DNA of 64,000 nt from Corallochytrium limacisporum Hawaii (lineage: Eukaryota; Protista; Pluriformea), in assembly GCA_002811645.1 (NCBI GenBank), contig PDIP01000026.1, forward strand, positions 1 to 64,000, given 5' to 3'. Shown here piece after piece: positions 1 to 64,000 of the stretch. The notes under the pieces were generated by a model. The model was not told the origin of the DNA. It saw only the letters and a program-made list of their open reading frames with translations, and ran no database searches. The first letter of the stretch is position 1; each line of letters begins with the position of its first letter. The translations under genes and the position numbers were made by a program.

Positions 1-16
1 CCCTAACCCTAACCCT
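1..16 (-). repeat. Telomeric repeat (CCCTAA)n / (TTAGGG)n, about 2.7 units, at window start
   Basis: Sequence starts ccctaaccctaaccct, the C-rich strand expected at a left chromosome end. The tract is short, so it could be trimmed or interstitial. Confidence 0.75.
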
Positions 17-3000
17 TCTCCATTTCATTCTTAGCCGTGGGCTGCAAGTACTTATGCTCATGTTCGGGTAGTTTTCCTTTTGGAGGAAGTTTGAGCTGTG
101 GCAGGGGTTTTAGATTCACAGCAGGAACATGATTTATGCTCTGTGTGACACCGTTTGAGCCTGCTCGGACAGCCGGTGTAATGAAAGAGGGGCTTGCGTA
201 GTCATTCTCGAGCTCCTGCTGGACAACCGCCTGTGCAATGAAGGAAGGTCTTGCGTAGTCATTCTCATCGTCGGAATATGAATCGTCTTCGTCCAATTGT
301 GGATTGGGAACAACAACTGGTGCACCTGCACAAGGTGTTTTTCTTTTTGGTGAAGGCGCAATTGCGTACAAAGCAAGCACATACACAGCTCCAATGATAA
401 TATAAAGTGCTACCAGACCCCAATTGGTGCCTTCACACTCTACACAGTTTCCACCCCACTCATAATACCCATCCATACAACGACCGCAGAGAAAATTGTC
501 GTGGCTCTGTTCACGACCATCGGCGCACTGACTCACGTTGGCGGACGCCATGGCTTCGGTCAGGGTCACAGATGTATCACGCTGCTGTCTAAGAGCACGT
601 CTACGATGCTCCTGCATTGATGTCACCCATGCATCATGATTGATTTCTCGGCGCCGCGAACTCGTCGATGTAAAGTCTATGTTTTGTGTCAAGACCATTG
701 CGACACCTCCAAGACAGTAGCCGGTTGGGCACTTTTCGGCAAGGACAGAACCATCTTCATTGAAATACCCCCAGTAATCAACATCAATTACGGCTAGCCC
801 TTCCACACAACTAACACCAGCGACTTCAGGACATGCAAAGCACTCTGACATTCCACCGGCAATGTTATAGAAACCAGACGGACAAGTCAGGCAGACACTG
901 AGACCTGGTGTTGGTGCATATGTACCTGATTGGCAGCGATTACATGATGTACTTGCCTCGTTCTCAGAGTACAACCCAATTGGACAATCAATACAAGATA
1001 TCGCTCCAGAGTCAGGTTGATATGTACCTGCTGAACAGGCCGTGCACATTCCGTTCACAGCAATATACCCGGGAGTACAGCTTTCACAACGGGTTTGTTC
1101 AGCATTGGCAGAAGTCCCCTCTGGACAGGCAATGCACTCTGATCCACCCTCTGATGCAGATATTTGACCAGATGGGCAAGGCAATGGGGACGACATCAAG
1201 ACTATTGGACATTGTTTGCCAGCAGGACAATCCACACACTCATCGTTAAATTCGTAGGTGCCGATTTCACACCCATCGCAGCCAATACCATCACTTCGAG
1301 ACACCTCGCCAGCCCCACATACCTGTGGCACGGACGTACCCGCGGTGGGACAGCTGTGGCCATCAGGGCAAGCTACACATTCACCATGCAATTCGTATGT
1401 ACCTGCGGAACAGGGCTCGCAATCGCTTCTGTCATCAGTCATGATCTCACCGGCGGAACACTCCTGAGGCACAGACGTTCCTGGAGATGGACAGCTATGA
1501 CCGTCGGGACAAACCACGCACTCACCACGTAACTCGTATGTACCTACCGCACAAGGCTCGCAAGCGCTTCTGTCTTCAGTCACGATATCACCTGCTGAAC
1601 ACTCCTGCGGCACAGATGTACCAGTGGTGGGACAGCTGTGGCCATCCGGACAAACAATACACTCGTCACGTAACTCGTAGGTGCCTATTGCACAAGGAAC
1701 ACAGGCGTCTTTTTCGTCATTCACAACGTCCCCTGCCGAGCATTCCTGAGGCACAGCAGTGCCCGCGGTGGGACAGCTATGACCATCCGGACAAATCTTG
1801 CACTCATCCCGTAACTCATATGTACCAGCAGGACAAGGATCACATCCATCTTTATCATCGTTCACGACATACCCTGCTGAGCATTCCTGAGGCTCAGACG
1901 TGCCAGTGGTGGGACAGCTGTGGCCAACGGGGCAAACCACACACTCATCACGTAGCTCGTATGTACCCGCAGGGCAAGCTACACAACCATCCCTGTCATC
2001 ATTTACGATGTAACCTGCCGAACATTCCTGAGGTGCAGACGTACCAGCGGTCGGACAGCTGTGGCCATCCGGACACGTTTTACACTCATCCCGTAGCTCG
2101 TACATACCAGCAGGGCAAGGATCACATCCATCTTTGCTCTCGTTTACAATATCACCTGCAGAGCACTCCTGAGGCACAGACGTGCCAGCGGTAGGACAGC
2201 TGTGACCATCCGGGCAAACTAGACACTCATCACGCAACTCATATGTACCAGCAGGGCAAGGATCACAGCCACTCTTGTCCTCGGTTACAATGTACCCGGC
2301 TGAGCACTCCTGGGGCTCAGAAGTACCCGCAGTGGGACAACTGTGACCATCAGGACAATCTACGCACTCGCCACGTAACTCGTAGGTGCCTATTGCGCAA
2401 GGGACACAGTCGCTTCTGTCCTCCGACACTATTTCGCCAGCTGAACACTCATCCGGCACCGAAGTTCCTGCGTTGGGACAGCTATAGCCATCAGGACAAT
2501 TTATACACACACCACGTACCTCGTATGTACCTATCGCGCAGGGCTCGCAGCCACTTTTGTCTTCTTTCACGACTTCGCCTGCTGAGCACTCTAGGCATTT
2601 GTTCGATCCGCGAGATGGGGTGTAGTAGTGAGTGTCACAAGCATCGCAAACCGATCTACCAATATCGGCGGTGTAGTAACCGTAGTCACAATCATTGCAT
2701 TCGCTCATTTCAGTGACGTTGCCAAACTTCCCAATAGGGCACGGAAAGCAGACGTCCATTCCAATGACGTCAGCATAAGTACCAGTGCCACAAGGGGTAC
2801 AGTCCTCCAGGCCTGGTTCGGAAGAGTATCGTCCAAGAATACAGGCGGTACATGTGCTTTGCACATTTCCAAAATCGACCATTGGCCGGGCCGCTCCCTG
2901 GCCATCCACAATTGGTCCCTGGTAGCCCGCGTCGCAAAGACGGCAGTCGGGTCCAGTGAAGCCGGTCTGGCAAACACAAGTGCCATAAATGGGGTCACCA

Positions 3001-5072
3001 GCTTGCAATCCCAGCAGTGAAATTGCGTTGTTGGCATCGTTGAGTGTCCGGGTACACACACCACGACCGAAGCATTCCGCTTGACACTCAACTGCCACGT
3101 TGTGTACGTACGAATAGTTCATGTCTGTGGTCCCATCACCAAGGATAAAATCCATGTCTCCGTCGCCGTCGATATCGATTGCCACCAGAGTTTGATACGT
3201 TGCAGTGAAGTCGTGTTGGAACCATGGTGAGGTGTACGTTACATCCGTCCAAACACCGTTTTCACTCTCGTAGAAGCGAAGGGAAATACCATCATTGTTC
3301 ATGTCTTGCACGGCGATCACGTCAAGATCATTGTCACCATCGATGTCCACGATGTAAAACTGTGGAGGCTCAGACTGTACTGAGTCAGATACATCTACGG
3401 AGGCAAACGGGTCCGTAGCATCAAGTACCCACGTATTGTACGCGCCCCCATTGTTACTGCCAGCAATGAACTTTCCCCCGTTATCTACCAAAACAATATC
3501 CTTCATGGCGTCATTATTATAGTCGACGCATCCCAGTTTCTGGTCGTCACCTGCATAGAAATCTCCGCTTGAGAATTGAATGGCGTCTGACCATCTCCAG
3601 GTTGGTGTCTCCGCATCGCCAGAATTTTCAATGCAATAGTATTTGTCGCTGACCCCCGGATCGTTGGCAACTACTAGCAGATCCTGCAACCCATCATTGT
3701 TCATGTCACACAAAGTGAGGAAAAGCTGATCTCCTCCGGCAATCACGTTCTCGTGCACATCATTCAAAATTCCAGACTGGACGGGTACGGGATTTGAGCC
3801 AGTGTCGGTCTCAATCAAAGCGTAACCTTCCTCAGAACCCTGATTCCACAGGACGCGAGGGGGATTTGTCCCCCCCTCACATATGATGACCTCTGGTATG
3901 CCGTCCCCGTTCAAGTCACCCGAAGTGGCCCAGTGGCCACGGTTAGATTGTGGTTCAATGGGCTGCCAGGTGCCTTCGACATCGTTGTCAGTTTCAAGTC
4001 CAAAGGCATGGTTGCCAGCGGAACCCAGGTTTAGCCAAATGCGAAGGTTCGCTCCCACACTACAGGAACCATCCTCACCGTTTCCAAGACCAATCATATC
4101 CAGATCACCATCGAGGTCTATATCAGCCCAAGTCAGTTTCGTGAAAGGATCCAGTGCCATGCGGTAGAAAGGTGAATGTGTCGGCTGGTGCTCGTATGTG
4201 CCATACCCATTCTCCATGTAGAACACTCTGCCTGTCGTTGAAGTGAACAGGACATCCAAATACCCGTCGTTGTTTAGGTCCACTGCGCTGGCTACCGCCT
4301 CGGAGGCATCACCTGCATAATCAAAGGCAGATGAACCTAGGTCCAACTCTATAAGCTCATGAGAACTCTGGTCAGCGAGTGCCATGTTTTCGCTATCACC
4401 CGTGTTTAGATAGACACGCATGCTGTATGGTGTGACCGAGTCACGGTCTTGTCCGACGAGAAGATCCAGGTCCCCATCCCCATCCCAATCTACCAACTCA
4501 GGGACAACCTCTGAGATACCGGTATCAGCGATACCATTGCCAACGACAGAGAAAGGATTGTCGACAGAGGCCTGACGTGTGAAGACGGGTGCGATGGCTG
4601 TGCCAGTATTCTTAAACCAGAAGATTATCTCGCGAGTGCCCGGGTCGGCAGCTGCACACCCAACCACAATGTCCATGAGTCCATCACCATCGACATCTCC
4701 TACAGTGGGCGCAGGGAAATTGCAGGTGATATCAGTGCGTATCTCACTCCCACTCAAAACTCCACTGTCAACCCATTTGCCATTGGCGTTCATGGTGTAC
4801 AGGTACATCTCATCGACACCACCCCCAGTCTTTTGGTGCGTTATGACCAAATCTGGAAACTGGTCACCGGTGAAGTCTGCGGCCGCTACCTTGGCTTTGC
4901 ATTCCCATGAGGCATCAGGAATTAGGGACGCTGGTGAATCCCTCCGATCAGTGATGTCGCGCCACTGTGGGCGCCCTGGTACTATGGTTTGACCTGTCAC
5001 GAATCCCGTTGCCATGAAAAGCATGGCAGAGGCCCGAAGACCTACCACCCGCACTTGTGGTTTTGACCTCAT
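9..5072 (-). CDS. Large single-pass surface receptor/adhesin: FG-GAP/VCBS repeats, EGF-like domain, Cys-rich (ephrin-receptor-like/TNFR-like) repeats, TM helix, Tyr-motif tail
   Basis: Many DxDGDGDxD-type Ca-binding motifs, CVCQTGFTGPDC EGF motif, CxxCxxGTY repeats, TM WGLVALYIIIGAVYVLALYAI. ATG at 5072 precedes a signal-peptide-like segment (the ORF-track start at 5264 is GTG). The stop TAG lies inside the telomere repeat. Confidence 0.85.
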   Translation of the reverse strand: MRSKPQVRVVGLRASAMLFMATGFVTGQTIVPGRPQWRDITDRRDSPASLIPDASWECKAKVAAADFTGDQFPDLVITHQKTGGGVDEMYLYTMNANGKWVDSGVLSGSEIRTDITCNFPAPTVGDVDGDGLMDIVVGCAAADPGTREIIFWFKNTGTAIAPVFTRQASVDNPFSVVGNGIADTGISEVVPELVDWDGDGDLDLLVGQDRDSVTPYSMRVYLNTGDSENMALADQSSHELIELDLGSSAFDYAGDASEAVASAVDLNNDGYLDVLFTSTTGRVFYMENGYGTYEHQPTHSPFYRMALDPFTKLTWADIDLDGDLDMIGLGNGEDGSCSVGANLRIWLNLGSAGNHAFGLETDNDVEGTWQPIEPQSNRGHWATSGDLNGDGIPEVIICEGGTNPPRVLWNQGSEEGYALIETDTGSNPVPVQSGILNDVHENVIAGGDQLFLTLCDMNNDGLQDLLVVANDPGVSDKYYCIENSGDAETPTWRWSDAIQFSSGDFYAGDDQKLGCVDYNNDAMKDIVLVDNGGKFIAGSNNGGAYNTWVLDATDPFASVDVSDSVQSEPPQFYIVDIDGDNDLDVIAVQDMNNDGISLRFYESENGVWTDVTYTSPWFQHDFTATYQTLVAIDIDGDGDMDFILGDGTTDMNYSYVHNVAVECQAECFGRGVCTRTLNDANNAISLLGLQAGDPIYGTCVCQTGFTGPDCRLCDAGYQGPIVDGQGAARPMVDFGNVQSTCTACILGRYSSEPGLEDCTPCGTGTYADVIGMDVCFPCPIGKFGNVTEMSECNDCDYGYYTADIGRSVCDACDTHYYTPSRGSNKCLECSAGEVVKEDKSGCEPCAIGTYEVRGVCINCPDGYSCPNAGTSVPDECSAGEIVSEDRSDCVPCAIGTYELRGECVDCPDGHSCPTAGTSEPQECSAGYIVTEDKSGCDPCPAGTYELRDECLVCPDGHSCPTAGTSVPQECSAGDIVNESKDGCDPCPAGMYELRDECKTCPDGHSCPTAGTSAPQECSAGYIVNDDRDGCVACPAGTYELRDECVVCPVGHSCPTTGTSEPQECSAGYVVNDDKDGCDPCPAGTYELRDECKICPDGHSCPTAGTAVPQECSAGDVVNDEKDACVPCAIGTYELRDECIVCPDGHSCPTTGTSVPQECSAGDIVTEDRSACEPCAVGTYELRGECVVCPDGHSCPSPGTSVPQECSAGEIMTDDRSDCEPCSAGTYELHGECVACPDGHSCPTAGTSVPQVCGAGEVSRSDGIGCDGCEIGTYEFNDECVDCPAGKQCPIVLMSSPLPCPSGQISASEGGSECIACPEGTSANAEQTRCESCTPGYIAVNGMCTACSAGTYQPDSGAISCIDCPIGLYSENEASTSCNRCQSGTYAPTPGLSVCLTCPSGFYNIAGGMSECFACPEVAGVSCVEGLAVIDVDYWGYFNEDGSVLAEKCPTGYCLGGVAMVLTQNIDFTSTSSRRREINHDAWVTSMQEHRRRALRQQRDTSVTLTEAMASANVSQCADGREQSHDNFLCGRCMDGYYEWGGNCVECEGTNWGLVALYIIIGAVYVLALYAIAPSPKRKTPCAGAPVVVPNPQLDEDDSYSDDENDYARPSFIAQAVVQQELENDYASPSFITPAVRAGSNGVTQSINHVPAVNLKPLPQLKLPPKGKLPEHEHKYLQPTAKNEMEKG
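1179..2588 (-). repeat. Intragenic tandem repeat, about 10 x 141 nt (47-aa Cys-rich unit)
   Basis: Unit CSAG.IV.ED...C.PC..GTYELR.EC..CPDGHSCPTAGTS.PQE occurs 10 times, with the last copy degenerate. Confidence 0.9.
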
Positions 5073-6279
5073 CTCATGAATCTGTCGGTTGAAAAGACAA
5101 ACTAGACCATGGATTTGTCTACAAGCCGGATAGGGGTAGCTTTGTTCACATCGTCGCAACCGCAAGCGACTGGATAACTTCGCTCTCTGGATGTCCTGAT
5201 GCCTTCTTTTACCCCATCCAGAGTGCCAGTATTGTCCGCCCCTTTTCCGCGGAGTGTTTGTCACAGAAGTCAGTCACTCGTGTTTTTAGGATTCAAGCGG
5301 CACTGTTTCCGTTCTTTACTTTCGTCTGTCTTCGTTATCGTTCTCTACAATATGCGCAAGGGCCGAGCTTCCAGCCATGGGCCCCATCTTTTCTTCACGT
5401 TGCGTATATTTGCTATACTTCTTTTTCGCAGCTCTTCTCCGATATACGGCCGATAGATTCAGCATGCATACTATTACTCCAAAGAATTAGGGAGATAGGA
5501 AGACATCCACCTGGTCTGTCTCTGTGGCACCAAACTTCTCAGGTTCTTTCTTACATGCGCACGTCGTCTGCAGCAGAACAGGTCTGGTGCTACCGATTGC
5601 AAATGAGAGAGAAACATTCATAACGATCAAACCGTGATAAGGACACTAGTCAGGACGATGAAGGACTATTAAAGGATACGTTTAGAATGTGTTATGCGAG
5701 GCAATTGAACTCTCAGATGCCTTGTGCAAGAGGCCCCAAACCCACTGCCGTCTCCCGGTGCGCAGGCCCCCCCCGCGGGGTGGGGGGGTGTGGGGGGGGA
5801 AGTTCAGTCCCGTCCCTAGCGACGCTGCGAATTCTAAGCAGCAACCGGACTTCGCACAGATATATACCCAAAAACACAGGCCCAACCCCACTTTCGAACA
5901 TATAGCCGGCACTAAGGCGGTATTACCTTTCAGGCGGCGAACAAGAAGTCTTAGTGATATTCCTGCTAGTGTGTGCTGCAATGTTGTGGTAGACCTGCAC
6001 CACCGGCAAAGATATGCCACATTTTGGTGTATCTCTGTACGGGAAATGGGGACATGCACTGTCCCATACTCCGACCAACAGACGCGCAGCCGGGTGCTTA
6101 CACACTTCACACAAGAAGTACTCACGCAGTCGATGTGGTGCGGCTTTGAACATGCTGCTAATGCATACAGAATAGTACCAAATCAAGAGAGTTGGCCAAC
6201 ACTGAGCCCAGCTATGCCTTGTGTCTGAGCACAACCCCACGCCTTCTGAGTTCGTAGTCGTATCCAATGGTTGCTTCCA

Positions 6280-6432
6280 ATAGTTTGGATTGTGCAAGAA
6301 AAAATTGACCATCAATCTTGCATCTCCGTATAGGCACCATGGATAGTCTCACATTCCATGTGCATCTGCAGTTTCCGTCTGAATAGTCAATCAATGTCAG
6401 ACCAAGTGCGTCCATTGGTTGGTGAAGCCATG
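6280..6432 (-). pseudogene. Decayed OTU deubiquitinase (OTUD3-like) relic
   Basis: Minus strand reads FTNQ/(1-nt frameshift)/DALGLTLIDYSDGNC, compared with recalled OTUD3 [21 protein letters not shown]. A later frame gives VNFFLHNP. Confidence 0.4.
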
Positions 6433-8119
6433 CTATTCAGATGACTCCGCAATATACAATGAGTATTTCCGTGGACTATGCATGATGCGCCAGATTTTTG
6501 TTTCCCGTTCTCCTCTGTCTTTGATTCCAACGTGGGGCGCATACCAAATAAATTCCGATTGGACAAAAGGCAGTCACTACCGAAGAACTAGAATTGGGTT
6601 TCAATCGTACTTGGCCAGTCTGCGGCTTTCCGGTAGATCCCTCCTGGTCTCCGGCATGCAGAGGGGCTCACCGAATGAAGCGAATCGGAATCTTGCCAGT
6701 GTCCCGAGGGTCGAGGACTAATCAATATCAACCACTGCGCGGTATCCGCAACCACTGACAAGAGAAGAAGACACATCAGCCCCCCCCCACGCCGCCGCAG
6801 GAGAAAATGAGGGCAAAAGGCCAAGGATAGATCAGGAAGGCTGTTTGGGCGTGTGTGTAGTAAGAAATGGGCATCCGTTGCCTTGGAAGAAAAGGCGGGA
6901 GGAGGGAGAAAATTGGTGCGTGACTAGCCAACGTAGTTATCGCCAGGTACCGGGAACCAGTGAAGAAGTATAGGCCGAGGGGAGGAACTTTGGCGTACGT
7001 TGGAAACATGATCGACGTATTTTATCACAGGAAGGGAGTACCAGGGTTGTTCATCGTTGGGCCGTGAGGACGCAGCTGCCAACTAATAGCATCCAACCCT
7101 CAAACACCGCCCTGTCTGCCTTCAACTCAAAGGAAACAGTTGATGGAAGTTTTCAAGCGCATACGTGTGATCTGGGGCCCTTCACGTTCAGTGAGTGAGG
7201 ACGATTGTCTCCATAGTATGGATATAAGATGTAGAATAGACGAAGACGCTTTCAAAATTTTAAGAGACTGTTCCTCGCATGAGGCATGGCAGGGGACCTG
7301 TTTTCTACCATGGACTCCTTTCATATTTCAACTGCCAACGCACGGGAGAGCCACTACCACCATACCACACCTACGGGAGCAAACTCTCACTTTCCTTGGC
7401 TCGAGGACGATACAACGTGTGTGATCTCACCGCCGGTGTCTTCAGCTACGAAGGCAGACGTTTTCAGCAGTGGCCAGTTGCCAATCATATTCATTTTCTC
7501 GGGACGAAAGTTCCACGAGTTTTCGGACATATGTTTGACCCTATCGACGACGGTTATCGAGGTAATCTTAGTACCACCGGTACTCCACCTCTACCTCCCT
7601 CCGCCACTGCTATGTGTACACATCATGTTTTGTGCGGCAGCGTTTGCTTCGAACCCAACCCCCCAATTACCATACCACATTTTGTCTCGGGGAGGGGACG
7701 TGAACTTTCGTAGTAGCAGTAGGAGTGGTAATTTGGCAAATTTCAATGGTTTGTGTATGACTGACTGGTTGATGGTGGTAATGGTGTAACCATCGGGAGT
7801 CCCTCCTGGTGTTCATTATAGGACCGCAAATTCAATGGAACCAGAGCATAAGAGAGGAGCGGATAGAAAAAATGGGCCACGGCCAGACTAACAAAGCACG
7901 GATTCAGTACCGCTCGACGGAGATTTCAGTCCATTAGGTATAGGAATCCATTTAGGAAACCGGGACTAGAAGTTCATGAAGACGTTTGAGCCCATGCTTT
8001 AATGGGCCCCCGGCCCCGGGGGGGGGGCGGGCTGGGCTTAACAAAACTTTTTGGGTTACTGTAAGTATATGGTCAGGCCCCTTTAAAGAACCCTTGCATA
8101 GTGGGTGTATGGCACCCGT

Positions 8120-8475
8120 CTGTCGTGCGCTTGCACTGGGTGGCCCACCCTGCCCTGACTGTGTACCTGACGGCTCACAATACGAAAATTTTCTTTTATT
8201 GACTGTAGCTGCCTACACAGCAGCATTTTCTAGTCCTTGCTTTGGCCTGCCTCGGTGGGCACCTGCCTTTTCAGGCATCTGTCTCTGGCGCTGCAAGTCT
8301 GGAGCAACGCAGAGATCGTTCATGACAAAGGGCCCCCGTTGTCTAGAGCTAATGACTTTTTCGCGATCACATCATTAACACTAACTACAGACGACATCAC
8401 TGGTGCACCTCCTAAAGGAGGGACCAGTCCTACTGCGGGGGTGGAATGCTTCATTCCTTTGGGGGTTTCGGACCC
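8120..8475 (+). pseudogene. Possible heavily decayed mitochondrial phosphate carrier (SLC25A3/PIC2-like) relic
   Basis: Collinear fragments in shifting frames: WAPAFSG..L..CKSG (cf. WAPTFxGYSxQGxCKFG), ANDFFA (cf. SAEFFADI), LLKEG and IPL/LWGFR (cf. KEEG...PLWGRQIP). Confidence 0.3.
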
Positions 8476-9852
8476 GACCAACCCCCCAAACGCAGACATA
8501 TGGAATGTGTTGGGAATCCCCGCGCAGAAAAGGGAAACCATATAAACCAGCCCGTACGCGTAAATCACTCTGTGTTCCATACCGTAAACTCTGCGGTTCC
8601 ATTGCTTGGTTGCGGGCGATGAAAACCGAGCAGTGTCCCACTTGCGAATGCGTCTGCCTGCGCTCTAAGATTTCAGTAAACCTGCTCCTTTTGGCAGACA
8701 AGGGGGAAAATCTATGAAACGTACACAAAGGAGGGAAGCGACGGACGGGGATAAGGGAGGGGGGAGGGGGAGGGAGATTTTTGTTCTCAGATGTCGGTAG
8801 TTGCTTCGCTATCTTTCTGCTAAGTTTTGCACTGGAAGTTCGAGATGAAAGGTGTTGAGAAAACTTCAGAGATTATGTTTCTGCACAGTGTGATTTGTCG
8901 TCTCATGTGTGTTGAGATTGTATCTCGAAGGAATAGTCGTAACGGTTGTGTTACCCCGTGCTCAAGAAATGGATAGAAGGCGGTAGTGTCAGAAATCTGC
9001 AAGACATACGATCGGCACCGGTCGAGACACATGCGCTGGGCGGCAATCAGGCAGGGAAAGGACAAAGGAAAGCGACTGGTCATTGGCGCAGGTACTGTCG
9101 GTGGCGCCGCACCTTCACGAAAGTAGATCAGCAGAGGGAGGTCATAGACCTAACCTAACCTAAGTGGCCGGACGCAATTGCTGTCACGATCGCAGTGTTC
9201 CACCCCCGCACTGGGCCCGTCGTGGTGGCGCCCTCCTTCACCAGGGGACCAAAACTGATGAGGGATCGGGGGCGAGACGAAAAGAAACACTAGCTTAGGC
9301 ACAGCGCAAGGGCATTTTTTCTAAAACCCGTGAGCTCCGCCCGCTCAACCAGAAATTGCCACCGCTCGTGAACAAATTTTTCCTAGTGTATCGTTTCGTT
9401 TACTGATGAGTTTTCCCTCCCAACTTAGAATGCGCAGATGAACGGGAGAGCATTTACAACGAAAAGTAAACAAATACATTCTATACTGAATTTGGAAAGT
9501 TTGGCTGGGATACTACCAAACTTACCACCGAAAGGGGCCTGACCACGGCCGGGATTAGGGTTCGGCCCGGGGGCTGCACCGTTAGGTGCACGGACGTTCC
9601 AACTGTACGTAGTGAGGCTGCAGGAGTTTTCTGAATTTGACGTTGGAACAGACTGTTCCTGGGCGGGAAGCTTGCTTTTCTTCTGAGCTGCCGTGGTAAG
9701 CTCCTAAAGAAATAACGGCTTTGTCCAATCCATGGGCTTCCTGACAATTTGTCAACAGCGAGACTTAAAGAACATAGCTGACATAACGAGAACAATACAT
9801 GAATTGAGGACCATGAATCGATAGCTGAGGACCATATTGCTAGCGTAAAGAA

Positions 9853-11631
9853 ATGGCAAGAAAATTTCAACGCCTCCGTACTGAAGAGTACGACGAGGAT
9901 GGGTCTTTTGAGGACTTGCCGCTCTCGACTCGGCCCAGTATGGATCGAGAACTGCTTAGAAGCAGTGTAGAGAGCTCGGGTCGAACTCGAGACCTTGCAG
10001 ACATGTACGATGGCGTTCCTATTGTAGTGGGTCGTTTGCGGGGCTCAGAGCTCTTGAGGCGAAGTGTAACACTGACAAACTCTGAAACAGCTAGTCAGCG
10101 TCCGTCCACCGATTTTACCAGTATGCCCTTCTCAAATGGCCATGGAAAATCCCCAGCGGAGAGCGGAATCTATACTCTCGACGAGGCAATTGACTACGCT
10201 GGCAAGGGACCGGGACAATTCATCTACACGTCTATTATTGGTGCCATTTGGTCTGTAGATGCTGCAGAAATTATGGTTCTTGGCTACCTTGGACCTGCAC
10301 TGAGGTGTGAATGGAACCTGAGTCCGTTTGCGACTGCCAGCTTGACCACCATGATTTTCATTGGTATGCTCCTCGGTTCTCTCGTCTGGTCTTACGTGTC
10401 TGACCGTATTGGTCGCCGCAGAACAATCATCTATGCCGTCATGGTTATGGCAGTGGCGGGTATGTTAAGTGCATTCAGTCCAAATTACTATGCGCTGGTT
10501 GTGTGTCGGTTTGTCGTCGGTTTCGCAGTGGGGGGCCTGGGTCAGGGTGTGACACTGGTGGCTGAGTTGCTGCCCACGAACGGCCGTGGTAAGATTATGA
10601 CCGTCATGTCCGTCTTTTGGACCGTGGGATCACTGGGTGCAGCAGCCATGGCTGTGGCTCTTATGCCGGAGCCTGGCTGGCGCTGGCTGCTGGGGGTTTC
10701 GTCGCTCCCGGCTGTGGCTTACGTCGCCGTGTCCTTTTTGATTCCCGAAAGCCCTCGCTGGCTGGCCCACCACCACCGCATCGATGAAGCAGAAGAATCC
10801 ATCAGAAAATTGGCAAAGCTGAATAAGAAGGAACTTCCGGAGAATTTCCAGCTCCACGTAGACGCAGATGAACATGAGTCGCATCACTTGAGCTACTTCG
10901 AAAAGCTGTGCATCCTTTTCAGCCCTCAGTGGCGCAAAACCACGTTGTTAGTACTCACCGTGTACTTCACTCTTGCCACCTGCTATTACGGAGTAGTGCT
11001 CATGACATCCGAGCTGTTTGCAATTGAATCCGAGGGCGGCAGCAGTGCATGTGACGCGTCGCGGGTCAGCGCCACTGTTACTGCTGTAGACGATTCTCCG
11101 TGTGACAACTTGTCCACGGACGACTACGTTGATGTCTTCATCACAACTGTTTCAGAGGCCCCTAGCATTTTGGTCACTTTCATCATCATTGACAATCTGG
11201 GTCGGGTCAAGAGTCTTGCTCTCCAGTTGGGAGGTGCCTCCTTATGCATGGCATGTTTGTTTTTCTGCCTCACTCGCACATGGGAGACGGTCGCCATTTT
11301 CGGCACGCGGATGTTCATCAGTGGAGGTTTCCAAGTGTGTACGGCTTACATTCCCGAAGTATTCCCCACAAACGTCAGGGCGACGAGTTTGGGTATCAAG
11401 ACAGCTTCGTCCCGTGTCGGTGCGATCATTACTCCATTCATCGGAGAAGTCCTGCTGCGAATCCACGCCCTGGCGGCTATAGGAATCTACGCGAGCATTC
11501 TGGCCATTGCCTGCGGATGCGCTCTCATGCTACCCTTTGAGACCGTGGGTAACGCCTTAGGCACACATGCAGCAAAGAAGGGTATAGAAATGCAAATGAT
11601 GCGACGAACCTCAACATCTAGGGCCGCATGA
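9853..11631 (+). CDS. SVOP: SV2-related MFS transporter (SVOP-like)
   Basis: YTLDEAIDYAGKG, AAEIMVLGYLGPALRCEWNL, SDRIGRR MFS motif A, PESPRW, YIPEVFPTNVRA; about 12 TM segments. Confidence 0.85.
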   Translation: MARKFQRLRTEEYDEDGSFEDLPLSTRPSMDRELLRSSVESSGRTRDLADMYDGVPIVVGRLRGSELLRRSVTLTNSETASQRPSTDFTSMPFSNGHGKSPAESGIYTLDEAIDYAGKGPGQFIYTSIIGAIWSVDAAEIMVLGYLGPALRCEWNLSPFATASLTTMIFIGMLLGSLVWSYVSDRIGRRRTIIYAVMVMAVAGMLSAFSPNYYALVVCRFVVGFAVGGLGQGVTLVAELLPTNGRGKIMTVMSVFWTVGSLGAAAMAVALMPEPGWRWLLGVSSLPAVAYVAVSFLIPESPRWLAHHHRIDEAEESIRKLAKLNKKELPENFQLHVDADEHESHHLSYFEKLCILFSPQWRKTTLLVLTVYFTLATCYYGVVLMTSELFAIESEGGSSACDASRVSATVTAVDDSPCDNLSTDDYVDVFITTVSEAPSILVTFIIIDNLGRVKSLALQLGGASLCMACLFFCLTRTWETVAIFGTRMFISGGFQVCTAYIPEVFPTNVRATSLGIKTASSRVGAIITPFIGEVLLRIHALAAIGIYASILAIACGCALMLPFETVGNALGTHAAKKGIEMQMMRRTSTSRAA

Positions 11632-11964
11632 ATAACATCCATGACGTATATAAATATATTGATTCTGTTTAGTATTTATTGCGCACGCACCTTGTGGGCC
11701 AAAGGGCATTCATAATTAATGACTTTGTCACCAGTTCACTATACATTCACTACTGAAATTCCCAAAAAGGAAGCTAAAGACCTTCCCCATAATTGGCAAC
11801 TCGGCCAAACGCACGCATTTTGTAAAAAGTGGGACAAAAGGGGAGGCGAGGGGGGGGGCGCGGCAGACTAAGGGAGGGTGAGCAAAAGCAAGAGACATTG
11901 GCTGCAAAAGGGGAGACACGCGAGTACCGGTTGCTTTGAGAACAAAGGTGGCCCTCGCGTAACT

Positions 11965-11988
11965 ACACACACACACACACACACACAC
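11965..11988. repeat. (AC)12 microsatellite
   Basis: Read directly from the sequence. Confidence 0.95.
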
Positions 11989-12575
11989 GCAACGCAACCT
12001 CCTCCCTCCACCTTTCCCCAAACCGTCATTTTGGCTCCCGCAAGCTCGCAGGGGGCCCAATCAAGAAGAAAAAAAAAAACAAAAAGCACCCTTGCCGAGC
12101 CATTTCAGAAGAGCAGCGGGATGAGATTACTGGAGAAGTGAGAGATTGGGAAGGAAGAGCCACGGGTGGCAAGAGGGAAACTTTCGGGTAGGTTTTCTAC
12201 TGGGAGGAGAGACAAGAGGCGTGAGATCGACAAAGTTAGAATCACCATTCCTTACGTAAAAAAGACGGTCGAAACTCTTGCTGACGGGTGCTTGTGGTGA
12301 AGCCAGGAGGGAGGGGGAAAAGAATGTGAGTGGGTCCTGGTGCGCTTGCTACCGGTGCTAGGCAAGAGTTGACCTGTCCCTGTATTAGGATATGGGTACC
12401 CGGATTCACATTTTGAGCCGTGTAACTAAGATAGGGACAGAGGGGCGGAAGCAAGGTGATTGACGCCCCTTCGCTTGAACTGAATGAGGGTCAGGTACAA
12501 GAATAGTATTCCGTCTTCGTGGAAAACATACCTGATGGACCCAGAACATGAAATAGATAGACCACAGTTGCAAGT

Positions 12576-14117
12576 ATGGCAATGGTTGTCACGGTCACGA
12601 ATGAAGTCGGTCCATCCAGATTGAGCTTCAAAGACGACATCACACGACAAATAGCAAATACTAAATCTCCGGAAAGAAAGTCCAGATCGGTTAACACCAT
12701 AGACAGCATAGGTGTGCGACAGCGTTCAGAGGCAACTTCGACTAGTGATCCCTTTGACCATGGGCGCAGTGTTGAAGAAAGCTTGGCGGCTTCCTCGTCC
12801 ACGGAAGGAAACCGTCAGGAGTCTGAAATCGACTCCAAGAAAGGCTACCCACAGGTAATTGGCGTAACTTCCTTAGCCATGATTGTGGGAGCTCTAAGTC
12901 TGTGTTGGGGTATCTATATTCCACGCATTGTTGACGACATGAACACATCCTTAGCTATGGCATCCTTTGCCGGTGCTCTGTCCTTGACCATCAGGGCAGC
13001 ACTGGCACCGTGGGCGGGTAGTTGGCCTGCAAGGTTCGGATCGCAAAAGGTGGTTATTGTCGGTAGCACTGTGATCAGCATCGGACTTATTGGATGCAGC
13101 TTCTCAACCAACGTCTGGGAGCTTTACCTATTCTTCGGTCTGACTGTGGGCATGGGGCTTAGCATGCTGCTTTACCCAGGATCATACGTTGTCATTCAAT
13201 GGTACCGCAAAAAGAAGGCGATGATGCTTGGTTTTGCACTTGGAAGTACTGGGGTTGGTGGCTTTATCTACAATATCGTGGCTGCGCTGCTAATTGAACG
13301 GTATGACTGGAGAATTGCCTTGCGACTGACGGTCCTTTGGGTTATGTTTTTCACGGCGGTCGGTGTGCTGCTGATCAGGGACCGCGTGCCGCCCAAGAAA
13401 GTACCCACACGTATAGATTGGTATCTATTCAAGGATGCGCGCTTTGTTCTCATGTTCATGTGCAATACTTTCTTCAGCTTTGGGTACGCTGCACCTTTCT
13501 TCTTCACGGTGACCTGGGCAGAACGGTACGGCATGTCCAGCACGGTGGCTGCCGTAGCAACCGGTGGCATCGCCATTTCAATGGCTGTCGGCACCCCGGT
13601 GCAGGGCTGGATCGGTGACCGTACCGCCCGGGATATGGTGTATGTGGTGTGTATGTTGTGTGCGGGAGCCGTACTATTTCTGTGGCCAGTTTGCAAGACG
13701 GAATGGCCCCTCTTGATCGTGTCATTTGTGTACGGCTTTACAACTGGTGGCCAATCAGCGAATACCGCAGCGATCATCACAGATTGGTTCCCAAAGCATG
13801 ATCCAGGCAAGGTTAATGGTCTGAGTGGTGCTGGCAGGGCAGTGGGGGAGCTCTTCGGTCCTGTCCTGATTGCTATGCTATTCGACACGAGCGCAGAGGC
13901 CGCCTTTATGCTTTCCGGCGCCTTTATGATCCTCACTGGAATATCCATCTACGTTGGATCAATCTGGCTCAAAATCCGCAATGACTCAGGACTAGAAAAC
14001 GTATCGTACACTTCTGTGAGCCAAACCCAAGATTATGTGGATCAGAATGGCAATGGTCAGGTGCCCATGTCAGAAATCAGCAGGCTCTCCGATCCCTCAC
14101 AGCCGCGTGCACAATAG
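12576..14117 (+). CDS. MFS transporter, SLC16/MCT-like, array copy 1
   Basis: 513-aa ORF with DSKKGY N-terminal motif, IQWYRKKKA, GWIGDR, about 12 TM segments. Confidence 0.9.
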   Translation: MAMVVTVTNEVGPSRLSFKDDITRQIANTKSPERKSRSVNTIDSIGVRQRSEATSTSDPFDHGRSVEESLAASSSTEGNRQESEIDSKKGYPQVIGVTSLAMIVGALSLCWGIYIPRIVDDMNTSLAMASFAGALSLTIRAALAPWAGSWPARFGSQKVVIVGSTVISIGLIGCSFSTNVWELYLFFGLTVGMGLSMLLYPGSYVVIQWYRKKKAMMLGFALGSTGVGGFIYNIVAALLIERYDWRIALRLTVLWVMFFTAVGVLLIRDRVPPKKVPTRIDWYLFKDARFVLMFMCNTFFSFGYAAPFFFTVTWAERYGMSSTVAAVATGGIAISMAVGTPVQGWIGDRTARDMVYVVCMLCAGAVLFLWPVCKTEWPLLIVSFVYGFTTGGQSANTAAIITDWFPKHDPGKVNGLSGAGRAVGELFGPVLIAMLFDTSAEAAFMLSGAFMILTGISIYVGSIWLKIRNDSGLENVSYTSVSQTQDYVDQNGNGQVPMSEISRLSDPSQPRAQ

Positions 14118-14570
14118 CTCATCAAAGGTCACTTTCACAACCCTTTCCCTCCCCGCTACCGCATTGGTGGCTAAGAGTTGTGCTCGGCGCAGGATAAACC
14201 GCCCCTCTGACCGCACCGCGTCTCTCCGTACCCAATTCCCCCTTTCCCCCTTGCCGCTGCCTCAACTGAGTCACGGTCACTGTTGCCACGACGGGCCAGA
14301 AATGAAGTAAACTTGCGTATTCCCCTCCCCGCAGATAGTAATATACAATAATATACCAAATAGTCAGCATTATGATACATGTGTCACCTTGGTATCGGAT
14401 CAAGACCCGCCATTTTTTTCCGAAGGGAGGACCACAAAGGGGAGTCCTTGTCCAATCCATTTCATCACACTGCAAATGGTGCTATTAAGGAGAGTGCTTT
14501 CACTGCCCATAAACCATAGCCCTGATGATTATCAACATTGAAATTCTTGTAGACCGAAAATACAACCGCA

Positions 14571-16157
14571 ATGTCTGCTGTTACGCTTACAAAACCTGTC
14601 AGTGCACCTAGATTGAGTCTCAAAGATGACATCACACGACAGCTGCCCACCAGACGATCTGTAGAAAGAGCTCGCGGCATTGGGCCTCAGGAGAGTACAA
14701 TCAAGCCTGTAGAGACAAGTACCAAAAACACTAACACAGTAGATAGTATAGGAGAGAAAGATCCTACCGAGGCAACCTCGATCAATGATCTTTTTGACGA
14801 TGGATCTGGGGTCGAAGAGAGGTTAGCAAGTACCGCTTTTGCAGAGGAAAACCGACTGGAACCTAGAATCGATTCCAAGGACGGTTATCCGCAGGTAGCT
14901 GGTGTTTTCTGCATTGTCTTTGTGGTGGGGGCCCTGAGTCTGTGCTGGGGTATCTTTATGCCGCGTATAATTGATGACATGAACATATCCTTAGCTGTGG
15001 CATCTTTTGCCGGTGCTCTGCTATTGACCATCAGGGCAGGGGTGGCCCCGTGGGCGGGTAGTTGGCCCGGAAGGTTTGGGTCGCAGAGAGTCGTGGCTGT
15101 CGGTTCCATTTTAGTTTGCGTCGGACTAATCGGAAGCAGTTTTGCAATCGATATTTGGGAATTATACGTATGCTACAGTTTGATGGTGGGCATGGGACTT
15201 AGTCTCCTGCTCTATCCAGGATCGTACATCATTATTCAATGGTACAGCAAAAAAAAGTCCATGATGCTTGGTTTTGGGCTTGGCAGTTTGGACTTTGGCG
15301 GTTTTGTCTACAATATCGTGGCTGCGCTACTGATTGAACGATATGGCTGGAGAGATACCTTGCGTCTAACGGTGGGTATGGTTTTGGTATTGACTATCAC
15401 GGGTGTACTGCTCATCAGGGATCGTCTTCCGCCCAAAAAGGTGAGCACACGTTTAGATTGGTATCTATTTAGGAATCCGCGTTTCTTGTTGGTCTTCTTG
15501 TGCAATATATCCTTCAGCTTTGGAAAACGGGTACCCACGTTCTTCACGGTGATTTGGGCAGAGCGCCACGGTATGTCCAGCACTATTGGTGCCATTGCCA
15601 CAGGTCTCATGGCCTTATCTGGCGGAATTGGAATTCCAGTACAAGGTTGGATCGGTGACCGTACAGCCCGAGATACAGTATTTGTGGTAAACATGTTGTG
15701 CGCTGGAGCAGTACTCTTCATATGGCCTGTCTGCAAGACGGAATGGTCACTATTGTTAGTGTCAGTGCTGTGCGGCTTTCTCATAGCTGGCCAAACAGCA
15801 AATACCGCGGCGATCATTACGGATTGGTTCCCAAAGCATGAACCCGGAAAGATCAGCGGTTTGAGTAGTGCTGGCAGGGCAATTGGGGAGCTTTTTGGCC
15901 CTGTCCTAACAGCTGCGTTTTTTGACTCTCATCTTGGCGCCGCTTACATGCTTTCCGGTGCCCTTATGATGTTCACCGGGATATCCATCTACATTGGATC
16001 CGTTTGGCAAAAGATCAGCAATAAGCCCTCATTAGATAATGTTTTGCAGCCGTCTGTGGCTCAGGTACATGACATTGATGGGCAAAAAAGTATTCGTGAT
16101 CTGTCATTGACGGATTTCAGCAAGAACTCCAATCATTCACAACAGCAAACACATTAG
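14571..16157 (+). CDS. MFS transporter, SLC16/MCT-like, array copy 2 (most divergent)
   Basis: 528-aa ORF, collinear paralogue of copy 1. Confidence 0.9.
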   Translation: MSAVTLTKPVSAPRLSLKDDITRQLPTRRSVERARGIGPQESTIKPVETSTKNTNTVDSIGEKDPTEATSINDLFDDGSGVEERLASTAFAEENRLEPRIDSKDGYPQVAGVFCIVFVVGALSLCWGIFMPRIIDDMNISLAVASFAGALLLTIRAGVAPWAGSWPGRFGSQRVVAVGSILVCVGLIGSSFAIDIWELYVCYSLMVGMGLSLLLYPGSYIIIQWYSKKKSMMLGFGLGSLDFGGFVYNIVAALLIERYGWRDTLRLTVGMVLVLTITGVLLIRDRLPPKKVSTRLDWYLFRNPRFLLVFLCNISFSFGKRVPTFFTVIWAERHGMSSTIGAIATGLMALSGGIGIPVQGWIGDRTARDTVFVVNMLCAGAVLFIWPVCKTEWSLLLVSVLCGFLIAGQTANTAAIITDWFPKHEPGKISGLSSAGRAIGELFGPVLTAAFFDSHLGAAYMLSGALMMFTGISIYIGSVWQKISNKPSLDNVLQPSVAQVHDIDGQKSIRDLSLTDFSKNSNHSQQQTH

Positions 16158-16667
16158 CCCACCGCATTGTCAGGGCTAGTACGGCCTTCCCCCCTCCTTC
16201 CTTCCTTTCTGCCAATCGCCTCGGAAACTTGGCCAGGGAGTGCTTTGCCCGCAGCGCGGACGCTGTTGCCGGGCCTGAGAAGTTTTTCCTCTCCCGTTCC
16301 CCTTCCCCCGTTTCCGCTTTTCTGCTGACCCCCCCCTCTCCCGGCTCGCCGGTCACGATCTCTGTTGTCACGACTGCCCTTCAGTTAGCTAAGCGAACAC
16401 CCTCCCCCTTCCCGGGGGGATCCACCATTACACGCGCAGTCAATATCGGAAGATCGTGCCGGTCATACCTCAATTTTCTGCGCAACGACAGCTATCGTGG
16501 CCCCCACCCCGCCCCCCGGGGGGGGGAGGGGAGACCGCCCTCGATTCGGGGTGTGAACCTGCTGTGCGATTCATGGTATGTAAGGGGAAAGGCTTCATGG
16601 CCCCCAAACCACAACTCGGACAAGTATTCTCCAAATAGAGTACGCTTAGAGATTGACAATTGTGACC

Positions 16668-18270
16668 ATGTCATCTGCGGTCACGCTTACAAGTCAGGTC
16701 AGTGAACCTAGACTGAGTTTCAAAGATGATATCACAAGACAGATGACGATCAATAGATCACCAGAAAGAAGTAGCAGATCTCAGGATAGTACAAGCAAGT
16801 CTCCAGAGACGAGCACCAGAGCGGTGAATGCAATAGATGGTACAGGCGTGAGACAGCGTACCGAGGCGACCTCGACCAATGATCTTTTTGACGATGGGCG
16901 TCGGTTCGAAGAGAGCGTGGCTGCGCCTGCAGTCACAGAAGGAATTCGATTGGAACCTAGAATCGATTCCAAGGACGGTTATCCTCAGGTAGCGGGCGTT
17001 TTCTGCATTGGTATTGTGGTGGGGGCCCTGAGTCTGTGCTGGGGTGTCTACATTCCACGTATTGTGGATGACATGAGCACATCCTTGGCTATGGCATCAT
17101 TTGCTGGTGGTCTGGCGTTGACTAGCAGGGGAGCAGTGGCACCGTGGGGGGGGCAGTTGGCCTGGAAGGTTTGGATCGCGGAGGGTAGTCATTGCCGGTG
17201 GTGTGGTGACCAGTATCGGACTAATTGGCACCAGTTTTGCAAGCAATGTCTGGGAACTGTATGTATTCTACGGGCTAATGGTGGGTATGGGACTGAGTCT
17301 TATGCTTTACCCAGGATCGTACATTATTATTCAATGGTATCGCAAAAGAAAGGCGACAATGCTTGGCATAGCACTCGCAAGCATGGGCGTTGGAGGTTTT
17401 CTCTACAATATTGTTGCTGCAGAACTGATTGACCGATTTGGCTGGAGAGATACCTTGCGAATGACAGTGGTGATTGTGTGGGCATTTCTGTCTCCGGGTT
17501 TGCTACTCATCAGGGATCGCGTGCCGCCAAGAAACGTGAGCACGCGCCTGGACTGGCATCTGTTCAGGGACGTGCGCTTTTTCCTAGTCTTCCTAAGCAA
17601 CATACTATTCAGCATTGGCTATGCGGCGCCATTCTTCTTTACCGTCACTTGGGCAGAGCGCCATGGTATGTCCAGCACTGTGGCAGCCATTGCTACGGGT
17701 GTCATCGCCGTATGCGCTGGTCTCGGTACTCCAGCGCAAGGTTGGATCGGCGACCGGACCTCCCGAGATATAGTTTATGTAGTGTGCATGCTATGTGCTG
17801 GAGCAGTACTCTTCTTGTGGCCAGTCTGCAAGACGGAGTGGACACTACTACTAGTGTCGCTGCTCTACGGCTTTGTCACAGGCGGTCAATCAGCCAATAC
17901 CGCAGCGATCATCACGGATTGGTTCCCAAGGCATGACCCGGGCAAGGTCAATGGTTTGAGCGGCGCAGGCAGGGCAGTGGGGGAGCTATTCGGCCCTGTT
18001 CTAATTGCCATGTTATTTGACACGAGCCCTGAAGCTGCGTTTATGCTTTCCGGCGCCTTTATGATGTTGGCCGGCTTATCTATCTACGTTGGATCCATTT
18101 GGCCCAAGATCAGAAGCGGCTCAGGCCTAGACAACGTCTCGTACACATCTGTGGCCCAAGGGCATGAGTCTGAGGAGCAACAGAGCAGTGTTGATTTTCC
18201 CTTGACAGATCACACCAGGAAGTCCAATCCATCACATTCGCGTGCGCAAGAGCTGACCGATTCCCAGTAA
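16668..18270 (+). pseudogene. MFS array copy 3, +1 frameshift at G8 run (17146-17153); otherwise intact
   Basis: Split into ORFs 16653..17432 and 17203..18270. Removing one G restores APW-G-GSWP as in the paralogues. Could be a homopolymer sequencing error. Confidence 0.7.
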
Positions 18271-19332
18271 AGCATTCCAATTTCCCCCCTTGCCTTTTTA
18301 GTCTTGCGATTGATCGAGATTTCCGACCCTCTTCCGGGTCTACCCACCTCCGTTTCTTCGCACATTCAGTACCGAACTTCCCAGAAAGAGCAGCCTCCAC
18401 CGCATTGCGCCTCTATGGGAAAGCGGGGCCACAGAGCAGCAGGGGGCACGGGAGGCGACAACGCGCAGGAGAACTGAGCAAACGAGAAAACGCCCTGAGG
18501 CATCCCTGCGCCGGGGGGTGCGGTTGAGGAGAAATCCATCTGCCAGGGGTGCCCAAAGGGAAAAGGACTGGCAGAGGGTCTACGTACAAATCGGGACCGT
18601 TGATTTTCCCTTTCTTTTTTTCCCTTTTTTTTTGGTTTTTGGTTTCTTTAAACTTTTTCTTTTTCTGTCGCTTCGATTCGTAGTGGGCAGGGTGGGGTCA
18701 AGCACGGTGGCCAGCCTAGGCGTCAGCACGAACTCTGGGGGTTCCTCCCCTCCCCCCCAGGGCGCAAGTCTTCCCCGGGCAAGATCAAAGTGATTCGACG
18801 GTGGTACGGGTCGGGGCCCGGCACCCCCCGGGGGCTGGCGGGGAAGGGTTTTGGTTGGAATGTTTTAAGTTCAGTTTTCTGGCAAGATACCCAACACAGT
18901 TTTTTTTTTCCCTTTCTTTTCCTTTTTGTTTCTAATTCGTGCCCTTTACCTTTCCTGTGCTTTTTTTGCGGTGTGTTTCTGCTGTATTCAGAGTTTGTCC
19001 CTCTACTCCTGCCCGCCTTCGCCTTTTTTTTTGGTCCGGTTTTCCTTGATATCATATGATAGCTGTTGCCATGACGGGAAAATTCTATACTGAGAGTAGG
19101 AGGGTAAGAATGGGGCCCCGAAGCACTCCCAAGTAGTTGGACATCCAATCGGTGTGTGTTGTAGCTTCAAGAGCAAACGTTGGATCATCTCAGCAAGAAT
19201 GTGAGGGTTGCGCTTTTACCTAATTCAGTTATGAGTTGAATATATGTGCTATTAGTAAGCTGCTTTTGCATCTGTTGCCGAATGTTATGAGCACTCACAA
19301 AGTGAATTCTTACAGATCGGGCAATTGCGACC

Positions 19333-20493
19333 ATGTCATCTGCGGTTACGCTCACAAGTCAGGTCAGTGCACCTGGACTGAGTTTCAAAGATGACATCAC
19401 AAGACAGATGACGATCAATAGATCACCAGAAAGAAGTAGCAGATCTCAGGATAGTACAAGCAAGGCTCCGGAGACGAACACGAGAGCGGTGAATGCAATA
19501 GATGGTACAGGCGTGAGACAGCGTACCGAGGCGACCTCGACCAATGATCTTTTTGACGATGGGCGTCGGTTCGAAGAGAGCGTGGCTGCGCCTGCAGTCA
19601 CAGAAGGAATTCGATTGGAACCTAGAATCGATTCCAAGGACGGTTATCCTCAGGTAGCGGGCGTTTTCTGCATTGGTATTGTGGTGGGGGCCCTGAGTCT
19701 GTGCTGGGGTGTCTACATTCCACGTATTGTGGATGACATGAGCACATCCTTGGCTATGGCATCATTTGCTGGTGGTCTGGCGTTGACTAGCAGGGGAGCA
19801 GTGGCACCGTGGGGGGGGCAGTTGGCCTGGAAGGTTTGGATCGCGGAGGGTAGTCATTGCCGGTGGTGTGGTGACCAGTATCGGACTAATTGGCACCAGT
19901 TTTGCAAGCAATGTCTGGGAACTGTATGTATTCTACGGGCTAATGGTGGGTATGGGACTGAGTCTTATGCTTTACCCAGGATCGTACATTATTATTCAAT
20001 GGTATCGCAAAAGAAAGGCGACAATGCTTGGCATAGCACTCGCAAGCATGGGCGTTGGAGGTTTTCTCTACAATATTGTTGCTGCAGAACTGATTGACCG
20101 ATTTGGCTGGAGAGATACCTTGCGAATGACAGTGGTGATTGTGTGGGCATTTCTGTCTCCGGGTTTGCTACTCATCAGGGATCGCGTGCCGCCAAGAAAC
20201 GTGAGCACGCGCCTGGACTGGCATCTGTTCAGGGACGTGCGCTTTTTCCTAGTCTTCCTAAGCAACATACTATTCAGCATTGGCTATGCGGCGCCATTCT
20301 TCTTTACCGTCACTTGGGCAGAGCGCCATGGTATGTCCAGCACTGTGGCAGCCATTGCTACGGGTGTCATCGCCGTATGCGCTGGTCTCGGTACTCCAGC
20401 GCAAGGTTGGATCGGCGACCGGACCTCCCGAGATATAGTTTATGTAGTGTGCATGCTATGTGCTGGAGCAGTACTCTTCTTGTGGCCAGTCTG
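19333..20493 (+). pseudogene. MFS array copy 4, near-identical to copy 3, same G8 frameshift (19811-19818), truncated by N-gap
   Basis: ORFs 19333..20097 and 19868..gap; differs from copy 3 visibly only in the first ~160 nt. Confidence 0.65.
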
Positions 20494-20812
20494 NNNNNNN
20501 NNNNNNNNNNNNNNNNNNNNNNNNNNNNNNNNNNNNNNNNNNNNNNNNNNNNNNNNNNNNNNNNNNNNNNNNNNNNNNNNNNNNNNNNNNNNNNNNNNNN
20601 NNNNNNNNNNNNNNNNNNNNNNNNNNNNNNNNNNNNNNNNNNNNNNNNNNNNNNNNNNNNNNNNNNNNNNNNNNNNNNNNNNNNNNNNNNNNNNNNNNNN
20701 NNNNNNNNNNNNNNNNNNNNNNNNNNNNNNNNNNNNNNNNNNNNNNNNNNNNNNNNNNNNNNNNNNNNNNNNNNNNNNNNNNNNNNNNNNNNNNNNNNNN
20801 NNNNNNNNNNNN

Positions 20813-21992
20813 TATTGTGGATGACATGAACACATCCTTGGCTATGGCATCTTTTGCCGGTGGTTTGTCATTAACCATTAGGGCAGCAGTAGCTCCTTGG
20901 GCGGGGAGCTGGCCCGGAAGGTTTGGATCGCGGAAGGTGGTCACCGTTGGGGGCATACTGATTTGTATCGGACTGATCGGAAGCAGTTTTGCAAGCAACG
21001 TCTGGGAACTGTATATATTCTACGGCCTGATGGTTGGTATGGGACTTAGCCTCCTGCTCTACCCAGGATCGTACATTATTATTCAATGGTACCGCAAAAA
21101 GAAGGCCATGATGCTTGGTTTTGGGCTCGGAAGTTTGGGCATTGGCGGCTTTGTATACAATGTCGTGGCTTCGCTACTGATTAATCAATATGGCTGGAGA
21201 GATGCCTTGCGAATTACAGTATTGCCTGTTTTCGTGTTCTTAGTGGTCGGTTTGCTACTTATCCGGGATCGTGTGCCGCCAAGAAGAGTGAGCACGCGTC
21301 TGGACTGGCATCTGTTCCGGGATGTACGCTTCTTCCTTGTCTTCTTATGCAATGCGTTCTTCAGCTTTGGATATGCCGCGCCATTCTTTTTCACGGTCAC
21401 TTGGGCAGAGCGCCATAACTTGTCAAGTACTGTTGCTGCCATTGCCACGGGTTTCATTGCCATATCCACCGGTCTCGGCACACCGGTACAAGGCTGGATC
21501 GGTGACCGTACCGCTCGAGATATAGTGTTTGTGGTGTGTATGTTATGCGCCGGTGCAGTGCTGTTTCTGTGGCCAATTTGCGTCACAGAGTGGTCGCTGC
21601 TGCTAGTGTCGCTGCTATACGGCTTTGTCACAGGAGGTCAATCAGCAAATACCGCAGCGATTATCACGGATTGGTTCCCAAGGCATGACCCGGGCAAGGT
21701 CAATGGTTTGAGCGGCGCAGGCAGGGCAGTGGGGGAGCTGTTCGGCCCTGTTCTGATTGCCATGTTATTTGACACGAGCCCTGAAGCTGCGTTTATGCTT
21801 TCCGGTGCCTTTATGATGTTCACAGGCATTGCCATCTACATTGGATCCATTTGGCCCAAGATCAGTAACGGTTCAGGCCTAGACAATGTTTCGTACACGT
21901 CAGTAATCCGAAGGAGTGAATCTGAGGAGCAACAAGGCAGTGGCGATTTGGCCATGACAGACATTAGCAGGAACTCCAATCCAATACAATAG
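20813..21992 (+). CDS. MFS array copy 5, 5' end missing in the N-gap
   Basis: Open frame from IVDDMNTSLAMASF to a stop at 21992. Confidence 0.8.
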
Positions 21993-22806
21993 TGTACGAA
22001 TGAACGCATCCGATATTCAGTCAACAAGCCTGCAAAGAAACATGTGGTCCGAAGACATGTGTCCTCTACGCACTGTTACCATCCACCCATTCTTCGGGGC
22101 CGAAACTCCCGGAAAAGCAGTTTATGTCAGAATGCGCCATAATTGGCAAGCGGAGCGGGTCAGAAAATGGGAGCGGAGCCCGGCCTTACGCAACGAAAAA
22201 GGGGGGGGGGCCGGGAGGGAGAGGGCTCATTTGCAAAGTTGGATCCTTCGGTCAGTTTTGTGTGGCGTTCTCTCGCCGTTTCTTCGGATGTCGGCTGCGC
22301 AAGGAAGGTGGTAGGCTTGTTTTGGATGAGGGAAGGGAAGTGAGTGGAGCATTCGAGGCGGGTGAGAAAAAACCAAAGTTGGCGTCAGCATGCGCTCTTG
22401 CGGTGCTCTCTGTGGGGCATTGGAAAAGAACGCCGGGTTGGAGGGCGGGTTTGATTCTCGCCTCATTTACACCTGCCCATCGCGCCCCCCAAACTTTCCC
22501 TTTGCTCCCTCTACTTGGATCACCATTGCGGTCTCCATGGTGGGCGCATTGGCACGGTGTGCTTGTGCATAGGGAGTCCACAAAACGGCCTGCCCTACGC
22601 TCTGCAAACTATTGAATGATGGCCAGTATTATGATCTAGGGTAACTGGATCATGCGCTTTTCTGGCCAGCAGTAATGCGGGGATTTGTTCTATACTAAGT
22701 TCAGGTATGAGCCTGACATTTAGCTATTAAGAAACAGACTTTGCGTCTGCTGAGAAATCTTATGAGCATTCACAAACTTGATTCGCATAGATCGACAATT
22801 ACGGAC

Positions 22807-24378
22807 ATGACATCTGCTGCTACTCTCACAAGTCAGGTCAGTACACCTAGATTGAGTTTCAAGGATGACATTACAAAACAGGTAACCAGCAATGGATATC
22901 CAGAAAACAGTAGTAAACCTGCGGACAGTATAAGCAAGTCTTCAGAGACGAGTGTCAGAACTCTTAACACCAGAGATGGTGTAGGTGTGAGACAGCGTAC
23001 GGAGGTGGCCTCGACCAATGATCTGTTTGACGATGGGCATCAGGTCGAAGAAAGCTTAGCGACTTCCGCTGTTACAGAAGGAAATCGACTCGAGCCTAGA
23101 ATTGATTCGAAGGATGGGTATCCGCAGGTAGCTGGTGTTTTCTGCATTATCTTCGTAGTCGGAGGGTTAAGCCTGTCCTGGGGTATATACATTCCACGTA
23201 TTGTTGATGACATGAACACGTCCTTGGCTATGGCATCTTTTGCCGGTGGTCTCGCAATGACTGTCAGGGCAGCAGTAGCACCGTGGGCGGGCAGTTGGCC
23301 CGGAAGGTTCGGATCGCAGAGGGTGGTCGCCGCCGGTGGGGTTGTTATTAGCGTCGGACTAATCGGTAGCAGTTTTGCAACCGACGTCTGGGAACTGTAT
23401 GTGTTCTACGGTCTGATGGTTGGTATGGGACTGAGCTTGCTGCTCTTCCCAGGATCGTATATTATTATTCAATGGTACCGCAAAAAGAAGGCGACAATGC
23501 TTGGCGTTGCCCTTGCAAGTATGGGCATTGGCAGCTTTGTCTTTAATGTAGTGGCTGCGCTACTGATTAACCGGTACGGCTGGAGAGGTGCGTTGCGAAT
23601 TACAGTGGTGATGGTATCTGCCCTCCTGTCCATCGCTTTGCTACTCATCAGAGATCGTGTACCTCCAAGAAAAGTGAGCACGCGTCTGGACTGGCATCTG
23701 TTCAGGGACGTGCGGTTCCTCCTGGTCTTCTTGAGCAACGTGTGTTTCAGTTTCGGCTACGCCGCACCATTCTTTTTCACGGTCACTTGGGCAGAGCGCC
23801 ACGGTATGTCCAGCACTGTTGCTGCCATTGCCACGGGTTTCATTGCCATATCCACCGGTCTCGGCACACCGGTACAAGGCTGGATCGGTGACCGGACCTC
23901 CCGAGATATAGTGTTTGTGGTGTGTATGTTGTGCGCTGGAGCAGTACTCTTCGTGTGGCCAGTCTGCAAGACGGAGTGGTCGCTGCTGCTAGTATCGCTC
24001 CTCTATGGTTTCGCCACAGGTGGCCAATCAGCCAATACCGCAGCGATCATCACGGATTGGTTCCCAAGGCATGACCCGGGCAAGGTCAATGGTTTGAGCG
24101 GCGCAGGCAGGGCAGTGGGGGAGCTGTTCGGCCCTGTTCTGATTGCCATGTTATTTGACACGAGCCCTGAAGCTGCGTTTATGCTTTCCGGTGCCTTTAT
24201 GATGTTTACAGGCATAAGCATCTACGTTGGGTCCATTTGGCCAATGATCAGCAATGGCTCAACTTTAGACAATGTTTCGTACACATCTGTAACCCAAAGG
24301 CGTGAATCTGAGGAGCAGCAGGGCGCTGTTGATCTGCCCATGACAGGAATCAGCAGGAACTCCAGCTCCTCGTTATAG
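22807..24378 (+). CDS. MFS array copy 6
   Basis: Intact ORF. ATG 22807 (MTSAATLTSQ) aligns with the paralogue starts. Confidence 0.9.
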   Translation: MTSAATLTSQVSTPRLSFKDDITKQVTSNGYPENSSKPADSISKSSETSVRTLNTRDGVGVRQRTEVASTNDLFDDGHQVEESLATSAVTEGNRLEPRIDSKDGYPQVAGVFCIIFVVGGLSLSWGIYIPRIVDDMNTSLAMASFAGGLAMTVRAAVAPWAGSWPGRFGSQRVVAAGGVVISVGLIGSSFATDVWELYVFYGLMVGMGLSLLLFPGSYIIIQWYRKKKATMLGVALASMGIGSFVFNVVAALLINRYGWRGALRITVVMVSALLSIALLLIRDRVPPRKVSTRLDWHLFRDVRFLLVFLSNVCFSFGYAAPFFFTVTWAERHGMSSTVAAIATGFIAISTGLGTPVQGWIGDRTSRDIVFVVCMLCAGAVLFVWPVCKTEWSLLLVSLLYGFATGGQSANTAAIITDWFPRHDPGKVNGLSGAGRAVGELFGPVLIAMLFDTSPEAAFMLSGAFMMFTGISIYVGSIWPMISNGSTLDNVSYTSVTQRRESEEQQGAVDLPMTGISRNSSSSL

Positions 24379-25859
24379 TGTGCATCTGAATCTTCATTAA
24401 ATTTCTTAAATGAAAGATTTCGTCTGCTCTATCCTCTCCCTCCCCCGCCCCTCCCCCCCAAACGGTGTGACTTTTCGTTTCCTCGCCGCCCCGCGGCATT
24501 CCCTCCCCTGTCTCCGGTGCATGTACTTTGCATTCCCTGCACCGAAGGGTAAACGGTTTCGTCGCGGGCTGCCAAGTTTGGGATGCTGCGGCTTGAGATC
24601 CTCTACATACTGTTGCAGTGAGCAACAAAGAGATTTATCTCGATTAAGGTTAGATGCACCGATCCTTAGTTTGTCAATGTGAGTTGGCCTCCGACGACTG
24701 GAGTGCATAGCTGTTTCGTGTGCCAAGGGTGATTGCGGTACAGACCATCCGGCGTGTCTGTCACTTTGACGAGCTTCGTCGACCATTGATAACAGTTCGT
24801 TCCTTAGACCACAGGTCGTTGACGTTTTAGATCTCTTCAACATATCATGCCGTGACCGATTGCATTTTAGTGACAGCCTAAACCTGGCCAGTGAGCACAT
24901 CAATGACGCGGATTGGCGCGAAACCCCGCAGTCGTAAGTGTGTGCGAATCGTTGCGCATCTGAACTAAGCACCAGGGTGGAGGTGTTACAAGTAATGTTG
25001 GCTTTGGGTTCACATAGTTTGTTCACAGCTGCCAGTGTACTCGACGTCTGTCCGAACTTTTCATCGTCTTCTTGCTTTCCCGGGGGCGCTTTCATACGCC
25101 ACTGTGTAGGCTTCCGGCCCCGTATTGCGCAAGATGCCAGTTTGTCTTGCGTACCAAGTACACAATACTAATTTGGTAATCGCACGCAACCAATGCGATC
25201 CTCCGTATTCAGGGTATTACCGAAGATTCTGGCTCTCCAGTCAAAATCCTTATGGTTCTAGTCTATTCGCTTCCAAAGATGACGCACCATCGTCCGGCAT
25301 CTACCACCAGGGCGCCACCAAAACTATGAAACCGGAACAGTATCATGCTTGCTGCATGCATGCACGCAATGTTCAGCTACTGTTTGGGTTTGTCTCCATA
25401 CAATTCCGCCCGAAGATTCGGACGTTTGCCGTTTGAGTATGTAAACATTCCGTAGCAGAACCCGCAGAAGGCTCGGAATCATGCCGAGGGTAGATAGTGA
25501 CGCAAAACCGTACGGCCCCGCCCCTCCATTTTGAGGAGGGGGAGGGGGGGAAAGGGTACGTCTCAGGCGACGCCAGTGACTTTACAAATGTAAGGTAGTT
25601 TGATCCGTGTGGTCGTCGACGTGTGCGTTGCTTCGAACCACGGGTTACCTCTCAGTCCTGATTTAAGGTCGTGCATGCTTGGCTTAAGAAGGATTCCACA
25701 GGCTCTGTTTTGGAATTGGATGAGAAGGCGTGGGGGTTCGGCCTTGTTTTGAATCGTCCAGGTATATAAAGTGAGCAATGATGTGATGATCTCAGTAGCC
25801 TGCAGTTCTGTAAATAGTTTGTGTCTTATACCCTTCGTAACCTCAAATAACAGGACAGA

Positions 25860-27521
25860 ATGCGGCTTTTCTTTAACCTCATTGTTCTGACCACTCTTGT
25901 GAGTCTGACCCGGGCCGAAGTTGTCCTGGTCCTCTGCCACGGACTCTTCGGTTGGGGAGAGGACGACATGCTCTTTGATTACTGGGGCTTTCAGTATGAT
26001 GGGTTCCGGGCTCCCTTTGGTGCTGATGAGGATACCATCGGCAACGATGTCAAAATCTTCCAGGCCTCTGTAGGTCCCATCAGCAGTAGCTACGACCGCG
26101 CTCGGGAATTGTTCTATCAGATAAAGGGAGGCACGGTCGACTACGGGGCTGACCATGGAACACGCTTCGGGCACGCCCGCTTTGGCAAGACCTATGAAGG
26201 ATTCTATCCCGAATGGGACGGATCTCATCCAATTAATCTGATGGGTCATTCTCTCGGTGGTCCTACGATCCGCATGATGTACGACATGCTGGCTAATGGA
26301 GGATTTGAGGGTCATGATACAGACAGTTCTTGGGTCTTCAGCATTGCCACGGTCACAGGTGTGAACAATGGTGCTACTTTATTGGGAGACAGTAAATCTG
26401 AAAATTTCAACGATTCTGAGCTTTCCTGGCTGCCAGTCAATTTGTTCACGCCTTTGCTGCAGGTTCTGGGTCTGAGCGCCATCACGTTGGACGACACCTT
26501 CTACCCCCTCCATCTAGAGCACTGGGGCTACAAGCAGGACAGCGATGAATCCATTCTCAGCTACATTCTCTCTATTTTTGAGAAGGAAGACAACAACATG
26601 TTCGCCGACATTGACAACGGTGCCTCGTCTTGTACTCTTGCCAATTTATTTAACTTCAACGCACGTGCTGTGGATCGCATCTCTGCGACTACACCGCCGC
26701 AATCGACATTCTTCTTTGCGTTCTACGACGACGAGACCTGGTACAATATCTTCACCGGTCATGAGGTACCATTGCCAACCATGTTCCTACCTCTTCAGCC
26801 CCTTGGCTACATGGAAGGAATTTTTCGATTTGATGAGAATGGTATCTGCCCCGAATGCAACCAGCAGCTTGGAGAATGGCGAGTCAATGACGCCCTGGTA
26901 CCACGCATTGCCCAGAAGCATCCGCTTACCGCCGAGTGTCGCGCTTCTCCTCACTCCGCGAACTGTGCGGAGGGCGTGGAGAACAAATTTGCCAGCATTA
27001 ATGCAAATACCCCCTCAGATACTTTAGTCCCGGGAGTTTGGTACGAGCAAGAATTTGATCCAGATGGCTCTTGGGACCATCTGGACGTCATCTTTAGTGC
27101 CATTGACCGGCCCTTCCATGACGGCCGCTACCGTACAGATTTCTATGTGAAGCATATTCAGCGCATCCGTGAACTACAGACACGATTTGGTGTCAATGGA
27201 TCGGGAGCGGCTGGTCTGACCGTGAGGTCTGCCGATGCCGTCAGCAGCAATAATAGAGATGTCGTCGAACTCGGGCCCGCTCTTGGACCATCCAGTCCAG
27301 AGGTCGCCCGGCGCGCTGCCGATGTGCCCGCTGACCCATACCTCGCCCCTACGAAGACGGGCCGTAAGCACGCCAGCGATACAGGAGTATCCACAGCAAC
27401 AATTGCTGGTATTGGAGCTGTCGTTGGAATAGTGTCCATTGCCGGCGTCATCGGTGGCGTACTTGTGTTCCGGCACCGTCGACAGCCAGTGGACACAAAC
27501 CTCAAGCCGGGCATTGTTTGA
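25860..27521 (+). CDS. Secretory-pathway triacylglycerol lipase (Staphylococcus/Geobacillus family I.5/I.6-like) with C-terminal TM anchor
   Basis: Signal peptide, HGLFGWG oxyanion motif, GPISSSYDRARELFYQIKGGTVDYG, GHSLGG nucleophile, NDALV (Asp), WDHLD (His), TM followed by RHRR. Confidence 0.85.
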   Translation: MRLFFNLIVLTTLVSLTRAEVVLVLCHGLFGWGEDDMLFDYWGFQYDGFRAPFGADEDTIGNDVKIFQASVGPISSSYDRARELFYQIKGGTVDYGADHGTRFGHARFGKTYEGFYPEWDGSHPINLMGHSLGGPTIRMMYDMLANGGFEGHDTDSSWVFSIATVTGVNNGATLLGDSKSENFNDSELSWLPVNLFTPLLQVLGLSAITLDDTFYPLHLEHWGYKQDSDESILSYILSIFEKEDNNMFADIDNGASSCTLANLFNFNARAVDRISATTPPQSTFFFAFYDDETWYNIFTGHEVPLPTMFLPLQPLGYMEGIFRFDENGICPECNQQLGEWRVNDALVPRIAQKHPLTAECRASPHSANCAEGVENKFASINANTPSDTLVPGVWYEQEFDPDGSWDHLDVIFSAIDRPFHDGRYRTDFYVKHIQRIRELQTRFGVNGSGAAGLTVRSADAVSSNNRDVVELGPALGPSSPEVARRAADVPADPYLAPTKTGRKHASDTGVSTATIAGIGAVVGIVSIAGVIGGVLVFRHRRQPVDTNLKPGIV

Positions 27522-27730
27522 TGAGATCATCAAACAATGGCAGTGTAATTGCCGTACGACCTTCAGGATTATGCTCATCTCATAAACGTGTTTTGAAGGA
27601 ATTCATTTCCATTGAATGTGTTAGCGGGAGATTTAAGCCTTTTGGCGTTCGTCAATGGCTCTTGACATTCACATGTTGGTTTTGTGAAGTCTGTCAGCTT
27701 GTGGCAGAAGCTTTGCAGTCTCTTCAGACG

Positions 27731-27844
27731 TCAACGGCGATCAGCGGCAAGGGCCAGACGACGAATATTGCCAATGCATCCTGAAGCAGCGTCTTGTAGC
27801 TGTTCATCGTTCGCATCGACCATGTCCAGCAGGTGACCAACTAC
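27731..27844 (-). pseudogene. ARMC4: Orphan C-terminal fragment (37 aa plus stop) of ARMC4/ODAD2, outer dynein arm docking protein
   Basis: [37 protein letters not shown] matches recalled ARMC4 end [36 protein letters not shown]. No upstream ARM repeats are recognisable in the window. Confidence 0.7.
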
Positions 27845-28943
27845 CCTCTTCCCAGCGCCCCACCCCCTTCTCCTCCGCTTCGACCTCTTCCCTGCGCAGT
27901 TTGCCGTCACCGCCGCGCGTGGGTCGGGAGTCCATAAATTTTTATGCCCCCCGGAGGGGGGGGGGTGGTGGGGTTTCCCCGGTCCCGCTGCCTCTTTGAA
28001 CTGACTCGCTCTGCTCCTCCGGGGTTCCCATAAAACTGCTAACCTCTTGTTTTGAATTAAATTCATTCCTCTGCCAACTTTTTTGAAGCCCCAGCGCCCC
28101 TAAAACCGACCCCGGCTCGACAACTGCGGATTGATGGGAAATCTCTGCGCGCTCCATTGCGCTCCTCCTCCGTTATTTGCATTATTTCTCTACGAGTGCG
28201 GTAGAAGACTGGGACGGTGGTGGTGCCAGCCGAGACCTAGTTCTCGTGGCCTTATCGCTACTTTTTCCTGCGGTGTCCCCCGGGGTAACTCTCACCTCCA
28301 CACGGCAGGGACGAAAACACACGGGTTTTTCTCGACGAAAACGACAGAGAGGAACCCAAAACAAGAATGTGTAAAGAAGAAAACTAGCCTCCAAGTATTC
28401 TCATAGCGGGGCCGTACCTAGCAAAGGGGGGAGGGGGGGGGGCTTCTGTTCCTTGAAAAGCGCCTGGCAAACGACCCGGACTCGGGTGATCCGGGAGTGC
28501 TGACAGGCCGCAAGCAACCGACCCGCCAGCTGAAGGGTTCGGTCAGCAGCAGGCACTCTACTGCCCTCTCTGCCCCCCCCCCTTCCTCGCCCTGGTTTGA
28601 CCGCCTTCCCTAAACCCACCTCGTCACTGCGTTGCATTATTTTGGCTTTTCGTGAGAGGGAGGCTCTAATTCCTTCCTGCTTCTGCCCACGTTTCCTACT
28701 GCGTGAAGATTGGGGCTGGCCGTTTCCGATGGCAATGCAACACTTGGTGGCTGGGCTTCACTCCCAACTTGTTTTGCAGGTCCCTCGTACAGCCACACAG
28801 TGACCTGTCGTCAGCAACAATCGAATGCAGGTTCCGACCCGCTGGCTATTTGGAGCCAACTGCAGGACCATGAGCTTCTTGACCAAAGAATCCGGTCACA
28901 AACGCAGACCAAGAAACGTTTCTGCCGTGGAGAATTTGATACC

Positions 28944-30137
28944 ATGGTTGCAAACGGGGCGAATGGGACGTCCAAGTCCCACTTTTCTGTGGACGACATA
29001 GAGAACCTCTTCCGTGCCAATGTAAAGGAATTGGTGCCTTACAGGTGTGCGCGGGACGATTACACTGACGGGATCTTGCTGGATGCCAACGAGAACAGCG
29101 TTGGCGCACCGTTCGCAGACGAAGGTTTGGAACTGAATCGGTACCCGGACCCGCGCATGAACGAATTGAAGACACGGTTACTGCAGACCAAGAGCTTGGA
29201 CCAAGCTCTGACTCATGAGAACATGTTCCTCGGTGTTGGAAGCGACGAAGCCATTGATTTGCTCCTGCGGATCACATGCCGTCCTGGCCAAGACAAGATC
29301 CTGATCTGCCCTCCCACTTACGGGATGTACAAGGTTTGTGCCAAGATCAACGATCTAGAAGTCGTGCAAGTACCCTTGTTGCCAGAAGTATTTCAGCTTG
29401 ACCTAGCGGCCATCAACGACGTGGTAACCGCTGATGTAGAAAACAAGATCAAGGTGCTTTGGATCTGCAGCCCCAACAACCCCACAGCCAATGCGCTGAA
29501 ACGGGAAGACATTGTCGCTGTGCTTGAGAACCCGAACTTTAAAGGCGTCGTAGTCGTGGATGAGGCGTACATTGATTTTGTCGAGGCCATGGAGCACAAT
29601 GGATCACTGGCGACCACCTCGACCGCTACTCTCATCAGCACCTATCCGAACCTCGTCGTCATGCACACCATGTCCAAGGGATGGGGACTGGCCGGTGTGC
29701 GCTTAGGTATGGCCTACGGTAGTCCACGCGTCATTGATATTATGAATCGTGTCAAAGCACCATACAATGTCAGCTCACTGGCCATGGACGCCGTATCGAA
29801 GGCTCTGGATAACAGGGAAAAGGTCAAGTCAGTAGTACAGTACCTCACCACCCAGCGGATCGCTTTCGAACAGGGACTGAAGGAGCTCATGGCTCGGAAC
29901 GCGGGCGTTACAAAGGTCTACCCTTCGGATGCAAACTTCATTCTCTTCCAGGTGGACCCGGCTCTTTACGACGCAAAGAAAGTCTACTGCGACCTCGCCG
30001 ATGGCGGAATCGTCAGCCGGTTCCGTGGTGATCAGAAGCACTGCGACAATTGTATTCGAGTCTCTGTGGGCAAGGAAGAAGAGAACAAAGAGTATTTGAA
30101 GCGTCTGGAGGTACGGTTGAAGACCCATGACAAATAA
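28944..30137 (+). CDS. HIS5: Histidinol-phosphate aminotransferase
   Basis: PYRCARDDY, LLDANEN, LNRYPDP, GVGSDEAID, CSPNNPT, VVVDEAYIDF, TMSKGWGLAGVRLG (PLP lysine). First ATG is at 28944. Confidence 0.95.
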   Translation: MVANGANGTSKSHFSVDDIENLFRANVKELVPYRCARDDYTDGILLDANENSVGAPFADEGLELNRYPDPRMNELKTRLLQTKSLDQALTHENMFLGVGSDEAIDLLLRITCRPGQDKILICPPTYGMYKVCAKINDLEVVQVPLLPEVFQLDLAAINDVVTADVENKIKVLWICSPNNPTANALKREDIVAVLENPNFKGVVVVDEAYIDFVEAMEHNGSLATTSTATLISTYPNLVVMHTMSKGWGLAGVRLGMAYGSPRVIDIMNRVKAPYNVSSLAMDAVSKALDNREKVKSVVQYLTTQRIAFEQGLKELMARNAGVTKVYPSDANFILFQVDPALYDAKKVYCDLADGGIVSRFRGDQKHCDNCIRVSVGKEEENKEYLKRLEVRLKTHDK

Positions 30138-30259
30138 TTAAGTCGTGGAAGCCCATATCATGAGGATTCTCCTCTCCTTCCTTTCACCCATCGTGAGTCA
30201 TATTCGTATATTTAGTGCGGAATACATGCCATCTCTGTATGTGTACATCTAGTATATTG

Positions 30260-31279
30260 TCAATTCATGTCACCGAGCTCTGTCTCAACGATAGCAATGA
30301 TGTCGTCCACGTATGGTCTTTCCTTTAGTTCTAGTGCCAGGCATGAGTCCACAATGCGTCGGAATCCAGGTCCGTACTCCTCCTTTGCTGCCTCTTCCGG
30401 CCAGCGGTAGTTCCCGTTAGCGACTGCCAGGTGGAGATCACCACCAAAACGGTTAATCATTCGTTCGAAAGGCGATTCGTTGAAAGCCATACAATACAGT
30501 AGCCCTCCCAAGCTCCATATATCAGTTCGTTCATCAAAGTCGGCTGGTGCCGAGGGATCGAAGAACTCGGGTGGTCGGTAGGGCATGGAACAGTGTTCGG
30601 CGGCAATATCCTGTAGTTTCAGCGCCTGGCTCCGGTTTTGCACGGAAAAGCGAGCAAGGGCCATGGATCCGAAGTCCATAAGCACCGGTGATCCTTCAGC
30701 AGTGTACATGATATTAGCCGGTTTGATGTCCCTGTGGGCCAAAGGTGTCCGTTGGCTGGCAGATGATTGTCCTGGCTGACCTGACCGGGGTTCCTGTGTG
30801 TAGTTGTGCAGTGCCTTCACACCTTTGCACACCTGTAGAAACTCGCGCAGGCACTGCTCTTGAGAAAGATATCCTTGAGGGCCATCTGGCCTGCGTGCAT
30901 CGCACCGATCTTGCGCTGACCCCATGGGATAGAAAGGGAAAACAAGGATCAGGTCCTCCCCGCCTGCAGTTTTCAGGGATGGCGCTGACCCGGACGCAAT
31001 TAGTGCAGTCAGATGCGGTGTGTTGGGAAAACGTTGATGGTTCTTTACCTCTCGTTGAGCAAGACGCTTTACACTGTCATCATGGAGGGTAATGCGCTTG
31101 ATTGCGACCTGACGTCCGGACTGTGCATCCTTGCCCAAATACACAAAACTGAATCCTCCTTCACCGACAAGTTTGTCCACATTGAACTCGTGGCCGTCGA
31201 CCACTATGCGTTTATTTCCGGCGCCGAAGCACTGTCCCATTATGGAATTCCCCATTAAGAAGTCTGTGACAAGGTCCAT
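30260..31279 (-). CDS. STK16: NAK-family Ser/Thr kinase STK16/Env7-like
   Basis: GEGGFSFVYL, HRDIKPAN, LMDFGS, AAEHCSMPYRPPE, DERTDIWSLG. MGQCFG at 31240 suggests a myristoyl/palmitoyl start. Confidence 0.9.
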   Translation of the reverse strand: MDLVTDFLMGNSIMGQCFGAGNKRIVVDGHEFNVDKLVGEGGFSFVYLGKDAQSGRQVAIKRITLHDDSVKRLAQREVKNHQRFPNTPHLTALIASGSAPSLKTAGGEDLILVFPFYPMGSAQDRCDARRPDGPQGYLSQEQCLREFLQVCKGVKALHNYTQEPRSGQPGQSSASQRTPLAHRDIKPANIMYTAEGSPVLMDFGSMALARFSVQNRSQALKLQDIAAEHCSMPYRPPEFFDPSAPADFDERTDIWSLGGLLYCMAFNESPFERMINRFGGDLHLAVANGNYRWPEEAAKEEYGPGFRRIVDSCLALELKERPYVDDIIAIVETELGDMN

Positions 31280-31765
31280 GCCATTTGATTTGCCTTCGTC
31301 TTGTTTTCCCTTGGAGTCACCTCAGCAATCGTGGTGGCCTTGCTGCCTATGTGAAAGTTTGCTAACTACGTCCCAGTTTTAGGCTAAGCAACTGACCAGC
31401 AGTTGTCAAATCTCTTATCGAACCAATTGTTATCAACGAATACCCTTCCACTTGCCATATCTTTTCCTTGAAGTACCTGACCTCAGAGCCGCAAAAGCGA
31501 AGGTCTTCGCTAGACTGAACGGGAGGGTCTCCCCCCCACCCAGAGGGGGGCAGCGGCGGAGCTGGACAGACCCACCCACCTTAGTCCCAAGCGCGCGGTG
31601 GCTGGTACAAGAGGCAGATCTGCATTCTGAACATGTCCATTTGCTGCAAGTTTTAGGACGGCAGTAAGAGGGATTCTCTCTTCAAGCGACTCACAGACCT
31701 TAGTATGACCATTCGGAGACCATGTAACGGTTGAGGACCAATTCAATTAAAAAAGAAGTTGATAT

Positions 31766-32590
31766 ATGGGACACCCAAGAATGTCAGGCACAGATGGAAC
31801 CACGTGTCAGGCCAGTCTGGAGTACAGCAATGAGGTCACTGCGATACTGGAGGATGAAGTGGTGTTCCTAGGCACCCGGATTGGAGCATCTTCCGCAAAT
31901 CATGGAGCAACTTTACGCTTAACTGAACGCTCCGGGATCAATTCAACCGGTGGCAAAGTTTGGAGCACAGCCAGGGCGCTGCTGGCGTACCTCGCCGCTC
32001 CCAAAACGAAGCCTCCTTTCAAATCCTTGCCAGATGTCACCATCGTTGAGGTTGGTTCGGGTACCGGTTGGCTGGCACTGCAGTTAGCAGCCAATGGTGC
32101 GAAGATGGTGATCGCCACGGACATCCCTCCGGCACTTGACGGTGTCGTGGAGAATGTGGCTGGTAACAAGGCATTGATCGGGTCGGCCGCTGGCCATGTG
32201 GAGCCCATGAAACTTGACTGGATGAATTCGGAGTCCGATCTTGCTTTAATCAAAGACAGACTGCTCCTAGCTACCGACGGGAAAAGGAGTGTGCCGGACG
32301 TGATCCTGGGAACGGACGTGGTCTTTCTAAAGACCCTGGTCGATCCATTTATAGACACACTCGCTTCTCTTTGTGGGCCGTTGACTAAACTTCTTCTTTG
32401 CCTTGAACCGCGGGACGGTCTAAGCTTTGAATACTTCATGGAGCAGGCTAAGCAGAGATTCAGGATCTAGAAGGTAAACAAAAAGGATATGGGTCTCTTC
32501 CTCGATGAAGGGGACGTCGACTATGTGCACATTCTCCAGCTGCATATCTTGACCACGAAAATTTGCTGTCATAGAGGAAAGTCAAAGTAA
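31766..32590 (+). CDS. METTL21/Methyltransf_16-type lysine methyltransferase with in-frame TAG at 32468-32470
   Basis: TGGKVW, VEVGSGTG, ATD, LDW, DVILGTDVVF. Homologous-looking sequence continues past the TAG to TAA at 32588-32590. Confidence 0.75.
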
Positions 32591-32634
32591 CATCAAAAGA
32601 TCGGCATTACTGTTTTATTTACAGGGCAAGCCTG

Positions 32635-33324
32635 TTACTCTGTAGAGGAAGCCTTGCCCTTGGAGGTGTCGCTCTTCGTTTGATCTTCACTGGGCGGAAT
32701 ATAGGTGCCATCAGCGTGCATTCCATCATACTCATTCCACTTGGATGCTTTACCGTAGACTAATTTGACCGGATACTTTTTCTCGTTCAGGAGCATTTTG
32801 TCCAGCACTGCCCTGCTCAGATCGATACCGCAAACATCTGCCAGTCGCGTAAGATAGATGAGAACGTCACTCATTTCCTGGCCCAGATGGGTGCGATCCG
32901 CTTCTGTCCAGTCCGTGCATCCCAGCGGTACTTCTCCACGCCATTGGAAGATCTCTGCCAGTTCACCAACCTCGCCTACAAGAGCGGTGAAAATGTTGCG
33001 CGGAGTGTGAAACTTCTCAAAACCGCGCGTCTTTGCGAAATCGCGGCACTGTTCACGAATGGTCTGCAGGCTAACGTCCCGTTCCCAGATATTATGAAGG
33101 TTATCGTCATCCTGACTGTCTTGAACCTTTTTCCGCCGCTTGAATAGGGGCTCTGCTGCTATTTTCTTGCTCCGCTGGTGCAAAGGTGTCTCAGTCTGCG
33201 GCTCTGGCGTCTCACTCACACTGCCTCGCGACGACACCGCAGTATCGGGCGTCGCAGTGGAGGCTGTGGGAGAGCATTCGTGAATCTCTTCGCTCTCGGA
33301 GGACCTGCGCTTTACCGAACGCAT
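32635..33324 (-). CDS. DCTPP1: dCTP pyrophosphatase 1 (MazG-like)
   Basis: FHTPRNIFTALVGEVGELAEIFQWRGEV, EMSDVLIYLTRLADVCGIDL, KYPV. Confidence 0.93.
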   Translation of the reverse strand: MRSVKRRSSESEEIHECSPTASTATPDTAVSSRGSVSETPEPQTETPLHQRSKKIAAEPLFKRRKKVQDSQDDDNLHNIWERDVSLQTIREQCRDFAKTRGFEKFHTPRNIFTALVGEVGELAEIFQWRGEVPLGCTDWTEADRTHLGQEMSDVLIYLTRLADVCGIDLSRAVLDKMLLNEKKYPVKLVYGKASKWNEYDGMHADGTYIPPSEDQTKSDTSKGKASSTE

Positions 33325-33887
33325 GATGTGGACTTGGACTGTATATGCGCGTGGTAACTGGCAGGTGCGGATTTCACTGCAGCAATGGTGATCATGTCAT
33401 ACCTATAGTACCCGAACATGATTCCTGAGGGGCAAAAAAAAACCTTTGGCCATGATGGACCACATCGAACCCGTATTTTTCTTTCGGTTTGAAAGCACTG
33501 TCGTACAGCAGTGCCCGGTTCTTCCCGGCAAAGACCCGTGTTTTCGGGTCGTAAAGGTTTTAGGTTCCCTACCCGCGCCTCTCTCTCCGGAGTTCTCCTC
33601 AGTCAAAGTTTTCGCGCCTCAGTCTGCTCCACTTGGAGTAGGGATCCTGGGACCGGGGCAGGGAACCCCTTCCCCCCCCAACACCCCCGGCCGGGGCCTT
33701 TTCCGGGGGGACCACGGGGGAAGGGAAGCGGGTGGAACGGAATGACGGGCGAGATGATGATACCGGATGCCTCCGTCTCTGGACTTCAGCTCCTTATGGG
33801 TGCATCGCCAATTTCTAGGTCATGCGTCCCCGTCATTAAGATGTATGATGTTTTTGCTGGTTCTTTATGTACAAATTACAATTAGTT

Positions 33888-34862
33888 TTAGTCCGTTTTC
33901 AACCGTTTGTTGGTATCTTGGTCGACAGACCGTTCGACCGTACAGTCCACATTCTCCGCCTTGCGGGCCTTTCCGGCACCCTGTACAGCAGCAGCCAAAT
34001 CGTACAGATCAGTGACGACATTAGGACGTTTGGCCAGCTCATCATCCGCGATGATGCCATTGCCCTTGCGGATGGACACCACGACCTGCATGCCCGCCTC
34101 TTCTGCAGCTAGAACCTCAGCAAGGACGTCGGTTACAAACACAGCCGTTCGTGGCTGCTCCTCTAACCCAAGGTCCTTTAGAATCTTTGTGTAGCTTTGT
34201 GCCTCCTTTTTCATACCCACACCCGTGTCGTAATGTCCTTTGATCATGGGCAGCAGATCACCGTACTGGGAGTAGCCATAGAGGAGCTTTTGGGCCTTCA
34301 CGCTACCACTTGAGTATATGTAGATGGGTACCTCGGCCTTATGTAGATCCTGCAGACACTGATACGAATCTTCATAGAGGTGCCCTTTCAGACTGCCGTC
34401 TTCGTAGCCATCCTTCCACATGTGACCCTGCAGGGTCTTCAGGGGACCCACTTTTCGATCCGCATCCATTAACCATAGTACGTAGGCTTTCACGGACTTC
34501 TGGTCAGGATCTTCCGCAGATAGAGCCGGAACTGAATCAAAATCCTTTGCTTCTGCTTCTCGAAGCTTGGCAAGGTCCTGCACAATCTTTTTCATGTCAT
34601 CTGACTCCCAGTTGTCCTTTAGGTACTGCTCCAGCCGTTCACGAACGTAGGGAAAGAGCCCGTCGTGCACAAAGCTGATGGACGTCGTGGTGCCCTCAAT
34701 ATCAAAGATAACTGCTTTGATAGAAACAGACTTATCTAAATCCAACCTATTTTTATATTTTCCGAGGTCAGTGACTAGCCCCTTAGCCTCCTTGGCACCG
34801 ATAAATCCAATTTTGGTGTCCTTACCGTCCTCCTCTGGCTTCTGGATCTCCTGCACCACCAT
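33888..34862 (-). CDS. ENOPH1: Enolase-phosphatase E1 (methionine salvage, HAD family)
   Basis: DIEGTTTSISFVHDGLFPY, DRKVGPLKTLQGHMW, IYSSGSVKAQKLL. Confidence 0.95.
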   Translation of the reverse strand: MVVQEIQKPEEDGKDTKIGFIGAKEAKGLVTDLGKYKNRLDLDKSVSIKAVIFDIEGTTTSISFVHDGLFPYVRERLEQYLKDNWESDDMKKIVQDLAKLREAEAKDFDSVPALSAEDPDQKSVKAYVLWLMDADRKVGPLKTLQGHMWKDGYEDGSLKGHLYEDSYQCLQDLHKAEVPIYIYSSGSVKAQKLLYGYSQYGDLLPMIKGHYDTGVGMKKEAQSYTKILKDLGLEEQPRTAVFVTDVLAEVLAAEEAGMQVVVSIRKGNGIIADDELAKRPNVVTDLYDLAAAVQGAGKARKAENVDCTVERSVDQDTNKRLKTD

Positions 34863-35596
34863 TTTGCCCTGTATTTCTCGTGGAGCATCCGCTGTGCCTG
34901 CCTATTAACCATATTTCAATCAGAAAAATTGCAGTGTGTCCAAAACGTAAGATGTACCTCTCGTGCATGCAGCTCTCGAGGTCCATAAACATACGCATCA
35001 TGTTAGCACCACCCGAGGAGTGCAGCAAATGGGGTTGACAGCAAAACACACACAACCCCCCTCCCTCTTCGAGAAAAACACACACACATTTGTGGTTCCA
35101 TATTCTTGTAGAATTTTCGAGGCAAAATTGAAATTTTTTTGTTTAGAAAAATGTGTGAGGTTGGACTCTCCCTCTTTCCATACACTGTGTATGAAGTACA
35201 GGCACATACAAATGGACAATAGTAAAGGAACCAGAGGAGCTCGAAGCGCATAGAAATGTACTGGGCCCCCAGCGACTGCTGCGGCCCACATTCGGGACCC
35301 AGGGAGGCAAACAGTATAGAATCAGTACTGGGCAGGTCCGTCTCGGAGCAGGGTACTCCACTCTACCGCCCATTATGCCATTCTCATTATCACCAGAGAC
35401 ATAACTTTGCAGTTACGTCCTATTCCCATCATGAGTATGAAGTTGTATTGAACATATTCGAATTGCTATTAGCACTACGACGGTCGTATTTCAAGAACGA
35501 CTAGCTATTTGATGATGAATAGTTTACATGTGGAAGTATTCGGTTAAGTATTCGGGTATACTCTGGATCAAATCTTTATTTTACCAAATAGACAAA

Positions 35597-35950
35597 ATGG
35601 TGCGCAACATTAAGGGTGACAAGACCCCTCACATTCGCCTGTACTCCAAGGCTAAGATCATGGGATACCGCCGCAACAAGCACGTGCAGCAGCCCAACCA
35701 GACCATCATTAAGATTGAGGGATGCAAGACCAAGGAGGCCGCTCAGTACTACCTCGGAAAGCGCGTCGCATATCTGTACAACGTGCACACCAAGAAGGCT
35801 ACCCAGAAGTCCATGACCCGCTGCCTGTGGGGCCGCATCATGAAGCCTCACGGTTCCACCGGCTCTGTCATGGTTAAGTTCCGCAAGAACATCAACCCTC
35901 GCTCTTTCGGTGCCTCTTGCCGCGTTATGATGTTCCCCCAGCGTGCTTAA
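35597..35950 (+). CDS. RPL35A: 60S ribosomal protein L35a (eL33)
   Basis: RLYSKA..MGYRR, IKIEG, YLGKRVAYLY, WGRIMKPHGSTG; strong codon bias. ATG at 35597. Confidence 0.95.
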   Translation: MVRNIKGDKTPHIRLYSKAKIMGYRRNKHVQQPNQTIIKIEGCKTKEAAQYYLGKRVAYLYNVHTKKATQKSMTRCLWGRIMKPHGSTGSVMVKFRKNINPRSFGASCRVMMFPQRA

Positions 35951-37792
35951 GTGAAAGCTTTAAAACTTTATCAAATACGGGAAACGGGAGCAACAACATA
36001 ATGTTGACATTCTTCTAAATTAGTTACCATGTAAGGGCTTTATGTGTACTACAACATTACCATGAAGCACAGCATACCACTGTAGAAGCGGATCGTAGAC
36101 AAGTGATCAGATGCATCTCCTTGCTTATTCACGGGTTGTAGCAGTCGCTGAACACATGTGATGAGTAAGGAAAGGTACAAACGTCTTTGTTTGTCTGTTC
36201 CGTGTATATCGTTCTTGCACAAAAACATTAAGTTGCATTATTCATGCAAACAACTTAACAACATTTCGGCATTCAAATATAACATAACATCTTCTTTTGA
36301 CTATATCACACCTTGTTCTTCCCGTACTTTACTGCCTTCTCGGTTTGTTGGCATGTTCTTGACATCCTTTGAACACTCCTCGCTGAACGAACCGTAGGGT
36401 TGGCACAATCCGTTGTGCTCGCAGGCTCACCCATCGTACCAGCTAGAATGACTATGTCTAAAACTGATGCACTATTAACATCATTTTTCGAATTAAATTT
36501 TGGAAGCCGTCTTTGCTCAGGTCTCGCAGTCGTTAACATCAGCATGGTGCGATGGTATTCAAACTCCAAGCTAGACCGAGAGTGTAGACAGTAAATTAAG
36601 ATATAATACATGCGGAGCGAATATTCAAGGCCTCCACCAGGTAGAGCGTGTTGCAACTTCACCATGTCAGTGACCAACAAAGCACGGTATAGAAACAACG
36701 ATCATAGCTAGTGCGTAGAATGGCAAACTGTGACATCATCTAACCCCAAATCTCCGCCGTGGTGCCTCCTTTCTCAGATGTTTCCACCGTGTCAATCGAA
36801 ACATGTGAACTATAGGCAATGCGCCCAGTGCTTTCATGCTCATACTGCATGTCCTTTGGCTGATTCCCCGTGAAGATTACACAGAGCAGTACAATCCACC
36901 ACACCCTTCACACAGCGCCCCACGGGCAGTAGACCCAGTTCCCCTCACCCCAGACTGTGTGCTGCCTGCCCCTTTGGCTGGCATTTTCGACAGCGTGTCC
37001 CATCCCCCAGACGCTATCTTCTTTCCCAAAGGAAACGAGAGTTGTGGTGCCAGTGGGGGGGGAAGGGAGAGGAAGTTGGCTGGCCCGTGGACTTACCCGG
37101 GCCCTGGGTCCCTCCCCGGGCAGGGAAGGGAACGAAGAAAAAAAAGAACCAGGCAAAAAACCCTTCTCGAGCGGGCAGTGAGAAAGGAAAGAGCGAAGGG
37201 GAAAAAAAAAATTAGGGGGGTCGCCGGGAGGGTGGGCCAGCGATCAATAGCCAATGTACCAGCGGAGATCCATCCCTCCGTCATTATCCCCTGTCAGTGG
37301 CTCCAGCAAAAACTCTCCTGGCTGCCTGTTCGGACGTCGCGGGGTGCTGGTGATGATGTCGGCGGATGGGTGGGTTTTACCACCTTTGCAGGTTTGCGCC
37401 TCGGGAAGCGCACCTTGTATCGGGCCGTGCTGTGTCCTATAGAGCGCTGACCAATCTGCGCAAAGGGACACAACCGTTACCTTGCTGGTGAATGGGCTTT
37501 TGGTTGATGTGAGTAGGAAATTCTGTCAGGAGAATTCGCGCATGCAGTCTGGGTGCGAGTGGAGGAAAGGAGGGAAACGAGCGACACGGAGCCCAGTGAC
37601 GGATCCTTCTTCCGTGGTTTGGAACGTGAGGTGGAATCACTCCTTGGGCGCGTTTGCCACCCAGATCATTTGTTTGGTGGGCTATAAAAGATACTAGCCA
37701 GAGATCAATTAATGGATGAGAAGGGTTTACTTGACCAGCTGTGACGGTATTCATTCTTTGATCCTGCAGAACTTCATCATCATCCATCAATC

Positions 37793-39130
37793 ATGGTCAT
37801 CGCAGACGGTCTCAAGGGCATGACCCAGCTACCCCTGAAGAGCCAGCAGGCTCTGAAGAATGACAGTTGTCTTGGTATGGAGATGCCAGACGCAAATGGG
37901 TTCTTCGGTAAGTACGGTGGTAGCTTCATTCCATCTGAACTGGAACCGATAATGAAGAAGCTTACAGAGGAGTATCTCCGCATCCGTGATGATCCCGAGT
38001 TTCTCGAGGAACTCAGTCTGCTACGTCGTACCTATGTTGGACGCCCTAGCCCTGTGTACTACTGCCGCCGCCTCAGGGAGAAAATCGGCGGTGCCCGCAT
38101 TTACCTGAAACGCGAGGATTTGAATCACACAGGCAGCCACAAGATTAACCACACAATCGCAGAAGCTCTGATGGCCAAGAAGATGGGCAAAACAAAGCTT
38201 CTGGCGGAGACGGGCGCAGGACAACATGGTGTGGCCGTGGCTACCGCCGCTGCTTTGGTCGGCCTGGAGTGCGAGCTCCACATGGGTGAAGTGGACATCC
38301 AGAAGGAGTTCCCGAACGTCCAACGCATGCAGATTCTTGGAGCCAAAGTCGTCGCCGCGACTCACGGTGCGAAGGCGCTGAAAGAAGCCGTGGACAGTGC
38401 CTTCAACAAGTTCAAGGACGACCATGAAAATACGTTCTTGGCAGTTGGGTCAACGGTGGCCTACCACCCGTACCCAATGATGGTACGTGACTTCCAGGCA
38501 ATCATTGGTTTCGAAGCGAAGCAGCAATTTGCGGAGATGCGCACAGCGGAGGGGAAGAACGGTGAGAAACTCTTGCCCGATCATCTCGTGGCCTGCATTG
38601 GCGGAGGCTCGAACTCCATTGGACTCTTCACTGCATTTTTGGATGATACGAAAGTGGCAATGCACGGTGTGGAGCCCGCAGGCCGAGATCTGAACACTCC
38701 GGGTGAGCACGCAGCCAGTTTGACCTTGGGAAAGCCCCACGTCCTGCACGGTTACAAGTCCTACTGTCTGCTGAATCCCGACGGGGAGCCTGATGAGGTC
38801 TACTCCATTGCCAGCGGTCTGGATTATCCCAGTGTTGGACCACAGCAAGCTCTGCTGAAGGATCTTAAGCGCGTCCAGTATCACACTGCCACAGACGACG
38901 AAGTGATTGAGGCCTTCTTCGAACTCTCCCGAACGGAGGGCATCATTCCAGCCCTGGAGAGCGCCCACGGTGTCGCCCACGCACTGAAGATGGCCAAGGA
39001 GCTACCTCCGACCGACACCATCCTCGTTAGCCTATCCGGTCGTGGAGACAAAGACCTCAGCCACGTTATTCAGCTCTATGGTGAGAAGTATGGCATTGAC
39101 AAGAGCTACGCGAAACAGCCCGAGTACTAG
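37793..39130 (+). CDS. trpB: Tryptophan synthase beta chain, stand-alone, bacterial type
   Basis: [15 protein letters not shown] (PLP lysine), [41 protein letters not shown]. No fused alpha domain. Confidence 0.95.
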
Positions 39131-39626
39131 GGTAACCACCCGTCCCGGGAGAGGAGGGGCCGGGGGGTTGGATTAGGGCCAGAACGCAGAAACTATTTAA
39201 AAACACCGTATGAATAAAGAATACCATTTTAGCTTTATTTTTGGTATTTTAAAAACTTCGGTATATATAATTGTGGAAAAGCCATATGTCTGGATCCCCA
39301 CCCCGCACCAGTGTTCCGGTGGGGGGAGGGGGAGACCACGGGGGCAATCACCAACGGGTGAGCCCGTTACGGCCGTTCAACGCTTTGGTGCCTCTGCAGC
39401 GCATTGGGTTTAACCGCGCCTCTTTTCAAATGTTGCTTCGTATTTAAAGGCCATCATAGTGTTTTGATATGGGATATATGAAGATGACATCTTTATAAGA
39501 GAATTCCAGTTTTGAGAACTCAACTCAGATTCTGAGAAGCGATATGGGACGGTAAACATTTGCGAAGAGATCCATACTCTTGAAAAAGGTCACATAACCA
39601 CATAACATAGGAAAACTATTATTAGA

Positions 39627-40922
39627 ATGCCTTTAACGGTGGTGCCTTTGCGCACCGTTATTGCATTTGAACGGTCACTGGCAGTGCGTGCAATTACCAC
39701 GGGCGCCAGCCGTCGTACAGTAGAAGCTGCCACAACAGCACGAGAGACTGAGACAGCAAAAGATCGGAGGGTGAACTCTGTCGAGTCGGGCAGAAATAAA
39801 CCTGCTTCGAGCCTAGAATGCCAGAAGTACCCGTTGCTCTTCGGATCAAAGCCCAAGTGCCACTCTGGACCTATTCCCCAGAACTTGAGTGCCGACCGGA
39901 ACGAGCGCGTGTGGCCCGACGGTCTCCGCGAGTATCAACTGGAAGGCAAGTTCATTCCAAGCGTCACCAGTGTGCTCAGCTACTACACCGCAGACAATGA
40001 TCTCCGAGCACTAGCTAACTATCGCCCAGAGCCCATGTGGCAACTCGAGCTACTACCTACTCCTTTCCTGGAGCTGCAGCGCCTGATCGACCTCCGCGTG
40101 TGCCTCAACACAAAGATGGAGAGTCATCTGACTGGTGCACCGAATGTGGATACTTTAGCCTTCAATTCCAACGGTGAGGTAAGTCAGCGGAACCAACATG
40201 TCTTTGAGACTATCGGGGAGCCATTGTGGAAGAAGCTCAAAGAGTTTCTTGACACTCGAGTGAGTGACATAGTCGCGATTAATGATGTCGTGCTAAACAC
40301 TGAGCACCGATATGGCGGCTGTGTGGAATTGGTTGCTCGCATAGATGATCGTCCGCGTTTGTCCCTGTTCCGCTTCCTCATGGTCTATCGCCAGCCCATG
40401 AGTACGAAGTGGGCTGTAAGCACCCAGGAGTACTCTGCACAGAGCGCAGCCTACGTCTCTGCCATCAACCACGACCCACGACTACCCGTAACAGTCGACT
40501 CCGTGGTCAATGTGTGGATGGATGAAACTGTGGCCAATACGACGGTGAAGAAAGTCGCCCGCTTAGAGAAGCCCTTGACCGTGGTAATCCAAGATGATCT
40601 TGAAACCATGGAGCAAAAGCTTCAGGAGTTCATTCCCGAAGTCACACCCTTCACGGATTGGCTGCAGGTCCGTACCCGCGGTGGCAACATTGATTTTGAC
40701 CAGATCTTCCTGCACCCAGCCCAGTGCGCTGTCTATGCCACTAAGCTGCGCCGCTTCCGAAAGACCAAGAAGCCATACCCGGGTCTGACGGACCTGCCAA
40801 AGGAGACAACATATGCTGAGAAGCTGTTCGAGACCGGTGGTACGAGGTACTGGCCTGGTGCAGCACGCATTGGCAAGGGTGCGGACCCTGGTCATGGTCG
40901 TCGTCGCAGAACCCGTCGTTAA
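39627..40922 (+). CDS. MGME1: MGME1-like PD-(D/E)XK-fold protein, probably catalytically inactive, with mitochondrial-presequence-like N-terminus
   Basis: REY...IPSVTSVL, YGGCVELVA, QSAAYVSAINHD (cf. recalled QVVAYMGAMNHD); Arg/Thr/Ala-rich N-terminus. Confidence 0.65.
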   Translation: MPLTVVPLRTVIAFERSLAVRAITTGASRRTVEAATTARETETAKDRRVNSVESGRNKPASSLECQKYPLLFGSKPKCHSGPIPQNLSADRNERVWPDGLREYQLEGKFIPSVTSVLSYYTADNDLRALANYRPEPMWQLELLPTPFLELQRLIDLRVCLNTKMESHLTGAPNVDTLAFNSNGEVSQRNQHVFETIGEPLWKKLKEFLDTRVSDIVAINDVVLNTEHRYGGCVELVARIDDRPRLSLFRFLMVYRQPMSTKWAVSTQEYSAQSAAYVSAINHDPRLPVTVDSVVNVWMDETVANTTVKKVARLEKPLTVVIQDDLETMEQKLQEFIPEVTPFTDWLQVRTRGGNIDFDQIFLHPAQCAVYATKLRRFRKTKKPYPGLTDLPKETTYAEKLFETGGTRYWPGAARIGKGADPGHGRRRRTRR

Positions 40923-41150
40923 AGAGACACGCATAAGTTTCCATTCCACATAGCATCAAATCATGTTACCATACGTATCAGTGTTGTTCACATTAGAAAG
41001 CATAGTATCGAAAGAAGACGAACCCAACGGAACACTTGAACATGACCTAGTCACATTAAAAAGGGTGATGTGTGATGTTGTAATGATGTTCTGTGTGCAG
41101 CTTTGCTTGGCAATAACCCTAAAACTTTCGAAATCCTTGCCAACTCCTTC

Positions 41151-41750
41151 TTAAACATTATTGGCACTGCCAGTGTTCTGGTTGCCACCTCCTCCAAAGA
41201 GTGAACTCGCCATGTTGCCCGCCAGAGCACTGCTCATGAAGCCAGCGGCCATGCTGGTGGCCTGTTGCTTGGCATCCCGACGGCACTTCGTGTAGCCGTA
41301 GACATTGGAGAGATTTAGTGACAGGGCTACCACAACGATGATCAGCCAGCTAACAGAGATGCTGAACAGCGCTGCTAATCCAAGAGCAACCCATGCCACA
41401 GGATAGCCATACAGAGAGGTCCAGAAGGTCCGCGACTCTGCAGGGTTGGGCTTCCACTGATCGTGCCGGGACTCAAACCGCCAGGTTGTCGTGCCGTCCT
41501 CCTGTACCTCATTCCACCACCGCAATCCAACTAAGAGCCGTCCGGACACGTTCTTTACAAACCAGAAGTCCATTGCCAGCAGCAGCGTGACAATAATGAA
41601 ATTGATCACGAAATTATTTAGGACCCATGTGCAGATAATGTACCAAACCAAAGCCACGGTCCGGAATAAAAGGTGGAAGAATACCACATTTTTGTTACTG
41701 CGGCCCTGAAAGGCGTCAAAGCCTTGCATAGGCTGTTGGTCCGGCTCCAT
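41151..41750 (-). CDS. TVP23: Golgi membrane protein TVP23/FAM18
   Basis: FFHLLFR, DFWFVKNVSGRLLVGLRWWN, WRFES, NVYGYTKC. Confidence 0.95.
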   Translation of the reverse strand: MEPDQQPMQGFDAFQGRSNKNVVFFHLLFRTVALVWYIICTWVLNNFVINFIIVTLLLAMDFWFVKNVSGRLLVGLRWWNEVQEDGTTTWRFESRHDQWKPNPAESRTFWTSLYGYPVAWVALGLAALFSISVSWLIIVVVALSLNLSNVYGYTKCRRDAKQQATSMAAGFMSSALAGNMASSLFGGGGNQNTGSANNV

Positions 41751-43642
41751 GGTTATATTCTGTGTTATTTCTGCAAGGTCGTATACTTGCTAGTGTTCTT
41801 TGATCCCTTGGACACTCTTCCGATCTGAATGGAGCCAAATGTTTCACACTCAGTTTCTATGAAAGGGGACCCGTCGGCAACTCCTCTCGACTTCGCTTCC
41901 CACACACGCCAAGTCACTGGCTTGGCTGACTACCTAACGAAACAAATTTCGACCTATTTGATGTCCAAAATAGCATACAATGTGTCATCCTTGTCCATCA
42001 CCTATCAGCTACTAGTAACATCTTCAAAGACGAAAGGGTGAAAAAGAGAAAGCGCTGGAGTTCGTAGAGACCGCCAAACTCTCACTGCACATCACAAAGA
42101 CAAGGCTTTGAAACCGAAAACGCCACAACACCTCCTCAGTCCCGGTGCCGTGGACACCACCACCACCCCACCCCGGGGGGGGACCCGAAACGCCATTTCA
42201 TCCCTCCGCGCCCAGACAGCTCCCGTCCTCCTCGGGCTTGGCGGAGGGTGGCACTTTTCCCGCTTTCCGGTGGCTTTTTTCAGTACTTTCGCTATGGAAA
42301 CGGTTCGTGCTGCTCAACTGCGGCATAGTGGAAGTGCAGAGTGGATATCCGTATATCAATAACCGACCGATCTCGAAGCAACCCCTTGCTGAAAACGACC
42401 AGAGAGGTTTGTCCCATGGGTTGGGCACGTATAAATACATGACAGTACAAAGTATGTTTAGTATGACTTAGTAAATTGCTTACATCACACAATATGAATT
42501 ATACCTATCCCCTAAACATGCATCTCTGCCCCATGGCGGGCCAATCAAGAGTGCGGGTAGCCCGGAAAAATGTTGCCCAGAAAGAAAAAATGGAAAAAGT
42601 AGAAACGAAACGTTTTGGGTCCACGTCCCATTCCGGCCCAACACCCGCTTAACATCCACACATGCCCGCCCGCTTAGGCAGAGCGGAAGGGCGGGCAAAA
42701 GGTGAAACAAAGCAGAAGACACAAAAAAAAAGGGGGGGTTAAAAAATGGAAATAAAATAAAAAAAAAAGAAAAGCGCCTGCCACACTTTTCCCTTGCCTC
42801 GCCTGTCGCGTCCGACCGAGCGAGGGGCTCTTTGTCGTCGCCAGATCTCCTCCCCCCCCCCCGCGGGGCGCCCCCGGGGAGAGGGGCTGGGCAGGAAAGA
42901 GTCTCGCTCTGGGATTCCCGGTCCGCACATTTTTGGGAGGAAGGGGCGAAGGAGGGAGGGANNNNNNNNNNNNNNNNNNNNNNNNNNNNNNNNNNNNNNN
43001 NNNNNNNNNNNNNNNNNNNNNNNNNNNNNNNNNNNNNNNNNNNNNNNNNNNNNNNNNNNNNNNNNNNNNNNNNNNNNNNNNNNNNNNNNNNNNNNNNNNN
43101 NNNNNNNNNNNNNNNNNNNNNNNNNNNNNNNNNNNNNNNNNNNNNNNNNNNNNNNNNNNNNNNNNNGGGGAGGGGGGGGGGGAGGGGGGAAAAAAGTGAC
43201 GCTTGTTTTCGGGCGAAAATCGTTGTCGCTTTTGGGGGGTTCGTGGTTCCTTTTGGTAGCTCGCTGAAAATTTTATCGGGTCCGTGTTTATTTGTTTTCT
43301 TTTCGGGCGTATGGACCACGGGTAGGTCGGATGATTGGGATGGCGCAATCTCAACCGTTAAGGATTGTGTATGAGGGTATTTTCTGGAGATTGGTAAATG
43401 ATGACGGAAACAATGTATTGTGTAATCAGCGGGAACGAAGGATAAACCTGGTGACTCTCAGATTGGATGAGCAGCCGTGATCTGTTGGCAGTTACGCATA
43501 GCCATACAACAGCAGAGAGTGAGAGAGAGACCACTGGACTCTCCCCATGAGAACATCGACCATGTGAACTGCTGAAGTCAAGCAACATGCAATAGTTTCA
43601 TCGCCACTGGCGCAAAACATAGACCCGGAACGAAAGGCAGCA

Positions 43643-46600
43643 ATGAGCAAATTCGTTCGCGGTGTAAAGGCGAAGGGAGGCAGTCCCGTGCAGAGGGCGG
43701 TCCGTGGTTTAACTAGCAACGATGATAACAATCTTGCTTTTTCACGGCAGGACCTTCGGACTGTCCACGAGGCCAGTCATTCATTGGCGAAAATGAGAGA
43801 GCTACAGGACACCTTAAGTCGGCGGTTAAACGATTCAAGTAGCTGGCGGCACTGTCTGAAGGCATTGCTGCTCATAGAGTTTTTAGTTCGGAATGGTGGA
43901 GAAGCGTACGTTCAGCGCTATATTATGTCAGACATGGGTCGCATCGTAGGACTAGAATGCTACATATCATCACAAACTGTGGCGGGACAGAGGGTTGAGG
44001 TTGCCATCCAAGGCAAGGCAAGGGATCTGGTTAATACGTTGAACTCCGGTGCCCATCTCATGAAGGTTCGCTTGGAGGCGAGTACTACTGGAATTGATAC
44101 GGAGATTGCCCGCTGGCGCAACGAGCTGACGCCGTTCGTGGCGAATCCCATGGTGTTTGATGGAACGGGGGACGATGCTAATCATGGGACTCGCTCCTCT
44201 GGCGACAGTCTGAGCTCTTCCGGTGGGTATAGTAGTACAAAAGCAGCTACGGCAACAAGCGCTTACGGCTATGGCATTGCAAACCCGGGCAAGAACCGCC
44301 ACCGTGGCCTGCAGGAACCCCCAACTGTCGCTCCCCGCCGACGATCTGTAGACTCTGCTGAGCACGAGCACAGCCCGAGAAAGACGACAGGAGGTAGCAC
44401 TGATCGCAACAAGAGCGGAAAGACAGGGCCACCGCCACCACGACCTCCTAAATCCTCCGAAGTCACGGAGAAAGCGGCGGCATACCAGCGGAGTCTGTCC
44501 AACACTTCTCTAGAAAAGAGTCTGCCACCACGGCCTGCCAAAGACCCGTATGTGCTGCCGCCGAAACCAACGGCGACATACAAGCCACCCCCAAGATCTG
44601 TAGCAGGTCCTGAATCGACAAACGCCTCAGAAGGCGTGCAGGGTGGCGGATACAAATCTTCCACTGTTGCATACAAATCATACAAGCCACCAGACGGATA
44701 CAAACCACCTGGACAACCGAATCAGAATGAATCATCACAACAGCAGGCGTCAATGGATGCAGGGACACTGCCAGATAAACCACGGGGTAGTAGGATTCTT
44801 GTAAAGAAAATGCCGGATCAGCGGGCGCGGATGTCACAGCGTGGAGCTGTACTGCAAGAGTTGATGGCTCGTACGCAGAAGGAAGCTCCTGCAGCAGTTA
44901 GTCCGCGCACATCCCAGCTGAATCCCGTACGTTCTACCGCTGAGGAGTCGGTTCGCAGGAACCAACAGGCCGTCTTTGATGAGCTGCTAAGGACGGCACC
45001 GCCACTGGAGCCAGTACGGGAACCAGAACTGCCACCGAAGTCGGAAGCGGAGCAAAAGATCGAACCAGAACGGGACGTGTGGGCGGAACCAGACCCCACT
45101 CTCTTGGCAGCGGGCCATACCGTGCCACTGGATACTAAGGACACACTGCAGGAAGAAATTAACAAATTGAGTGCGCATTTGAACCAACTCGAAGCTGAAC
45201 GCAGGAAGACCAGTGAACTGATGCTACCGGAGCGACCGTCAAGCTCGACAAGCGCTCCTGAAGTAACCGTTGTCAGTCCTGAAGTACCTGTGCCGGAACG
45301 CGACTACAGCGAGGATCCCTTCAAAATGCTATGGCCAACCAAAAAAGACACGGGACCAAAGACTCTGCAGGAGATGCAGAGAGCAAAGGAACAAGAGAGG
45401 GCACACAATAAGAACCAGTCGAGCGCTGTGCCTCCGCCGCGTAATTCGACTTCTAATTTGCACTATCAAAACCAGCATCAGAAACAACAAATGCACCATG
45501 CCCAGCGCAATTTGGAGCAGTTGACAGGTCGAGCACCATCACCACAGCCATATGCACAACAAACGCAACAGACTCAGTACCGGAATGGAGCGCAGGGCCA
45601 CACTGTTGTGCAACAGCGGCAGCAACACTTGCAGCAGGCACAGCGGGCGATGCCAGCCATGGACTTTGGTGTCATGCCGAACGGTGGCCCTTCTCCATTG
45701 GCTCCCGAGAAGATCAGTCCTCCGCCGCGATCAAAGTCAGATGATCGGCTGAATTCACCTGGGCGGGATCTTTACCAGTTTGATCCCTACCGCGAAGACG
45801 AGCAGCAAAAGAAGATCAATCAGCAACAACAGCAACAGCAACAGCGACAACAGCAACAGCAACAGCAACACCAGCTTCAGCACCAGCTCCAACACCAGCA
45901 CCAGCACCAGCACCAACCACAACAGCATCCACAACGACAACAACAGCAGCAGCAGCAGTATCGCCAGCAACCATCTCTTGCTACATCGCCGCAACAGCAT
46001 GGTCAATACATGGGCCAGCAACGCATGATGCAACCCCAACAGGGACCACAACAGTTACCTCTGCAACCTGTACGTGTCGAGCAGCACCATGCCATTCCGC
46101 GACCGAAAACGGCTCGCCAGTGGCAACAACCACCATCCTTGGTGCAGCAACAGCAGCAAGTACCCGCAGCCAGTAGCTACACACCAACGGTCGAGCACAA
46201 CGCAGGACTGGGCTTTGACGAAGTTGACCGGATGCGCCTTGTGCCAGAGAAGCAGATCGGTTCGGGTCACTTTGGAAGTGTGCATATGGGCAAGATGATG
46301 ATGAGCGCTGGTGAGGCTTACAATGGTGGTTACGATCGAATGAACCACCACTCGCCTTTTCACCATGCGCAGGAGCCGCCCACGAGCAATGGTATTGTCT
46401 CTATCCGCGTGGCCATCAAGGTTCTCCGGTCCCAGGGCTGGGATCCTGAGTTCCACAAAAGTTTTATGGAGGAATCGGCCGCCATGCGGAACCTGAGCGG
46501 TGAATTTGTGGTCAACTTGATTGGTGTGAACGTAAAGCAACAGCCGTATCTGATGGTAATGGAATTTATGGACAAGGGTTCCCTCGAGGGCGTGTTACGG

Positions 46601-47161
46601 TCGAAGCAAGGAGAACACTTGTCACTGTGCCAGCGTCTGTGGTTCTCCTGGCGAATCGCTGAGTGCATGCACTTCCTGGAGACACAGTCGTACGTGCACC
46701 GTGACTTGGCTGCCCGCAATATTTTGCTTGCCGATGGCGGTCGCATTGTCAAGCTCGGTGATTTTGGGCTTGCACGCAGCGTGTACCAAAGCCAGGTCTA
46801 TTCCATGAGCGCTCCAAAGGACATGCCTGTGCAATGGATGGCTGAAGAGTCTTTGGCCCGTGCCATCTTTACCACCAAGAGTGACGTGTGGAGCTACGGT
46901 ATGACCCTCTTTGAGATATTTAGCAATGCCGAACTCCCTTGGCCAGGGGTGATGAACCACCAGGTCCTTGGACTCATCCGCACTGGGGCCCGCCCCGTGA
47001 AACCAGAATCTTGTCCTCTGAACATCTACAATTCAATCCTCATAGCCTGCTGGAACAAAGATCCGAACCAACGACCTTCGTTCCGGCAGCTGGCGGATCA
47101 GACGCAAACGCTGTATCTGAAGCACGGCGGTGCCACGCTCGGCTTCCAGGCCATTGAATGA
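43643..47161 (+). CDS. Non-receptor tyrosine kinase with N-terminal ENTH domain and Pro/Gln-rich linker
   Basis: ENTH: VRGLTSND...RRLND..WRHCLKALLLIEFLVRNG. Kinase: IGSGHFG, VAIK, HRDLAARN, DFG, PVQWMAEES, SDVWSYG. Confidence 0.9.
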   Translation: MSKFVRGVKAKGGSPVQRAVRGLTSNDDNNLAFSRQDLRTVHEASHSLAKMRELQDTLSRRLNDSSSWRHCLKALLLIEFLVRNGGEAYVQRYIMSDMGRIVGLECYISSQTVAGQRVEVAIQGKARDLVNTLNSGAHLMKVRLEASTTGIDTEIARWRNELTPFVANPMVFDGTGDDANHGTRSSGDSLSSSGGYSSTKAATATSAYGYGIANPGKNRHRGLQEPPTVAPRRRSVDSAEHEHSPRKTTGGSTDRNKSGKTGPPPPRPPKSSEVTEKAAAYQRSLSNTSLEKSLPPRPAKDPYVLPPKPTATYKPPPRSVAGPESTNASEGVQGGGYKSSTVAYKSYKPPDGYKPPGQPNQNESSQQQASMDAGTLPDKPRGSRILVKKMPDQRARMSQRGAVLQELMARTQKEAPAAVSPRTSQLNPVRSTAEESVRRNQQAVFDELLRTAPPLEPVREPELPPKSEAEQKIEPERDVWAEPDPTLLAAGHTVPLDTKDTLQEEINKLSAHLNQLEAERRKTSELMLPERPSSSTSAPEVTVVSPEVPVPERDYSEDPFKMLWPTKKDTGPKTLQEMQRAKEQERAHNKNQSSAVPPPRNSTSNLHYQNQHQKQQMHHAQRNLEQLTGRAPSPQPYAQQTQQTQYRNGAQGHTVVQQRQQHLQQAQRAMPAMDFGVMPNGGPSPLAPEKISPPPRSKSDDRLNSPGRDLYQFDPYREDEQQKKINQQQQQQQQRQQQQQQQHQLQHQLQHQHQHQHQPQQHPQRQQQQQQQYRQQPSLATSPQQHGQYMGQQRMMQPQQGPQQLPLQPVRVEQHHAIPRPKTARQWQQPPSLVQQQQQVPAASSYTPTVEHNAGLGFDEVDRMRLVPEKQIGSGHFGSVHMGKMMMSAGEAYNGGYDRMNHHSPFHHAQEPPTSNGIVSIRVAIKVLRSQGWDPEFHKSFMEESAAMRNLSGEFVVNLIGVNVKQQPYLMVMEFMDKGSLEGVLRSKQGEHLSLCQRLWFSWRIAECMHFLETQSYVHRDLAARNILLADGGRIVKLGDFGLARSVYQSQVYSMSAPKDMPVQWMAEESLARAIFTTKSDVWSYGMTLFEIFSNAELPWPGVMNHQVLGLIRTGARPVKPESCPLNIYNSILIACWNKDPNQRPSFRQLADQTQTLYLKHGGATLGFQAIE
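45821..45959 (+). repeat. CAG/CAA/CAC trinucleotide tract encoding polyQ/QH
   Basis: Read directly within the kinase ORF. Confidence 0.9.
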
Positions 47162-47381
47162 CACAAGGGCATGGCGGATCTTCATAATTTATAGATTCTA
47201 TTTTCGATTTATATCCCTAGAAAATTCTAGTATTATTTTTGACCTGTATTCATCAGCACAGAAATCAACCCACTGATTCAATTTTTTACTACCTCCTCCA
47301 TTCAGATATATATCCAAATCCAACACAATCAATTTTGTTTCCGGAACAAATACGGCCCCCAATTCCTTCTCTCTCCCCTCT

Positions 47382-47410
47382 CCCCCCCCCCCCCGGGGGT
47401 ACCCCCCGGG
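47382..47410. promoter_or_regulatory. CnGm palindromic island (C13G5-TA-C6G3) upstream of DDX39; representative of the family
   Basis: Sequence is read directly. The regulatory role is inferred from position. Confidence 0.45.
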
Positions 47411-48024
47411 CGTACCATTCCTTTGGCGCGCGCACCGTGCCACTATTTCTCTGCTGGCTTTTACCCTTTTGCCGAGGCGCACTGCACTGTGTGCACAAGA
47501 GCAGGTGCCCCGCGGACTCGTGGCGCAAGACGGCCCCCTCTTTTCGGGGCGGCGCAAGGGGGAAGGAGCGCGCTGGTAGTGGAAAATTTTTGTGCGGAAA
47601 CCACGGAGAGCGGCTCAGTCACGACCGACCGGACCGGGAGACAAAGAATTGGAGTGTTGAGAAGGGGAGTGGGGCCAAAGGCACAACAGTGGCCGGCCAT
47701 CGGTGGTGCAGTGCAGGAAGAAACGGGCGTCGCACGAAGGAAGCGCGCGGGTTTGGTGCCAGGGTTCAAAGTCGCGGCCGCCATCGGGGTCTAGGGCACC
47801 CCTCGTGTTTTGGCATTTTTTTCTTTTCGAATGTCTGGCAAGGAGACAGGGACAAAAAGTGAGTCTTGGCAAACCACAGAATATGAGATCCGTATTGTAT
47901 GCTATTTCAAAAGTTTGAGATCGAAAGTGTGACGGTAAGAGTCAAACTCTCTGCAAATAAGGAACACCCGAGTTTAGTACCCGTGTGTTTTGTTCTTTTT
48001 TTCTTGTTCATATCGTGATCAACT

Positions 48025-49299
48025 ATGGCTCCCACTAAGAACGACGCTGACGCAGAGAATGAGCTGCTCGACTACGAGGAAGACGGTGAGGACGTCCAGG
48101 CCGGAACCGGTTCCTCGGATGTCAAGAAGGGCACCTATGTCGGTATTCAGAGCAGTGGTTTCCGTGACTTTATGCTAAAACCGGAGCTGCTTCGTGCCAT
48201 CGCGGACTGTGCTTTTGAACATCCTTCCGAGGTTCAGCAGGAGTGTATTCCTCAGGCAATGTTGGGCGTGGATATTTTGTGTGAGGCCAAGTCAGGTATG
48301 GGTAAGACTGCGGTCTTTGTGTTGACCACTCTGCACCAGATGGAACCCCAGGAGGGTAAGGCGTCTGTGCTAGTCTTGTGCCATACTCGTGAGCTTGCTT
48401 TCCAAATTAAGAAGGAATATGATCGGTTCAGTAAATATTTGCCCGAGGTGAAGACTGCGGTATTCTACGGCGGTGTCAGTGTTAAGAACGACGAGAAGGT
48501 TCTGGAGACGGACCATCCCCATATTGTAGTCGGCACTCCCGGTCGCATTAAGGATCTGATTCAGCGGGGCAAGCTCAAGGTTGCGACCATCAAGCATTTC
48601 ATTCTGGATGAATGTGATAAGATGTTGGAGACTCTGGACATGCGCAAAGACGTGCAGGAAATCTTCATCCAGACTCCCAAGGACAAGCAAGTCATGATGT
48701 ACACTGCGACCCTCTCCAAGGACATTATTCCTGTCTGCCGTAAGTTCATGAGCAATCCCTTCGAGTTTACTTTCAAGGATGAGAGCGCCAAGACCTTGCA
48801 TGGTATTGCTCAATTCCAGGTTCAGCTGGAGGAGGCCAACAAGACAAGCAAGCTCCTTGCTCTGCTTGACGACATTGACTTCAACCAGGTCATCATCTTT
48901 GTCAAGAGTGTACCTCGGGCTCGTGAATTGGATCGTCTGCTGCGGAATTCGTGCTTCCCTTCCATCTGCGCCTACGGCCGTGGTATGAAACAGGAGGAGC
49001 GCATTGCTGTCTACAACAAGTTCAAGAACTTTGAGAAGCGTGTCATGGTCGCAACCGAGCTGTTCGGCCGTGGTGTTGACTTCGAAAAGGTTAATGTCGT
49101 CATCAACTACGACATGGCCACTGACGATGACACTTATCACCACCGTGTATACCGTGCGGGTCGTTTCGGCACCAAGGGTGTTGCCATTTCCTTCCTGAGC
49201 TCCCCTGAGGACAAGGAGATGATGGAGAAGGTGATCAAGCGCTTCGAGGTCTCCGTACCCGAACTGCCCGAGACAATCGACTCTTCCTTGTACAAGTAA
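48025..49299 (+). CDS. DDX39: DECD-box RNA helicase UAP56/Sub2
   Basis: [46 protein letters not shown]. Confidence 0.97.
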
Positions 49300-49820
49300 A
49301 TCATCCATTACGAGCTTGTACAAGTGTAGATCGTTCAAACTATCATTTGTTGCGACAACCAAACACCAACACACAAAACACATACACACACACACTCAAA
49401 TTAAAACTTACATTCGCATAAATTTCAGCTCTACGGAACAAACTCAGTCCCTCCCTTGAACTCGAAATTACCGTGATCGTCCGTATACAATATAGCCCGG
49501 TTCCCTTTTCCAGCAAAGGTCCCATTATGGTAGTCTTACCTGCTCGGTTGGGACGCTGTACTTTTGGTATACAGACTTGGACTCATTAAACTCATTGATT
49601 CTTTGTTTTTTTTCCAGCGCCTTTGGCGCGGCGATGGAATTTAGTGAGCCGGCAGTTGTGCGCGTCCGGTCGGCTACTTGGAGGCGGGTATCACCAATCT
49701 CTGATGTTGCTTCCAATTCATGCGCCTACTAAGCGAGGTAATGAACAATGCATGAAACTTAGAGGTTGCGTATCTCCCCAGTACTTTAATACTTTAGCAA
49801 CCATTCTGTTGCACAAGTCT

Positions 49821-50618
49821 ATGTTAAATCCATTTGCTTTCGAGGCCGTGGCACCGGACAGCAATGGGACCCTTGTTCACCAGAGGCAGGACGACCGTTG
49901 GGACTGCGGTGCCGCCTGTGTGTACATGACACTGCAAGCTTTGGGCTTGTTGGACCCTACCAAGATAGATTATGGAGGTTTTCTGAAGGAAGTGCAAGAT
50001 GACCAGTATCGTTACGGCCTATGGACCATAGACCTTGCCCTCCTGCTGGCTCGGAAGGGTGTCACACCACAACGGATATTGTACAGCAGTACTTGTACGG
50101 ATCGCGTCAACCCGGAACTCAAATCTGAGGCATTTTATCAAGAAGGGTTCCTTGGGGATGATGAAAGGGTAGAAGAGGCGTTCAGGGACGGTCGACGACA
50201 AGGAATTGTGATCACTGAAAGATCTTTACCATTAGCAGAGGTTGCAAACCATATACCGGATGCTTTGGGAAGTAAAGCGGGCACCGGAAAGGGTCCCATT
50301 ATCATCTTAGTGAATTTTCGAAAGCTACGCTGTCTTGTCAGCCGCCATGGTCATAAACACCACCGACGGACACCGGAGGAGATCGCCGAAAATGAGAAAA
50401 AAGGATATCAGGGTCACTATATCTTGCTCACATCATGCCACAGGTCAGGAGATGGGCCATTGCATTTGCTGGACGGAGAAACAACGAAAGCAGACGACTT
50501 ATTCTTTCTCTACCATGATCCAGGCTGTTCTGAGGCAGTTTGTATTGTCACAGCTGCATCACTTGAAGCAGCAAGGCGCGATTTTGGCACCGACGAGGAT
50601 ATCATTCGCATCGCCTAA
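49821..50618 (+). CDS. GUCD1: GUCD1 (C39-peptidase-like fold)
   Basis: Q...WDCGAACVYM, LWTIDLALLL, YQGHYILL, YHDP, AAR...GTDEDII. Start uncertain (ATG at 49752 or 49821). Confidence 0.85.
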   Translation: MLNPFAFEAVAPDSNGTLVHQRQDDRWDCGAACVYMTLQALGLLDPTKIDYGGFLKEVQDDQYRYGLWTIDLALLLARKGVTPQRILYSSTCTDRVNPELKSEAFYQEGFLGDDERVEEAFRDGRRQGIVITERSLPLAEVANHIPDALGSKAGTGKGPIIILVNFRKLRCLVSRHGHKHHRRTPEEIAENEKKGYQGHYILLTSCHRSGDGPLHLLDGETTKADDLFFLYHDPGCSEAVCIVTAASLEAARRDFGTDEDIIRIA

Positions 50619-52303
50619 GCGGCTGCAGGCAGCAAGCAATGAATGTCGTAACCCTTGTCATCATCATCATAGACTTCCAGAATACCTTTGTTGGCCAAAA
50701 CTAGGGTTTGGTAAAACGTAACTGCGGCCATGTGCCGGCGATTATCCAGGTTCAGGGGCAACACATCACTCAAAGTGATATATACATCGCCTTCTTCATC
50801 CATCTCCCCGTGACGGAACAGATATTCGCCAAAGTCGACTGATTCTCCTTTGCATTCAGCATGCAGTTTGGACAGGAAATCGCCGGGACGGCGACGCTTC
50901 GTACGGGCCACCTGGGGAGTACTATGTCCAGAACTTATCGAAGTCGACTCGGAAACCATACTGGAGCCTACGGACGATCCACGTTCACTGTCCCTGCCAG
51001 GCTGGTAGCCATCTTCGTTCTTTCTCCAAGGGCGCCACTCGTTCAGAATCACATCAATGTTCCGGTGAACGGTTTCTTTGCGCTCCACTTCAGGTGCTTC
51101 CAGATCATCTGGGCCAAAATTCTCACTGAATTCAGCAGTGTGACTGTCGCCCACCACGATCTCTGCTTGATCGGCAAATATAGGGTCCTGTTGGTCCTGT
51201 TGGCCCTGGAATGTACTAGGCACAGCCGGCCATTGATGTCTCTTCCTATCTATGTGGATGAAAGTACCGAGAGATCTGAGCTTTGGTGCAATCCAATCCG
51301 TCCATAGCTCTCTCTGCGCATCACTTGTACACACCGCTGGCTCGTATAAGAGCTGGGCAAACTTGATCTCAGGTACCTGCCGTATGATCATAAAGCGGTC
51401 AGTGGTATGGAAATCAATCTGTGACATCTGTTTGCGAATCAATTTGGCGGAAATTTGGGATCGGACATCTCTCTTGACACGCTTGTGTTTGCTGCCGGCT
51501 AGCCTGTGCCCTTCCCGAAGATGCTTAATGACCTTAATGTCTGCAAAGGAAGGGTTGATTTGCCTAGGATCTACCTCCATGTCAATGTCATCGTCTGGAA
51601 CGTTGCTGTCGATGCTGTGACCGAAATCATTAACAAGGCTCCCTGCAGAAACTGGATCCGGAAGTGCATGCTCTTCTCCTTCAAAGAGGACCGCCTCATC
51701 ACCTCCTCCGTCAAACTCTGCAAAGTCTCCCATGTCTAGATTGCCGAAGTCGTCCATCTGACCGAAGGCGCCGATGTTGAAGGTCTCAGCCATGGTGATA
51801 TCAGCCTCAGCAGCTTGAAGATTGCCTTGCTTGCTGCGATGTACTATGACGTCGTGTAGAGTAAGTTTGTCGGCAGATTTGCCCTCTATGGAGGGCGGCA
51901 ATAGATAGCCAGTGTTCAAGGAATCCAACTGGAATTGTGACCTCGGCAAAGATGTATCGGGCAGATGGTTTCTCGGATCACCATCTACAATGGTCAGGCT
52001 GACGTGGGGTTCTCTTTGGAGCATCTGTGAGGATTTTCGGGACACTGATGTCCATGCACTCTCAGCATCCTGATAAAGAAATGCCACCTTCTTTTCTTGA
52101 ATGCGACTTATACCAAAAAGCAGTGTGGCGCTCAGACGAAGGGCCAGTGGAGCCGGGGGATCCATCACATCGTGGCAGGCTGCCCCCACATCTACACGAT
52201 TGGTTTGTGCCTTTGTCAGCTTCTGCTTTGGACAAGTAGCAGCGAGCCAGATGATGGCGAGCTTTCCACCTTTCTTTGCTAAGAGTTCGTGAGAATAGAA
52301 CAT
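50615..52303 (-). CDS. REC8: Kleisin cohesin subunit, Rec8-like
   Basis: MFYSHELL..KGGKLAIIWLAAT, PLALRLSATLLFG, C-terminal AAVTFYQTLVLA winged helix. WLAAT rather than WLAAHW favours Rec8 over Rad21. Confidence 0.7.
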   Translation of the reverse strand: MFYSHELLAKKGGKLAIIWLAATCPKQKLTKAQTNRVDVGAACHDVMDPPAPLALRLSATLLFGISRIQEKKVAFLYQDAESAWTSVSRKSSQMLQREPHVSLTIVDGDPRNHLPDTSLPRSQFQLDSLNTGYLLPPSIEGKSADKLTLHDVIVHRSKQGNLQAAEADITMAETFNIGAFGQMDDFGNLDMGDFAEFDGGGDEAVLFEGEEHALPDPVSAGSLVNDFGHSIDSNVPDDDIDMEVDPRQINPSFADIKVIKHLREGHRLAGSKHKRVKRDVRSQISAKLIRKQMSQIDFHTTDRFMIIRQVPEIKFAQLLYEPAVCTSDAQRELWTDWIAPKLRSLGTFIHIDRKRHQWPAVPSTFQGQQDQQDPIFADQAEIVVGDSHTAEFSENFGPDDLEAPEVERKETVHRNIDVILNEWRPWRKNEDGYQPGRDSERGSSVGSSMVSESTSISSGHSTPQVARTKRRRPGDFLSKLHAECKGESVDFGEYLFRHGEMDEEGDVYITLSDVLPLNLDNRRHMAAVTFYQTLVLANKGILEVYDDDDKGYDIHCLLPAAA

Positions 52304-53132
52304 GGTTCTGGATAAATTGACCCCATCCACCGAGATTCGAATCCAACGGTGGTCTGTCTGTTCCTTGATACGTACATTTCACATTGCATCCATTGTGTAC
52401 TTTTGTTGTATCTTGTACCATACAGTGTGTTTGTATTTGGCCTGTTTGTGACACAGATACGCCGTTTCTGAACAAGAACCGCCCGATGGTGGCACTTGGA
52501 AGGGTACCGCGATCGGTCCCAAGAGACCCACCCGCCTTTATCTGCCCAGAGTCTCATTTGGTCGATTCACTATACAATGCCGTCCCTTCTAGTACATTCA
52601 CTATAGAACGCACTCCCAAAATAGTTTCGTACATTTAGTACTGCGAGCCCAGGTGGACTGATTCGTGGTACTTTCTAAGCGCCCCCCGCCCCCTCCCAGT
52701 GCGCAGTGCGCACACAAGAGTCTTTGCGCGAAAGGAGACGTGGGTGCCGGAAGCGTAGGCTCGCTTCGCCCGTCCGGAACTGAATCCCTTGGCTGCCAGG
52801 GCACCGAATCATTGATTACTGGGTTTGGTAACTTTCCTGGCGGTCTCACACGCGGGCTTGACACAGGTGAGTTACTTTACTACTGGTCGGCATTGCCTTA
52901 AAAAATACATTGCGATGGAAAATGGCAGAACCGACGAGGTTCATCAGCAACTTTTCCTTCTATAGACAGTGTGCAGTACTTACTACATTCATTTCTAAAC
53001 TAGGCCCGAGGAACTCAAGATCTGCCCCCCCCCCCCCAAATCACAAAGTCGGCGACCCACTATCTTAGGCAGGGAAGGTTTTTTGTCTCGGCTTATGTCC
53101 GTACCCAACCCATCCAGCAGCACGAGCCGGGT

Positions 53133-53152
53133 CCCCCCGGGGGGGGGGGGGG
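53133..53152. promoter_or_regulatory. C6G14 island in the divergent REC8/ankyrin spacer
   Basis: Sequence is read directly. The role is inferred. Confidence 0.45.
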
Positions 53153-53531
53153 AGGAGATGCTGCCCTGCACGAGCTGGCTTTGCGAAGAAGAGGGAAGGG
53201 CTCGCTCCCTCCTTCTCCTCCCCCGGTCCCAAACTCCCGGGGCTGGTTTTTGCATCTTTTGCACGCAATTTGGTGGCTGTGTTTGTGTGAATCAATGTAG
53301 CATTTGCAAGTATTTCAATTAAGTGACGTATAAAGGAGAATAGGAAACGGGACATTTGCTGCACTCCCGAATCTCGTTAGTTGTACTTGAAGATGCCGAA
53401 CATTTGACAACAGGCACAAGCGTTTCAGGGACAAGCAGGAATAGCACCGAAACGTTCAGAAACTAGCATTATTTTCATTAAGAATGTAGTCGTCTGTAGT
53501 AGAAAATCTCGTAGAAAATGAATCATAATAC

Positions 53532-55397
53532 ATGGGTGTACACGGAGCCGCAGCACTGGAACCCTTACCAGCCATGAACATGCCCAAGGACTCCTTGGGG
53601 ACGAGGCCACCGCCGCAGCGGACAGTCTCTGAGCCGGGTACAAGTAGCGGTGAAGATGTTCTGAGTACGAAAGGAAAACGTGAAGGGAAGGATGGCGCGT
53701 CTCAGAAAGTGGTTGATGCATTTGCGAGCTTGCTCAACGAAGTGCAACATGACGCAACCGACCACTATCCGGAATTCCTCGCCTGCATTCGCGAAGGTGA
53801 CGAAAACCGCGTGCGTGAAATGCTTAGCACACACGAAGCCGATGTTAACGACCCAGAATGGAATCGCGTCGTGCTAAGCGAGAATTTTGGCCATGCCTTG
53901 GGTGACAGTGTGCCTGTTGGCCTAGCAGCCTACCATGGACATTCGGTGATCCTCGATATGCTTTTGGCCGCCGGTGCCGACATTCACCGCAGGCTCAACA
54001 CTGGTATTCGTAGCCGTAAACGGCCCACCGAGCTCAAGGGCATTCGTAAATGCGCGATTCATTTGGCCGTCCAAGGCGGTCACGAGGACTCCCTTATGGT
54101 TCTGCTAGAGCACGGGGCGGACATTGACGAAATGAGCGAGGAGGGCACTCCCATCGTCCTCGCGGCGCTTTGCAAGAAAATCACTATTGTTGAATACCTT
54201 TTTGCTTGCGGTGCGGACCCGGATGCGTACGATGAGTCAGGAAACACTGTCTTACATATCTTGGCCGAGAACGGCGGCCCTGTCGACCTCATGCGCATTG
54301 CTATTGATGCCGGGGCTGAGGTTGAGCGTACTAACCGGTATGGCCTGACACCGGCTGCCTGGGCCATTGAGAAACTGTCTCTCTCGGCAAACTATAATGC
54401 GTACACCACCTCGGAGTTGGATCAGGTATTGCTCTTGCTTCTGGAGGCGGGCACCAACCCAATCCGCTTGCAGTGCCGCCGCCGCAATACACGGAACAGT
54501 GCAGACCGCAGTTACACAGCGACACTTCTGCACTACCTCGTGGACTCCAAGTGTGATCCGGAGACTACTCTTCTTGCTCTGCAATTTTGTCCTCGGGTCG
54601 ACGTGCTAGACTCGAACGGCAAGACACCATTATTCCTAGCTACTGAGCGGTGCACCTCTCTGCTGGTCCTGCAGCACTTGGTTGATACAGTCTCTGACCC
54701 CGCAACACGGAAACTTGAGGAACATTCTTCGACAAAGACGCAGCGGGGCCTTGTGAAGCCAATGGGTAATCTTGGTGCGCAGTCATCGAGTGCAGGCGCC
54801 AGCGACGGAAAGAACGGCAACCCCAACACCAACAATGGGAAGGATTCCATGGGAAGGCCAATAGACTCGGCAATGGGCGATAAGGGTGAGAATCAGAAGG
54901 CGCCTTTGCTGCGGCAGAAGTCGCACCCGGAGCAGTCGTCCAGCGGCCTCGCTAGTGTTGCTGATGGTGTCGACAAGATAAGCCTGAACAGCGAACCGTT
55001 TGGAGAGACTGGTGGAAAACTGACTGAGCGTCGGACCAATCAACATGTCACCCGCCCGAGCCCGCTGAGGTCTACGAGCACCACAGCTGAGACTCCGTTC
55101 TACCTCGCCGTGGAATACGTAAGGGCATTGCAGACGGTCCATTTTCTGCTTGAGCACGGCGCGGACCCAAACGTGCCGGATCCTCAACAGAAAACCTGTC
55201 TGCATTTGTGTGTGAATCGCTACTGTCAGAGCAAGAGCGTCAGTAACGATTTCCTTGCAGTTGTGACTGCCCTGCTCAAGGCCGGTGCGGACATCGATGC
55301 CGAGGACATCCGCGGCCACACTGTACTTCAGATCGCAGAGAGTCACCAGAATACTCAGATTTTGAACATTATTCACAAGCATCGTGACGTCAACTGA
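53532..55397 (+). CDS. Ankyrin-repeat protein
   Basis: Repeated motifs GNTVLH, GKTPLF, LLEHGADPN, LLKAGADID, with a low-complexity insert. Confidence 0.9.
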   Translation: MGVHGAAALEPLPAMNMPKDSLGTRPPPQRTVSEPGTSSGEDVLSTKGKREGKDGASQKVVDAFASLLNEVQHDATDHYPEFLACIREGDENRVREMLSTHEADVNDPEWNRVVLSENFGHALGDSVPVGLAAYHGHSVILDMLLAAGADIHRRLNTGIRSRKRPTELKGIRKCAIHLAVQGGHEDSLMVLLEHGADIDEMSEEGTPIVLAALCKKITIVEYLFACGADPDAYDESGNTVLHILAENGGPVDLMRIAIDAGAEVERTNRYGLTPAAWAIEKLSLSANYNAYTTSELDQVLLLLLEAGTNPIRLQCRRRNTRNSADRSYTATLLHYLVDSKCDPETTLLALQFCPRVDVLDSNGKTPLFLATERCTSLLVLQHLVDTVSDPATRKLEEHSSTKTQRGLVKPMGNLGAQSSSAGASDGKNGNPNTNNGKDSMGRPIDSAMGDKGENQKAPLLRQKSHPEQSSSGLASVADGVDKISLNSEPFGETGGKLTERRTNQHVTRPSPLRSTSTTAETPFYLAVEYVRALQTVHFLLEHGADPNVPDPQQKTCLHLCVNRYCQSKSVSNDFLAVVTALLKAGADIDAEDIRGHTVLQIAESHQNTQILNIIHKHRDVN

Positions 55398-55545
55398 AAG
55401 TCTGTCCCCTCACATTAGTCAATAGAGTCAAATGCCAATTGGGCGTCCATACTTCTCCCTACAAGGGTTTGCTAATGCTATTGCGTAATGATTTTAATAC
55501 GTGCGTGCTGGATATTTTTTTTTCCTCATTTCTTATCTACGCCTT

Positions 55546-56166
55546 TCAGACCTCCCGCTTGAGCCCACGGGATGGCAACATGCTTTCTTTCTGTCTTCCG
55601 ATCCACTGGAAGATGCTCAAAAGTCCCTGTCGTTTGCTGCCTCCCTTACCAAAACCACCGCTCACCATGCCAGACCCACTGGATCCAAGATCTTGCGTAC
55701 TAATTACTGCGGTGGGCAGGGTGTTTTCATTCGCACTCAAGCTGAGGAAATACAGGAAGGGCACCAACCAAACGCAGATCGTGAAATACGCAACAACTTC
55801 TGAAAACGGGTACCAAACTTCCCCGAAATACCGAAAAACAAAGTAATGATGCAAAATGGCAATGGCTGCGCTGCCTAGAAATTGAGGACTAACAAAGTCG
55901 AAGTACGGAAACTTGTCGAGGAGTGTGGTGTACAGCACCAATGCGACTAAGCCCAAGCCTGTGATCCACAGAGGTACCCGTTCAAAGACCAGGAATCCTA
56001 TCTGAATGATTCCCACTGCCATGATTGTGATTTGAATACCCTTCCTGGTCATGACCGTGTACTCTTCAACCAACTCTGCAAGATAGTACAAACCACAAGC
56101 CAGGCACAGAGTGGCGAGCAACACGTACAGTCCTGCTGACACCCAACTCAAGAGCCACAGATACAT
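55546..56166 (-). CDS. TEX261: TEX261/Svp26 ER-Golgi cargo adaptor
   Basis: LACGLYYLAELVEEYTV, AYFTICVWLVPF..FLSLSANENTLP. Confidence 0.95.
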   Translation of the reverse strand: MYLWLLSWVSAGLYVLLATLCLACGLYYLAELVEEYTVMTRKGIQITIMAVGIIQIGFLVFERVPLWITGLGLVALVLYTTLLDKFPYFDFVSPQFLGSAAIAILHHYFVFRYFGEVWYPFSEVVAYFTICVWLVPFLYFLSLSANENTLPTAVISTQDLGSSGSGMVSGGFGKGGSKRQGLLSIFQWIGRQKESMLPSRGLKREV

Positions 56167-56923
56167 GGTCGCAGATGATCGTATGTCCAATTCGGGCAGA
56201 ACTACGAAAGGTTTTCTCTACGTGTTTTGTTTTAAATTGTTATCTAAGCCCATGACCCGATCCCGAGGCTTTGCATGATTTCACGTCCTTACCAAACCGC
56301 AAAACCGCCGTCGATTCTTTAAAGCCAAGACCTTTCGAAGAAAGTCTATTAATTCAGGTGCATTCTCACTATTGTAGCTCCAAGCTCCACGAAATGCTTA
56401 TGATCCGACTTCCAAATAGCCCAAACTGAAAGTTTTGGCTCCAGACTCCTTTGCCACGTCGATGTGCTACTGCGTCACCACCTATTCCGGCGTTCCCCCT
56501 ACCCCAAAAGCCGGGCCGCTTGCGCCACCTCACGGCCCCCCCCCCCTTTCCCTCTCTCCACCCAACGGGGGACCGCTCGCTTCGAAATTCCTGTCCCTTC
56601 GCCGGGCTCGTGACTATATGGCGGACCGTTGGCTGTGGTACACTGCGGTAACAGCAACACCCCCCCCGGGGGAAAGGCGCGAGCAAGGTGCGGTTGGTGC
56701 AAGGCAGAGGGACCTGCAGTGGCACAGCGTCCAGCGCAGGGGTGCTCTGGCACTACCTGCGGCTCCACTCGCACCGCTGCAGAAAGAAGAGTAAGGAAAG
56801 AAATGGCCGGAATGCCCTTTGACAGAGACAGGCATGAACGGGACTTGGGATTATCGAAAGGGGTCGACTTTATGTAGGGCAGTTTGGTTTATATATATAT
56901 GCAAAGCTTGCACTGGTCCATTG

Positions 56924-58093
56924 TCATCCGAGCGAGATCACTTGCTGTGCAGCGGCTGTGCTGTCCGTGGTTGTAGTAGTTCCTGATCTGTCACCGGTGT
57001 CTCCGTCGGCCTCGACAGCGACTGGGAACGGTCCAAACAGACGGCAGGCGTCTGGCTGATCAAGGAAGCACTCGTACTCGTCTACCGGAAGAACAAACGG
57101 CCATCCACAGTTGCATCGTGATCGTGCAATGGCACCATGTCCCTCAATCTGTCGCAAACTGCCTGACACGAGCACATGCCGCAAAAGCGGGAGGTCGGCC
57201 AACACGTCGTACCGTTCGTATGGGAAGTACGTCTCCAGATTCGATGGTAGTTGTGGACAGGCAAGAATCTCTAGCGCTGGACAAGACTCAATGAGGTGCC
57301 GTAGGCGCGGTAGAGACCAATGCATTTCGTCACGGAAGAACAAGGATCGGATCTTCGCCGGTGAATCTGGATGCTCAATGTTCTGTAACCGTAACTCGTC
57401 CAGCCAGACATCCACTACTTCCGGATCATTCTCGTACCATTCGAAGTAGCTCAGTTCACGAAGGACGGTGCCAATGAAACGAATCGCCGGCCGACCAAGT
57501 TGGGACTGTTGGATACGTAATTGGTACAGGTTTCGGTGGGACTGCAACAGATCTTCCCGGTCAAAAGACATGTAGGGACACACATCTTCGATGCAGAAAA
57601 GGTCGAGGGTCTCCAGGCGGGTGATTTTCTTGATGCTGTTAAGGATTGGTACCATTGGGCTGCTGATGTGATGTAAGTACAACGCCACCAAAGGAGAGTC
57701 TGCCAGCGCTGCAAGGCCGCTTTCGAGTTCGTCCCTGAAGTTGCAACCCCACCCACCAATCTCGAGAAACCGCAAGGCCTGCAAGCGCGCGGTCCATCGC
57801 AGTGGTGTCTCAATTTTTTCGATACCTTCCAAACGCAGGACAGAGATGCTCTTCTGAATCGCAGTTCTGAAGGCATTGCACATGTTTGACATTTGCATAA
57901 CCGCCTTGAGCTCTTCTCGACCTCGGTTGCAGTTGACATCGGACCAATCGACGAGCTCATGCTCAGTTTTGGTGGTGGCGATCTTACCTCCACCGTTACG
58001 CGCGGGTCGTTCCCGCGTAAAAACCAGATCCAGAACCTGGGCGACCAGTTCTGGCGGTAGATCGTTAAAATCTTTCATCTCCTTTGTATGCAT
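56924..58093 (-). CDS. F-box/LRR-like protein
   Basis: N-terminal FNDLPPELVAQVL; LxxLxL repeats (LETLDL, LYQLRI, CPALEIL). Confidence 0.7.
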   Translation of the reverse strand: MHTKEMKDFNDLPPELVAQVLDLVFTRERPARNGGGKIATTKTEHELVDWSDVNCNRGREELKAVMQMSNMCNAFRTAIQKSISVLRLEGIEKIETPLRWTARLQALRFLEIGGWGCNFRDELESGLAALADSPLVALYLHHISSPMVPILNSIKKITRLETLDLFCIEDVCPYMSFDREDLLQSHRNLYQLRIQQSQLGRPAIRFIGTVLRELSYFEWYENDPEVVDVWLDELRLQNIEHPDSPAKIRSLFFRDEMHWSLPRLRHLIESCPALEILACPQLPSNLETYFPYERYDVLADLPLLRHVLVSGSLRQIEGHGAIARSRCNCGWPFVLPVDEYECFLDQPDACRLFGPFPVAVEADGDTGDRSGTTTTTDSTAAAQQVISLG

Positions 58094-58530
58094 TTCCCAA
58101 ACCGTTCTCCATACTGTTTACGACTGAGAGATGTCCCAGTCACGTCATTGCCCGCCGCCCAATTTTCCGCTGACACCAAAATGTACAGTTCCATCCTTAC
58201 AACTTTGGATGCCGTTCTTAGGTTTTCAACATCAAATACACGTACACACAACCTTGGGCTACATAGTCGTCGCCGTCTCCGAACCAAGAGCGGAAAAGGA
58301 TTCACAGGTCGCTAGAGCTTTCGAAATGGCGCGACACTGCTGCGCACCCGCTCCCTCCCTCTCATCATCCTCCTCCCNNNNNNNNNNNNNNNNNNNNNNN
58401 NNNNNNNNNNNNNNNNNNNNNNNNNNNNNNNNNNNNNNNNNNNNNNNNNNNNNNNNNNNNNNNNNNNNNNNNNNNNNNNNNNNNNNNNNNNNNNNNNNNN
58501 NNNNNNNNNNNNNNNNNNNNNNNNNNNNNN

Positions 58531-58596
<66 letters not shown>

Positions 58597-58626
58597 CCCC
58601 CCCCCCCCCCCCCCCCCCCCCGGGGG
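58531..58626. repeat. About 90-nt poly(C) followed by G5, next to an N-gap, in the divergent F-box/SNM1A spacer
   Basis: Sequence is read directly; the run length is unreliable. Confidence 0.7.
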
Positions 58627-59107
58627 CATCGGCGGGCTGCCCTTCGAAGGCTGGCCAGCGGGGAGAGGGAGACCCGCAGTCCCGGGCCTAGGCCTCGCCA
58701 TCGGCGATGGGGCTGCCCCCCCTCCCGGGCCGGCCTCTTTTCGTCAGGCCTCGCCCCCCAACCCTCTTTCAGCGGCCTGAGTCTGACCCGGGCTTCCTCT
58801 GAGCACACAGTGGCGGCCCCAAGTCCGCTAGGCCAGTTCTCCGGTTGATGCATGTTGTCCGCAGTCCGTCGTGGTTCTGAGAATGTAAACAATGATGGTA
58901 GATGGCTGTGTGCAAGTATTAGAATAGTTTTTCCAAAAGATAAATGAACTTCCTGAGTGCGTCTTGCATGGGAGAGGTTTGAGTACTCGATGGGAAAGAA
59001 TGATGGATCTGTGACCAATTGACCGAACTGTAAGGGCGTTTCGGTGAGAGACGACTTTGTCGCAGTAAAGCATATAGACATGTAAGGTTCAAACGTTCCA
59101 CATAAGA

Positions 59108-61792
59108 ATGTCTTTAGATAAGAATGCGAAAAATTCGTTGGCGTCTGATCTGGCAGATAGTCTGCGCAGGGAAAGCGCACTAGAAGCAAAGGAGCAGCGT
59201 TTGGTGTCCAGCTGGCTGGATGACCCTAACGCAGAGGCATTGGATGGTAGTGACAGAGATTCCATGGATGATGACTTTATGCCAATGACCTTTGATGCCG
59301 TACAAGACTCTAAGCCCTTGGCAACAAGCCTAACAAAAGCAAACATCCAGAAGAAATTGACAAAAGCTCGCCAACATCGACGCCGGCGCAACGGAGCGGG
59401 ACGAGCCGACCTGCATCACCAACCCTCCAGCGTTGTTCTAGCCGAATACGTCGCGCAGGCACGAAGTAAGGCTTTTCAATTTGATCGTGGTGACATTGAT
59501 GAGGTTAAAGAAGACGGTCACCATGCGGTGATCCAAGACGACATGCAGGAAAAATGCCCTTTACTGCCGAAGGCTGTGAAAAGGGAGGAAGAGCCCATGC
59601 ACGGTAGGTCCTGGAGCAAACTGGTTTTTCCTTTGAACGCAAGTGGTAGTAGCAACACCTTCACATCTCTCCTGAACGCCAGAGGAGATGGTTTCCAACA
59701 CAGCGGCTCGAATCAGAACTTGAAGGAAGCGGCAGATGGCCAGGAGAATGACAGCTCTGCGAGCCTCGCACGGTCGGACAGCTCTATTAGCGTCAGTACT
59801 GCGACGGCGGGGATACGTTGTCCTGTGTGTCAATGGCCTCATGCGAATGGAGTGCATGTCATGGCATGTATCGAATCCTTCTCCCATCCGATGCTTCCTT
59901 GCCCTGATGAAGCCTACTGCGACAACGGCAACGAGGATCACTATGCAGAGTTTAACCACCACACCTTGGCGGAAGCGGTTGCCATACAGGACGATGACAG
60001 CCATTTTGAATTAGAGAATGGATCTTCTGTGTCTGCTGTAGAAGAGCCGTCAATGAAGGGAGATGCTGTAGAAACGGAATTGCCCACAAAGAATCTTCAG
60101 GTACACAGGCACAAGCGCAAGGGTCCCAGTGATGATTTGGACTCGCAGCCCGAGCAGGCCATCACAGGTTTAAAGCGCAGGCCCAAGCAAGGCCACCTAG
60201 GCGGATTTCTGAATCTTCCACAAGAGTTACAAGAGAAGCGGCTGACGCCGGCCCAGGTCCATGCACGGAAGCGCATAGAACAGCGGAAGAAGCGCCGCGA
60301 AGCCATGGCCAAACTCAGAGCTCGGGAACCGGAATGGTTAGAGGACCCTGAGGGTGAAATTGGGCCACCGAAGCCTAAAGGTGACGGTGATATGTATGTA
60401 GAGGCTGGCAATACCGATGAAAAGATCGCAAAGACCAAAGATCCACGGATCATGGACGTGGTAACCGAGCGGTTGGAGAAGCAGCAGCAACCGCAAACCC
60501 CCCGCAAGTGTCCCTTTTACAAATGGATCCCTGCCACAAAGTTCACGGTTGATGCCTTCATGTATGGCAAAGTAGAAAGATGTACCCACTACTTCCTCAG
60601 CCATTTTCATTCTGACCACTACGGAGGGCTGACCAAGCACTTTGATCACGGAAAAATTGTGTGCAACCAGGTCACGGCCAATCTGGTCAACTCTAAGCTT
60701 GGTGTTGCCTGGGAGAAGATCACCGTAGTCCCCATGCGCAAGGGTGTGGAATTTCCGGGCGGCGTTGAGGTGGTGGTTGTTGACGCGAACCACTGCCCCG
60801 GCGCGGCTATGTTTGTATTTAAGCTGCGAGACGGACGCACGTACCTGCATACCGGCGATTTCCGTGCGAACCCCTTTATGCACAAGTGGCCGAGCCTGCG
60901 GGGGATTCGCTTTGATGGCGTGTTCCTCGACACGACGTACTGCAACCCACGGTACAATTTTCCGGACCAGCGCGAGGTGCTGAACTTTGTGCAGCACATT
61001 GTGGCGCGTGAAGAGAGACGTGTGCCGGGCGGGCGCATTCTCTACATTTGCGGGACGTACCTGATTGGCAAGGAGAAGGTCTTTAACGCGGTGGCGGATG
61101 CTATAAGTCGCCCTCGACGGGACATTGATGGACATGTTGTGGAGGAAGGTGAGCACCACACTACGGACAACACGGACAGTTTTGCGAAGGATACAGGTAT
61201 CAGTAATGTGTTGACTAAGGCGATCCGTCGCTCGTCCGGTGACGCCCCCGCCCGGCCCGCCAAGAGATTCCTTGACCGGACAGACGACTACCTCGACCTC
61301 GATACTGGCCGAGCGCGCATCCACTGCGACCGGGCCAAAATGCGCACGCTGTCACTGTTGCAGATGCCTGAGCTGCTGTCCCGCTGCTCGTGCGACGATC
61401 CTGCAGGCGCTCGGGTCCACGTGCGGCCCATTTTCGCAGCCAAATCTGAGTTCATGCATAAGCTGCTGAGGGAATACAGATTCCGTGATCCAGAGACTGG
61501 TGAAGTGCACCCGCGCTTCACTCAGATAGTCGCCTTCAGGCCTACCGGGTGGACTTTCAGCCAGTCCAAGCCGTTGAGTATGATCCAACCACAGATTAAT
61601 GGTAACGTCCGCACCTATGGCGTGCCATATAGCGAGCATTCCTCCTACGGAGAGCTTAAGGCCTTCATCCAGTTCCTGAGACCACACCGCATCATACCCA
61701 CCGTCAACGTCGGCAGCGCACGATCTCGGGCACTCATGGAGGCAGAGTTCCGCAAATGGCTCGGTAAATCGTCGGACAACGATAAGGAATAA
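59108..61792 (+). CDS. DCLRE1A: DNA cross-link repair nuclease SNM1A/Pso2 (MBL/beta-CASP) with UBZ- and PBZ-like zinc fingers
   Basis: CPFYK.IP, HFHSDHYGG, DANHCPG, HTGDFR, LDTTY, VPYSEHSS, IIPTVN; CPVC...H...C and CP...YC...HY.EFNH fingers; PIP-like QGHLGGFL. Confidence 0.95.
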   Translation: MSLDKNAKNSLASDLADSLRRESALEAKEQRLVSSWLDDPNAEALDGSDRDSMDDDFMPMTFDAVQDSKPLATSLTKANIQKKLTKARQHRRRRNGAGRADLHHQPSSVVLAEYVAQARSKAFQFDRGDIDEVKEDGHHAVIQDDMQEKCPLLPKAVKREEEPMHGRSWSKLVFPLNASGSSNTFTSLLNARGDGFQHSGSNQNLKEAADGQENDSSASLARSDSSISVSTATAGIRCPVCQWPHANGVHVMACIESFSHPMLPCPDEAYCDNGNEDHYAEFNHHTLAEAVAIQDDDSHFELENGSSVSAVEEPSMKGDAVETELPTKNLQVHRHKRKGPSDDLDSQPEQAITGLKRRPKQGHLGGFLNLPQELQEKRLTPAQVHARKRIEQRKKRREAMAKLRAREPEWLEDPEGEIGPPKPKGDGDMYVEAGNTDEKIAKTKDPRIMDVVTERLEKQQQPQTPRKCPFYKWIPATKFTVDAFMYGKVERCTHYFLSHFHSDHYGGLTKHFDHGKIVCNQVTANLVNSKLGVAWEKITVVPMRKGVEFPGGVEVVVVDANHCPGAAMFVFKLRDGRTYLHTGDFRANPFMHKWPSLRGIRFDGVFLDTTYCNPRYNFPDQREVLNFVQHIVAREERRVPGGRILYICGTYLIGKEKVFNAVADAISRPRRDIDGHVVEEGEHHTTDNTDSFAKDTGISNVLTKAIRRSSGDAPARPAKRFLDRTDDYLDLDTGRARIHCDRAKMRTLSLLQMPELLSRCSCDDPAGARVHVRPIFAAKSEFMHKLLREYRFRDPETGEVHPRFTQIVAFRPTGWTFSQSKPLSMIQPQINGNVRTYGVPYSEHSSYGELKAFIQFLRPHRIIPTVNVGSARSRALMEAEFRKWLGKSSDNDKE

Positions 61793-62792
61793 GAAATCAA
61801 ACACTTTCAAACGTTAGGTACGGAAGAGCACCCTCTACGTTGAGGTTGAGCGGCAAGCCCCACCTCTGTCTCCCCCAGTCCCTCCTATGGAGAGTAATTG
61901 ATTCCAATAGAATATATTTTTATATATTTATAAGGAATATTTGATTCAAAATTTATTTACATAGGATGCGTCTGAATTATGGACTCTTCTGTCCAGAACC
62001 ATCAAGATGCCCACCGGTCCCCACTTGAATGAATGCAATCTTGGGGTTCTCCCCTGGTCCAAGTCGTGTTGAGTGAGTGGACCGCACTGATCCGGTCTGT
62101 GTGTGTATGGAACCCACTTGTTATACCGCCACTACCTCTACGGTCAACAGAAGGCTCCATCCCTGCACAGGCACACAACACTTCGGCGCATGCCAGTTAC
62201 ACAGACTACCAGCGGAGATAATGCAAATCGATTATCTCTCCTCTCAAAGTATCTACGTCACATATTGAGAACGCTGCTAAGGTGGAACCTGTGCTCTCCA
62301 CGGCTCCTCAGTCTAAGGGTTGACGAATCTCCAAATGAATCCTCCATACACAACCAACTGACTCACAGTCACCAGCAACGATAGGCATCCAACGGAAGTT
62401 AGATGTTCAGCCGTCGAGTGATACGGGCTCGGGCAACTGCACGGATGTCCATATTCAGTAGGTGGGACACACACCGGGGATGGCTATTCATGGCAGACGA
62501 TGTTGCGGTGGCTGCCAAAAAAGCAAAACGCCCCGGGGCACCCGGCTCAACAGACGCGCTCGTTTCTTTTACTTTCGTGCCCCTTATTCATTCTCCGCAC
62601 TGCTTTTCCACCTCTTTTTTTCTTCCCCCCCTTTTTCATTTTTCTCGACCGGCCCGAGAGGCCTTCCCCTCCCCTTCCCGCTCCTCCCGTCTCTTCTCCC
62701 AACTTTTTGCAGCCAAAATTGAAACATAGGAAAGCTCAGGGAGGAGGACAAGAGTTTAAGACGCAAGGCCGAGAGGGGAAGTGGAGGACACG

Positions 62793-62815
62793 CCCCCGGG
62801 GGGGGGGGGGGGGGG
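62793..62815. promoter_or_regulatory. C5G18 island, probably upstream of the next gene or a relic
   Basis: Sequence is read directly. The role is inferred. Confidence 0.4.
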
Positions 62816-63842
62816 AGGTACTACCGGGACAAGAGCGGCGGCTACCTGGGGCCAAATTTTCCCAGCACATGTGGTGGTGTGTGGTGTGTGTTGCGCGGAG
62901 CGTCCCCTTCCAAACATTCACCTCATCATATTTCCATACTTGAAATGGAGCGGGTTGGGGCCACCTACCAAAATAACACCATTGTTAACACACCCTGCTC
63001 ATATTTTTTTTTTGCGGGAAATCGAAAATTCATGACTGACACTAATTATACACACTTACGCGGGATCTCCAAAACCACATATACCTACAATGTACAGTCA
63101 TTGTCCTCATCAGCATAATCATCTCATCACTTTCCACATCCACGGGCAGGACCACTTTCGGATTCACATTCTCTCTTGTCTTAGCGAAAATTGCCCCCCC
63201 TCCCTCACCTCCCCTTTTTTTGCCCCGTTTAAGTGTGTCCTTGCTGACGGCGGCACGCAGCATGGTATAAGGTCAGGCACAACCGGCCGCAGGCATAGAA
63301 TCTAGCATTGCAGGTGTGTCCACACCCGTCTCACCAACTATAATTGATGGTGATTGATGGAGATGGCCATCTACATTTTCCATCACATCCCGACACCCTG
63401 AAAAGAAAATTCAAAAAAAAAAATCCACCAACCGGGAACACACACACGCACACACACCACCTACGGAGAAAAATACCCTAAACTTTAGGTGCGGGACCGT
63501 CCGAAGCAGTTTTGGAAATTCGCTAACATGTGCATCTATACTTTTTTTCTCCACTCTCTCCCGCTTTATACCCGTTTGTTCTGATCTCAGTTGATGAAAC
63601 ATTCTATGCTGACGCGCCCAGTGGAAATGGACACAAACAAAACGGACATAAAAATTCTTTCAATAGGGAGAAGAGGCCAAATCACTCGTATTAGTGGGGA
63701 AGGTTCGGGACGCAACACAGCCACCAGGCCATCTAACCAGCGGAGCGGTCCCGCTGATGCCCTGGCGGTGTATAAAATGGCCCCTGTTTTTTTTTGGGAA
63801 ACAGCAAAAGCCTCTCCCCCTCTCTCCCTCTCTCTCTCTCTC

Positions 63843-63902
63843 TCTCACTTTCTCACTTTCTCACTTTCTCACTTTCTCACTTTCTCACTTTCTCACTTTC
63901 TC
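63843..63902. repeat. (TCTCACTT)7.5 tandem repeat adjoining a (CT)n tract
   Basis: Read directly from the sequence. Confidence 0.9.
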
Positions 63903-64000
63903 CTCTTTGTATATTTTCTTTGTTTCCTGTCCTTCGTTTGCTTCTTTCTTCTTCCTTTTATTCTTGGGCCGTACGCGCTTTGCTTCTTCTATTTTCTTTT

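Follow-up and report, generated by a model that had tools for sequence, protein, structure and literature searches.

In Plasmodium falciparum 3D7, telomere healing has been found at 5 of the 28 ends, four of them inside var genes (PMC5550746), and human 22q13 terminal deletions carry TTAGGG junctions with 1-5 nt of microhomology to the repeat (PMC3136441). Breaks in Oscheius tipulae and Ascaris are developmental and somatic, being confined to an SFE motif or to defined break regions, and spare the germline; the nanochromosomes of Oxytricha are gene-sized, accompany nuclear dimorphism and have heterogeneous telomere sites. For Corallochytrium limacisporum, a genome of 24.1 Mb with 7,535 genes has been reported (PMC5560861). 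Our limited literature search found no telomere paper for this species and no report of a gene split over two retained telomeric ends.

The window, which is the whole stretch of 64,000 nucleotides analyzed here, starts at the very start of contig C171 (PDIP01000026.1) in the 24.1-Mb, 286-contig genome assembly, where a receptor gene runs into telomeric repeat (Table 1). Read codon by codon on the minus strand, the gene ends in ATG (23-21), GAG (20-18), AAG (17-15), GGT (14-12) and TAG (11-9). The Gly and stop codons lie entirely within the repeat and 2 bases of the Lys codon match it too; the statement of the preliminary description that the telomere supplies both codons is exact. The AGG at which the match begins (14..16) is identical to the first three unique bases behind the telomere of another contig, C190 (L047:22-24).

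In DNA run X1, which probably comes from the source sample, one Logan contig (depth 179) covers the receptor gene from end to end and extends the repeat of C171 by 12 bases, to 28 nt, with the same junction. A length of 28 nt is the obligatory stop of a k=31 unitig if the array is longer and joins that of end C274, whose last two unique bases are the same as those of C171; the array is thus at least 28 nt long in source run X1. No branch, loose end or second path was seen at the junction in this contig, a type of contig that can drop rare variants. Since 22 other ends share the repeat, X1 adds 12 repeat bases and the path is single, the start of C171 is a true chromosome end. An interstitial tract of 2-3 units or a single chimeric read, the two artifacts of which the preliminary description had warned, is unlikely at this junction.

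Table 1. Coordinates of the features discussed in the text (positions in the window unless a locus is named).
Feature	Position	Strand	Remark
Telomeric repeat (TTAGGG)n at contig start	1..16	-	2.7 units of CCCTAA
Final Gly codon (14-12) and TAG stop (11-9)	9..14	-	both telomere-derived
AGG, first three repeat-matching bases	14..16	-	candidate telomerase priming overlap
Receptor ORF, single-copy, 1,687 aa from first Met	9..5072	-	ORF and profile matches
FG-GAP_3 (PF13517) repeats	3144..4877	-	profile match
Ephrin_rec_like (PF07699) Cys-rich repeats	825..2834	-	include 141-nt tandem array 1322-2591
LCGxCxxGY..CxxC module	435..491	-	precedes multi-TM domain in homologues
Sole transmembrane helix	360..416	-	aa 1617-1635 of 1751-aa frame
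Hydrophilic cytoplasmic tail, ~116 aa	15..359	-	two NDYAxPSFI copies and YLQP motif
Cut signal-peptide ORFs (C10, C143, C263)	L033:22-150; L046:24-218; L052:7747-7914	-; -; +	no Pfam match

Several further observations were made in and around the window. EukProt model P0001 corresponds to the receptor protein (window 15-5072) and ends at the Lys, without the telomere-coded Gly; this ending fits a transcript that diverges after AAGG, but a gene prediction that is only partial, or masking of the repeat, would account for it equally well. A 26-nt patch at window 73-98 (minus strand) is near-identical, with one gap and one mismatch, to C92:12996-13020 (L041), and lies just inside two different telomeres (C171 and C92) in the same orientation. 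Even with one mismatch allowed, its 16-nt core is found nowhere else in the 24 Mb, and the score of the patch was equalled in 1 of 60 random sets. A short internal (CCTAA)3 tract is found at 9149-9163, 9 kb from the end. Farther inward, positions 12576-24378 hold some six MFS transporter paralogues in tandem, two of which (16653-18270 and 19333-20824) carry the same apparent frameshift, and a 1,172-aa ORF on the plus strand (43643-47161) has an ENTH-like N-terminus and, by eye, a tyrosine-kinase-type HRDLAARN motif.

The open frame of the receptor runs from 5264 to 9 on the minus strand (1,751 codons), with its first Met at 5072, and encodes in order a probable signal peptide, FG-GAP repeats, a Cys-rich stalk, one transmembrane (TM) helix and a tail. 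The preliminary description had stated that the Cys module is often followed by several TM helices in protist proteins and had seen only one here. Both points were confirmed: among the 92 homologues with at least 150 aa after the module, 91 have at least two TM helices and 76 at least five, while in the receptor the single helix is at aa 1617-1635 only. Multi-TM protist proteins with PF07699 (P0047, P0011) align with the receptor over the Cys-rich repeats, the LCxxCxxG[YF]..CxxC module and TM1. The receptor thus has the Cys module and then TM1 of such proteins and lacks the further helices; unlike them, it has a bacterial-like FG-GAP region at the N-terminus and a tail with Tyr motifs that replaces TM2-7. 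This tail is acidic and Pro-rich and gave no alignment to TM2-7 of the homologues.

The break at the telomere is not what took the missing helices away. The family alignment ends right after TM1 and the 116-aa tail precedes the telomere; loss of TM2-7 by the telomere break was rejected, as the loss lies 116 residues (350 nt) before the repeat. Judging from the alignment, the multi-TM domain was probably lost earlier, in a separate event directly after TM1. We found no close paralogue of the tail, the TM module or the FG-GAP region in the genome, and the continuation past KNEMEK that the preliminary description hoped to read from paralogues has no close relative there to supply it. Orthologue searches with the receptor returned only its own EukProt model and distant domain matches. 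A contig of X3, a probable RNA run, covers tail positions 65-316, and three of the four differences that other samples show in the gene are synonymous third-position changes (p ~0.11); these changes and the RNA contig hint weakly at a gene that works or did so until recently. Other PF07699 genes, at C171:270988, C171:278647 and C186:358272, have open frames of 1,946, 1,852 and 1,955 aa, respectively, and no FG-GAP match.

Telomere repeat is present at an estimated ~45 contig ends genome-wide, chance internal matches being allowed for. We read 23 of these, C171 included. The repeat is 16-67 nt long at the 23 ends, several being as short as C171 (16-24 nt), and most junctions are abrupt and without variant repeats. 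Apart from the 26-nt patch, no sequence shared between ends was found among the 23 within ~0.9 kb of the repeat. At 8 of the 23 ends, a long ORF lies no more than 170 nt from the repeat. Coding sequence is cut at five: C171, C10, C143 and C263 carry 5′ halves and C190 a 3′ half; at other ends the telomere lies 17-170 nt from intact genes. No enriched 5-8-mers that could represent a breakage motif were detected within 100 nt of the 23 junctions. Telomerase reverse transcriptase (TERT) is encoded in the genome (PF12009 at C201, E 1.7e-30, in a 1,135-aa frame).

The 5′ halves at C10, C143 and C263 look like secreted proteins. They are signal-peptide ORFs of 43, 65 and 56 aa that stay open into (Gly-Leu)n telomere frames; none of the three has an in-frame partner among the 23 ends, and no close paralogue of the C143 piece exists in the genome. 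As had been stated in the preliminary description, TTAGGG gives a stop in one of three frames: the repeat reads as Gly-stop in 2 of 6 phases. Its proposal to look for ORFs closed by the repeat at other telomeric ends yielded, among the 23, the one at C171, the halves at C10, C143 and C263 being stop-less. The repeat thus supplies a stop in one of four cut 5′ halves, a chance-like share. As 2 of 6 phases give a stop and 1 of 4 halves is closed, the stop looks like an accident of frame that needs no adaptive account.

Other features of the assembly were noted during this survey. An intergenic interstitial tract of TTAGG and TTAGGG units at C47:79390-79420 (L036) possibly stems from an old fusion or from repeats inserted by telomerase where a break was repaired. 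Telomere 12-mers face inward at C22:4-15 and C22:278119-278130; if the second is the contig end, C22 is a whole chromosome of ~278 kb. Assembly gaps of ~1.7-1.9 kb lie 1.2-2.2 kb from the telomere at ends C25, C58, C127 and C260 (L034, L038, L045, L049), with gap flanks common to C25/C58/C99 and to C127/C260/C279; the gaps near some ends are collapsed repeated elements, 1-2 kb inward of the repeat.

Contig C190 begins with telomere, directly behind which lies a 255-codon ORF without Met or stop. Its coding score is +46 bits vs. -30 and -69 in the other frames. The encoded piece is hydrophilic, has no TM helix and contains six tyrosines, with motifs YVPS and YEEI; the tail on C171 is likewise hydrophilic and has the Tyr motifs YARP, YASP and YLQP. 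When the last unique base of C171 (17) is butted to the first unique base of C190, a single open frame results with zero bases lost, the longest among all 506 x 3 end pairings, and the computed joined protein has 1,941 aa from Met. The two ends overlap by the 3-nt AGG, as expected if telomerase primed there. Overlaps of at least 3 nt arise by chance in 1.3-2.4% of pairs, which, multiplied by 1/3 for the frame and by four candidate 5′ halves, gives ~0.02-0.03 as the chance of this fit, for a pairing that was identified post hoc.

Other comparisons of the two pieces were neutral or unfavorable. GC3s is 0.41 in the C171 tail vs. 0.53 in the C190 piece (~z = 2), which is mildly against the pairing, and already ranges from 0.51 to 0.42 along the C171 gene. 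In the codon model the pairing ranked 18 of 36. AGG also opens six other ends, there is no genome-wide excess of end overlaps, and any of the ~22+ ends outside the survey could hold the true 5′ half of C190. Similarity between the C171 and C190 pieces is not significant, 540 of 1000 shuffles scoring as well. No close paralogue of the C190 piece was found in the genome and no orthologue in databases and metagenome scans, in which each piece was searched apart; metagenome scans also gave no orthologue of the C171 piece. No molecule across the joint was detected among reads, contigs and proteins, those of X3, X4 and X5 stopping short of the junction. Splicing through the repeats (the first telomere GT as donor, CTAAC followed by AG on C190 as branch point and acceptor) was rejected, as the nearest canonical sites give a frameshift and a stop.

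Taken together, we consider it probable (about 0.8) that the gene was once longer and that a break in its tail was healed by telomerase, a reading that covers a terminal deletion and the programmed case as well. De novo telomere addition into the gene, one of the possibilities put forward in the preliminary description, is borne out by the abrupt junctions, the presence of TERT and the four other cut ends among the 23. At C171 itself, the repeat is abruptly joined to unique DNA at a true end, and the AGG microhomology counts only if C190 is the partner. A double-strand break would have hit the part of a single-pass receptor gene that encodes the cytoplasmic tail, telomerase would have healed it, probably priming on AGG, and the phase of the repeat would have closed the frame with an accidental stop.

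The most specific form of this model is a lossless chromosome fission through the receptor gene, both halves being healed and kept, to which we give somewhat less than an even chance. Both sides of the break would then have been retained, with the C190 ORF as the remaining tail of an original protein of ~1,941 aa, whose Tyr-rich tail measured 370 aa, and the zero base loss would correspond to a cut that was blunt or left a 3′ overhang of at most 3 nt. That the frames of both pieces, C171 and C190, are undecayed suggests that the break is recent and may have arisen in culture. Fission requires that both products segregate. It is improbable that lossless breakage is routine here, programmed or recurrent, with both ends capped and many or all ends being recent breaks; the receptor gene, split over two chromosomes, would then mark one such break.

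A simple terminal deletion healed by telomerase, with gene and chromosome both losing their distal part and the C190 fragment stemming from an unrelated event, is rather unlikely. It is the documented outcome in Plasmodium (PMC5550746) and at human 22q13 (PMC3136441), and both the halves at C10, C143 and C263, which are without a partner among the 23 ends, and the differing GC3 of the two pieces speak for it; yet it leaves the in-frame, zero-loss, 3-nt fit of C190 as a coincidence of ~0.02-0.03. We see little room for an essentially complete protein, whose still-working gene would have lost no more than its last few codons and its 3′ UTR to a break or to erosion. The frame is intact over 1,687 codons, synonymous third-position changes prevail among the differences (3 of 4), a probable RNA contig covers the tail and other ends stop 17-170 nt from intact genes. 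However, a recent cut would leave the frame just as intact, four SNPs make weak evidence (p ~0.11), and the break would need to have hit the gene only a few codons from its stop. That the protein ends in telomere by design is more doubtful still. If the telomere had been adopted under selection as stop codon and 3′ UTR, giving a TERRA-like mRNA end, a transcript through the end would have to carry UUAGGG, given that the frame closes in the repeat. But the RNA evidence falls short of the junction, the X3 contig starting at 65, and the other three 5′ halves enter stop-less Gly-Leu repeats, so that a stop in 1 of 4 is at chance level; this adaptive account, raised in the preliminary description, is extremely improbable.

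Programmed developmental fragmentation, ciliate- or nematode-like, with an intact form in another stage or nucleus, had been the other possibility named there. The mostly abrupt junctions without variant repeats, the lack of subtelomeres and the undecayed state of the cut fragments would suit it, and Oscheius tipulae heals both sides of programmed breaks (10.1101/2022.08.19.504554). Against it, the 23 junctions have no motif in common, no intact copy was found in the assembly or at 179x in the X1 contigs, ciliate fragmentation avoids coding sequence (PMC3558436), and the two nuclei of the cell do not differ in size or shape, no germline having been described (10.1101/2020.11.12.379420); we regard it as unsupported and very unlikely. 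The chance is smaller again that C171 does not end here at all, the repeat being a head-to-head array, a telomere-tipped insertion with AGG duplication (C171|C190) or an assembly artefact. AGG is on both flanks, the two repeat tracts start in mirror phase and an interstitial tract is known at C47:79401. These points are set against a junction that is a single high-depth path, against repeat phases that vary across ends with no general duplication pattern, and against a mate-pair assembly (PMC5560861) that left C171 and C190 unscaffolded. As a general explanation, a telomere-tipped transposon that makes a fixed target duplication was rejected, given the varying repeat phases and the absence of surplus overlaps.

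The telomere-supplied stop is a curiosity of reading frame and a by-product of a known process, telomere healing; the wider pattern of ends matters more. In this free-living close relative of animals, sampled ends have no shared subtelomere and about one in five cuts a gene. If the pairing of C171 with C190 is true, it is a natural, base-precise record of a fission in which each end was healed and neither product was lost, which would bear on karyotype fragmentation and centromere organization in unicellular holozoans. Gene models at contig ends of the C. limacisporum genome may be fragments. The species is transfectable, and two nearly identical strains exist.

With Plasmodium falciparum this locus shares the fusion of telomere repeats straight into coding regions, which there belong to surface-protein genes (PMC5550746). 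In Plasmodium, however, subtelomeres are standard and the distal piece is lost, whereas no sampled Corallochytrium end has a shared telomere-adjacent subtelomere, the gene on C171 is single-copy and its distal piece may be retained. The TTAGGG junctions of human 22q13 are abrupt, as at C171 (PMC3136441); each of those is an isolated pathological event that costs the distal DNA, while healed-looking ends are the norm in Corallochytrium. Elimination in Oscheius tipulae and Ascaris resembles the proposed C171-C190 event in that both sides of a break are healed with few-base priming (10.1101/2022.08.19.504554), but neither a motif nor an intact copy was found for C171. Oxytricha nanochromosomes likewise have telomeres tens of bases from genes and some sites within coding sequence (PMC3558436); in contrast to them, contigs here reach 100-400 kb and the junction is single. 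What is new in Corallochytrium, compared with these systems, is the combination of ends without shared subtelomeres, frequent cuts through genes and a candidate lossless fission.
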